Assembly: GCF_964355755.1 (NCBI RefSeq)
Contig: NC_092673.1
Location: 30,439,648 to 30,503,647 of the forward strand
Direction: 5' to 3'
Origin: Antedon mediterranea
Lineage: Eukaryota; Animalia; Echinodermata
DNA: 64,000 bases
Part shown: positions 1 through 64,000 of the stretch, piece by piece
How the letters are laid out: every line of letters starts with the position of its first letter
Position numbering within the stretch: position 1 is the first letter of the stretch
Position numbers and translations under genes: made by a program
The notes under the pieces: generated by a model
Databases searched by the model: none
The model's input: the letters and a program-made list of their open reading frames with translations, nothing else
Told to the model about the DNA's origin: nothing

Positions 1-1911
1 CAACATGCTGCTCCTAATTTTGACCAAACATTGGATGACGAACGAACCAATCAACAAATAAATAAAATGTTTGATTGATACATGAACACAAATTAATGAC
101 CTTTGGCTTTCATTTGGCGATTTAATATTGTAGATCATTTAGGCCTATAGTTGAAAATTGGTTTCTGTTTTTCTTATTTCTTAGGAATACTGGCATGTAA
201 GCTCACATCCGTCCTTAGATTATTGTTTCAGGGATGGTAAAACCATAATACAAGGAAACAATACTAGAACTATATAGAAATATAGAACAGAAAAACAAAG
301 AAAGGTGATTTGTTAAGTAGACAGTGAAAAAGTAAGCATGCAATATAAACAGCGAAGTAATATTGGCCTTTGTACATTTTTGACATCCAGGACACGAAAA
401 ACAAATCATCAAAAAAGAAGAAAATCATAAAATACCATTATTGTTTACTATGATCTCCATGTCTCTTGCTTGAGAAAAAAAACCAATGCCAATAATTAAT
501 AGGCCTAAGTTATTCTATGATATACCGTACAAGACAACCCTTCTTTTTTCGTTGGCATGTGTGGCTAAACTATAATAAGCTACACATTTGTAACAGCGGC
601 ACACTTCTTGAATGAAGGTGCGTCCAGAGTAAGTAAAATAAAAGTTAGAAAAAATAGGACTATTTACAAGGAAACTTAAACTAAATTGTGTCCTTTCATT
701 TCATTTCTCTTTTTCCATGCCCGTTTGGTGAAATTTATTTATTTTTAATTTTCTTTATTCAGTTGACAATCAACAGCGATGAAACCGCCACTAACAGGTT
801 GAATCGAATGCAACTTCAATATTTGTAGGAAGATCAAGTAAAAGTGAATCAAGAACATACATTAATTTTTGGTCTATTGTTCCATTATTAAATTGGATAT
901 AGATACTCGAATAAACTTGCTAACAAAACGTCACCATCAAACGTCATTGTATGGTTTCTTCATTATTTTGTGGAGAAGTTTGGTATAATATTTGGCTAAA
1001 GTAGATTGTGTATTTTCTGTAACAAATGTAATATGACATTTAAAAAGTACTATGCAAAAAAAAATTATGTCTATTTTAACACATTTTGAATATATACAAT
1101 AAGTTTGATTTTGATAAACACAACGAAGTTGGCCTACTGTAGTAATGTATTACTTTCTCTAAATTCAGACACGCTTCAGGGCCATTGTTTAAGAAACTGA
1201 AAATATTAAACGTTTACGGTAAACGTCATATGATTTATGGCAAATGTAAGATCCGAAGAATTACCGCATCATGTACGTTTAATTACCGTGACAGTTTTAC
1301 TCATAACCTCGGAACAGAAACTTAATTTGGAATTCCCTTCACGAGATTAACAATTTATACACATATATTGACCAAAGTTGTGTAATAAACTGGATATTTA
1401 AAGAAACAAACTAAATAAACACGTTGAAAAATACTATTCATCGCCTTACGCTGACGAACAACACTAAATTGTATATAGGAAATGACATTTCTTATTTAAA
1501 TTTTATTTATGTTTTGTTTTATTCTTATGTTTTATGTAAAAGGGTCAAAATTCTTGATGCAGGATCCTCGCCATTAATTACATACAGCAATTGTAGTTAT
1601 AATCAATGACTAAATAAATGTGAATCAATAAAATAAGGTAAAACAAGGTAAATTTGATGTACCCAAATGGACGTGATGATGTCATATAACTAACAAATTT
1701 GGTCGTTTCACAATTAAAAAAAATTAGAGTCGAGCTTTAAGCTAACTTACTTACCTAAAACATTGTTCAGTCTTTCTTACAATATTTTTATGTGAAATGA
1801 AACTTACCACCATTTGTCCACTGCTATTAATGATATTGTTGGCAGGAAAACAAATTAAGAATTTTTTAGATTTCTCGTCAAATTTATATTTTCGTGATGC
1901 TTGCATTTTTA

Positions 1912-3056
1912 AATAAATTATAATATTTCTATTCTGTTAAACAACAAAAGATACCATCTGTTTCAAGTCATATTATTATTAAGTTCCATTCCTTACGTTT
2001 TTTAGATCTAATTTAAGGTCACAAACTACAATTAATGCAAAGATAAATACTATATGTTCCTATTTAGATAACTTTTTTCGGTTACAAATTGGAAAAATAA
2101 GTCGATTGTAATAATTTTAGCGGCCCGCTATAAATACTAACATGCATTGCGCGCGGAATATTATTTTCCTTTTTCTTCTGTAATTCACCCACTTTTTGTT
2201 CAATCGTGAGGCCAAAACAAATGGAAGAAATCTAACTTTTCAGCGAAAATACCGGGTTTCCCCCAATTTATATAAACGTATTCTGGCAAAAACAGAAAGA
2301 CAATAAATGCAGCAAAAACTTCAGGCTAAGCCTGTAGTTACCGTACGATGTTCGTACGTTACCGATGTTTACCAGCTATGCATACAAAACTAAGCCTAGC
2401 TAGGTAGTGCATTGTTTCTCTCTCTTTTTTTTAAATCATCATAATTTACCATAAAACGTATAATTTAAGACGAGGAATGACATGGTTTAATGTTTTTAAA
2501 GTAATATATTATGCATAAATTTTTACAAAAAAGTCACAAATTATGTAGGGAATGGGTCTTTAAAATGTATGCAAATTTGTGCGATCGTAATTGTTGGCGT
2601 AAAATTAGTAAACTCATCATTTGAATATTTACACATGTGCGCATACTACAACAATTCCGCATTCGGAGTATTAGATACTGGACTAAATCGTATGGTCTTA
2701 ACGAGAAAGAGAATAACATTCCTGAAAAATGTATGCCGATTGTTGACTGTTTCACTTTCTCTTTTCTCTCTTCTCAAATTTCCCTTTTCTTTTTCTGCTT
2801 TAATATTGCCTACTTGAGTTTGTATTAGTTCCTTGTGATATGTTGTTAGATCCGGCCATTGTACAGCACGTAGGCCAAGACACAGGGTGGGGCGTCAGCT
2901 AATTTTAAGATTTCAAGTAGGGCATATATTCACGCTACTAAACATTATTCCTTAAAGAGAACTTTTTAGTTAAAATAGTTCATGGCATTGCTGTCATGCA
3001 TTTGTTTTATGTTTTTAAAAATTTGAAAGCATGTGAATATTTGAAGACACACACGT
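1912..3056. repeat. Dispersed repeat, inverted copy of 40971-41860
   Basis: Reverse-complement similarity over ~800 bp; this copy has an extra ~320 bp at 1972-2288. Confidence 0.85.
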
Positions 3057-3061
3057 ATATA

Positions 3062-3962
3062 CTAGAAATATGTGGAAATATATTTTGTAAATATTAAAAT
3101 AACAAAAATATCAATGTTAAAGGATGAAAGGTATTATGTTAACAGTAAATAGTTAGTAAGTAATTAGTAAAAGGAGAGAATATGCATTTTTAAACGAAAA
3201 TATGTTTGCATAGATGAATCCAAATAAGAATAAAATGGGACAGACCCATAGGATTTATTAAACATGTGGTTAAATGATAATGTATGTATAAACAAAAGAA
3301 TATATGGAAATATATTAAAAGAAAACAAGAAAAAAAGTGGATTGGACCCACATAAGAAAAAAAGGGCTAAAGGAAAATGTGATGGGTTATAGATGCCAAA
3401 AAAGGATAATATGTGGAAATATATTTTGTAAATATTATAAAAACAAAATGTTAATGTTAAAGGATGAAAAAAATATTATGTTAACAGTAAATAGTTAGTA
3501 AGTAATTAGTATAAGAGAGAATATGCATTGTTTAAATGAAAATATGTTTGCATAGATAAATCCAAAGAAGAATAAAATGGGACAAATTCACAGGATTTAT
3601 TTAACATAAAATGTATTATAATTGTATGAAATAAATATGCATGAAGATGAAAAAAACAAAAACGACTATGTAAGAAAAAAATATGCTTTTTAATGAAAAT
3701 GTGTATAAATAATAATAATAATATGTATAAAAAGAGGAAACTATGAAGAGAAAAGATAAAAACAAAAATCAATGTGATAATATGTAAACAAAATAATGAA
3801 CAAAACTCTTTAAAAAAGATGTATGTAAACAGATGATGAAAACAAACATTGTTAATATAATAATATGTATAGTGTATTGAAATGAAAATATATGTAAAGA
3901 GAACATACAGTACCGTATGTATGGAAATAAAAGTGGGATGAACCCACATAAGATAAAAAAAA
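3062..3962 (+). repeat. A-rich stacked retroposon-like 3' tails with a ~190-bp duplication
   Basis: 3065-3265 resembles 3408-3605. The terminal motif aaagtgg(g)at.(g)a.cccacataag + A-run occurs at ~3335, ~3930 and ~55648. Confidence 0.55.
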
Positions 3963-4183
3963 TCTTAATGAGGAGAAACTTTAATGAGCCCGTCCACCCG
4001 TACAACAACAACAACAAAAGATTATTAATAGATTTGATGTTATTTCTTTACGCGACATCAATTTTTCACATTTTAGACATTCCTTACAGTTGTTACCCTC
4101 AATACTCAATATTATTATTAGTATTGTCCAGATTCATTATCAAAATGTTTATGATATCATATTAATAACATTATTAACTTAAC

Positions 4184-4241
4184 CGGCGTTCACAACGTGA
4201 AATATCGCAAGGAACTCAAGTAAAACTAGCGGTTTAAGCAT
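4184..4241 (-). pseudogene. Exon-1 (signal peptide) copy of a third C3-like paralog; remnant, or a gene running off the left edge
   Basis: MLKPLVLLEFLAIFHVVNA aligns with gene 1 exon 1 MFKPVHLLGLLVVVHVVNG. Upstream sequence 4242-4376 aligns with 40462-40598 (catcacggtatctctactat...gtaaggagt...cggaaa.attt). The donor reads GCCG|GTTAAG rather than GG|GTAAG, and no exon-2 homolog was recognised in 1-4180. Confidence 0.65.
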
Positions 4242-5073
4242 CACGGTATCTCTACTATAGTATACTAATGAAATAAGCATAAACAGCAGCACTTGTCTTG
4301 GTCGCAACTGTAAATTTCCAGGTATGGATTTAAGTTATAACATGTGAAGGTAAGGAGTATCTTTGCGGAAACATTTGGTGGTGTATTGACGTTTAGAAAT
4401 CGAATGAGCCGGATATAAGTTGATCTATACAAACAATGATGCTTTTGTGGTCAGATGTTAAAATTCGATTGGTTATTACCCTAAAACTATACCTTAACAC
4501 CACCAGCCCCTCCCCTATTATTTTGATGTAGACTTTTGCATTTGAAGGCATAGGCCTATTGGGAAAACACATCGTAAGAGTTTTAAGAGAATGTATGATC
4601 TCCATGTCTCTTGCTTGAGAAAAAAACTATGCCAATAATTAATAGGCTTAAACTAAATTATGTACAAGATATAAAAAGTAACATTAACAAAAGTAATACA
4701 GGATTTAAAAACCAAAGAACAAATCATTTTCCTTGTTGATTTCATTTCTCCTTTTCCATGCCCGTTTGGTGAAACCTTTACAAAATCTGTCGAATGCAAC
4801 TTCAATATTTGTAGGAAGATCAAGTAAAAGTGAACCAAAAACATACATTAATTTTTGGTCTATTGTTCCATTATTAAATTGGATATAGATACTCGAATAA
4901 ACTTGCTAACAAAACGTCACCATCAAACGTCATTGTATGGTTTCTTCATTATTTTGTGGAGAAGTTTGGTATAATATTTAGCTAAAGTAGATTGTGTATT
5001 TTCTGTAACAAATGTAATATGACATTTAAAAAGTACTATGCAAAAGAAAATTATGTCTATTTTAACACATTTT

Positions 5074-5452
5074 TTTTTATCTTTTGTGGTAGCCACCACC
5101 TTTATTCATCATTCAATCTTTCATAAATAATTGTTGTATATACTCTCATTTCATATAATATATAATACATTTCCGTTTCCTCAGTAGTTTTACTTTTTTT
5201 TTTCTATTAAAACATGTTATTTTCAACATCCTACTTAACATCTAATATTAAATTAACAATGTTTGTTTTTTCTTCTGATTAGAACAATCAGTTGTATTCA
5301 TTTCGAAACCTATTCTTATATAATTTCTACAAGTACTGATTTCTTTTTTGTGTACATATAATCTATTCTAACCCTTTCCCATTCTCTTAGCATTTTTTTT
5401 ATATTTTTTTTTAGATATTTACAATCATAGTATACTATTACCGTTGCATTTG
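5074..5452 (-). mobile_element. Retroposed 3' fragment (non-LTR type) with A-tail
   Basis: 13-bp TSD TTTAACACATTTT (5061-5073, 5453-5465) with a T-run at the left end; absent from the paralogous segment at ~1075-1090. Confidence 0.7.
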
Positions 5453-5902
5453 TTTAACACATTTTGAATATATACAATAAGTTTGATTTTGATAAACACA
5501 ACGAAGTTGGCCTACTGTAGTAATGTATTACTTTCTCTAAATTCAGACACGCTTCAGGGCCATTGTTTAAGAAACTGAAAATATTAAACGTTTACGATAT
5601 TCACAAAGTAAACGTCATATGATTTATGGCAAATGTAAGATCCGAAGAATTACCGCATCATGTTTTAAATACGTTTAATTACTGTGACAGTTTTACTCAT
5701 AACCTCGGAACAGAAACTTAATTTGGAATTCCCTTCACGAGATTGACTTGCAGTCAACAATTTATACACATATATGGACCAAAGTTGTGGAAAGAATTCA
5801 TATGTACTGGCGGTAATAATCTGGATTAAAAAAAAAAACCAAAATAAACACGTTAAAAAATACTATTCATCGCTTTATGCTGACGAACAACACTAAATTG
5901 TA

Positions 5903-7201
5903 TCTATATATAAATTATGGTTAATTCTGACATAGGCGAGCACAATGCAAAAACTTCGGTACAAATCTCCGCCTTAGATACCTACCTTATCTATCCGAGA
6001 TGTACCGCGAAACGTAGATTTGATAACATTAGTGTGCACGCCGACGCTATTGTTCTATATTTATATCTTAGGAAGATATTATAAAGAGTTTTTTAACAAC
6101 ATTTATGATTTCAACATTGGATTTTCCTCTCAATTTCAATTCTTCCCGGTCAAAGTAATTTCCGGGTTTAAGATAAGTTCACCTTAGTTTCAAATATTTT
6201 CTCTCTTTTATTCACAAGGGAGCAGTTAAAATAATAGATTTGACCCTAAAGGTGACTGGAAACAGGCACTTTCCATCAATCAATACAGTGGCCCCTTGGA
6301 AGACGAAAAAAAAATTGGCCATTAATCATAGCCATTTCAGTTTTTTGTTTATTTTAAAACATACCACACTGTGTGAAGGTACAGTAGTTAAATAATAGGA
6401 ATTATACTGCAAATTAATAAAGATCAAATTAAATATACGCCATAAAGAATCAGAATATATTGTGGGGAATAGTATTATAAAATTACATTTTTCGAGTGAA
6501 ATCCCGATAGCTGAGTTTTATTGAGTAAGCTTGCAGGAATAACTGTAGGCTATCTTCCTGTGTCCCGTTAGGACCGAGATGTCTGCCCATGTTGCAAGCC
6601 GTAATGTCTTCTTTCTTGGGCCCACTCTGTCATGGCAGTTAGTTTCAAAAGATGATTAAATTAAATAATGTATTAATAATTATTAGGATGGTATTCATTT
6701 GAATAAACGCCTCTCCAATAAAACATCACTTTGAATAATAACCCCCCCCCCCCCAACCCAACTATCTAATAAACGTCCATCCACATATTTATAATAACAC
6801 AATTATACTGTTTGTAGTAGAATTCACCGCACTGTTATCTGCAATTTACCAAGCATTTGTTATTCTTTTTTACCACTTTTCATATCTATGAGAGGATTTC
6901 ATTTGATTATAAATGTTACCATATTATTAGAACTAAAAAATTTAACATATATCCCTCGAATAAGCACCTCCCTCAAATGACCTCCGCCTCCCCAAAGGGC
7001 CCTACCAAACAATAAAAACTATACTTTAAAATGTTATTAATCATCTAAAACACTGTGAAACAAAGTAGTTTAGTTTTACAAATGTCAAGCATTTTCAATA
7101 ATGGTAACCGACAGAAAATGTATAAGGAGAACATTATCATTCCGAGAACCATCGTCTACACTTCCTAGAGGGGGAGCGAGCGAAGCGAGCTCACCCTCTA
7201 G
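5903..7201 (+). mobile_element. Non-autonomous Helitron (family B)
   Basis: A|TCTATATATAAATT...CTAGAGGGGGAGCGAGCGAAGCGAGCTCACCCTCTAG|T. The empty site aaattgta|tataggaaat is present in the duplicated segment at ~1473. Confidence 0.9.
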
Positions 7202-8320
7202 TATAGGAAATTACCTTTCTCATTTTAATTTTATTTATGTTGTGTTTTATTTTTATATTTTATGTAAAAGAAGAAACAATTCTTGATGCAGGAATTGTAG
7301 TTTTAACCAATGGCTAAATAAATGTGAATCAAAAAAATAAGGTAAAACGAGGTAAATGTGATGTACCCGAATGGACGCGATGATGTCATATCACTACCAC
7401 ATTTGGGCGTATCACAATTAAAAAAAAACCGTCTGGCTTTAAGCTAACTTACCTAAAACATTGTTCAGTCTTTCTTACAATATTTTTTTATGTGAAATGA
7501 AACTTACCACCATTTGACCACTTTTAACATTAATGTTGGCAGAAAAATAAATCAAGAATTGTTTAGATTTCTCGTCAAATTTATATTTTTGTGATGCTCG
7601 CATTTTTAAGAAACGTATTTCTCTGTTGTAAACAGACAATCCGAAAAAAGCAGACAGTTTTGCCTTTTACGTACGAGGTTTTGAACGGTAAAATATATTC
7701 GAGATTTGATATTAACATCCGAGTAAATTTCTAAACATTTCTTCCAAAAATATGACAAAACCGAGTTCTTTTTTCTTTAGCGACGATAAATAAGTACAAA
7801 CTCTTTGTATTGTAAATGTAATAGCTTAAACTTTATTAACAAAAGCTTAATCCCCTCCCATCACTTGATGTGGTTTAAGTAGTTTAATGTGTAACTGAAT
7901 AAAGTCATATGCTAATTTATAAGATATTATATAAAAGCCATTGTTTACAAGTAATGATTAGTAAACTTAAAATGTTAATATGAAGCCTATACATGCTTCA
8001 GTTCTGATAGACAGGCTATTCGCCGACCGGTCATTTTGCTGGCCAGCTATTTTGCCGACAAGCCATTACGCCGACAAGATATTCTGCCGACAAGACATTT
8101 TGTCATCAACCATTTAGCCGACATAACTGGCATATTAGGGTACATACATCTAGGAATACACAAACTAAATTATTCTCACAAGGAACGCCTCTGACAAAGC
8201 TCAAATGTAATTTTATTATTGGAAAATTAATGAAATAGAAAAATGTAAAAATAAAGAAAGAAAGCATGCAATAATTAATTAATACAAGTTGTTATTTTCA
8301 GTGAGTTCAAAGTTGTTTGA

Positions 8321-11300
8321 TTACACAGAGCATCCGTTTCCCACCAGTTTGTCCTTGAATCTTTTTAATTCCTTGGCTCTTTTTTTATTTGAATTTCTAG
8401 TTGGCCACTCTTCAATATAACTAGTACTATCAAGCAGGTACTTAAATCTGTAAAAAGGGAACCATTAAACGTTAACTAGTGAAATTAAGTCAGAAAAAAG
8501 GTAGTTTTTTTCTAAAATTAAGCCTACAGAAGTACGGTTGTTTATTGTCTCCAAAAACATGAAAAATAAAGATGAATAAAATCAGACTTTGAAATATTAT
8601 TTTGTAGTTTTAATAAAGTTAATCACTTCCATAGAAAAGAAAATGGAAAAACAGTTTAATAAGAAAAACAATTGATAATATTTCACTTGTAAAATGACAA
8701 AATAAATGGTTAAATTAAACCAAAAACCCATTGGCTGGCAGACAATTTGACTATATTTTGCTTTAAATTACAGGTTTTTAGGTAAATACATTTTCGTTTC
8801 GAATCAATTTTTGGCCCAAAAGTGGACTATTAGGTGAACAAAAAGGGAACAATACATCTTTAATTACTTTTTTATTAGGCCACTTTAAACCATAGATTAT
8901 TGACATAGCAAGAGGGCCGGAAACATAACGATCATTTGGTTTCCGAGAAGTTGGCGTTGTTGAGAAAGCTATCACAACACCAATTCACATGCTTGTACAA
9001 TCTGTTGCTTTTTGCATTTAGTACAAAAAACATACAGTATATGTAGGCCTACATATAAATCCAAAAGCAAATTACTAAAAAAATGACAATGATGTGGGTA
9101 TCAGTGGCTGGATCTCGACAGAGATACAAAATAAAATAAGCAAAAAGCTAAATCAAAACGATAGTAAGTAAAACAGCCAGAACAATATACCGGAGTAGTT
9201 ATTTTAATGCTTTGAGCGTGTTCCGATATAAGAATAAGAATACTTACACAAATACATTGCTTCCTTCGGGTTTGTATCTAATCCCATCTTTGCCCATGAT
9301 TAAGTATTTTTGACCAATTTTCCAGCCCTTGCAATCTACACAAGATGATTTCATAACAAAGAGTCGCACAGCAGGAACATTAGATATTTCATCAGTACCT
9401 ATTATAAATTGAAGAGTTTGTTTTTTAAAGAAAGAGCAAACTATACAGCTGTATGATTATTTTCCAATTTGTTAATTAGGCAAAAACTGTAAAAACATTC
9501 TTTTACAAAGATAAAAACTGTACTTAGGTACCCCTAGATGCAACTAAATGTCATTCCTTCTAAATAATTTGTAAATTGATGTGTATTGATATAAAAACAA
9601 GTTTAGCTTTCAAATAAAATAAGAAGATTTTGATTATGCGACGACCCAGGCTATATGCATTTCGTAATTTTTCCTAGACATTCGATTTTTGTTCGGGATA
9701 TTTTTTTGGTGAATCCTAATATAAAGCCGGTTTTCCATTAGGCAAATTTCGTCATCGTCAGCTCATACGCATGCGTATTCATAGTTCCTTTAATTTTTGC
9801 TTCAGCGAAATTAGTATCTCAAAATAATATATATAAACACCATAAGCATAGAAATTAATTCTAAACCGCCCGGTGCTATACCAAAATTAATTAATTTGAA
9901 ACGATAAGATGAAGAAATCTGAGAATGCGCCCCAACCGAGATTCGAACCGTTAGACTACTGCGGATTTCATGGTAATGTTAACGAGTTGCTTTCCAATCG
10001 GGTTTGAACTATACCGCTCCAGTGGTCTAATGGTTAGGACATCTGTATATCAAGCAAAAGGTCCGGGTTCGAATCTCGGTTGGGGCGACTTTTTCTCATT
10101 CTCATAGATTTCCTCATCTTATCGTTTCAAATAAAATTAATATACTGTATATCTATATATAAATTTACGTAAGGGCAAAATTCGGTAAATCGCGCCTTAC
10201 TTCTAGAATTTTTACTCGATGGTATATAAAGTTGGTTCGTACTTTCGGTACTGATTTTAACCACCTGATGTAACCCTGTTTACTAATTAAATTAAGTTAG
10301 ATAATTAGTTATTGACGATTAAAACGAATTTAGGTTCAATGATTTGCCCCAAATAGGGGTGTTTTCCGATCGTGGTATACACTGTCTAATGGATGTCCAT
10401 CTTGAAAAATACCCGCCACAAAAATGCGAGGAGGCTTCGCATTTTCCTATCTCCTCCTACGATAATTGTTTTTAATAGCTGAAAACCGGTTGAACAGTTT
10501 GAGTACAGCATCATAATGTTGAAGACAGGCCGATTTTCTTTAAAAAATACTATTTTGATACATTTAATATACGTTTTTACAAATGTATTGATTTGTGATG
10601 AATGGAACATTCCAAATTATTTGGTTTAACCATACAGGTATAGATTTAGATTTATGGGCCCCCTTGGAGAATAAACATAAATAGTATTGCAATGCTGTAC
10701 AATACTGTTAAGGTATTAACCACTTTTGATCGCAATTTGAATCGCAAATTTCTTACTGTGAGTGTTGGTACTGTTAGATGTAATATAAAAATATATACAA
10801 ATAAACTTTATTACTGTGAGTGTGGGTAGGCCCTACTGTTAGATTATAAACATATAATATACAAATAAACATTCCAAATTATTTGGTTTAACCATAGAGG
10901 TATAGATTTAGATTTATGGGCCCCCTTGGAGAATAAACATAAATAGTATTGCAATGCTGTACAATACTGTTAAGGTATTAACCACTTTTGATCGCAATTT
11001 GAATCGCAAATTTCTTACTGTGAGTGTTGGTACTGTTAGATGTAATATAAAAATATATACAAATAAACGTTATTACTGTGAGTGTGGGTAGGTTCTACTG
11101 TTAGATTATAAACATATAATATACAAATAAATAAACGTTATTACTGACAGTTGCTTCTCAACGTTTGTATTAATTAATAATTTAAAAATATATAAACGTC
11201 GTAGTGGTGTATCGTTACATGTACTTTACTATTTCAATCGACTATGACAGTGAGAGTTTTAACAAAGTACCGTATTAAATCCTAAATGTTTTACTGTATT

Positions 11301-14300
11301 TAGTGGTATATTATTTATAGGCCTATAAAACATTAAAAACAATATTTCGTTACTGAGTGGATAAGAATATATTTTAAAATGTTTCCTCTTTGTACCTATC
11401 TTCTTCCCCCATCCCTCAACCTTTAATGTTACATACAAAACACAAATTGGGTTTGTTTAAATGAGTCCAAATAAAAAAATTAGACTCATTTTGTTTCTCT
11501 CTCGGAAGTAATTCCCAGGGTGCTAATTTTGGTTGACTACATAAATCATTGTGTATATTTATTCGTTTCTGTAAACGACAATGTATTATAGTCCTGCGGT
11601 ACGTACATTTGAAATCTCCATTTTTTTCTCGCTGGAAATACTGTGTATTCGAGAACCATCTGTGGGCACGACCTAGTATTTTTTAATTTACGTAACCAAT
11701 CAGAGTTCGGGAAATGAGTTATGGGCGCGAATTCATCCATGCGAATCGAAAAGCTCAGCAGACAAGTGATGGACTGAACATCGTAGCTACAGTATTCGCG
11801 TCAGTGTGGAAAGGATAGCACAATTTTAAAGCATGAATATGAATACTATACCTTCTTTTATTACAGTGATTACTGATCCTGTCAAAATCACAAATCCGTC
11901 GTTTTCTTCTCTTCCCTGAGCTATTGTTTCATACACTAGTTAAAATTCAGTAGAAATAATAAGTATGACATAGGCCTACATAAACGTAAACAAACCAACA
12001 AAGTAGATAAAATTGCGCCACGGTAAGGATTTGTGTGAGGCTATAGTTATTTATATATATTCTTAAGATTTTTACCTTTGGTATAATATTGACACACAAA
12101 TTTGTAACATTGAAATTTCGGGGATAATTCAGAAATTCGTGACCAGCAATAACAATGCAACTGAACAAAACTAACCATTAAAATTTGATGCATGGTGCTA
12201 TAGACACATTTCAAATGGTTGTTTGAGTGGAAAATATTAAAGGATTACTAAGTTAAACAATTATTTTTTTCGGAAGGAAAATACCTTTCATCATCATTAC
12301 GGTACACAATAATATAATAATTATCATACTGATGTACACGATACTGTACTGTGAAACAGGATAAAATAGCCAGTAAAATTACCATAATCCATAGCTTTGT
12401 CAGTAACGCCACACGCATAATCTCCTTCTAATTCCTGTGGAGTAGGTAGTGGCGTTGGTCTTGGACACTTTGGACAAGCTCCTAAAACAAGTTGATGATT
12501 TGTTAAAACTCATACTATTTTTTTATTTATAAATTACTGAGTGTCTACTTAAACTTGGTACCGTGTAAATAATACAGTGTCAATTTTGAGGTTGTTTCTT
12601 GTTTGAGATTTCTCATATGACACCGCCCCACCACATGTCCCCAACCGCCGGGCCCAACCATTTTTGTTTGGTCTAAATTGGGACGAAACGTCCTGGCCGA
12701 CAAAGTCAAAACTTCCAAGGCCGAAAGTCCCCGTCACGAAACATCCCTAATTCATTTAAATTCTTCCCAAAAATTTGATTTTTATGTTCTTTTGGCCTAA
12801 GATCGATGATTCTAGTTGCTTTCAAGCAATTTGAGAAAGGTTTCTGATGGGCCTATTCATTTACACCATACACACCTGCAGCACATTGACAAAGATCTTC
12901 TTCACAGAACTGTCTTAGCTCAGTTTGGTCATCATGTGGATTGTAAAACTTTCTACATTTTTTTTCTGAAATGACAAAAGCATTGATACCAAATATGTAG
13001 AAACGTACTGTAGGCCATTAAAAACCAAGGCACAACTTAATATTATTGTGTCACTTAGGCCTAATGTGGTTTTTTTGACATTATTAGATAGACATATAAC
13101 TGCAGTAAAGATAAGTAAACGTAGCGTTGGACGATCTGATAAATGTTTGTTTTGTTTCACGGAACGAAAAACGGCACCATTATCTTCAACTATTTATAAA
13201 AATAATGTTCAATTTAACAATACGGTGCCGTCTTCCATCCCGTGAAACAGATGCGAATATACTGTAGCTTCAGCCTCTCCGTCGGTCCCCAATCATACCA
13301 AATTACACAACTTAGCATAATCCGATTTAAGAAATACGTTACCATATTTGAATTTTCACTAGGTGAAGTTGTTCGCGCAAATCGAAAGCACCAGCTTATA
13401 CGCATGCGTATTCATGTTTCATCTTCCAAATCCCTCTCTACGCATGCGTATAAGCTGACGCTTTCGATTTGCGCCAACAAATTCTGCATCTGCTTCATGC
13501 TCCATATTACTCTTGGTAATGTAACGAAAACAAACGTTTACCTGGTGAATAGTAATCGTAAACAGAGACTTGAGCAGCCTGAACGTTGAGCACCTCGAAA
13601 GACCGAACAACTTCAAACCTTAAAACTGTGAATTCTGATGTCAACTCTTGAAGATAAAATACCACCTTTCTATCTGCAATTTCGTAACGATCCACTGCGA
13701 CTGCATTGCTGTTGACAAGCTGTAAAATAATTTGTTAGGACAGAGATACTGAGATGATATTAAAAAATTGTCAAATCTGCAAAAACAATCTGTGATTAAA
13801 AATTTCGATCAATATGGCCTAGCTTACATATTATAAGCGTCACATATGTGACACATTACAGACTTATTGCATATGATACAGTACCAAGAATTGGTAAAAC
13901 ATGATTAACATTATTTTACCGTCTTTAGAGTACTTTCTACAGGAGTATATCCGGATATAAGCCCAATGTCCACAATTGCCATGTTTGTTTTCCCGTTTAG
14001 CTCTCTTCGATATCTGTAAACAATAAAATACATCCTCTGTGACATATTAACTAAACATAACGACATTCATTGCAAAATGCGACCAAGAACAATCATCTGT
14101 ACATACCAATTTTCTCCTTTTGTGACTGATTTAATACATTTCACAGTCTCACCGTTGTTGTTTAAAAAAAATAATTGGTACTTAGTACTATTAATAGTAA
14201 TACTTAGTCTAGGGCGGTAGACGGCAATTTGGCTTAATATTAAAACAACCTTTTAGTACATAAGGGGTGTCATATCGTACCAAACAATATGTATATTGGT

Positions 14301-17300
14301 TAATAAAATATGTGCAGTTATTGTCTTTTTTGTTAGTTCACCAACAATTCGATTTTTGTCGAGCCCAAGTATTATACGTATGAAACGCCAAATGTTCTTT
14401 TTAATAATATTAAGTCAAAACTAGAAACTAGACTAATGGTTAATATCAGAAAAAAAAATACTTCAGCCGGAAATCGATTAAAGGAGAACTACTTACTTGG
14501 TAGTAAGTGTTAAAATATGGATTTCGGGAGCCTCGGCTGCCTGTTGGTCGTTTTCTTTTTTCTTTGATGCTATGTCAATAAAAAAATCGCATTCCGATTC
14601 CTTATCACTAGCTGGACTATTATAAATTACCTCAACCTTTAAGAAATGTGCAAATATGATAAGAATATTACTGTAGACTGTATATATATGTTTTTTGTTG
14701 TAACCATTTTGTCTGAAACAAAACATGCTTTGGAAAAAACAAAAAACAAAAACGGATTTACCTGAGCTTGAGCGACACCGGTACCCGTACAATCCACCAC
14801 GACCTTGCCATTAACTTTACACTATAAAGATAAATACATTTGAGGTGTTATCGATGGCATCATGACATTTTTGGGTAAATTTGTTTATCAAACAATTGTT
14901 ACCTCTTGCAATCTCAAGTTAATGGAAGACGAATTAAAAAAATAACAACAATGGCGATTGGTGCACGGTTGCTTATAATTAGGCTGAAAAACACAATTTA
15001 GTGAACTAAATGCGGTTGAGAGCATGTACAAAAAACTGACCAAAGTCGACGACCTAGGCTAAGTTTACGGCTTTTGCTTTCTGCGGGTGAAATCAATTAT
15101 TGTAGGAGACGATTGTACACTGCATGGTCCGTAGGAGGTATTTTGTTATCCAATAAGAAGCTTTATAATCTTCTTCTTTCTTGGAAACATCCAAGAAACA
15201 TTGATTATATATGGCTTTTGGCCCAAATAAAATACAATGTAATAGTTAAATAAATATCATTTGAGTGCGTTTATAATCATAGTTATTCGGTTTGTGTCTT
15301 TTGGAGAGTCCTGCATCATTAACTAAGTTATGCTATTAGATCTGCTTGCAGCACTCACTTGCACTTCGCAATTTCTAGTATATTATGTAAATTAACTTGC
15401 CTACAAAAGCTTTCTGTAGTCTATTTATTGTATATCTACCTTTATCTGCTGTGAAAGATCTTTCTTTTCTTCATTAATATCGACACTGAATTCAGCGTCG
15501 CCTCCTGTGTTTGAAACTTTACAATTAATGGATACACTCGCTGTATCTGTATGAGTAGCATATGTTGCAAGAGCTTCAAGGGCAATTCCCGTACTCTATA
15601 ACATAATTTAGTATAACAAAATAATCAACAAAATAATCGCAAACAATATTGATACCGGGTTTCATCACAGTATTTATTTAAGGGGTTAGTGGTGGTGGTG
15701 GTTGGTCTTAAGTGAAGTAATGATTTATTATGCATATTTGAGAAAAAAACAAAGACAATACAGATTATTATAGTGAATTGTAGTAAAACCTGCCATTTTA
15801 AATGATATCTAACCTTTTCTCCCATAGAATTTTAAATTACAAACATTAAATTACAAACATATCTTAGAAGCTCAAAGATATTTTTAATATAGGTGATAAC
15901 ACCATGTATAGCGAACTTAAATACCGTTGCAACTGCGCATCAAGATATTTTATGAATACTTACAGAGGTAGTAGACCATCCTCGTTTGTAGTCTCCATGT
16001 TCTGTCAACCAATTCACCATTCCGTTAGCGTAAACAACTTCGTTCCTGTAAACGGCTGCCATCAGTGCGTAACCAGTTGCCTCTATAGTTAATGTAGATG
16101 TTTGCATCAACCAATGACGTGTGCCTTTAACTGGATCGAAGGAAGCTTCAAGTTTTACTTGAGCCCATAAAACATCAGCCATGTCACTTTCAGCAACACT
16201 CAAAGCATATGCCGCTACAATCCGATGATAAGGTGTGGTCAATGCGTTTATGTTGGCTTCAAGGTACGCTACAGCCTTGGATATTCTATCATCATAATTC
16301 TGTGAAATAAGAAATATTTCGTACAGTTCAAGTCATTAGCAATTAATTCAATATTGTTTTGGCCAGAACTAGGCCACATGTTGACTGTCACACGTGCCGT
16401 GTCATATCTATACTTGAGGTGGTCAAGTAAACATGTTACAAATTCCAAGACTGCTTATTGAGTAACATGTCTAGAAGTTACCCTTGATTTATCGTAATTT
16501 TTCCTTACATAAAGTTATATATATATACATAAATATAAGTAAGTCCCCTATCAATTTGAAAAAAACTTAAAACAAAAGAAAAACATACCACGTTACAAGC
16601 TAATGGATCACGTTCAATATTGGCTGGATTTGATTGTATAATCGTAATCATCACAAATGCCGTCATCATCAGATCACCACTGATACCGCCCTACAAAAAA
16701 CACAGAACACGTAATTTTACAATCTACAAGAAGGACTCTAGTGCGTCATGCCCGTTTGTCTCACGCATATACATGGTTATGTTACAATCAAGAATGTACC
16801 CTGAAAACGAAATTAGTATACCAAACAAAATAAAATGAATTAGAACCACTTACGATCATTTCCTGGTGGTGAGCATTGTATGTTTCCTGAAATTTTCCCT
16901 GTCCTTCACCAACGTCTTCGTAACTACTCCCTAAGAATAAGTACGCTTCACACAATTTCTCTTTGTCAACATAACCTCCCAACTCTAAAACCTCATAGAA
17001 CACTTTGATACTGTAAGATGTCAACCTAAAAGGATAAAGAGAGGTTACAAACTTCACAACTTTTAGTGGAGAAACATTTTTTTTCTCTTATCTCGAGGGG
17101 CTGGTGTTAATGCGATCTGATCTATTATATTATTATCTAATTACAAATCCGCATAAACGTACATCCTGGACAGATTCAAAACCCGACTTTAGCACTAAAC
17201 CACAGATGATATTGATCACAGTGGATCATTTTAAGTCACAGGCTCTTTCGGGCATTTTATATTCACTTAAGCTTGGTTCGCACTAGCGACGCAACGTAAC

Positions 17301-20300
17301 ACAACCTACGCAACGTAAGAAAATTCCCTTCCATTTTGTGTTTGCCTGTGTGAACTCATATTTGCGATTTTTGTATTTGGAATTTAACAGATGACAATAT
17401 AGTGTAGCCTACATTCAGTAACATTTTAATAACTGCACTTTTTTTCAAAAGGGCGACGCGGTACGATGTATCTGGGAAGATACAGGTACAATGATAATAC
17501 TTGTTTTGGTTCAAAGGGGATATTAGATCAAGGCAATCTAACAACAAGATGCTAAGCTCGCCTTGCTAAAATAGGAACTGTCCGTTGATTTTAGGATTGG
17601 CTGCGACAAATTCAAACTAGTTTTAGTACTGTTGCGTCGTCGGTTCGCAATACGGAAATTGCGTCAATACGTCTCTGCATTGCGTTGCGTCGCTAGTGGG
17701 AACCACGCTTTACAGCTTAGATTATAACTATTTCCTTACCATATACTTGCTGGCTTAGTAACCCAAACTGTAATTCCTCCGTTGTCTAATTGGAATGTGA
17801 TCATTCTCTCGTAGCCTATTTTATCAGAAAAAATATAATGGGTGTTCACAGTATCCACATTTTGAGAAAAGAGCGAATATATTATACGTCACATGGGCCT
17901 GTTCAAACTAGTGGATCGTAATCAACATCGCAATAGCGCGGTCTCGATCGACCGGTCTTGATCGACCGATCAGGATTGTGAATATTTTTTAGATATTAGT
18001 TAGTCAGAGCTACGTAAAAAATGTACATTAGCAAATAGAATCCCCCGCGGCTTCACTCATACAGCATTAGTAGAAAGAGTGGAATTTAATGGAGCACTTT
18101 TTATGTAACCATTTTCTTCCTTGCTGAGGTAAGAATACCGGGAAGTTAGGGATGACGCTATAGGGTAGCCTAAATTCACTAAAATTGTAATAAGTGCAGT
18201 TTTTTTCGAAAGGGCGACGCGGTACGATGTGTCTGGGAAGATACAAGTAAAATGACAATCCTTTTTTTGGTTCAAAGGGGATGATATTAGATCAAGGCCG
18301 GCTATGCTAAGCTCGCCTTGCCAAAATAAGAACTTGTAACAGTTCTTTGATCTTAGGATTGGCTGCGACAAATTCAAATTAGTTGCGGTTACAGTACCAA
18401 GTACATCATTCCCCGGTTTATGTTTAGGGGAGTGGAACTGATCGTGTCGCAAACACAAATAAAACATTTGATCAATAAGATTCCAGGATCCTGTGTTAGA
18501 TATAGCATGGAGGAAAAAAATAAAAAAATATTTTTCCTCCATGGATATAGATTGCCTTCATTGAATACTGTATTTTTTGCAGCCTTGAAAATAATTTATT
18601 TTTACAATAGAAATTTACTTTGTTTAATAAGTGCAAAGCCACGCTCTTCAACTTCGGACGTTACACGGTCTGTCTGTGACAAGTATACCATGGTATATAC
18701 GTTCGCCGACATTCGCTTCATGGTCTGTTCACCACATCCATTTGGCGTTTCAAACAGTGAAAATGGATCAAACCCATCGATGATTGCACTCACAGACGGT
18801 GACATCAAATCACCTACACAAAAAAGTATAACATTTAAAACAATACTACGATGTTGATATTGTGACATCGTAATAACATGATCATGAATAAAGTAGTATT
18901 TCTTTTAGCAAACAGGCCATTTTTTTTTTATAAAATGCAGACCTATATTTTAAAAATGTCGTGTAAATAGAACATAATAAGTAATCCTTACCAAAAAATG
19001 TAATGAAGCATTTCTCAGTGCCTGGTATAGCATTTACATCGGCTAGTTGTATATCAATGATATTGGTCTGCTTATTTTCTTCATCATCATCGAAAGCTAT
19101 CGAAATAAATACATTAATGTAAATTGGCATTACAATTTAGCATTGTAGGCGAAGCAAGCCCATTGAATAGAAATCATAATATAATAAGAAAACCAAGCTT
19201 AAAAATGTTGACTGGAACTAACTAACTAAATAGAAAAGAACGACAAGATCTGAGTACCCAGGCATCAATGCCTTCAATTAAAAGAAGCAATTGACGAATT
19301 GTTTTCGTTCAATTCATGGCATTAGTTTGAGCGCCGAATTCCAAATCATCATGTTCCGCGTCAATCATTTTAATAATTCAGAGCCTACTTTCAAGTTTAA
19401 ATAAAATACAGTTATAAAAGATAGTTACTAGCTGGTTCTAAATTTAATTCGTTTTCTAACGGCTGGTCTTCCTCTTCATTTTCTCCTTCTTCCGCAACAC
19501 CCTTTCGTTCGCCAGCTGGATCGATGAGAATTGTTACAGTGTTGTATCGTTCAACCCCTTCTGCCTAAAGTAAGGAGAGGAACTAATTAGGACATAAACA
19601 GCGTTTACACCACTCTTTGTTTCTGTATGGCGCGAGCCTTTAATAGACATTATAAACATAGAATAGAAAAAAGTGTATTTATGCATAGGCATTATTCCTA
19701 TTAGGTAAATTCACACGCACGTGCGAAGATTGGTAGAATATTTCCTTAAGCTCTGTCTACACTATCAAAAAAGTATGATGTGACCAAATATGGTAGTAGT
19801 ATGCCCAAATATATTATTGATATGACATCATCATGTCCATATTATGGGCACATCACTCTTTTTGTCACATACATTTTGATAGTGTAGACAGAGCTTAACA
19901 TTTGATACTTGTACTAGAAGAATCTGGAATTATGCAATAGTTTGATAGTTTTGATAGTGACAGTTTTGATATGATGCAAATAATCATCATTTTTTATTTT
20001 GTTATATAAAATTTTTTTATTTAAGTTAGTGCATTTATATTTATTTACTTTATTTTATATCATGTAATGTAATGTACTTTGGAAAGTATACTCTAAAAAT
20101 ATCATAATGTATGTTTTTTTTGTCTTGTGTGAGTTCATCTCACGTTTATTTAAATTCTCATTGGTGAATATATTATATACGTATAAGTACATTTGTGACA
20201 ATTAAAAGTAAGTGTTTAAAGTAGTTAAAATACAGGTATATTTACATAATAAGATGCTTGAATTCAGTATTAACCATATTTGTTTTCATTAAAATTTTAG

Positions 20301-23300
20301 ATACGATGTTAATTAAATTGTAAAAATGAAAAATGGCGGTAAAATACATGATTAAAATTTTCTTGTTAAACTATCTTATTTGTGATCTCATAATATCATA
20401 ATGTATGTACTGTACTATTTGAAACAATAAATGAAATGAAAGTGATTGGAGTTGCACTGAAGGCTCGCCACACAATTTAACAAAGATCTTACATTGTACG
20501 TTATATTGTGCGAGCACTTTTACCCCCAATGACAGTACATGATTTAAATAATCTTTATTGCATTTAGTTATTTGATGTGCCTAACTGTTTTTGTCGCTGT
20601 TTCTTGTTAGAATAGATGTTGTTCGATAGTTGTTATGAAGCAATTCTGATACGTCACATTAAAGAGTAGAAACGAAATATTTGCTTAAATGCTCAATGAT
20701 TGATAGATACAATGATAGACACAGAAGAGAGAAAAAAATCTTTACTGAAACCGCATACAAATACGCAAATTTACAAAACTATATTTACACGACAGCGCTT
20801 GTTTTATAATCATTGTACTTACAACAACCCGAATAAATTTTCTAATACCATCATTGCCATCGCTTGTAAATGATTTAACGTCTATAGGAAATAAACCTTC
20901 TTTTATTGGTATGATATTAAAGAACGTGGTGCTGGCATCATTTGGTTGTACGGTCAATCGATGTTTAGGCCCTTTTATTCCCGGAAGACTGTTCGAACAC
21001 ACATTTTCTGTACCATACATGTAAACATTAGCCTACAAATTAAAAAAAAAAACATCATTGATACCATAAGCATAAAACCACTCCATGCGTACGTGCAATA
21101 AATGCTAGTCAGGAATGTTAAGCTTTTTTCGAGATGCAAACGTGAACATGTTGACGTTTCTGATACCAGGAAATAATATATCTACTATGCCTTAAAACAA
21201 TTAATGGCTGTATGTAATACAAAATGGTGTAAACCTAGGCCTATCCTACCTGAATTTCTTTAGATCCGTAATTAAAGAGTGTCGCTTTCACTTGTGTCTG
21301 TTCTCCTTTAACAACTGAATAAGGAATCTTCAGCTGTAAAAATACATCTTTTGAAACCTCTATCTCTTTTTCGTCTGCTACACACATTCCCATAGCAGCG
21401 GACACTGATGAAGCCTGTACAATCCAGTTGGTAATACTGTCAGGTACGGAGAATGGAACGTCTGTCTGACCGCTATCACTAGAAACAGAAACCAGAAATG
21501 TTGAATAGTTGAAGCATCATTCTCACGGAGTACAGGTAAAGATTGCAATGGTGCGCTCAGTTAGTGTGGATTGGTTATCTCTAATAAACTACTTACGGAA
21601 TATCATATTCTTCAAAAATCCAAGTTTCTGGGAAATTACTTCTGACACCGACGTCTGAACTCTCATCGATCTCTATCTCATCATCGCCACCAACTCGACC
21701 AGCAATTGCATTTCTTTCCTCTTCTTTACTAGCACAACAGTTGTAGAATACTACAATCACGGGGTCAAGAAGATGTAAATTTGGCGGATCTCCAATTTCT
21801 TCTGGAACGGTTATACCCTTTCTTTTCCCAAATTTCTTGATTCGTTGTGCGCATGTCTTCTTAGGAATTTTTACAAAACCGGCTTCACAAGCTGAACATA
21901 ACTCTTCGTTTAATTTATACTCATCAAAGCACGATTGTTGATTGTCTTAAAATAAAACGTACAACTATTCATTCAGATATTTGGAAAAGACCTAGACTAG
22001 ATTATTATTAACATTGTTAATTATTTACGATTACTCGTTTGGAAATAAACGTGAAGAGGTCCTATAGATTTGTACAACACTCACCATCAGATGCTCGTTT
22101 TCGGCGTCGTTGTGACAGCGATGGGCATCCGTAGCCTAAATTATAAATAATTTTGCATTTAAAAAATTTAACTAAACAAATTAAGCTTGTAAAGGACTTT
22201 TTGTTTATATCACATTATTACTATTATTGTCATAAACATTATCATCATCGTTATAAATTCATTTAACAATTTATGAGATTTTATAGTCTATTTTTAAAAG
22301 TTGATCATACTTCTTTTTAAATTTCCTTTAAAAAAAAGGAAGTGAATTCCATTTTCCACAAAGTGTGTGGTAAAAGCATTGTTACAAACCTTCTCTAACA
22401 TCGGTTACATGGAAGTCTCCATACAATTTAGCATCTGTCATGGCAATCAAGCCCGCGTTCTCGAATACTTCCCTGCTATTTGCTCCGCCGCCTGGTCCAC
22501 AACCTAGATCAAGCGTCTCCATTCGCTGGAACATCTACAATTGAAAAGTCCGTTGTCTGAATACTAAATTAATATTTGTAAAGCGTTCACTGAAAACTCT
22601 TACTCAATAGAGTGTGACACATTTACCTGCAGATATTCACAAACCAATCTTTGTTAGCTTTCACATAGCAAGAATAAAAAAAAAATGAACAACGATTTAA
22701 TAACAACACCACACTAATATAGAATAGTGTTTTGTAACAGTCTATTATTTCGGTAAGGTATACTTAATACTGTTTCAAACCTTTTTTCTTGTTAAACGGT
22801 GGAAGTCCTTAAGGAAATAGACAGCTTCGTCAACAGCTAACAGTGCTACTCTACTCTGAGGTGGGCCAATAAGTGTTAACATTGTCTCTGCACTTGGTGA
22901 AAGAGTGGGATCATTTACATTAACAATCAACTGAAAATTGTAAAATAGTGTATTAGATTGTATTGGTAGTTTCATGTGGTTTCCTAGCTCGAATCTTCTG
23001 GAGAATGTCATTTTCTCCCTAATTTCAAAACAAAAATCGTTTTATCAGAGAAGAGTGAAATTGGTTAATTTCATTTTTCCTATATATATATAATTTATTA
23101 TTTGTTTGTGCATTATATTTTGTCATGCTAATACTGAAAAAGTATAGAAAGTTAAAATATAAAGAGCTCACCTGGGATTTACATTCCTTCACAATATCCA
23201 ATAATATCGAGTCAGACACAACTCTATCATTAACAAAGGCATATATGATCAGTCTGGCACTTGGCGCCATATCTTTTGTTATGTCGATACGAAGAGTTCT

Positions 23301-26300
23301 CGTTGCTCCAAGCTCGGAATCAAGATCTGAAGAATGCTCTACAATTTTACCTCTAACTACCACCTAATTACAGATTGAAAGAGATGATAGTAGATCAGGA
23401 ACAAGTTAGGTGAAATTGGGAGTAGTGCTTCTTCACTCAGTTTGTGTGGTTGGTTCAGGCGACAACGTACGTCGACGGTAAAACAAATTACCGTTAGAAT
23501 ACTGTAGGCCTACTCATAATCATAACAACTTTTACAAAGGAATTGAAATTGACAAAACAGACGGCAAATCCATAAAAGCTAACTTTATAGGCCGACAGAG
23601 TTTAGTAAAAGACTGAAAAATATTTAAACGTTTACGAGGCCGGTCAAGTAAAAAAAAAATGCAAATTTAAATGATTTGTACGTAGATAAAGATAGAAGAT
23701 AGGTAGGCTAACCTTTTTACATTTAATTTTCTTTATTTTGCTAAAATACATTTGAAATGAAACTGTGTAACTATTTAAAAATGTCAGTCTATATAAACTG
23801 AATTAATATTAAACTTACAATATGGTTCAAACCAACTACAGGAGCTGTTCCAGACTTGACTACTTCTACATCATAGTTTTGTGTTTCCTAAAATGAAGTA
23901 CAAATAGATAAAATATTATTTGTCATTATTTCTTTATTCCTTTAATAGTTTGTTTCGGACAAAAACACCAGAATAATATATACAAATTTACAGACATAGA
24001 TAAGCTCAAAACCGCTCGGTGATATACTGGAAAATAACTATTTTTTTAAACCGTTAAGATGAGGAAACGGTTAAGATGAAGAAATCGGTGGGAATTAAAT
24101 AAATATAAATATAAAATTAATATAAAGTTATGAATCACGCCAGGACGTTACATTCTGCCTCTCTGCTCTAGATTTTCTGTTTCTTCTTCATTACTCATAT
24201 ATTTACTTATACTCAACATTATTTAAGTTAGGAAATATGAAATCGAACACTACAGACAGCTTTGAGAAATAGACAGTATAATGATAAGAATCGTCAACCT
24301 ACCGGAATCTCACCAGGAGGCACTCTTATCTGTAAGTAAGCACCAGTTGCACTGTGAATTGGTTCAACGGTGAACTCATAAAATCCATTTGCTGCTTCAG
24401 GAAAGTCGTCGTCTAAAGTTATAATCTAACATAAACAAAACAACACCATTTCAATTCCAACTTATTTTTTCACTAGTATTTGAAGAAATGTAAAGGCAAA
24501 CTAAAGATCTATCAACACTATTAAACTTTATGTGACAAAAAATGTGATGTGCCCATATTTGAACATATTACTACCATATTTGGGCACATCACACTTTCTT
24601 TGTAAAACTAGTTTGAGCTTTAGTATAATATTGGAAACTTACAGTGATCGAAATGGATGCAGTGTCTTGATTAACGTCAACCCGGAAATCTACTTGGCCT
24701 AGGTCATTACTTGTCCTTTCCAGTAGAAAGTCTTCAGAGCCTATAAGCTTGCCTTTAATTCCGTTCTCATTAGTGCCATAAGCCTCAATTTCCGTCAGGA
24801 CTTGTGCTCCCGGAGACCCATCAGAGTGGAATAAATCAATCTAAGAGTGGAGAACTAAGTGATATTAAAACATTCCATTTCCAGCCAAAACGGTTGGTTT
24901 TCAATAAGCATTTTTATAATTCTTGACGCCAAATAAGAACACATAAAGGGATGCCGGACGCCAACTGTTGTAACCTTCTACCTCTAATCATATGTATTAG
25001 CAATTTCATCAACAAATTTTGGTTTAGCAATATCTTATTTACTTATGAAATAGCAATGCATTTTCAATTTTATCTTTAACAGAGCAGAATTCCAAATAAA
25101 TTAAACAATGTTGTAATACAAGTCAGAAAATAACTTTTAACTTAAAAAAATCAAAATGTTAAAATTACACTCTCTTTTCGGCAGTTATCTAAGTATTCTC
25201 CTACACACAGTTGTGATACTTGTTGAAAAAAAAATTAAATCTAAGTGTAACCCAGGCTACGAAAGTAGGCCAGTCTAAGAAGATGAAGGGTAACCCAGGC
25301 CACAAAAGTGTGCCAGTCAAAGAAGATGAAGGGTAACCCAGGCCACAAAAGTGTGCCAGTCAAAGAAGATGAAGGGTAACCCAGGCCACAAAAGTGTGCC
25401 AGTCAAAGAAGATGAAGGGTAACCCAGGCTACAAAAGTGTGCCAGTCAAAGAAGATGAAGGGTAACCCAGGCCACAAAAGTGTGCCAGTCCAAGGAAATT
25501 GCAACATTTACACATTCCTACTTCCTTACAAACAAAGAAAGTACTGACCAACATACTTTAAGTATGAGCTAATTATTTTAAGGATAAACTATTAGCTGAT
25601 CAAACTCCAAATAAGGAAATAGGCCTTGCTCAACAAATTCAGGTTGAGGGAAGATTGCCCAAGTTGGATTCTGTGTGTAAAGTCCACAGCCAGACGAGGG
25701 AATCGGTGGAGTGTATAAGCATCAAACTTCGAACGGGTTTACCACACCAAAAAGGGGACAAGCTCGACCACTGCCAGTTGTCAACAAACTTAAGTTTGAC
25801 TTGTTATCTAAATCTTTAAGCATACTTAATTATAAGTCGCATATTGTATAATTTGTATTACGATTTAGAATAATAACACATCTACTATAAGCCAACTATT
25901 GTGTACTCTTTTATTTATTATCTATGTGCAGTGGCGTATCCAGGATTTTGAAGTTGGGGGGGGGGGGGGGCCGGGAATTGCCAATTTGCCGACAAAATTG
26001 GTGTCATTATCTGTACATACACGACGTCTCTGATCAATATATGTTCTAGGATTACATAGTCATATTGTCTTATATAGGATAACGATGCAAAATTAAAACC
26101 AAACCAACATTATCTGTTAGTATGTTGTATTCATATTACAATAAAGAATTAGGAAAATCTGATTTGTAGTTTTCGAAATATAGGGTCTAAAACATCGCCG
26201 AAAATGATCGTTTTTAGCCACGAAAGAAGTAAAACAATTTGCGGCCTCAGTCGACAATTCTATTAACTACGCCATTTTTGGTTAAAATAATTACAAATAA

Positions 26301-29300
26301 TTACGTTTTTTAGTAATTTATTTTATATATCACCATTGGAAATATCAATAAAACATGTTATTAAATGCTTATAAAATATATAAAGTTGTTTACTTAACGG
26401 AATTCGGACAAATTCATTGCTCTAAACTTTGTGTAGTAACAATCAGAGAGATTCATGGTACACGCACGAGAGAAAACATTCCGCTGCGGGTGATTCGCAT
26501 CCACCAATCAAATCAGCTAGAATCCTAAATCATTCAACCGTGAGCAATGCCAATCGCGAGAAAGCTCAGCTTTGATTGGCTTACGATGACATCATATCAC
26601 AAAATGGTGGTTTTGTAGTTGAGCCTCAAGGAATATTCTGTTCCAAAAATGAAATACATGGATATTTTTTATGGTATATGTGCTTTTTCTTTAAAAATTT
26701 TGAATAATAAAGGCCTCATATCGGGTTTTTGGCACTTATAATAAATATATCTTAGACAAAAAAGCACATGGCATGTGGAACTATATAATCTCTTAGCGTA
26801 GGAAGACATACAACAAATCCCAGGTCATGAGAGGCTCATAACTACTACTACTACTACTGCGTCGAGCTTGCTCGGATCCTTTTGACTACTTCTTTCCAGC
26901 CGTCTCTGTTCATCATTGCTCCTGGTAGCTCTTCAATTGTATGGTCGGGAGTCCGCAACTAGTTGGTCAATGAATGATTTTGGGGGCCTGCCTGGTCTTC
27001 TTGTCCCATGTGATGGCATTCAGAGCATAAGTTCGCTTATCAGTTCACTTTTGTTGCGGAAAGAGTGTCCAACAAAGCGGACTCTTCTTTCTTTGATAAC
27101 ATCGGTGATCTTGCGAAGATTCCCATATAGCTGAGCGTTGGAGAGGTGATCTTGCCACGAAACGTTAAGAACGAAAAATTAATGAAGAAAAATTTCTTCA
27201 AGACCACAGTCGAGTCTGTCCTTCTCTACGGGTCATCGACATGGACCCTAACTAAGAAACTTGAAAACACTCTAAACGGAACATATACTAGGATGCTACG
27301 GGCTCATAACTAGACTGCCAAAACAAGGTTGAATAGGGTAGGTCAAAGACTTTTGAGTAAACAATCTACCGCGTACGGCCGTACGTACGTGCTACACATT
27401 TTTTACGTGTTTCGTTAGATGTAATGAAAATAAAAAATAGTTGATCTGAAGGGATCAATGATGATATGATATGTAAATAAACAAACACTCAAAAGAATTA
27501 TGTTTACAGTTCAATTATTGTCAGAATAAATAGTTTATTTTTTTCCCCGGTGTCACAAGTGATTTAATTTTTGTTCCATTGTACCGTATGAGGGGGTCAT
27601 TCATGCGTAGCGGCCTCTTATTGGATGATGGGTTGGTATATAAAGTGTGTGCGGGAACGGCGCGAGGTTGAAAACAAGGAGTTGGGAGTAAGCTGAGTGT
27701 TGCATTTCTTGATTGGGTGTGGCAAACTACTATTGTTGCATTGATAAGTTGCTAAGCGGAGAAAATAAAGAAAACCACAAAGTAAGAGATATAGATATTT
27801 GATGCACACTTCAGCGATATTGTAGTCGTGTAATAAATAACTCCTTAATTTCTAATCTGAGGTCTCTTTTTACGACTGTTAATTGAGTGGTAGGCTACAT
27901 TGAAGAACGGATTGACTAATTGGATTTATAACTAAAGGACTCTGGCAACCAGAACACTTGTGTGAGTACGGAATAGTAACGATATTGGAATTGAACGAGA
28001 CGGAAAGGAAAAACTTACTACTAGTACGACACGCCATTGAATTGGAGACATTAAAGAAAGACGTTAAAGAAAAGAAGGACGGTTACAGAAATAATGCGTG
28101 GAATGTTATATACAACGGCTACTGGTGTGTGAAATAGTCACCTGATTGGAACTTACATGGCATTATCAACGTGTGAACTTATTGTAATTATATATATATG
28201 GAATAGATAGATGAATTATGAAATAACAAATATTATATGTGTGGAAAAGAATAGAATAGTATATGAATTTAAGAAATATTGTGAAACAACTTATTGTAAT
28301 TATATATATATGGAATAGATAGATGAATTATGAAATAACGAATATTATATGTGTGGGAAAGAATAGAATAAGGTACGAATTTAAGAAATAGTGTGAAACA
28401 AAGTTTTGTTATTATAAATATGGAATAGACACTGAATTATGAATTAACGAGTATTATATAATTATGTGGAAAAGAAACGAACATAAATAAGACAAATTGA
28501 TAAAACTAGATGGCACGCTCGCTTCGCTCGCGTACCATCTAGGTCGTGCCCACAGATGGTTCTCGAGTACACAGTATTTCCAGCGAGAAAAAAAATGGAG
28601 ATTTCAAATGTACGTACCGCAGGACTATAATACATTATCGTTTACAGAAACGAATAAATATACACAATGATTTATGTAATCAACCAAAATTAGCACCCTG
28701 AGAATTACTTCCGAGAGAGAAACAAAATGAGTCAAAATTTTTTATTTGGACTCATAACAAACCCAATTTGTGTTTTGTATGTAACATTAAGGGTTGAGGG
28801 ATGGAGGAAGAAGATAGGTACAAAGAGGAAACATTTTAAAATATATTCTTATCCACTCAGTAACGAAATATTGTTTTTAATGTTTTATAGGCCTATAAAT
28901 AATATACCACTAAATACAGTAAAACATTTACGATTTAATACGGTACTTTGTTAAAACTCTCACTGTCATAGTCGATTGAAATAGTAAAGTACATGTAACG
29001 ATACACCACTACGACGTTTATATATTTTTAAATTATTAATTAATACAAACTTTGAGAAGCAACTGTCAGTAATATTAACGTTTATTTATTTGTATATTAT
29101 ATGTTTATAATCTAACAGTAGGGCCTACCCACACTCACAGTAATAAAGTTTATTTGTATATATTTTTATATTACATCTAACAGTACCAACACTCACAGTA
29201 AGAAATTTGCGATTCAAATTGCGATCAAAAGTGGTTAATACCTTAACAGTATTGTACAGCATTGCAATACTATTTATGTTTATTTTCCAAGGGGGCCCAT

Positions 29301-32300
29301 AAATCTAAATCTATACCTCTATGGTTAAACCAAATAATTTGGAATGTTTATTTGTAAATTATATGTTTATAATCTAACAGTAGGGCCTACCCACACTCAC
29401 AGTAATAAAGTTTATTTGTATATATTTTTATATTACATCTAACAGTACCGACACTCACAGTAAGAAATTTGCGATTCAAATTGCGATCAAAAGTGGTTAA
29501 TACCTTAACAGTATTGTACAGCATTGCAATACTATTATGTTTATTCTCCAAGGGGGCCCATAAATCTAAATTTATACCTGTATGGTTAAACCAAATAATT
29601 TGGAATGTTTCATTCATCACAAATCAATACATTTGTAAAAACGTATATTAAATGTATCAAAATAGTATTTTTTAAAGAAAATCGGCCTGTCTTCAACATT
29701 ATGATGCTGTACTCGAACTGTTCAACCGGTTTTCAGCTATTAAAAACAATTATCGTAGGAGGAGATAGGAAAATGCGAAGCCTCCTCGCATTTTTGTGGC
29801 GGGTATTTTTCAAGATGGACATTCATTAGACAGTGTATACCACGATCGGAAAACACCCCTATTTGGGGCAAATCGTTGAACCTAAATTCGTTTTAATCGT
29901 CAATAACTAATTATCTAACTTAATTTAATTAGTAAACAGGGTTACATCAGGTGGTTAAAATCAGTACCGAAAGTACGAACCAACTTTATATACCATCGAG
30001 TAAAAATTCTAGAAGTAAGGCGCGATTTACCGAATTTTGCCCTTACGTAAATTTATATATAGATTAGTGGCTAAAATATATTACAAGATGAATGATTTAT
30101 AATCGAAGTATATAAGACGAGATAGAGAAAGTGTTGTATTAATTGGATCATAGGGAATGGGGATAGTAATTTAAGAGGGTAATTCGAGATTTATATGATG
30201 AAATTAATTGAATAATATTGTAAAGTGTAACGATGATGCAAGTATACATATAGCGGAGTTAGGGTAGAGTGTATTTGGAATAGAAGTAATTATTTATTTA
30301 TTGTTGTATTCATTTATTTGTTTATTGTATTTACTTGGGTTTTGAGTATTAGGAAAGGGGTAAAGGCCATCTCTAGAGATAATTGAGGGAGTAAAAGGAA
30401 CTTGTAAGATATTTATTTATGTGTTTATTGTTAACGAGTATTTATTTATTAGATGTTATTGAATGGTTAAATGTGAAACTTCATATGAATGCTCGTTTGA
30501 GCCTGAGGTATAAATGTTTAAAAGAAAAGGAAAAAAAAATAATTAAAATGACGATAGAAGTTCTTGAAGTAATTTGTAATTGTTTTCTGTATAACTAAAT
30601 TGGCAAGGTTTCGTGACATTTATGGGGGCTCGTCCGGGAAAGTGCCAATCTTAAAAAAAAAAATATACAGAAAAAAATAACAGTATTTTAGTGTTCTTAT
30701 TACAGATATTGAAAACGATAAGGCTACAGTGTGCATCATGGATCTTGAAAGACTCGTCGAGGCTGGTAAGGCGTTGGGTTATAGTGGCATGGAATTGCGA
30801 GAGTTTGTCAGTGAGAGAGAGAAAAGTGAGGAATTTGAAAAGAAAGAAAAGCAGAAGGAGGAAAGAGAGGGGAGGGCTCACCAATTAGAATTGCGCAGAA
30901 ATGACCAACAGATATTAGAAATGCAGTTAATGTTAGAAAAGGTTAAATTAGAGGGAGGGGACACTCTTCGAGTTAAAACATGCGACCCAAACACCAATAA
31001 GATAAATGCTCGAACTCCCAAGTTGCCCGCTTTCAATGAAGGAAAGGATGACCTGGATTCCTATTTGAAACGATATGAAAGATATGCAGTTAGTCAGGGA
31101 TGGAGTATTGAATACTGGGCTATAAATTTAAGTGCTTTACTAACGGGAAAATCTCTCGAAGTGTATTCTAGACTTTCCACAGAGGATGCAGATAATTACC
31201 GGACATTGAAAACAGCACTTCTGAAAAGATTTCAGTTAACGGCAGATGGGTTCCGAAATAAACTTCGATTGGCGAAACCAGAGACAGGAGAAAGTGGTCA
31301 TCAGTTCGCAGCAAGGATAGAAAATTATCTTACCAGGTGGATTGAATTGGCAGAAGCAGCACAATCATATGATGGACTGAAAGACCTTCTATTGAGAGAG
31401 CAGTTTACTGATGGATGTGGTCGAGAGTTAGCGTTATTTCTTCGGGAACGTCAGCCAAAAACTATCGGTGAAATGGCTGATATTGCTGAGCAGTACCTAG
31501 AAGCACGAGGAGGTATGTTCGGAAATATAATAGCAGCAAAAAGATTGCCTACCACCACTCATAGACAGGTAACCCAAGAACCGGTACCCATCATTAATAA
31601 TCCCCAAGTTAGGTCAAATCCCATTACTTGTTTTCTCTGTCATCGGGTAGGACATTTAGCAAGAAATTGTCGGGCCACAACTGCTTTTAAACCAAACACC
31701 GGCCTTACATGTTTTAGATGTCATAGGAAGGGTCACTTGGCAAAAAATTGTAGACAAGATGTAGATAAATGTGCTGGATTACGTAACCCATATACTGGTC
31801 CTCCTCATGAGGAACCCAAGTCTTTAATTTTACAGCAGGAACAATCCAATGGTACAGTTAACCCTAATCCTTTCCAAACCCCGGAAAATTGTGGAGGTAT
31901 GATAATTAGTTCAAACCCTCATAAATTGAATAGGTGTTGTATGGATAACAAATCTAGTTATGTAACTTTAAAATGTGGTAATCTTCTTCCTATCATGAGT
32001 GCAGCGTTGAAGGGATCTGGTCCAGGAAGTATGCCCGTTTCTCCTGGATTGGTTGGGCAACACAAGGTAACAGTCTTACGGGATAGTGGTTGCAGTGGCG
32101 TTGTCATAAAACAGTGTTATGTATCCCCAGATCAATTTACTGGTAACGTGAAAACATGTGTGTTAATTGACGGTACTGTGAGAAGGCTGCCGCTCGCTAC
32201 AATACAAGTAAATACTCCTTATTTTACAGGTATGACTCAAGCGTTATGTATGGATAATCCAATTTTTGATCTTATATTAGGAAATATAGAAGGTGTTCGG

Positions 32301-35300
32301 TCTCCGGATGATCCCGACAAAACGTGGACAGGACGAAACGTCCCAGCATGTGCAGTCACTACTCGGGCACAAGCTATAACACAATCAAAACCATTTAAAT
32401 CACTCAAAACTCTAGAAGCAGTCGATCAAGTCATTACCGTTGAGAATTTAAGGAACGCACAAAATACAGATGTGACACTCCGAAAAGCGAAAGAACTGGC
32501 AGAAAATGAAGGTGTTCGCGTAAGTAAAAGTAACGCAACTTCTCATTTCTTCTATAAAAATAATCTTTTGTATAGGCAATTCAGCTCTCCGTCAGTTGAA
32601 CATGGGAATATATTTACTCAACTCGTTGTCCCAAAGTCTTTGCGACATCAAGTAATGCGACAGGCGCACGAATCATTATTAGGCGGCCATCAAGGTGCCA
32701 AGAAAACCACCGACAAAGTATTAACGAACTTCCATTGGCCAGGGATAACCGCCGACATTACCAGATATTGCCGTTCTTGTGATATCTGTCAAAGGACCGT
32801 TCAAAAAGGTAGAGTAACCAAAGTTCCTTTAGGTAATATGCCTTTAATCGAAGCACCATTTGAACGCATAGCTGTCGATATCGTTGGTCCAATTCATCCT
32901 ATCTCTAAAAATAGAAATAGATACATTCTAACTATAATAGATTTTGCTACCAGGTACCCGGAAGCCATCGCTTTACCAAGTATAGAAGCTGAACGTGTTG
33001 CGGAAGGTTTAGTCAAAGTCTTTTCTAGAATTGGAATTCCGAAGGAAATGCTGACGGATCAAGGGTCACAATTCACTTCAGAGGTGATGAAACAAGTATG
33101 CAAACTACTGTCTATTAAGCAAATGATGACCTCACCGTATCATCCGGCCTGCAATGGTCTTGTTGAACGATTTAATGGCACGTTGAAACAGATGCTAAAA
33201 CGGATGTGTGCGGAACGACCCAGCGACTGGGATAGGTATATAGATCCTCTGTTATTTGCCATTAGAGAGTCTCCACAAGAGAGTCTTGGGTTTTCACCCT
33301 TTGAACTTCTATATGGACGTAACCTTCGAGGCCCTATGACCATTTTAAGAGAGTTATGGACAGGTGAAGTTCACACGCCAGAAACCAAGACCACTTATCA
33401 ATATGTTGTAGACTTAAAGGAACGATTGAACGAAACGTGTGCAGTTGCACAAAAGAATCTACAAAAAGCAAAAGGGAGATACAAGAAGTATTACGACAAG
33501 AAAAGTCGAGCACGAGAATTCCAAGTAGGTGATAAGGTTTTGCTTTTACTTCCAACTGACCGAAACAAACTTCTACTTCAGTGGAAAGGCCCGTTTCCAA
33601 TCATAGCTAAAATGGGGTATTTAGATTACCGCATAGATCTGAATGGGAAGTTAAAAACATTTCATGCAAATCTTCTTAAACGATATCATGAACGTCAAGA
33701 TGTATATGTAGCTGCGCTAGCTGAGTTCCAATCGGATGTTTCACAGGGGGCGCTGGAAGTAGCATGTACTTCTGTAATCGAAAGTGAGGATATGGTAAGT
33801 GATGCTCCAATTGCTTTACAAATGACCAATGATAACCTTTTGCAGCTTCATCCTTTGCAGGCTAAAGAAACTATCGCCGATGTCCACATTAGTGACGATT
33901 GTGATGAAATTGGTAGAAAAGAGGTAAAACGTCTTATTGCAAATTATAGGGACGTTCTCACAGATTTACCGGGTAAAACCACTCTGGGCAACCATGACAT
34001 AAAACTTCGTACAGATGAGCCTATTCGAACCAAACCATACCCATTACCACACGCATTGCGGGATACAGTGAAAGATGAAGTGAGTATGATGTTAAACATG
34101 GGGGTAATTGAACCATCATGCGCTCCATGTGCTTCTCCAATTGTTTTGGTTAAAAAACCGGATGGATCAAATAGATTCTGTGTGGATTTCAGGAAGGTGA
34201 ACCAAAGCACCGTGTTTGATGCAGAACCAATACCTGACCAAGATGAGTTATTTACAAAATTAGCCACTGATAATTATTTCACAAAACTAGATCTTAGTAA
34301 AGGTTATTGGCAGGTACCGATGGATGAACGTTCCAAACAACTTACATCATTTGTAACGCCCAACGGTTTATTCCAATTTAAAGTTATGCCCTTTGGTTTG
34401 GTAAACGCCCCGGCTACGTTTAGTAGAATAATGAGGAAATTACTTCATGGAATGGAAAATACCATAAATTATATCGATGATATCTTAATACATACATCTT
34501 CTTGGGAAGAACATGTAACAATTCTGAAAGAATTATTTCGTCGTCTACGAGCAGCTAATTTAACAGCAAGACCAAGTAAGTGTTTCATCGGATACGAATC
34601 TATTGAATTTTTGGGCCATGTTGTTGGGAAGGGTCATCTGAAACCACGACCTGAGAAAATTCAAAGCATCGTTCAAGCAAAACGACCAGAAACCAAAAAG
34701 CAACTGCGATCATTCCTAGGAACAACTAATTATTATCGTCGGTTCATACCACACTATTCTGCTATTGCGTCTCCATTAACGGATCGAACAAAGAATCAAG
34801 AACCAAACAAGATACGATGGGAGGTAAGTCAAGAAAATGCCTTCAAAACACTTAAGTCAAAACTAACCAGTAAACCTATTCTTTGTCTACCAGATTTAAG
34901 TAAACCGTTTATTCTGCGAACAGACGCCTGTGACGAGGGAATCGGAGCAGTACTCCTTCAAAATTATGGAAATGAAAAATTCCCTGTGGCTTATGCCAGC
35001 AAGAAGTTACTACCCCGGGAAAAAGCGTACTCTATTATGGAGAAGGAATGTTTATCAATAATTTGGAGTGTACGTAAGTTTGAAACATACCTATATGGTC
35101 GAGAATTTACCTTAGAAACTGACCATCAACCCCTTGTTTACATGCAAAAAGCTAAATTAGCGAATGGTAGAATAATGCGCTGGGCACTGGCGCTCCAGCC
35201 ATACAGGTTCCGAATTGAAGCTATCAAAGGTAGCGATAACGTAGGTGCGGATTATCTCAGCCGCAGTTCATGTAGTTAGAAAATGTATATCCCCATACAT

Positions 35301-38300
35301 TGTTCTTGAGTGGGGGGAAAAATGTCACAAGTGATTTAATTTTTGTTCCATTGTACCGTATGAGGGGGTCATTCATGCGTAGCGGCCTCTTATTGGATGA
35401 TGGGTTGGTATATAAAGTGTGTGCGGGAACGGCGCGAGGTTGAAACAAGGAGTTGGGAGTAAGCTGAGTGTTGCATTTCTTGATTGGGTGTGGCAAACTA
35501 CTATTGTTGCATTGATAAGTTGCTAAGCGGAGAAAATAAAGAAAACCACAAAGTAAGAGATATAGATATTTGATGCACACTTCAGCGATATTGTAGTCGT
35601 GTAATAAATAACTCCTTAATTTCTAATCTGAGGTCTTTTTTTACGACTGTTAATTGAGTGGTAGGCTACATTGAAGAACGGATTGACTAATTGGATTTAT
35701 AACTAAAGGACTCTGGCAACCAGAACACTTGTGTGAGTACGGAATAGTAACGATATTGGAATTGAACGAGACGGAAAGGAAAAACTTACTACTAGTACGA
35801 CACGCCATTGAATTGGAGACATTAAAGAAAGACGTTAAAGAAAAGAAGGACGGTTACAGAAATAATGCGTGGAATGTTATATACAACGGCTACTGGTGTG
35901 TGAAATAGTCACCTGATTGGAACTTACATGGCATTATCAACGTGTGAACTTATTGTAATTATATATATATGGAATAGATAGATGAATTATGAAATAACAA
36001 ATATTATATGTGTGGAAAAGAATAGAATAGTATATGAATTTAAGAAATATTGTGAAACAACTTATTGTAATTATATATATATGGAATAGATAGATGAATT
36101 ATGAAATAACGAATATTATATGTGTGGGAAAGAATAGAATAAGGTACGAATTTAAGAAATAGTGTGAAACAAAGTTTTGTTATTATAAATATGGAATAGA
36201 CACTGAATTATGAATTAACGAGTATTATATAATTATGTGGAAAAGAAACGAACATAAATAAGACAAATTGATAAAATTAGTGGCTAAAATATATTACAAG
36301 ATGAATGATTTATAATCGAAGTATATAAGACGAGATAGAGAAAGTGTTGTATTAATTGGATCATAGGGAATGGGGATAGTAATTTAAGAGGGTAATTCGA
36401 GATTTATATGATGAAATTAATTGAATAATATTGTAAAGTGTAACGATGATGCAAGTATACATATAGCGGAGTTAGGGTAGAGTGTATTTGGAATAGAAGT
36501 AATTATTTATTTATTGTTGTATTCATTTATTTGTTTATTGTATTTACTTGGGTTTTGAGTATTAGGAAAGGGGTAAAGGCCATCTCTAGAGATAATTGAG
36601 GGAGTAAAAGGAACTTGTAAGATATTTATTTATGTGTTTATTGTTAACGAGTATTTATTTATTAGATGTTATTGAATGGTTAAATGTGAAACTTCATATG
36701 AATGCTCGTTTGAGCCTGAGGTATAAATGTTTAAAAGAAAAGGAAAAAAAAATAATTAAAATAACGATAGAAGTTCTTGAAGTAATTTGTAATTGTTTTC
36801 TGTATAACTAAATTGGCAAGGTTTCGTGACACCCGGCACCTTTGTTTGCCGACGGCCGCGATGATGTGCCGACGGAAACGAAATCAGGGGGCCCGGGCCC
36901 CCCCGGCCCCCCTACTGGATACGCTACTGTCTATGTGTGTCTAGTGCCGCCGCCCCAATCAACTCGAACCCCGCTCACCTCAACCCTAAGTCGATAATCT
37001 TTTGTGTTGTGTGTAGAGCGGTTACATAAAGCATACCTTAATATCAAATGTTGTACCTTTCTTGAAGTGACTAACAGTTCGATCGTGTTTAAATGTATAC
37101 ACTCGTTCAACAAATTTAGCGCCACTGATCGTTGTATTCTCGCGATCTCCAGTTGATCTTTCGGTAACCACAGCTTCTATTTTCAGAGTTGCGCCTTTGA
37201 ATGTGCTGAACCAGTGTTGGCCATATTTAGGAACGGGATCTATGGAAACGGCAGCCGCTCCTTGGACATTCAACTGTAAAATGTATCATTAATCAATAAT
37301 AAACACTTCATAAGTTTAGTTAGTGTTAAAAACATTTTGTATTTTAAATCATTTCACATTTTTCTAAGAATTCACTGCAATCTTGGTTTTAAAATCTCGT
37401 TTTGTAGCATTGAAAACATAATTTATTAGGACTACGTTACGTCTAGTTAACGTCGTTGAATTAGTGCGAACCAAGCTAAGATTATTATGCGCATGTGTAA
37501 ACAAATACCATGAATTCTGAAATTGAGGATCGTTGATACATACTCAAGGCCAACTTAGACAGCGTCGTACGACGAGGCCCAACCAAACGTCTTGACTCGT
37601 CGGTGCTGTCTGAGACGAGTCGTCTTCAGATAGCGGTAGGTCGTCGCGAGAACAGTAAAAATGTATAATTTTATCGTCGGGCCTCGACGCTGTCTGAGTT
37701 GGCCTTTGTACAACCATGGTGAAGAAGAAGATTTCTGGTCTGCAAAACAAAGTTACTCACAGTTTTAGCTACAGGATCAAATTCACCTATAACGTCACCG
37801 TTTTTTATAACACTCATTTTTACAACAGCGGTACCTCTCACGTACTTATTGTAAACATATCTACACAAAACAATATTATTGTTTTTAATCATCTACATAC
37901 AGTATTCATTTTATGTAGGCCTATTACGATTGTAGAGAGAACAGCTAAAAATGACAGAAACCTTGTATAAAATCCAATACCTTAATACATCATAGATCTA
38001 CTGTAAACATATCTAGTAACGGTACTTTAATCATGTACTATGCATGCAGAAAATACATGTTCCTTACTTTGCTCTAACTGTTGCCACGAGCATGTTATCT
38101 GAAGGTAGAATCTGTTTTTGTCCCTCAATGTTTACCTCGAATGTTGGCAAAACTGTAAATAAATTAGGTTTTAAATTCTACATCATTATGCAATCGTTAT
38201 TCATTTTGTTTGTTCGTTGGAAATTGTGATTTATAACAAATAACTTATTTTCTACCTACCATACTCTCGAAGTTCAAATTCAATTTTGCTTTTCCATTCA

Positions 38301-40461
38301 TTCTACAGAAATAATGAACATTTTTTTGTATACTTATTGTCATTGTACAGTAGGATTGTATATAAAGCTCTGTCTACACTATCAAACTGTATGTGATGTG
38401 CTGTTTTGCCCATATATGGACACGATGATCACATCACACTTTTTTTATAGAAACATCGACCAACTTTTTTGTAAATATCTAGTTAGATATTCCACTTATA
38501 GTCATATTATATTTGAAATTACTTTTATAGAGGCAGTGTGTATTAGGCCTACTGTGTTATTTTTAAATCTAGCGATTGCAGATTACGTGTAGGAGATGCG
38601 TTCTCTATGTAAATGATACAGAGGCGCTACGGTTCTTATTCACTTACGTTTGGGCCGTATGACACAATAACAGACCAAATTCCAAATGTCGGGTACGAAG
38701 AGAACTGGTATATTTCAGTATGATAGCCAGTAATTGTAGAGATGTCTTCAGTCCTCTCGATAATGGCGCCGGTAGGTGTGATAATATCTAATCGAACTAT
38801 TCTGTCGGTAGGTTTGAGTTGCTCATTCAAGGAAATCACTCTGATTTTAGCTAGAATTGAAATAACACAAGAACAACGCTAACAATGTTACCAATCATAA
38901 GCGATGAATGATCCAAGCTCTCGCTTGTGATTGATCTACTCAATTGAGTTGCGAGTACGATTTTAGGGCGAGTATGAATTTAGAGCGAGTATGAATTTAG
39001 GTTGAGTCCAAGTAGGAACCAAGTCATTGCCGACTTGGTTCCAAAAATATTGACATTATTTTAATGATTTTAAACATTATTATTACGTTTCATTGTTATT
39101 ATAGATTATGTTTACTTTGAATTAAATTGAATTTATTTACAAAAGAAAATAAGTCAGGATTTGACAATAATGGTAAATTTAACAAATTAACTTTGAATAA
39201 AGAGATTCGGTTAATTTGACCATATCCAGTTTGTTAGAATACATTGTTATTAACATACTACAGTAGCCTACATACCTTCCTGATCAGGAGTATAAATAGG
39301 TTTGTCAGTCTGGATAAACACAACCTGATTTTTAGTTGTCACCAACGCAGTAACTGTTTTATCAAATTTAAGTGCAGGATCGATGGAAAATGCCTGCACT
39401 CGTATTGTTGGAATTTCTTCATCGGCTGGTAGTTCGGATGGATCCACAATAAAATTAACTATTTTAGGTGTACCTAGGAGAGATACAAAGTGTTGAATGT
39501 TAATCTTATCGAGATAAAACAGAAATAGGCATGATAGATATGTTATGCAGGTATTATTGTCTACATACCCCTTGTAAAAAGAAATAATAATAGTTGCATT
39601 ACTCAATTTATTTGAGAAACATTGTATTAGGGCCTATTGTAAGGGTCCGTTAGGAAAACCAGAGCCTGTAGTGTAAATACTACATTATTGGTACAAATTA
39701 GGATAAATACAATAGGTTGGAAATTTCATTTATGAAAACGATTACATTTTGTACTTTATCAATGAAAAGATTAAATCCGGAGTTGACCTTCGATGATAAT
39801 CTGTAGGCCTCATACAGATTCATTTGCCTACCTGCTTCAACTTGAATGCTTCGGGTGGCTATTGCTTTATTTTCACTCGTAAACAGTTTAACTGTTACAG
39901 CTATAGCTTGGTTTGTACCGAAAATAGCCACCAGTACATCTTCCTCAACATTAGCACGAAATACATTAGGCGCAGTGATAAAATACCGTCTAGAAAATTA
40001 GACATTATGCTGGTATTAATAACAATACGTAGGCTACTTGTATTATTATAGTTATTATTATCAAAACAACAGCCAATGAAAAACAAATTATATATTTAGT
40101 TTCAAGAAAACATTGAAACAGGCGAATAGGTAATATCAGTAGGCCTAATACAAGGTAAAATATGAAAACTAAATACGAAAATAGACTCTAAACTCTAAAA
40201 TGAAAATAGTATTAAAACGCATACATATCCTTTCGTTGGGTTCAAGTGGGAACTATAGCTTTAGTTGGGTTAGGGTTATTTCGAAGACTTTTTTTAATAA
40301 TAATCATTTCTACTGATTTTTATTTTAATCAAAAAATAAGTGTAGGCTTAAGTGTAAATAAAATAGTGTAGGACTAATTACTGAAAATAATAATATTAAA
40401 CTTACCCATTCACAACATGAACTACCACAAGTAGCCCAAGTAAATGTACCGGTTTAAACAT
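8321..40461 (-). CDS. C3: Complement C3-like protein, gene 1 (complete, 35 coding exons, intact thioester)
   Basis: Hand-traced GT-AG exons with compatible phases: 40406-40461 (signal peptide MFKPVHLLGLLVVVHVVNG), 39832-39989 (RYFITAPNVFR), 39276-39473 ([11 protein letters not shown]), 38648-38850, 38260-38302, 38068-38152 (EY|VLPTFEV), 37761-37860, 37037-37273, 24643-24840, 24303-24425, 23819-23887, 23172-23363, 22781-22930 (ALLAVDEAVY), 22390-22534 (DLGCGPGGG), 22085-22135 (RRRKR), 21597-21945 (ANATO + RSNFPETW), 21250-21478 (PDSITNW), 20823-21032, 19429-19564, 18992-19096, 18619-18813 (GCGEQ), 17740-17815, 16854-17025 (HQEMI), 16589-16690, 15964-16299 (IEATGYALM), 15440-15595, 14762-14821, 14497-14636, 13920-14013 (TNMAIVDIGLISGY), 13542-13719 (VYDYYSP), 12876-12965 (anchor CRKFY..C....C.C), 12383-12481, 11852-11935, 9248-9398, 8321-8447 (YIEEWP...GCSV*). 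ANATO plus a C-terminal C345C domain places it with C3/C4/C5 rather than A2M/CD109. Confidence 0.93.
10016..10087 (+). ncRNA. tRNA-derived pseudogene/SINE head with an inverted partial copy upstream (9890-9949)
   Basis: GCTCCAGTGGTCTAATGGTTAGGAC...CCGGGTTCGAATCTCGGTTGGGGCG then TTTTT; poor anticodon stem. Confidence 0.65.
10152..11676 (+). mobile_element. Non-autonomous Helitron (family A), second copy, in gene 1 intron 33
   Basis: Near-identical reverse complement of 28539-30063; A|TC...CTAG|T; internal ~260-bp tandem duplication (10610-11135); lacks the terminal hairpin. Confidence 0.9.
16854..16868 (-). other. Catalytic histidine motif HQEMI(GG) of gene 1
   Basis: GKFQETYNAHHQEMI|GG aligns with human C3 GVFQEDAPVIHQEMIGG; His codon at 16866-16868. 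Confidence 0.9.
17270..17709. mobile_element. MITE (PIF/Harbinger-like ends)
   Basis: TIR AGCTTGGTTCGCACTAGCGACGCAACG / CGTTGCGTCGCTAGTGGGAACCACGCT in TTA context; relative at 42536-42731; internal sequence repeated at ~18050-18390. Confidence 0.75.
18725..18739 (-). other. Thioester motif GCGEQ (gene 1)
   Basis: Codons GGA TGT GGT GAA CAG in context TPNGCGEQTM. Confidence 0.97.
19749..19895. mobile_element. MITE with TIR AGCTCTGTCTACACTATCAAA
   Basis: Perfect ~22-bp TIRs; partial relatives at ~24505-24620, ~38367-38445, ~50285-50596 and ~57480-57602. Confidence 0.8.
21597..21945 (-). other. Anaphylatoxin (C3a-like) exon of gene 1
   Basis: DNQQSCFDEYKLNEELCSACEAGFVKIPKKTCAQRIKK...VVFYNCCASKEEERNAIAGR|VGGDDEIEIDESSDVGVRSNFPETW; candidate convertase cut after AGR. 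Confidence 0.85.
22095..22109 (-). other. Beta/alpha chain furin-type processing site RRRKR (gene 1)
   Basis: GYGCPSLSQRRRKRASD immediately before the anaphylatoxin exon. Confidence 0.9.
25247..25492. repeat. 43-bp minisatellite, ~5.7 copies
   Basis: Unit GTAACCCAGGCCACAAAAGTGTGCCAGTCAAAGAAGATGAAGG, no spacers. Confidence 0.95.
26845..27300 (-). mobile_element. 5'-truncated, 5'-inverted RTE-clade LINE fragment
   Basis: Minus strand reads VLNVSWQDHLSNAQLYGNL...RRVRFVGHSFR...RRPGRP...NRDGW followed by a (TAG)n tail. Plus strand 27170-27304 reads ESVLLYGSSTWTLTKKLENTLNGTYTRMLRA. TSD GGCTCATAACTA at 26833-26844 and 27301-27312. Confidence 0.88.
27551..30618 (+). repeat. 5' LTR (1510 bp once the Helitron at 28506-30063 is removed)
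   Basis: Matches 35323-36831 on both sides of the insertion; contains an internal ~112-bp tandem duplication near 28175-28400. Confidence 0.95.
28506..30063 (-). mobile_element. Non-autonomous Helitron (family A) inserted in the 5' LTR
   Basis: Minus strand starts TCTATATATAAAT and ends with hairpin CTAGATGGTACGCGAGCGAAGCGAGCGTGCCATCTAG. Inserted between A and T with no TSD. The empty site gataaaa|ttagtgg is visible in the 3' LTR (~36276). Confidence 0.93.
30623..30639 (+). promoter_or_regulatory. Primer binding site complementary to the tRNA-Pro 3' end
   Basis: TGGGGGCTCGTCCGGGA, 4 nt after the 5' LTR; same sequence as the MLV PBS-Pro. Confidence 0.92.
30738..35279 (+). CDS. Gag-Pol polyprotein, domain order Gag(CA, 2x CCHC)-protease-integrase-RT-RNase H
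   Basis: First ATG at 30738. Zinc knuckles CFLCHRVGHLARNC and CFRCHRKGHLAKNC; protease LRDSGC; integrase H..H..CDIC, AVDIVGP/TDQGSQF/VERFNGTLK and WKGPF; RT FCVDFR, LDLSKGYWQV, MPFGL, YIDD; RNase H TDAC..EKE..TDH..ADYLSR. Confidence 0.97.
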   Translation: MDLERLVEAGKALGYSGMELREFVSEREKSEEFEKKEKQKEEREGRAHQLELRRNDQQILEMQLMLEKVKLEGGDTLRVKTCDPNTNKINARTPKLPAFNEGKDDLDSYLKRYERYAVSQGWSIEYWAINLSALLTGKSLEVYSRLSTEDADNYRTLKTALLKRFQLTADGFRNKLRLAKPETGESGHQFAARIENYLTRWIELAEAAQSYDGLKDLLLREQFTDGCGRELALFLRERQPKTIGEMADIAEQYLEARGGMFGNIIAAKRLPTTTHRQVTQEPVPIINNPQVRSNPITCFLCHRVGHLARNCRATTAFKPNTGLTCFRCHRKGHLAKNCRQDVDKCAGLRNPYTGPPHEEPKSLILQQEQSNGTVNPNPFQTPENCGGMIISSNPHKLNRCCMDNKSSYVTLKCGNLLPIMSAALKGSGPGSMPVSPGLVGQHKVTVLRDSGCSGVVIKQCYVSPDQFTGNVKTCVLIDGTVRRLPLATIQVNTPYFTGMTQALCMDNPIFDLILGNIEGVRSPDDPDKTWTGRNVPACAVTTRAQAITQSKPFKSLKTLEAVDQVITVENLRNAQNTDVTLRKAKELAENEGVRVSKSNATSHFFYKNNLLYRQFSSPSVEHGNIFTQLVVPKSLRHQVMRQAHESLLGGHQGAKKTTDKVLTNFHWPGITADITRYCRSCDICQRTVQKGRVTKVPLGNMPLIEAPFERIAVDIVGPIHPISKNRNRYILTIIDFATRYPEAIALPSIEAERVAEGLVKVFSRIGIPKEMLTDQGSQFTSEVMKQVCKLLSIKQMMTSPYHPACNGLVERFNGTLKQMLKRMCAERPSDWDRYIDPLLFAIRESPQESLGFSPFELLYGRNLRGPMTILRELWTGEVHTPETKTTYQYVVDLKERLNETCAVAQKNLQKAKGRYKKYYDKKSRAREFQVGDKVLLLLPTDRNKLLLQWKGPFPIIAKMGYLDYRIDLNGKLKTFHANLLKRYHERQDVYVAALAEFQSDVSQGALEVACTSVIESEDMVSDAPIALQMTNDNLLQLHPLQAKETIADVHISDDCDEIGRKEVKRLIANYRDVLTDLPGKTTLGNHDIKLRTDEPIRTKPYPLPHALRDTVKDEVSMMLNMGVIEPSCAPCASPIVLVKKPDGSNRFCVDFRKVNQSTVFDAEPIPDQDELFTKLATDNYFTKLDLSKGYWQVPMDERSKQLTSFVTPNGLFQFKVMPFGLVNAPATFSRIMRKLLHGMENTINYIDDILIHTSSWEEHVTILKELFRRLRAANLTARPSKCFIGYESIEFLGHVVGKGHLKPRPEKIQSIVQAKRPETKKQLRSFLGTTNYYRRFIPHYSAIASPLTDRTKNQEPNKIRWEVSQENAFKTLKSKLTSKPILCLPDLSKPFILRTDACDEGIGAVLLQNYGNEKFPVAYASKKLLPREKAYSIMEKECLSIIWSVRKFETYLYGREFTLETDHQPLVYMQKAKLANGRIMRWALALQPYRFRIEAIKGSDNVGADYLSRSSCS
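35308..35322 (+). promoter_or_regulatory. Polypurine tract
   Basis: GAGTGGGGGGAAAAA directly before the 3' LTR. Confidence 0.85.
35323..36831 (+). repeat. 3' LTR (1509 bp)
   Basis: TG...CA; only about three differences from the 5' LTR seen by eye. Confidence 0.95.
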
Positions 40462-40555
40462 CACGGTATCTCTACTATCAAACTACATCAACGAATTCTG
40501 AGCATAAGTAACAGGAATGGTCGTTGCTGTGAATATCCAGGGATGGGATTATGTA

Positions 40556-40563
40556 TTTATATA
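40556..40563 (-). promoter_or_regulatory. Candidate TATA box of gene 1
   Basis: TATATAAA on the minus strand ~95 bp upstream of the ATG, inside the block that aligns with the third exon-1 copy. The AT-rich background weakens the call. Confidence 0.4.
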
Positions 40564-40970
40564 GAGTGAAAGTAAGGAGTGCCCATACGGAAATATTTCT
40601 TTGCTTATCAATAGTTTAGAACCCGGATGTACCATAGATATCCAAAGTTGAAAACTGCACCCTGCCTATATACCAGAAGCAGAGTAGATCAACAGCAACA
40701 CCGACCGCCAAAGTTTGGACACTACCCAGTCTTTTCCTGACCACGATAGTAATTTTTTATTGAAAATAAACTCAGAAAAAAGTGGTAGTTAATTATAGCT
40801 TACATTTTTTCGATCTAAACAAGGTATGTCTGATATACAGTCAATCCCATTATTTCCCAATTTTTGTTAAAGTAGGACCTGAAAGGAATGAAAAGGGTAC
40901 CTTCTCCACCACCACATAACGCAACACCTATTTTATCAAATTGGTACCAATGTCTATCTGTGAAGTATAG

Positions 40971-41860
40971 TGTGTGTCTTCAAATATCCACATGCTTTCA
41001 ATTTTGTAAAAACATAAAACAAATGCATGACAGCAATGCCAGGAACTATTTTAACTGAAAAGTTCTCCATCTTTTTTAAGAAATAATGTTAAGTAGCGTG
41101 AATATATGCTCTACTTGAACTCTTCAAATTAGCTGACGCCCCATCCTGTGTCTTGGCCTACGTGCTGTACAATGGCCGGATCTAACAACATATCACAAGG
41201 AACTAATACAAACTCAAGTAGGCAATATTAAAGCAGAAAAAGAAAAGGGAAATTTTCAGAAGAAAGTGAAACAGTTAACAATTGGCAAACTGTTTTCAGG
41301 AATTTTATTCTTGTTAGGACCCTTCGATTTAGTCCAGTGTCTAATAGCCTGAATGTGGAATGTGGAATTGTTGTAGTATGCGCACATGTGTGAATATTCA
41401 AATGATGAGTTTACTATTCTTGCGCCACTAATTACGATCGCACAAATTTGCATACTTTTTAAAGACCCATTCCCTACAATTTGTGACGCTTAAAAAAAAA
41501 AAATAATGCATATATATTACTTTAAAAACATTAAATCAGGTCATTACTTGTCTTAAATGTACGTTTTATGGAAAATTATGATAAAAAGAGAAAAACAATG
41601 CACTACCTAACCTAAGTAGCTTGTGGTGAATGTTGGTGATTGTTGGTGAATCGTGGACGGACTTTAAGACTAGAATAGCTAGGCTTAGTTTTGTATAGGC
41701 CTAGCTGGTAAACATCGGTAACGTACGAACATCGTACGGTAGCTACAGGCTGAGCCTGACGTTGTACAGTTGCTGCATTAATTGTCTTTCTGTTTTTGTA
41801 TGACTTGAAACATATGGTATCTTTTGTTGTTTAACAGAATAGAAATATTATAATTTATTT
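40971..41860. repeat. Dispersed repeat ~500 bp upstream of the gene 1 start
   Basis: Inverted copy of 1912-3056. Confidence 0.85.
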
Positions 41861-42535
41861 ATTTAATGAATAGTTTGAATCTGAATACTATATTTATACT
41901 GTAAATTCTTCAAACAGTTATTAGGTTACAAATTGATATCATCATAATACAATAATCAATACAGTAATTTTGATAAACAAATTAAAATGCAAAAAAAACA
42001 AAAAAAAAACCCCAACTAATTTCATTTGTAGGCCTACAGAACTAGGAGGACACGGATACAGGAAGCTAACGAGATGTTTAATTGGGCCAACCGGAAAGTC
42101 ATGTTAAATAAATCGATTCTATCTGGATTTTTTTGACATTATAACATAAAAAAATTTTATTTATATATTATATAAATATTTTAACATTTTGTTTTTTCAC
42201 CTCTTCACTACTTTTGCACAATAAAACAACGCATGTTTCTGATACAATTTCAAATGAAAGTTTATTTTCAAACTGTAAGATCAAATTAATTTGTAAATTA
42301 TTAAATTATGTTAACAATTATTGATTATTAATCAGGACTTGAAAGCTGAATGAAATCTCTACATAATTATTAAAAATGAATCGAATGTGTTTTGTTTTGT
42401 CATCCGCAGATTGCAAATAAAAACAATATAAATAAAGGTTGTTAGTATACAGAGAATGTGAGAAAAACAGGGGTGTACTGTCTGCCCTCTAAACAAAAAA
42501 AAACATATAAACAACGTGATACATCTTTACTATAA

Positions 42536-43454
42536 AGCTTGGTTCCCACTAGCGACACAACCTGAGCAACGTAACGTTATTCCAATAATTGTGTTTGCCC
42601 CCGCCTGCGTGAAATCAAACCTGCGATATTTGCAGCATTGCTGTTCCGTCGTCGGTTCCCACTTGTAATTACGAAATACAGCACTTTGCGTCGATACGTC
42701 GCTGCGTTGCATTGTTAGTGGGAACCACGCTTAAAGGCCAGGTGCAGGGAAAAGATTTATATTGATCATACATTCCAATAATTATCGATCTATAGTTTCC
42801 CCTATGTTTCATAATTTTTGGGATTTTATTTGTGTTACATGAGCTTGTTGAAAATAAGCACTTTCTTATCAGTGGGGGATAGTTCAAATTACACAGTAAA
42901 ACCTCTATTCTTTTGTACACAAATTTTGTAAATAGAGAGGCATTTTAAAAAGCTATGAAAAATAAACGGTGTGGTAAAAAAAGTCATCAGATGACTAAAT
43001 ATAGGTAATATAACTTGAATATTACATTTCTGATATTTTTATTCAACTTCAGATTTTTATTTTCATGCTATAGCAAAAATTATCCACCGTATATCCACCA
43101 TCTTGTTTCACCGTCTAGGGAGTCACCAGACATGTTATTACATTAGGTTAACTACCTAACTACGGAAAAAAAGTCTTCCTGGTTTTTATGGAAGAATTTT
43201 GCCAAATTTTGTATTTGACCATATTAAGGGAAATTCATGTTTTTTCGTCTCGATTTCTGTTACAAAAATTTGATACAAATTTGACCAAATATTATATTTA
43301 AAATTCATGCCTGTACCTGAGCTTTAAAGCCTATTTTCCACTAGACAAATTCTCGTCGCAGAAGGGAGTATGACAAACAGAAACTGGAATACGCATGCCC
43401 ATAGCATGACGCTTCCGATTCGCGCGAACAAATTCGCCTAGTGGAAAATAGGCT
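42536..43454. mobile_element. Three abutting MITEs (42536-42731, 42735-43323, 43328-43454)
   Basis: Each has its own TIRs (AGCTTGGTTCCCACTAG; AGGCCAGGTGCAGG/CCTGTACCTGAGCT; AGCCTATTTTCCACTAG), joined through TTAA. Confidence 0.7.
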
Positions 43455-43827
43455 TTAATTGCTTTTTGATTCTGCTTCCTTCTGAGTATTCTCTCTCTCA
43501 TTAGATTTCCGTTTACTTTTTTTAATTTCCAAAGTTACATAAGTAATAAGTTACATACTACTAATTATTTATAAGTACTACGTTGTTTATTATTTTTTCA
43601 ACACTTACAAATACATCGAAAAATAGTCACAAAAGTCACTTCTTCTTCTTTCTTTTGTTATGTTAGTTTGATCGTTAAATATTTTTTAATTTTGTTATCA
43701 AAAAATAAAATAATATAATAATTAAAGGTGGTTACGGTGTTAAAAAAATTAAGTATTAACATTAATATGATGTTAAGTAACATAAATTATTTAATCTGGC
43801 ACTCAATGACAGTTTTAAGTAGCTTAA

Positions 43828-45392
43828 TCAAACCAAGCATCCGTTTTTCATATCTTTCTTGAATTTATTGAGTTGCCTAGCTCTTTTTGTATTCGAACCT
43901 GGCCACTCTTCAATATAGCTAGTACTATCAAGTAGGTACTTAAATCTGTAAAAATGGAACGATGCGTTTTACAATATTCGGACTTTTCCGTTGAAATCAT
44001 AAGATCTCGTAACGTAATTTGATCAATCACAACGCGATGGCTCACTCAAACTGACGTTAATGATCGGTTAGCTCACTTTCCTACGTCATTGGAAGCAAAT
44101 TATAGAGTTTAGTCAACGAATGTTTCTTTTGTTGTGTTATATGGTCACTTTCAATTACTTTTGATAACAACGGTGATTTTTTAAACGAGTTTTACAAAAA
44201 AAATATATTTTTTAATTGAATAGTTATTAATTCTGCTTATTCAGTGATTCCTGAAATGATCATTGTATATACAAGTTTATGCTTAAAAAATGAAAAAAAG
44301 CTTACTTGGTATAGTTGCCATCTTTGTAGGGAATACCATCTTTGCCCATTATCAGATACGTGTGGCCAAGTTGAAAATCTTTACAACCTACACACGAACT
44401 CTTTATAATGAAATTGCGAGGCGATACCGCCGACGCCTCTTCAAATGTATCTTTGCCTACAAACAAATCGATACATTCTCAATGGCTGAGACGTAATGGT
44501 CAGTGATGGGGTCAAGATTATGGCTTCAATCCTGCCTCCTGTAGTATATTGATTGTATCCTTAGATAAGATACTTTCATTGCCGTTGGTCCAGTATAGCA
44601 AAAATGTACTTTAAAGAACTTGGTACTATTTTTTAAAAGTAGGAAATCCCTCCCGGTGGTGTGCTAATATGGGTAGGCGCCTAAATAACCGTTGCGAATT
44701 AAAGTGGGAATTTATTCTGACTTGTTAAGCCTTCACTGATTGTGAGGGCGTTTGTTGTATGAGAGAATGTATCTGGGGGGTGAAAATCTGTGATAATACC
44801 ATACATGGCTCTGTGGTCTAGTGGTATGATACTCGCCCTGTAAGCGAGAGGTTGCAGGTTCGAATCCAGCCAGAGACATTTTTTCATACAACTAAAAAAT
44901 ATGGAACTTTCGCCAATGAGCTATGCTCGACGCGATTATGAGATCATGTTCCGAATATGAGCACTGTTTCTATAATTTACAGTACGATTTATATATAATT
45001 TACACAGTGCTACGCAACATCATTGATTTACATATACACAATATTATTTAAAAAACCGTTGCGAATTAAAGTGGGAATTTATTCTGACTTGTTAAGCCTT
45101 CACTGATTGTGAGGGCGTTTGTTGTATGAGAGAATGTATCTGGGGGGTGAAAATCTGTGATAATACCATACATGGCTCTGTGGTCTAGTGGTATGATACT
45201 CGCCCTGTAAGCGAGAGGTTGCAGGTTCGAATCCAGCCAGAGACATTTTTTCATACAACTAAAAAATATGGAACTTTCGCCAATGAGCTATGCTCGACGC
45301 AATTATGAGATCATGTTCCGAATATGAGCACTGTTTCTATAATTTACAGTATGATTTATATATAATTTACACAGTGCTACGCAACATCATTG

Positions 45393-45448
<56 letters not shown>

Positions 45449-46220
45449 GATGTTGCGTAGCACTGTGTAAATTATATATAAATCGTACTGTAAATTATAG
45501 AAACAGTGCTCATATTCGGAACATGATCTCATAAACGCGTCGAGCATAGCTCATTGGCGAAAGTTCCGTATTTTTTTAGTATTATCACAGATTTCCACCC
45601 ACCAGATACATCCTCTCATACAACAAACGCCCTCACAAACCAGATCTGGTGGGTGAAAATCTGTGATAATACCATACATGGCTCTGTGGTCTAGTGGTAT
45701 GATACTCGCCCTGTAAGCGAGAGGTTGCAGGTTCGAATCCCGCTAGAGACATTTTTTCATACAACTAAAAAAATACGGAACTTTCGCCAATGAGCTATGC
45801 TCGACGCGTTTATGAGATCATGTTCCGAATATGAGAACTGTTTCTATAATTTACAGTACGATTTATATATAATTTACACAGTGCTACGCAACATCATTGA
45901 TTTACATATACACAATATTATTTAAAAAACCGTTGCGAATTAAAGTTGGAATTTATTCTGACTTGTTAAGCCTCCACTGATTGTGAGGGTGTTTGTTGTA
46001 TGAGAGGATGTATCTGGTGGGTGATAATCTGTGATAACACCATACATGGCTCTGTGGTCTAGTGGTATGATACTCGCCCTGTAAGCGAGAGGTTGCAGGT
46101 TCGAATCCAGCCAGAGACATTTTTTCTAAAAAATACGGAACTTTCGCCAATGAGCTACGCTCGACGCAATTATGAGATCATGTTCCGAATATGAGCACTG
46201 TTTCTATAATTTACAGTATG

Positions 46221-46256
<36 letters not shown>

Positions 46257-49200
46257 AAACACAACTAAAGTAATAATTAGAACATATTTATAAATGTTAC
46301 TGTTGAAGTAAACATAGCATACGGTACCTTCTTTTATTCTTGTGGTAACCGTCGCTGTGAGGGTGATAAAACCGTTTCTCACATCCACTGCTTCGACAGC
46401 AACTTCGAACACTGGAGATTTAAAAAAAAAGAAATTGTGTTGTGTAAAGAAAGTTTACATGAAAGTACGGAACAGGAAAAATGCAAACAATTCTCGGATA
46501 GAGGAATGACATAGCCTGCTTGAGCCCTTGAATAAGGTGCAGATTTTAAGAGTTGGATGAACACTTCAATCCATCCATATATATATAAACATAGATAAAC
46601 ATTATTCGTCAAAATGGAATATTTTAAAAAATTCTCATCCTAACGACAACAAGAAAGGATCCCGTTTCTTTTTTGGAAAAAGGGTCAGAGGAGAGACCAA
46701 GCAGTGGCCACCCATAATTCATTCTAGTGATTAATTGACCTCTCTTTCCACTTCCCGTGCCTACGTTTTGATAATGAAATGGAAATAAACACTTTTACCA
46801 TAATCGATTCCACTCCGTTCACTACAAGACTCTTTATACAGCTTAAAACGCGACGCACGGTTTTTTCTAGATCTTCCACACATCGGGCAAGGACCTATTC
46901 AATAACAAAGATAATGACGTAATATTAATAATAATTCAGCTGCATTTACACTTGTTCCGTTTTACGAAACGGAAGACGGCACCGTGTTGGTATGGAAAAT
47001 CATATAAAATAATTAAACGGCGCGGTCGTACATTCTGTGAAACGGACAGAATGTAGCTTTATAATTAATGTTACTTTATAATTAATGTTACATACTGTAT
47101 AACAATACTATTTGAAATAAAATTAAAATATTAACAAGACCTGTTTGATTGATGATGATTGATGTAAGCAGGCTATCACCGGTTTTTACGCTGCAGTTAT
47201 AATTCATGATTAAATTGTATCAAGTGGGTTTACGTTAGTTTGATTATTATATGGTCGTATGGTAGTACAATTTAGAAAAACAATATGGGGAGCCGTTTGT
47301 GACAACGTTGGAAAACAAATACAGAAGTTACCTGCGGTACAGACACAAACATCGCCCTCACACGCTTCCTTCCACTCAGTTTGATCGTCGTCACGTGGGT
47401 TGTAATATGTTGTGCATTTTGTCTCTGTATGAAAAATGTCAAACATTATTTTCAACTAGATAACTATTGAAATAATGAATACATGCATTATGATCAGAAT
47501 ACTAAGTTTAATTTTGTCTGGGAAGTCGTCCTACCTGGGAAATTGTGATCATAAACTGTGATGCTAGCTGACTGGTCATTAACCGTTACACTTGTTTGCT
47601 CAACATTAAATGGTAGTGTTGTTAGTTCTGTTGTCAACTGCAAACAAAAACAAAACAAACAAAAGCACAATGTTCAACTCTAAATTAAAAACAAAATATG
47701 TAACGTAAAGGAAAGGATCCGCAGCGATCATCTCAGCAGTGCAAAGAGTTAGTAAAAATAAAACATCTTCTAAAAAGACGTGCAATAATTCGATTTAAGC
47801 TTGAATCTGATTGAATAAAAATGAAGGTCTCTGATTGGCTTAGACCACACAAACTACACAAAGTAAAGAATGTTTGACGCGCTTAAAGCCGGTTTTCCAC
47901 TGGTATTCTAGGCCTACTAAAGTGTTCACTAATGCGAATGCGTATTAATATAAAAAGAAATAACTTACTTTTTCAAGATACAATGTAACCTTTCTGTCTG
48001 AAGTTACGTAGCGTTCTACAGGGTACTTGACAAATGCAACAAGCTATATGAAACAAAGTTATTGATAGTTCTAAAACTCTAAAAATATATACTAGAAAAA
48101 TAAATAAATACTCTAATTAAAATGATAAACTAAAATAATAAATACGTTTTATTAATTTATGTATCAGTGCCAAATCCGGAATTAGGTTAGTGGGGTTATT
48201 AGTGGGGTGACAGGTCCTACAAACTTATAAATTACATGCCCTTACATTATCCAAGGTGCTTTTTACTGGAGTAAAACCTGCAAGCAAACCAACTTCAACA
48301 ATCACTGTTTTTTCAGGCATTTCAAATTGATACCTACTGTAATAGATATTATATAGTTATTAAATAAAATATATTACTCTTTATTTTACAGTATACAGTA
48401 CGTATAGTCTAGGTTTTAGACGGCAATTCTGTTTAATATTGGTAAAACATTGTTGCATGTCATACGTATACTGGACAAAAATAAAAACGACCGTTGGTGC
48501 CCGTACAGTAATACACAACACAATAACTATAGACTATATCTTGTTGTCACCAGGCGTGACGTAAAGACGTCGAATACGGGCAACGCAAGAAATTGACCAA
48601 TCAAGACGCGAATCCATCGCATCGTGATTTGTCAACTCACATGCGTTGCACCTACCGTACTTGGGGTAATCCGTAAATGTAGGAACACAGTCATCAAAGC
48701 AAATTGTTGAATCAAAGACTCAAAGTGGTTGCAAATGTTGGTAGAGTATAGTAAACAATGCAAGTTCAGATTTATACTTAAATAACTTACTTAACAGTAA
48801 CATCCAGTCTATACAACTTGTTCTCAGCTCCCGCTTCAGCTTCTAACTCTATCATTTGGGCAAATATAAAAAATGCACACTCTTCTCCTGGTGTATCAGC
48901 TTGACTGTTGTAAATAACCTCAACCTAAACATTATTATATATTTATAATATTATTATAAGGAAATTTAAAGTAATAAATTATATTTTATACACAGCACAA
49001 GTACTTTCTTTTAACTAAGGATGTGGTATATAATGTGGGTAGATTTCAGAGTAACAGAAGTGTTAGGATGAATGGTATATTGTTTCTACAGGTAATTAAA
49101 AAGTGAATGTTAGTCAAGGGAGACACTTTATCAAAGTTCCAACCACAGTAATTGACAATATATTTCTATAGACCAACGGGCCACAAAAATGTAGGATAGG

Positions 49201-52200
49201 CTAATTTCTAATTGGCAACCAATGGGAATTCAGAGTGTTTTAATTGGTTACTAAGATGCATACTAGCACACCTCATTGTTAAATTAGCCGTTCAATAGTT
49301 GTACAAACTTTTCAATCTTGTGGATATATTACTGTGGATATATTACTGTGGATATATTACTGTGGATATATTACTGTGGATATATACTTTGTGGATATAT
49401 ATTACTTTGAATCTCAGTACGATCAATTTTCCATATCATAGCCTTTGTTCTAGGAATCGTTCAACCTTCATCAAAACGTTCATCGATTTTTACAACTGTT
49501 TATGGTATCATTTTTTGTTTATTGTGCGTATTTAGTACACTTCAAGCGAACCTGTAATCAATTTATTTGAGACACAATTTCATTTATTATTCTTCAACGG
49601 CAGTTTTCATTAATTTTACTGATATTATTAAAATGGCTCCAACAAGAAGCAAACGCTCAACGCCGTATGATAAGGGAGTTTCTAAAAATAGGCAGGCATG
49701 ATATATAGACAGACGGTCAGGCTAGTTTCCATAAACGTCACAGGATTTAATTAGGGCTCCATCATTGTAATAGTGCACCAACGTGAAGTGTGGGCTTGGC
49801 AGCTAGTAGTCAAATGTATCTTGTGAGTGGCCACCTAAATTATTATTAACAGCGAACACATTCTAGTACTGAAAAACTGAACCAACCGATTCTTAAATAA
49901 TGTTATTGAAATATAACAAATTATGTAAATGCAACGGCCGTAAACGGACATTTACTTATCTGGAGGTCGAAGGGTTTTCGGTTATGAGAGGTTTATTTTA
50001 TTCATCGACTTTCATGCTACTGAGTTAGATTGCCTGGGCGTTAGCAAACATGTTAACCCCCTTAAACCTCAGTACCAATACGAATGAAACGCCAACTCAT
50101 AATAATGTGTTATGAACCTCACAATTTTGAACCACGGCGTACCATTTTTAAACATTCTAGATTACCTGAGCCTGTGCAACACCTTCTCCCGAACATTCTA
50201 TAACAACTGAACCATTAATGGGACACTAAAGGAACAAAATGAATATAATTCAATCATCATCACATAATCATGTTAAAATACTGTAAAAAAGTATTATGTG
50301 CCCATAATTATGGTAGTGATATGCCTAAATATAATAGTGATATGACATCATCATGTCATTATTTCATTTATTCAATATATCGTAATCGCAGCACAAGGCT
50401 GCATTAAAACAATATTAACATGATAATGTCCACATCAAAAGGACAAATATCTAAAAATTTACAAATATAAAAATATAAAGGTGCAAAATTTAAGAATCTA
50501 TAAAAAATATACAAAATTGAAAATTTACAAAAGCAGTACAGAATCCATATTATGGGCACTTCATATTTGTTGTCGTTTGATAGTGTAGACCGAGCTTTGT
50601 TCTTTTCTTAAGTAATTCTTTCATTTTTTCTTTAACCGTATTGTCGTCAATTTCTTTATTCTCCTTGTATTGTAATTCTTTTAAATAAATTGTCAATTTT
50701 AATTCTTTTTCACTCACTGTTTTTTGTGGTAAACTGGTTATTTCGTCAATTTCTACAATCTCATCGTACTTGCTGGTTGATGTAGAAGACAATCCACACG
50801 TCAAATTAACAGAAACAGTTGAGGCTTTACTTGAATATGTAGCTAGTGCTTCGAAGGCAATTGCAGTGTACTATATATAAACAAAACATTCTTATTATAT
50901 TAGGAATATTTCAGTGTTATGTCAATTCACCATCATGCGCAGTTGGTACGTGATTGTTAGTTTCTAGGTCCAGACGATGACCGCTGACATCAATAGACAT
51001 GACCTAACTTGTAAGTCATCGGTCGTCGTTACAATTCAAAAGTTGCCATTAGAAAAATAGAAGAGAAGTGGATGCAAAATATGTACAGTATAAAGAAAGG
51101 TTGCACACGCACACACGCACCCACACACACACAAACAAACCAAAAACAAAATACTAACGGATGTAGAACTGTACCCGCGTTTGAAGTCTCCGTGTTCCGT
51201 CAGCCAATTCACCATACCGTTTGCATACGTAATCTCATTCCTGTGGACAGCAGTCAACAACGCATAGCTTGTTGCTTCGACCGTCAGTGCCTTTAAGTGC
51301 ATAGTAAAGTGACGTAGGCCCTTAATTGGATCAAACAAGGCGTCTTCTCTCACTCTGTTCCATATTTCATCTTTAAATGGACTGTTTACCACATTCAATG
51401 CGTATGCTACGACTGTACGATGGTAAACTGTTTCTAAAGTATTGAAATTGGCCTCAAGGTACGCAATAGTTTTTGCAAGTATGTCATCATAATTCTACAA
51501 AATGAAAAGTACTTGTTTAAACATTTCTGGCTAGTATATGTCTACACTGTGTAGTGGCCGTAACCTGCGTTCATGGAACTGTGCTTTCGAAGTGACCTAG
51601 TGCCTCCAGTCCCAACGAAGATAATACTAATGTTAGGTTGATACATACCACAAGACAAACAACTGGTTTATTCTCTAAGTTTTCTGGATTGTATTTTACT
51701 AAAGTTGTGACCACAAATGCTGTCATCATCGTCGTTTCGCCACTGATTCCAACCTAGAATTAATAATAAGTTATTATGAATTTAACTCTGTAATTTATAA
51801 ACTTACTGTACATAAGGCAGCCGATACAAAAACATTAAAGTACTACAAACTATACTGTATGGAATTAGTAATGCATCTTTCTTCAGGATTTTTCCCCTAT
51901 GTACTGACTGGTCGTGGAAGAGTGAGAGGAAAATAGCATTAGCATGAATAATGTTTACTCTTTCTAGACAATGATGTTTACCCCAATGCATTACAATACA
52001 GAATCTGTAGAAATTTCTACATTCTTTTTACACTTACGGCCATGTCGCGATACACAACTGAGTTTCCTTCGTAGAATATGCCCTGGTTTGCATCCCTTCC
52101 AGATTCCTTGTATCTCGTTTCAAAAAATTTAAACGCGTTGCATAGTACATTATTGTCAACACTTCTTCCAAGTACAATCATATTGTAGAAAGCTTTAACT

Positions 52201-55200
52201 GTGTAAGCCGTCAGCCTATTGAAAAATAACAATATGCTAGTTTAGTCATTTTTTTGTCATCTTGATAATATCTTTGGATTCAAAAATATGGTCCTTACCT
52301 TTAACTATACCTCTTAAAGTCGTTTTACCTGTAAAATGTGTAAGATGTTTCGTGAAAGTAAGTTATTTAACATGACATTGTATGTAATAAATGGGTGTCT
52401 TTCTTTTAATGTCTTATAAAATGGACGCGACTTGATAGTAATTCCTTTTTGATATACTGTAGAGATATAATAATACCCACCAAGTACTGCCAGGTCTACG
52501 ATCTCCCCACGCTGAAAATGACCCGTCATCCGTTCTCTGATAGGTGATCATTCTCTCGTAACCTATTGTAAGGTACTTATAATCTTTATTAAATTCACAT
52601 AAACTGTAAAAGAAGACCGCGAACGACACTACCAGAAACACTTAATAACGACCAAAAACCCTCTAGCTTGAAAATGTGGTTAAAATAAAAGCAATTCTAC
52701 AAAAAGAACTGAATTGATAGATCTTGCAAGGTATATCTCCAGGGCAACACAGGCGGATACGTACGTACATGGGCTTCTGGGTGAATAGATTGTACATAAG
52801 TAAACTGGTTGAATGAATAATTAAAAATTACATACCTTTGTCAACATTCAAAAAGCCGTCAGCTTTAATCTGAGCAGTGACTTGATTTGTTTTGTCCAAG
52901 TATAACATTGTGTAGACATTAGCAGACATAAACATCATTGTAGTTTCACCATCTCCGACTGGCTTACGGATTAATGCGTTAGGGTCTAGGTCTTCAATTA
53001 CTGAACTAACAGTAGGTGTCATCATACCTGTAATATAACATACGGTAGTACAGTAATGTTAGGTCTTAATGACAACAATACTCGAATTGCCAAGAAGTTG
53101 AGGCAATGCAAGGACTCCGCATCATTGTTCTGATGGTTGGCAGGAAGTCTTACCGGATAAGGACTTCAAACGGGAGGTCTAGTGTATTTATATTTGGCTC
53201 GTGTGCACTAAGGACCCGCTGCATCTTTCTGAATAAAGTAGTACTTGTCCAACCTCATTCTTCATCCTGTCGCCGTGGAAAGACGATGATGAAAGAAACT
53301 GTTGCAAAGGTTTATATTTTATAACACATATTCATAACAACTTTATACACAAATCTACCATTTAAAATCAAATTCTTTGCGTTTCCTTTTTGCATTATGT
53401 CGATTAGCACAAAAATAATTAATCTTACGTCGTCTGGAAGCCAATAATGACGAATGTTTTAAACGGCGCCCCGTATTTTATATATTTGCTGTATTAACTT
53501 ACCAGATAATGTGATGAAACATTGTTCTGTTCCTGGTATTGCATTTGAGTCAATAATTGATATATTGACGGTGTCCTTCTGTAAACTATTTTCATAATCA
53601 GTGAATGCTATACATAATATAAATTTTTATTTTTATAATGAATGATATATGTAATATAATTTTAATCTTTACATTATACAAATGTTACGACATAGTGAGC
53701 TCAAATAAAAAAAAAAACACCTTGAAACATGGCCTAAAGTTAATAATTTTCAAATTGTTTAATCCCAAATAGCTTTACATGCACAATTTGAGCTACATCC
53801 GGACCAGCAAAATTAGGACAGGATTGTGCTTATGGATTCACTCCTAAACTATCCCTCACAAACAGAATTTTGACGGTCCGAACATATCTGACAATTTCAG
53901 ATTGTGAAAAAACTGCGCAATGAAATCATTCCCTAGCTTTGATCAACACTTTTTAATAAAAAAAAAGTAAAAACATTTTATGGAAATGATGACATCAGAT
54001 ACTAACTTTCTATAATTTGGAATTCGTTATCCAACGGTTGATCAGGTTCTTCTACCTCTCCAGCTTCTGCTTCATTTGCACGTGACCCAGTAGGATCGAT
54101 CAACAATACTTTAGAATGGTACCTTTCAACTCCTTCAGGCTGTCATGTTAAAAAGTTTATATACAGTATCATACCAGGTTAGAGTTAAATTAATTTAACT
54201 TTTCCCTGATCATACATATTCACAACAAATGTGTGTTCATTTTTCAGTATATCTATTTCCTGTACTCTATATATATAGTACAGCAATGCATTATATAATT
54301 TGAATATAAGCAACTTACCACAACCAAAATTTGTTTCCGGATTCCGTCAATTCCGGAAGAGGAGAAAACTTCGATTTCAATTTCATGGCTGCCAACATTA
54401 AATGGCGTAATGTTGAAATATGTGGTTTTTTGGTCGTTCTTTTGTATAGTCAACTTGTTCTTAGGTCCCCTTTCTTCAGAAAGACTTTCGTAGCAAAAGT
54501 TCCCGGCACCATACATATACACATTTGCCTTCAAATAATAAGGTAAGTAAGGTAAGGTAAGTAAGGTAAGGTAAGTAAGGTAAGGTAAGTAAGGTAAGGT
54601 AAGTAAGGTAAGTAAGGTAAGGTAAGGTAAGTAAGGTAAGGTAAGTAAGGTAAGGTAAGTAAGGTAAGGTAAGTAAGGTAAGGTAAGTAAGGTAAGGTAA
54701 GTAAGGTAAGGTAAGTAAGGTAAGGTAAGTAAGGTAAGGTAAGTAAGGTAAGGTAAGTAAGGTAAGGTAAGTAAGGTAAGGTAAGTAAGGTAAGGTAAGT
54801 AAGGTAAGGTAAGTAAGGTAAGGTAAGTAAGGTAAGGTAAGTAAGGTAAGGTAAGTAAGGTAAGGTAAGTAAGGTAAGGTAAGTAAGGTAAGGTAAGTAA
54901 GGTAAGGTAAGTAAGGTAAGGTAAGTAAGGTAAGGTAAGTAAGGTAAGGTAAGTAAGGTAAGGTAAGTAAGGTAAGGTAAGTAAGGTAAGGTAAGGTAAG
55001 TAAGGTAAGGTAAGTAAGGTAAGGTAAGTAAGGTAAGGTAAGTAAGGTAAGGTAAGTAAGGTAAGGTAAGTAAGGTAAGGTAAGTAAGGTAAGGTAAGTA
55101 AGGTAAGGTAAGTAAGGTAAGGTAAGTAAGGTAAGGTAAGTAAGGTAAGGTAAGTAAGGTAAGGTAAGTAAGGTAAGGTAAGTAAGGTAAGGTAAGTAAG

Positions 55201-58200
55201 GTAAGTCCCTTATTCATTTCTGAACGTAGGGTAATGAGCTTTAGGAGTTCATTAAAAAAAATTAATAAAAGAAGAAATAATTTGTTTAAAAGGGTTTAAT
55301 AAATATTATTATTTTATAAATATATAAAATAAGTCTATATTTGTAGGCCTAATGTAATGTAAGTCATACAGTTTTTACTCGCCTCGAAAACGTTTATAGG
55401 AATGTATTTTATTAGAAAACACCTATTTGGTTGAAAAATTATGTTATGAGTTAACATAAAAGAGAGAGAAAAAAATACATTAAAATATGATATGTATCAA
55501 TTATAAGAGAAAATGATGGTAAATAATGATAATGAATAGAGAAAAGATTACAACAACAATTAAAATCATATAAAACTGACTATGAACCAATGTGTACAAA
55601 TTAATATAGGCCTACAGTATTTATATAAAAATGTATATGATGGAAATAAAAGTGGGATGAACCCACATAAGACAAAAAAGAAAACACCTATTTGTGCCGT
55701 TGCATCACACTGGTAACGAATCTTTAAATTCGGCTACAAGTTATATAACTTTAAAATACTAACAGTTATGTCTTCACTTCCGTAGTTAAACACAGTAGCC
55801 TGAACTTGTGTCTGTTCGCCTCTGACCATTGAATACGGCATCTTCAGCTGTAAAAACACATCTTTTGAAACAGCAATCTCCTTTTCGTCTGCTACACACA
55901 TTCCCATTGCAGCGGACAATGATGAAGCCTGTACAATCCAGTTGGTGATACTGTCAGGCACGGCGAAGGTTACGTTCCTCTTGCCGTTATCACTAAAAAA
56001 ATAAGAAATGTTACACAGATTTGATTAATATTGCAATAAATGTGTTCCTAATTCTGATACGATACTTACGGAATATTAAGTTGTTCAAAAATCCATGTTT
56101 CTGGGAAATTTCTTCTGACGCTGACTTCAAAACTGTTATCGATCTCTGTCTCATCACCATCAACCCGACCTGTAAAAGAATAAAACAACATTTATGCAGA
56201 TCACTAATTCGTTGAAAAAATTCTTCATCCATCATTTATATAAGCCTAGTTACTTATATGTTTATATTTCCTTTTAAATTCCTTTCCTAAAGCTTGAAAA
56301 CACCGTTTATTAATATATTTTAAAACGACACAAAACAAACGTCGTTTACGATACGAACAAAATTGGTCAATGTCAAACTTGTTAATGTTTATTTTTATGT
56401 TTAGTACTTCGTACGAAAACTATTAGATTGACTCCATACTTTAATCATTGTTTTTCTCTTCCTACCTACTTTATTTTACCATCTGCCGTTCATTCTTATT
56501 TAGATTGTTCTTTCGCTTTATATATCAATAAAGTCGGTTTTCCACTTGGCGAATCGAAAGCGTCAGCATAATTACATTCAATTCTGGGGGAGTTTTGGAT
56601 AGCTTCATGAAACTTTTCCAAATAAGAATGGGTAGGCCCAGTGCAATTGTAGTGCCAAAGGGAAGTAAAACCGAGAAAGCAAATGAAACTCACCGTCTGA
56701 TGCTCGTCTTCGGCGTCTTTGTGACATCGTTGGACATTCATACCCTAAATTGTTGTAGAGATATTTTTTTTAATATACTAAACATTATATTTGTATAGAT
56801 TTAATGAATATGTGAGGCGTTTATACTGAATTTACTACTTTATCCGAATTGTTTTGCTACATATGATTATGGCATTTATTTCACAAGATTTCCTTTTTCT
56901 TAAACAATTGGATTCCATTCTAAAATACAGTAACATAATAATAGTAAGTTGCATTTCTGTACCTATTCGGACATCTGTTTCATGGAAGTTCCTATACAAA
57001 TTAACATCCGTCATGGCAACCAACCCGGCATTTTCAAATACTTCTTTACCATTTGCACCGCCGCCTGGTCCACAACCTAGATCAAGTGTTGCCATTCGTT
57101 GAAACACCTACATATTGAAAACAGATTGTTATAAAAGGCGTACTAATTTCTAAAATGCAATAAACCTATAACATGTTTAAACATAGACTCAATTAAGTTA
57201 TTGAACTAGAGGACCATTATAACCAAAACATGTTTATGCTCTGTATTAGTTGGCATTTGATGAAATAAATATTTGTTGAATTTCAACATACGAGGACCAT
57301 GAAAACTAACATTTAAACACAGAACCATGTGATCAAGGATTCGAACACAGAACGGGTATAAAGTCCATGGGAGCTAGCTCGCTACCTACGGTTTTAACAC
57401 AGGAAGATCATCGGAGAAAACATCCTAATACTGGAAGACCATCTGAACACAGGAAGACTGTTTGAGCTAGGACACAGGAATCTACAATATTAAACTTTAT
57501 GTGACAAAAATATGATGTGCCCATATATGGACACGTGACGTCATATCACTACCATGGGCACTTCACATTTTGTCAAAATAGTTTGATAGTGTAGACAGAG
57601 CTTGACATTTTGACAATTCAATCCACGTAACGTTTAAAAGCATTTCGATATCGCTCTATGGTGAGTCCAAGTTCACAAGCCGAGGGGACCGCTCATGCTT
57701 AGAAATTTACCCGGCTTTCATAAACTTTACCCGGGTTCATAAAATTTACCCGGGTTTCATAAACTTTACCCGGGGTAAACAACGGTGTAATATAATAGAC
57801 ATATTATTCAAACCTTTTTTCTTGTTAAACGGTGGATGTTCTTAAGAGAATATACAGCCTTGTCAACAGCTAACAGCGATACTGTACTCTGAGGTGAACC
57901 GGTAATTGTAAATATTGTATCTTGACCCGGTTTTAAAGTTGCATCATCCACATTAACAATTAACTATAAATCATAAAATACAGGTTTAGATCGTTTTTAA
58001 AATATAGAAACTAATGTTGTGTACAGTATAAAATAATTTTAGAACTATTTTTTTGTTATGTTTCCATTTTACCTCACCAGTAAAACGAACCAATAGGAAA
58101 TATTCCCTTCTTAAAATAAAGTTAGTATTATTTAAGGTTGTATACACGCATTGGCGCAGTAATTTATAGACCGACTAAAGAATTTGGAACCGAAATTGGG

Positions 58201-61200
58201 TTAAATTTAATTATTATTAATGATTTGTATTCAAATTCACATTTATTTACTCATCCTTTATAAATATGTATATGTATTCATTGAATAAAGATATCTTGTC
58301 CCCCTAAAATAATAATTCTTAGAATTATTTTTGTTTAATATGCCGTTTTAATGTCACATAGGTCCTAATAGTTATTCACTTTGGCAAAAAATTGGATAAA
58401 AAAATTATTTAATTTTAAAAATCGTCAAATTGGCCGCCACCCAATGGGTTTACTAACCATTTATTTTGTTATTTCATTTTTCTACGAAAGTGATTAACTT
58501 TATTAAATCTACAAAATAAACTATTCAAAATCTGATTTAATTAATCTTAATTTTTCATGTTTTTGGGGGACAATACATCTTTTAAATAAAGTAAACACAT
58601 TAGCAACCAAAGATGAATTGCTACATTTTTTTTATTAACAATTAAAAATATCAAACAAAATATAATAAAGTGCTAACCTGTGATTTACATTCTTCCACAA
58701 TATCCAATAATATCGAGTCCGCCACTACTTCATTATTTACTAAAGCATATACGACCAGTCTTGCACTAGGCGCCATATCTTTCGTTATATCGATACGAAT
58801 TGTCTTCTTAGCTCCAAGTTTAAAATCAAGATCTGAAAAGTGTTGTACAATTTTCCCTCTAACTACCACCTAGTATTTTAGGAGAGAAAGATATTTATCT
58901 TGATATGTATTTTTCTATTAAGGAAACAAGAACTATGTAATCCATGGTGGTAACCAAAGCAAATATCTAATCAAATAACGTACAATATAATTCAAACCAA
59001 ATACAGCAACTGTTCCAGACTTGACTACTTCTACTTCAAAGTTTTGGGTTTCCTAAAAAAAAAATAATCCGGCAAAGCAACTAGTTATATTAATATAGTA
59101 TGCTTAAACGAAACAGATGTACTCCGTGTATAATCGTAGATAAATTGTCCGCTCAATCTGTTTATGATTCCTACCAATTTTAGACATTGTTCGCCACTTC
59201 TCAGTATTTCTTATAAAATACTCCGGCAATCTTCGAAGATAAGGATAAGGATTTGGATAAGAACACGTTGTATTCACTTTAAATTCAATTTTCGGTTGGT
59301 TCGATTTGGCTGCCATAGCGATGTCGATCAAATTTGACTTAAATTTGAGTGTGGCCATAAATGGAATCTGCAAACATTATCCAGAATTTCCACATACATC
59401 CAAAATTTGACACAAGTTGCTCAGACTAGAAACGTGTATTAGCTTACCTTAATCTCACCAGGAGGTACTCTTATCTGTAAGTACGCACCACTTGCACTGT
59501 CTATTGGGTGAATAGTGAACTCGTAAAACCCATTTTCTGCTTCAGGAAAGTTGTTATCTAAAGTTTTAATCTAACATAATAAACCAAAGAAAAAGTCTTC
59601 TATTAACTTATTTTATATGACTTTATTTTACTAGTTTTTCATAAAAATGATATAGCCAGTTGATATCTTATTATGTGATAGACTGTGTTATCCACAACAG
59701 CCAATCCGAAGTTTTCCTGCTACTATAGCCTGGCCTTGTGTCCAGTCGTTAATAAGAGAGGGTAGTATATAATGTGAAAGTTGGGTTAGTTATTTAGTCG
59801 CACTTTCTTATACTGATCGAAGCGGCTGCGGTAGACTATAGGCGATCACGACATAACAATGATTAGTTAAACGAAACTTTATTAAACGATAAGTTATTTT
59901 TATGAACAATCATTTATTACTGAAACTTGATGAAATTGTTTTTCACATTTATATTACTTGTTAATAGACAAACGAATTATATTTTTTACAAAAAGTTGAG
60001 ACTCACTGTGACTCTAATTGACTCAGTATCTTGATTAACATCTACATGAAAATCTACTTGACCCAGGTCATTACTTGATCTTTCCAGTTGAAAATCTTTG
60101 TGCCCCGTGAGCTTCTTCCTAATGCCTTCCACACTGAAGCCATAAACGTCAATTTCAGTCAGGACTCCTACTCCTGGAGATCCATTGGAATGGAATAAAT
60201 CAATCTAAGAAACAAACACAATTGAGAAATATTTAATTTGCAGCAGGAATCATGCTGTCCAATAATTTTGCTTATAAGTAATTATGAAACACAAGGAATT
60301 CAGATCACATGCTTCTTTAAATAGTCTAGGTTAAAGACGGTGATGTGATACAGTATTTCTTATTCTTGGCGTACCATACTATTCTTTTGTTGAAATCTAG
60401 TTACGAACTGCAGCGCTCATATGAATATTTACAAAGTAAAGAGATGCAATATAGACGCAGAGAAGTTGTTGTGCTTTGTATATTATTTTCTTCTTTCCTC
60501 TTTTCCTTAACATATTTGTAGGAAATACATAATAATAAACTGAAAATAAAATCTAATAATTAAAATATTCTATTTCAAGCAATTCACAAATCATCTGAAA
60601 GAAAATGTACTCGTTTCTGGTAAAACATACCTTAACATCAAATGTTGTACCTTTCTTGAAGTGACTAACAGTTCGATCGTGTTTGAATGTATACACTCGT
60701 TCAACAAATTTAGCCCCACTGATCGTTGTATTCTCGCGATCTCCAGTTGATCTTTCGGTAACCACAGCTTCTATTTTCAGAGTAGCACCTTTGAATATGC
60801 TGAACCAGTTTTGGCCATATTTGGTATCAGGATCTATTGAAAAGGCAGCCGTTCCTTGTGCATTTAGCTAGCAAAAATTGTTTCGTAAAATGTGGTTATG
60901 TTTGTTTGGTATTATTTATTTATACTGGTCGACCTCTTTAGTCGTAGACTGGTTTCAGAGAGGTCCCAGTTTTTATCAGTGGCTGTGTGTACTAGTACAC
61001 TGGTGTAACCACCTACTCTTCTAGAAATATGCACTAGGTTCTTTAAACTGCTCATGAGCTAAATGTGTACATTGGATACGAATTATAGTCCTTATCCGAG
61101 AAGACTCGTTCTACCACCAAAACTATGGACCGAATGAGGCTCGAGTTTGCCATAAGTTCCATTGCCTCAACCGCTCGGCCACTTACAATGCAATAAATAT

Positions 61201-63078
61201 GCAATAATATAATAATGATAATATAATAATAATAATGCAATACATTAGTAAGCCTACTCACAGTTTTGGTTGCAGGATCAAATTCACCAATAACTTCACC
61301 TTTTTTTAAAACACTAACTTTTACTACAGCAGCCCCTCTCACGTCAATGTTGTTTACGTATCTAAACAATAATACAATGATGTTTATAATCATATCAACA
61401 AATCAGTATGTAATAATATAGGGTATGTTCAAACACAGAGTTATGGTTTACCAATTTACGCAGCGTACAACTTCGTAGTCGCAGAAGATTTGACAATTTT
61501 TAAAGACTAAAATTAGAAGCCATGAAAGGAAAAAAACAAGTTGAATGGCTTACTAAAAAAAGATTTACAATAATTTAAACATGATAAACTGACAAACCCT
61601 TTTCATATAACGGGACTTAATTATTACTGAATTATATATAGAAAATGCAAACTGCTTACTTTGCTTTTACAGTCGCCAGAATCAAATTATCTGAAGGCAG
61701 AATCTGTTTTTGCCCTTCAATTTTTACCTCAAATGTTGGCAAAACTGTAAATAAATTAAGTTTTGAATTATCATTTTCAGGTAATCCGTGAGTTGTGATA
61801 ATAATAATACATAATGTTCTTAGTCAAAAAAATTATAACCAGTAATTTATATTTATATTCTACCTACCATATTCTCGAAGCTCAAATGTAATTGTGTTCT
61901 TCCATTCATGCTAAAGAAATCATAAACAGAAATAGTGTAGTAAATCAGTGCAAACTAGGTCTAACATTAAAAAACGGGTGATATTTATAATAATAACAAT
62001 TAAGAAAAGTGCATAGTTTTGGTAAACTTAGGTTTACATCAATTATATAAGAATAATAATAATGCTCAATTTAATATAGAGCAACATTCAGGGTGCCTTT
62101 AAGCGCTGAACAATCAACATATTTATATAACAACATATTAATGATGAAAGTGTAATTTAAAAAGTTGTTTGAATGAGTGGCCATAAATTATTCATTATTC
62201 ATGGTATTATTCTGTGACAGGTGTATCACACTGTGTAGACGATCTTCAAATTAGGCCTACAGGCCGTTGACGGTTAACTTACGTTTGGGCCGTATGACAC
62301 AACAACAGACCAAATTCCAAATGTCGGGTACGAAGAGAACTGGTATATTGCAGTATGATAGCCAGTAATTGTAGTAATATCTTCAGTCCTCTCAATAATG
62401 GCGCCGGTTGGTGTGATAATATCTAATCGAACCTTTCTGTCGGTAGGTTTGAGTTGCTCATTCAAAGAAATCACTTGGATTCTAGCTACAATGAATAAAA
62501 ATGATATTCTTATTATTATTTCGTATAACTTGTGAAGATAAGGGATATAAGAATCAGGCTAGTTTGGAGAAACATTGGAATTGGAAAAAATAATTTTTAT
62601 TTTTAAATAATTGTACTTGTGCAACATAGCAGTGTGAGGGAAAGAAGGGTTGGGGCATGGATATTGACCCGGAAACAGTATAGGGCTATAAGATGACCTT
62701 TAAGCGTTATGTTTATACAGGTAAAAGGATCCAGAATATTCTTCATTCAGGCAGATTCAGATACAATCATATTGTATGATATTTGTAATTTGTTTAATAT
62801 GTGTTATAGTGAGAGTCAATAAAGAATTACCATATTGGTTTGCAAGTACCCGTATGTTATAAGATTACCATATTACGAACCTACTTGAGCAGGAGTATAA
62901 ATGGGTTTGTCGGTTTGGACAAACACAACCTGATTTTTTGTTGTCACCAAAGCAGTAACAGTTTTACTAAATTGAAGCACAGGAGAGGTAGAAAATGCAA
63001 GAACTCGTATTGTTGGAAATACTTCATAGTCTGGTAGTTGGGCTGGATCCACAATAAAATTAACAAGTTTAGGTAAAC
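43828..63078 (-). CDS. Complement C3-like paralog, gene 2 (5'-partial; lacks anaphylatoxin domain, thioester and catalytic His)
   Basis: Exons homologous to gene 1 exons 3-35: 62885-63078, 62283-62485, 61868-61910, 61660-61744, 61262-61361, 60631-60867, 60007-60204, 59448-59570, 58984-59052, 58678-58869, 57814-57963, 56963-57107, 56694-56744 (RRRRR), 56070-56169, 55764-55992, 54319-54528, 54007-54139, 53503-53607, 52836-53027 (GDGET), 52481-52562, 52038-52215, 51649-51753, 51159-51494, 50718-50870, 50166-50225, 48791-48924, 48246-48333, 47969-48043, 47535-47637, 47332-47424, 46799-46894, 46328-46411, 44306-44456, 43828-43945 (YIEEWP...GCLV*). No stops or frameshifts in the exons read. Exons 1-2 presumably lie beyond the window end. 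Confidence 0.9.
44687..46252 (+). repeat. Tandem/inverted array of a ~367-bp tRNA-containing repeat with (TA)n tracts
   Basis: Units start at ~44687 and ~45054, then (TA)n at 45397-45444, an inverted partial copy at ~45447-45640, two more units at ~45645-46220 and (TA)n at 46224-46252. Confidence 0.92.
44807..44878 (+). ncRNA. tRNA-like Pol III unit (tRNA-Pro-like D/anticodon arms, TGT in the anticodon position); copies at 45174-45245, 45680-45751, 46048-46119
   Basis: GGCTCTGTGGTCTAGTGGTATGATACTCGCCCTGTAAGCGAGAGGTTGCAGGTTCGAATCCAGCCAGAGACA followed by a T-run. It has A box, B box and a 72-nt cloverleaf, with mismatches in the acceptor and T stems and C at position 33. Confidence 0.7.
49319..49405. 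repeat. 14-bp minisatellite (TGTGGATATATTAC)n, ~6 copies
   Basis: Direct reading. Confidence 0.9.
52942..52956 (-). other. Degenerate thioester position GDGET (gene 2)
   Basis: Codons GGA GAT GGT GAA ACT in [20 protein letters not shown], aligned to gene 1 [20 protein letters not shown]. Confidence 0.95.
54540..55206. repeat. Satellite (AAGGTAAGTAAGGT)n, 14-bp unit, ~47 copies
   Basis: Nearly perfect array in the gene 2 intron, ending 9 nt from the acceptor AG at 54529-54530. Confidence 0.98.
56704..56718 (-). other. Beta/alpha furin-type site RRRRR (gene 2)
   Basis: [17 protein letters not shown]. Confidence 0.9.
57703..57779. repeat. ~20-bp tandem repeat (AAA.TTTACCCGG.TTTCAT), 4 copies
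   Basis: Direct reading. Confidence 0.75.
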
Positions 63079-63539
63079 CTAGGAAAAAAGAAGTTTGTAC
63101 ACTTAGATGTTAAAACATGCTTTACACATAACGTAAGCTGTCACTAGCCAACCGGATCTAACATGTTGTCACTTTTATTCAACTATATTTATTATATCTG
63201 AACCAGGATTACCCACATGTTCGATTAACTATATCTGATACATAAGTGATACATATAAGACCAAGATAAAATTGTTAATGATAATGATAGTATTATTAAT
63301 GATAACAGCTACCAAATATAAATTATGGAAAATTTCTTTCGGAAAACATACTTGATATTTAGTTAGCTTTTTTATTTGAAAAAAAAATAGAAAAAGGTTA
63401 CTTGATGAGGGATAGGCTTCAAATAAGTGAGAATGGTCTACATTTTTCAACGCAAGTACTTTTAATACGCGAGTACTATGGGAACTTTCCCTCCTCTTTT
63501 TCTAAATAGGTTTTTACTTAAATCTTTTTAAATCTTTAA

Positions 63540-63971
63540 AGATGTATTGTCCCTTGAAACACAAAAAATAAAGGTCAACATATTATATATTTATATTGGA
63601 TATATCAAAGTAATATTAAAGTTATTCACTTTAAGTTGAAAATTCAAGCCAAAAACAACAAGTTTACCTAATTAACAGGTAAATTAATTTGATTACATTT
63701 CCTCTGGAAAATCGCCGCGAGCGAAAGTAAACAAAGATTTCAAAACATGAGAAGGTGTTTTCACACAGATCGCGAGGAAGTTTTATGAGTAGCCAAACAA
63801 GCCCGTACGTTGCGTTATGAGAGATGTTTTGATCGAAAACGTTTGTATTTCAGTATTTTTCGACTAATTTTTGGTGAAAGTTAATAACTATTATGATACT
63901 TCAAAATGACCCACTTTTTATCGAAATTTTAAATTTTTTTGGGGGGAATTAGTCAAAGAGACAATACATCT
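63540..63971. mobile_element. Non-autonomous TIR element with TTAA TSD (Kolobok-like); relative at 58289-58580
   Basis: TTAA|AGATGTATTGTC ... GACAATACATCT|TTAA. Confidence 0.75.
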
Positions 63972-64000
63972 TTAAACTTGCTTTAACAAAATGATACAAT

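Follow-up and report, generated by a model that had tools for sequence, protein, structure and literature searches.

An intact crinoid C3 paralog lacking the anaphylatoxin domain and the thioester: a candidate pre-opened, C3b-like protein in Antedon mediterranea

Can a complement C3 gene that has lost both its anaphylatoxin domain and its thioester still encode a working protein, which would be made in the C3b-like form from the start, or is such a gene a duplicate that is fading away? The question is raised by a 64,000-nt stretch of Antedon mediterranea contig NC_092673.1, here called the window, which carries a canonical C3 gene (gene 1) and a paralog with these losses (gene 2). Their features are as follows.

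8321..40461, minus strand: gene 1, canonical C3 (XP_071948262), 35 exons, 1698 aa, anaphylatoxin present
21597..21945, minus: gene 1 exon 16, 349 nt, anaphylatoxin and alpha'NT
18739-18725, minus: gene 1 thioester motif GCGEQ
16868-16866, minus: gene 1 catalytic His
43828..63078, minus: gene 2, C3 paralog, exons 3-36 (34 exons, 1538 codons within the window)
57814..63078, minus: gene 2 exons 3-13, MG1 (part) to MG6-beta, the gene 1-like half
56963..57107, minus: gene 2 exon 14 (LNK)
56835..56962, minus: read-through into gene 2 intron 14 up to a stop, as in XP_071948904
56694..56744, minus: gene 2 exon 15, with the furin site RRRRR at 56718-56704
56170..56693, minus: gene 2 intron 15, 524 nt
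56070..56169, minus: gene 2 exon 16, 100 nt, with the convertase-site Arg, acidic alpha'NT and start of MG6-alpha
54319..55992, minus: gene 2 exons 17-18 (MG6-alpha, MG7)
52956-52942, minus: GDGET in place of the thioester GCGEQ (gene 2 exon 21)
52052-52038, minus: YRDMA, catalytic His to Tyr (gene 2 exon 23)
48246..48333, minus: gene 2 exon 29 (MG8), two-codon deletion removing a Met
47542..47553, minus: YDHN in place of the MG8 motif YDYY (gene 2 exon 31)
43828..47424, minus: gene 2 exons 32-36, anchor and C345C

Structure of gene 2 and its losses

Gene 1 is 100% identical to P0004 (RefSeq XP_071948262) of A. mediterranea. Exon boundaries in both genes were fixed by coordinate and their sequence taken from the window; in gene 2, all 33 introns are GT-AG and the single stop is terminal. 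Exons 1 and 2 lie outside the window and are inferred from the RefSeq model P0122. Every gene 1 exon from exon 3 on has a counterpart in gene 2, as the initial annotation held, but gene 2 has one additional intron (47968-47638, within MG8). The annotated furin site, MG8, anchor and C345C are all present in an intact reading frame. RRRRR corresponds to the tetrabasic beta-alpha processing site of the C3/C4/C5 subfamily and is predicted to be cleaved. Full-length alignment with three intact paralogs places MG1-8, LNK, CUB, TED, anchor and C345C in order, and, as in those paralogs, the chain ends two residues past its final Cys. A 14-nt tandem array of 47 copies (54539..55205) stops 10 nt short of the exon 18 acceptor.

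The exon 3' of the furin site is 100 nt in gene 2 (56169-56070) and 349 nt in gene 1 (21945-21597), with equal phases. The shortfall of 249 nt bears out the loss of 83 codons, including six cysteines. When the lost stretch was modelled (pLDDT 79.5), C5a/C3a entries filled the best 10 Foldseek rows, although with weak E values (0.38-0.93), and the Pfam ANATO profile matches two of the four crinoid copies (best E 0.013). On its six cysteines and the Foldseek ranking of its predicted fold, the stretch is the anaphylatoxin domain. The initial annotation had allowed that an ANATO exon might be missing from the assembly between 56170 and 56693. That such an exon lies hidden in intron 15 was rejected: no remnant was found in the 524 nt, where the alignment score lies within those of shuffles (157 of 300 as high), and tblastn of four crinoid ANATO sequences against the window matched the gene 1 exon alone. 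By eye, splicing to an alternative acceptor further upstream, at 56287, leads to an in-frame stop. Five residues remain after the furin site, the last being the convertase-site Arg, and the acidic alpha'NT is retained. Furin would therefore start the alpha chain near the alpha' N-terminus, as proposed, but with a five-residue stub ahead of it.

The change of GCGEQ to GDGET was found as annotated. The change described as HQEMI to YRDMA stands as a loss of the catalytic His, which is present in 95 of 120 relatives, but the real change is His to Tyr alone, since the closest intact paralogs have VHKDM there. The conserved Gly after the catalytic-loop site is Val. Beyond the earlier observations, gene 2 has also lost both the Met and the Tyr-Tyr of MG8 that face the thioester; the Met is kept in 113 of 120 relatives (six gaps, one Asn). 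A literature search for the human numbering of these shielding residues found nothing. Lacking the anaphylatoxin, the CGEQ thioester and the catalytic His, gene 2 is not a canonical C3, nor is it C5-like, a type in which the anaphylatoxin is retained.

Ancestry, selection and gene models

Gene 2 is a mosaic. Its 5' half comes from the gene 1 lineage (72-87% identity in MG1-MG5) and its 3' half from a paralog resembling P0003, whose best PDB match is human C3 (E 9e-150), with the switch at about exons 17-18 (54319..55992). With 13-39% of residues differing from the nearest paralogs, neither half simply repeats a gene that already exists. Unequal crossing-over in the C3 array may have joined the two lineages. 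The "tandem pair" of the initial annotation oversimplifies the locus: this contig carries at least four C3 genes, and the gene 2 alpha chain stems from another paralog. Trees nest gene 2 among crinoid C3s with support 100/100 (for the alpha chain, using a reduced set of rows and a model without mixture) and reject orthology to a described anaphylatoxin-less TEP subfamily, which had been entertained as an alternative. No ortholog of gene 2 was found among the crinoid proteins recovered.

Judged from its sequence, gene 2 has been under purifying selection, since its cysteines are kept (22 of 22, not counting those of the anaphylatoxin, thioester and signal peptide) and its dN/dS against gene 1 is 0.2-0.3, far from the pseudogene-like value of 1. 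Pairwise dN/dS is 0.30 (95% bootstrap 0.20-0.45) for exons 3-8, the least diverged block (dS 0.29), 0.26 for exons 9-15 and about 0.2 for the alpha chain, whose dS approaches saturation; these values average both lineages and are compatible with recent silencing of gene 2. When neutral evolution of the alpha chain was simulated in 2000 runs, frame and splice sites survived in 0.2% at 8.4% amino-acid change and in 4.7% at 4%. Eight small lineage-specific indels in gene 2 all keep the frame.

Ten of 110 widely conserved alpha-chain columns are altered, eight of them in the thioester, the catalytic loop or the face of MG8; the hypergeometric P of 6e-7 for this clustering was set aside because the regions were drawn after the changes were known. 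Taken together, the widely conserved columns show no significant shortage of change (10/110 vs 50/324 changed, p 0.11). The gene 2 alpha chain has evolved about 3.5 times faster than that of P0003 (46 v 13 changes). Its excess of change over this sister is concentrated in TED and MG8 (36 v 6) and not in MG7, CUB and C345C (18 v 12; Fisher p 0.025). MG8 is the most changed large domain, at 14 of 73 informative columns. According to passages of 10.1101/2025.08.09.669456, factor B/C2 is contacted in human structures by the C-terminus of C345C, alpha'NT, MG2, MG6, MG7 and CUB. Of these, C345C, CUB and MG7 are not accelerated in gene 2, while MG2, MG6 and alpha'NT, the 5' domains on the factor B side, have changed in excess when set against gene 1 (18 v 5, p 0.01). 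N-glycosylation sequons number 8 in gene 2 and 1-2 in gene 1 and P0003, with a shuffle mean of 12.

RefSeq splits the gene 2 locus into two fragments, one covering exons 1-14 and running into intron 14 and the other covering exons 27-34. The protein that ends in intron 14, XP_071948904 (706 aa), is a beta chain only. The RefSeq N-terminus, from DNA beyond the window, lacks Met at the position of gene 1's Met. The protein searches brought up no protein spanning exons 15-26. The break coincides with the exon 14 donor, the weakest of 67 in both genes by a leave-one-out weight matrix (2.2 bits). By the same matrix, the exon 15 donor (rank 65/67 from weakest) and exon 16 acceptor (rank 61/67) are strong, and the gene 1 exon 16 acceptor is the weakest of 67. 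Two ATTAAA motifs follow the read-through stop, at distances of 30 and 61 nt; chance alone makes the motif frequent in such AT-rich sequence. A run guessed to be RNA contained no exon 16 piece, and the 56694-56169 joint was absent from the 15 of 307 joints listed, a blank that weighs neither way on expression.

Related C3s and known systems

To call the system previously undescribed, as the initial annotation did, is too strong, since such C3 paralogs have been published for sea bream and gastropods. Gilthead sea bream C3.1.7, as described in passages of PMC7768046, resembles gene 2 in belonging to a tandem family, keeping the furin site and C345C, lacking the anaphylatoxin, and having an acidic alpha'NT, a lost thioester (GSGES) and a changed MG8 Met. 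Unlike gene 2, it keeps the catalytic His and MG8 tyrosines, and it is a teleost gene of separate origin. It was reported as a transcript, and those passages offer no C3b-like reading. The features in common, a furin site leading directly into alpha'NT, no thioester Cys or Gln, and a retained C345C, define a grade and not a clade. In portions of PMC8960428, gastropod C3-like type I is another invertebrate C3 duplicate that has lost anaphylatoxin and thioester, and a thioester-less clam C3 is reported as not haemolytic.

Database C3s of Xenopus laevis (P0248, P0270), Anolis sagrei (P0110) and Labeo rohita (P0112, P0124) also lack the anaphylatoxin span and the thioester Cys. The Xenopus paralogs have further lost the His and YDYY (which has become YDSN), and the Anolis paralog the His and the MG8 Met. 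All of these are gene predictions only. The Anolis and Labeo paralogs group in trees with the C3s of their own lineages and not with gene 2; those of Xenopus were left out of the trees. Among relatives without the anaphylatoxin span, 4 of 8 also lack the thioester, versus 12 of 181 with the span (p 0.002, kinship ignored).

Complement C5 and C5-like invertebrate C3s have no thioester either, but keep the anaphylatoxin and require a convertase cut. Insect TEP1, alpha-2-macroglobulin and CD109 share the missing anaphylatoxin but not the C345C of gene 2, which nests in crinoid C3s. C3b, C3(H2O) and cobra venom factor bind factor B and have an open shape without a live thioester, reached by proteolysis or hydrolysis; in gene 2 that shape would come from the gene structure, and the product may bind factor B. 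Mature cobra venom factor also lacks the TED. Uncut thioester-less TEP1 is stable and TEP1 is closed despite having no anaphylatoxin domain, while thioester-less TEP1 precipitates after cleavage (PMC3464232). Thioester-broken human C3 is described in PMC7136553 as a weaker convertase partner than C3b. Literature searches found no paper naming both "Antedon" and "complement C3", and nothing useful on recombinant C3a-less C3 or pro-CVF.

A proposed pre-opened scaffold and its rivals

Ordinary C3 is held shut by its anaphylatoxin domain, which braces MG3 and MG8, and by the contact between TED and MG8, which shields the thioester. Because both braces are gone, the gene 2 product, if made, would likely take an open, C3b-like shape. 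Gene 2 itself is probably a working gene. Full-length splicing would likely give a secreted, furin-cut, two-chain protein that folds directly into the open shape and acts without covalent binding. Such a protein might load factor B, the least supported step, and prime the cleavage of armed sibling C3s; this convertase-priming role is doubtful. The C3b-like, non-covalent product proposed in the initial annotation gains support from the MG8 shielding losses, the purifying selection and the co-loss elsewhere, and stays a prediction. The best explanation overall, with a probability of about 0.45, makes gene 2 a mosaic but undamaged C3 paralog that likely encodes an open, non-covalent scaffold, which would load factor B and prime its sibling C3s.

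The RefSeq fragments, the weak exon 14 donor and an alpha-chain acceleration like that under relaxed selection speak against this. So do the N-terminal Met absent from the RefSeq model, the excess change in MG2, MG6 and alpha'NT, the precipitation of cut thioester-less TEP1 and the weakness of thioester-broken human C3 as a convertase partner. The first three points fit a fading duplicate, once selected but now silent or expressed mainly as a beta-chain-only transcript ending in intron 14, with losses due to relaxed selection after a chimeric birth. The ATTAAA motifs past the read-through stop, the drift of sequons (8 vs 1-2) towards the shuffle mean and the lack of an ortholog among the crinoid proteins found point the same way. 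Nevertheless, for all its divergence gene 2 shows neither a stop nor a frameshift and every intron is still GT-AG, the cysteines are kept, the conserved-column changes cluster at the thioester machinery and the new exon 16 acceptor is strong, which leaves fading unlikely. False assembly, by a missing anaphylatoxin exon or the joining of two paralogs, would also account for the mosaic ancestry, and the DNA runs covering the locus may come from the assembled sample. It is extremely improbable: the window contains no N, 30 of 30 bins of 55300-64000 are covered with single-copy-like depth over intron 15, one contig (possibly from the assembled sample too) spans 56288-56772 gap-free, the halves are 13-39% divergent from their nearest paralogs, and a run from another study contains gene 2 pieces at 56535-56693 and 58702-58913.

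If the protein is made, it might instead be an open, non-covalent decoy or brake that engages factor B, regulators or microbial evasion proteins but forms no active convertase, or an opsonin or receptor ligand. To judge by cobra venom factor, a convertase scaffold that is permanently open would use up C3 if it were not kept under tight control. The TED is whole though unarmed and may therefore serve as a binding surface, change is under way in the 5' domains on the factor B side, and the clam C3 noted above is reported as not haemolytic (PMC8960428). The unaccelerated C345C, CUB and MG7 and the kept C-terminal spacing argue the other way, and a decoy or similar role seems somewhat less likely still than fading. 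A working protein of closed, native-like shape, as in TEP1 and the alpha-2-macroglobulins, to be opened or used otherwise, is improbable. It is consistent with the stable, closed TEP1 (PMC3464232) and the kept convertase-site Arg, but the MG8 face that would hold the TED closed is the most changed (14/73), and furin would already cleave the chain as it is made.

The trigger of the alternative pathway remains under debate (PMC7136553), with tick-over by thioester hydrolysis set against other triggers, and invertebrates are poorly known in this respect. So far, anaphylatoxin-less C3s have appeared in papers as functionally unexplained oddities. The joint loss of anaphylatoxin and thioester is of a known kind; the MG8 Met and Tyr-Tyr losses, the kept cysteines, the dN/dS and the mosaic are new here. 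A speculative extension, which we consider unlikely, is that C3 arrays repeatedly yield an unrecognised functional class of pre-opened, unarmed C3b mimics that replace tick-over, loading factor B on secretion and firing their armed siblings, which would cover the crinoid, teleosts, frog, lizard and gastropods. Since convertase and substrate meet through MG4-MG5, a beta ring derived from gene 1 would match the gene 2 scaffold to its gene 1 substrate. That anaphylatoxin, thioester and MG8 shield have been lost together more than once gives a concrete, testable prediction. A fading gene 2 would be an ordinary outcome of birth and death in the C3 array; if the pre-opened scaffold is real, a C3 born C3b-shaped would give complement a trigger or brake that is encoded in a gene and can be switched by transcription.

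Two C3 genes and the ancestry of gene 2

The window holds two C3-family genes arranged head to tail, whose exons were defined by coordinates and then translated:

40461-8321, minus strand: gene 1, canonical C3, 35 exons, 1698 aa
63078-43828, minus strand: gene 2, its paralog, 34 exons in the window (numbered 3-36), 1538 codons
27551-36831, opposite strand: recent Ty3/Gypsy LTR retrotransposon inside gene 1 intron 8 (12.2 kb)
47638-47968: MG8 intron of gene 2, absent from gene 1
48334-48339: tandem acceptors of gene 2 exon 29, 3 nt apart, both in frame; the RefSeq fragment takes the upstream one
44400-46300: a 367-nt unit repeated about four times in gene 2 intron 34; it contains a 158-nt palindrome, 96% perfect, with a TA run at its centre

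The gene 1 protein is identical to RefSeq XP_071948262 (Antedon mediterranea). The frame of gene 2 is uninterrupted and every intron is GT-AG. Two further Antedon C3s, P0003 (1701 aa) and P0002 (1099 aa), apparently lie on the same contig. The anaphylatoxin domain (ANATO), the GCGEQ thioester motif and the catalytic His are all present in gene 1, P0003, P0002 and the Anneissia japonica C3 (P0005). The TED of gene 1 (17740-17815 and 16854-17025) is divergent, forming the longest crinoid branch in the tree (0.55) and lacking the usual DGSF-type motif that gene 2 and P0003 retain, but gene 1 keeps its thioester and His. The retrotransposon has a protease-integrase-RT-RNase H order, a SCAN domain and a single open frame of 1532 codons (30681-35279); its two LTRs, which match at 98.9-99.6% identity, have TG..CA termini. 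A 5-bp target duplication is present, and the left LTR is split by about 1.5 kb.

Judged from sequence comparison, gene 2 is a mosaic of two C3 lineages. Its MG1-MG5 domains share 72-87% identity with gene 1 and 49-71% with P0003, while CUB to C345C share 61-83% with P0003 and 44-55% with gene 1. The beta-chain tree groups gene 2 with gene 1 (100/100), the alpha-chain tree groups it with P0003, and exchanging these partners is rejected by AU tests (p 3e-8 and 3e-4; nine rows, with groups picked after the first trees had been seen). Unequal crossing-over would have placed such a hybrid, 5' from gene 1 and 3' from P0003, directly upstream of gene 1, provided that P0003 sits further upstream. Along the gene, the dS between genes 2 and 1 climbs from 0.29 up to about 2, a gradient pointing to conversion of the 5' end at a later time.

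Losses in the alpha chain

The initial annotation described three losses in gene 2, and all are borne out: GCGEQ has become GDGET, the catalytic His is Tyr, and exon 16 measures 100 nt where its gene 1 counterpart has 349 nt. The 83 missing codons encode six cysteines in the intact copy; the predicted model of this stretch is a helical bundle, for which each of the first 10 Foldseek rows is a C5a or C3a entry, with weak E-values. Intron 15 contains no ANATO remnant, and DNA contigs run across it with ordinary coverage. The exon 15-16 junction pairs a strong donor with a strong acceptor (65th from the weakest among the 67 donors of both genes and 61st among the 67 acceptors, respectively). In the alignment with human C3, exon 16 begins with the convertase-site Arg. 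Furin would therefore leave a stub of five residues, the last of them this Arg, ahead of the acidic alpha'NT. The acceptor of the gene 1 ANATO exon (21946-21960) is the weakest of the 67 acceptors, which may have eased a shift to a downstream acceptor in the gene 2 ancestor, or may permit an alternative form of gene 1.

Two features go beyond the initial annotation: the mosaic origin and a fourth loss, in MG8, where a Met is deleted and YDYY has become YDHN. The Met is present in 113 of 120 relatives, and the first changed Tyr in 112 of 120. They correspond to about residues 1378 and 1460 of mature human C3, assuming no gaps near the ends of the alignment range, and we take these residues to shield the thioester; a literature search found no statement to this effect. 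The TED-MG8 contact as such does shield the thioester, and ANATO braces MG3 and MG8 (PMC3464232, PMC8167298). Gene 2 alters 10 of the 110 alpha-chain columns that do not vary among the intact Antedon paralogs (three) and reach at least 85% conservation outside them; eight of the ten lie at the thioester, the catalytic loop or the MG8 face. All 22 other cysteines are retained. The gene 2 protein has eight N-glycosylation sequons, gene 1 one and P0003 two.

Gene 2 belongs to the C3 subfamily. A canonical C3 is ruled out by the missing ANATO, GCGEQ and His; a C5-like protein and an A2M-type TEP are also ruled out.

Parallels in other animals

C3 paralogs of this type have been described before. 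Sea bream C3.1.7 also lacks ANATO and has a mutated thioester (PMC7768046); it retains the furin site, with GSGES and an MG8 Met-to-Leu change, but, unlike gene 2, keeps its His (PMC7768046 Supplementary Figure 6). Gastropod type I C3 likewise lacks ANATO and thioester but also the cleavage site, whereas gene 2 keeps its furin site; thioester loss is recurrent (PMC8960428). The available parts of PMC4057122, PMC13365339 and 10.64898/2025.12.13.694092 contain no additional case. The literature search, with most subscription journals outside its coverage, returned no paper on Antedon C3 and, in the text available, no proposal of a gene-encoded C3b mimic.

Our survey took 120 matches and the 78 of 142 new matches having a C345C region; 189 were scorable and 9 were skipped. 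Eight of the 189 lack the ANATO span, and the thioester is absent from four of these, versus 12 of 181 with ANATO (p 0.002, uncorrected for kinship). The four, from Xenopus laevis, Anolis sagrei, Labeo rohita and Scleropages formosus, are predictions only, and some models may be faulty. The closest parallel is Xenopus laevis P0270/P0248, with a furin site, no ANATO, thioester Cys or His, and YDSN where gene 2 has YDHN. Labeo rohita P0112/P0124 lacks ANATO and thioester and carries two C345C domains in tandem.

Activity and predicted role

Gene 2 is probably a working gene. Counting for this are pairwise dN/dS values of 0.30 (0.20-0.45) for the youngest block and 0.2-0.3 for the others, and eight small indels that are all in frame (gene 1 has seven, P0003 and P0002 two each). 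In 2000 runs of a neutral simulation, frame and splice sites survived in 0.2% at 8.4% excess change and in 4.7% at 4%. Counted against it, and for a fading gene, is that RefSeq divides the locus into XP_071948904 (exons 1-14, continuing into intron 14) and XP_071948903 (exons 27-34), with the break at the weakest donor. Three protein searches found no protein containing exons 15-26, and the alpha chain has evolved 3.5 times faster than that of P0003 (46 versus 13 changes), which count the same way. In sequencing run X1, RNA by guess only, contigs over the conserved exons of gene 2 differ from it by letters that agree with gene 1 at 11-12 of the 13 exonic places listed and checked, which include two at 55917-55919; 55917 mismatches gene 1. 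The X1 pieces near-identical to gene 2 lie in introns or, at depth 3, span an exon-intron border.

ANATO and the TED-MG8 contact, the two braces that hold C3 closed, are both gone from gene 2; its protein would be expected to open, and a C3b-like form from birth is the natural and plausible prediction. Human structures show contacts of factor B or C2 with the C345C C-terminus, alpha'NT, MG2, MG6, MG7 and CUB, and the convertase meeting its substrate via MG4-MG5 (10.1101/2025.08.09.669456). Excess change in gene 2 relative to P0003 is concentrated in TED and MG8 (36 versus 6) compared with MG7, CUB and C345C (18 versus 12; p 0.025). MG3-5 are not accelerated (10 versus 12), but MG2, MG6 and alpha'NT are, relative to gene 1 (18 versus 5, p 0.01). 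As a signal on a factor B role, this pattern is mixed. Caution also comes from thioester-broken human C3, a poorer convertase partner than C3b (PMC7136553), and from thioester-less TEP1, which precipitates once cut (PMC3464232). Overall, a factor B-loading scaffold would be the likeliest single role, at a probability of roughly 0.3. A fading gene lies close to that figure, and a decoy or non-covalent opsonin, also near it, is a shade more doubtful. Partnership with gene 1 as an initiator is hypothetical.

Gene 2 represents an independent variant, from an echinoderm, of a kind of C3 that recurs and is already in print, with a putative function, and the Xenopus laevis pair provides a practical test case for C3 of this type.
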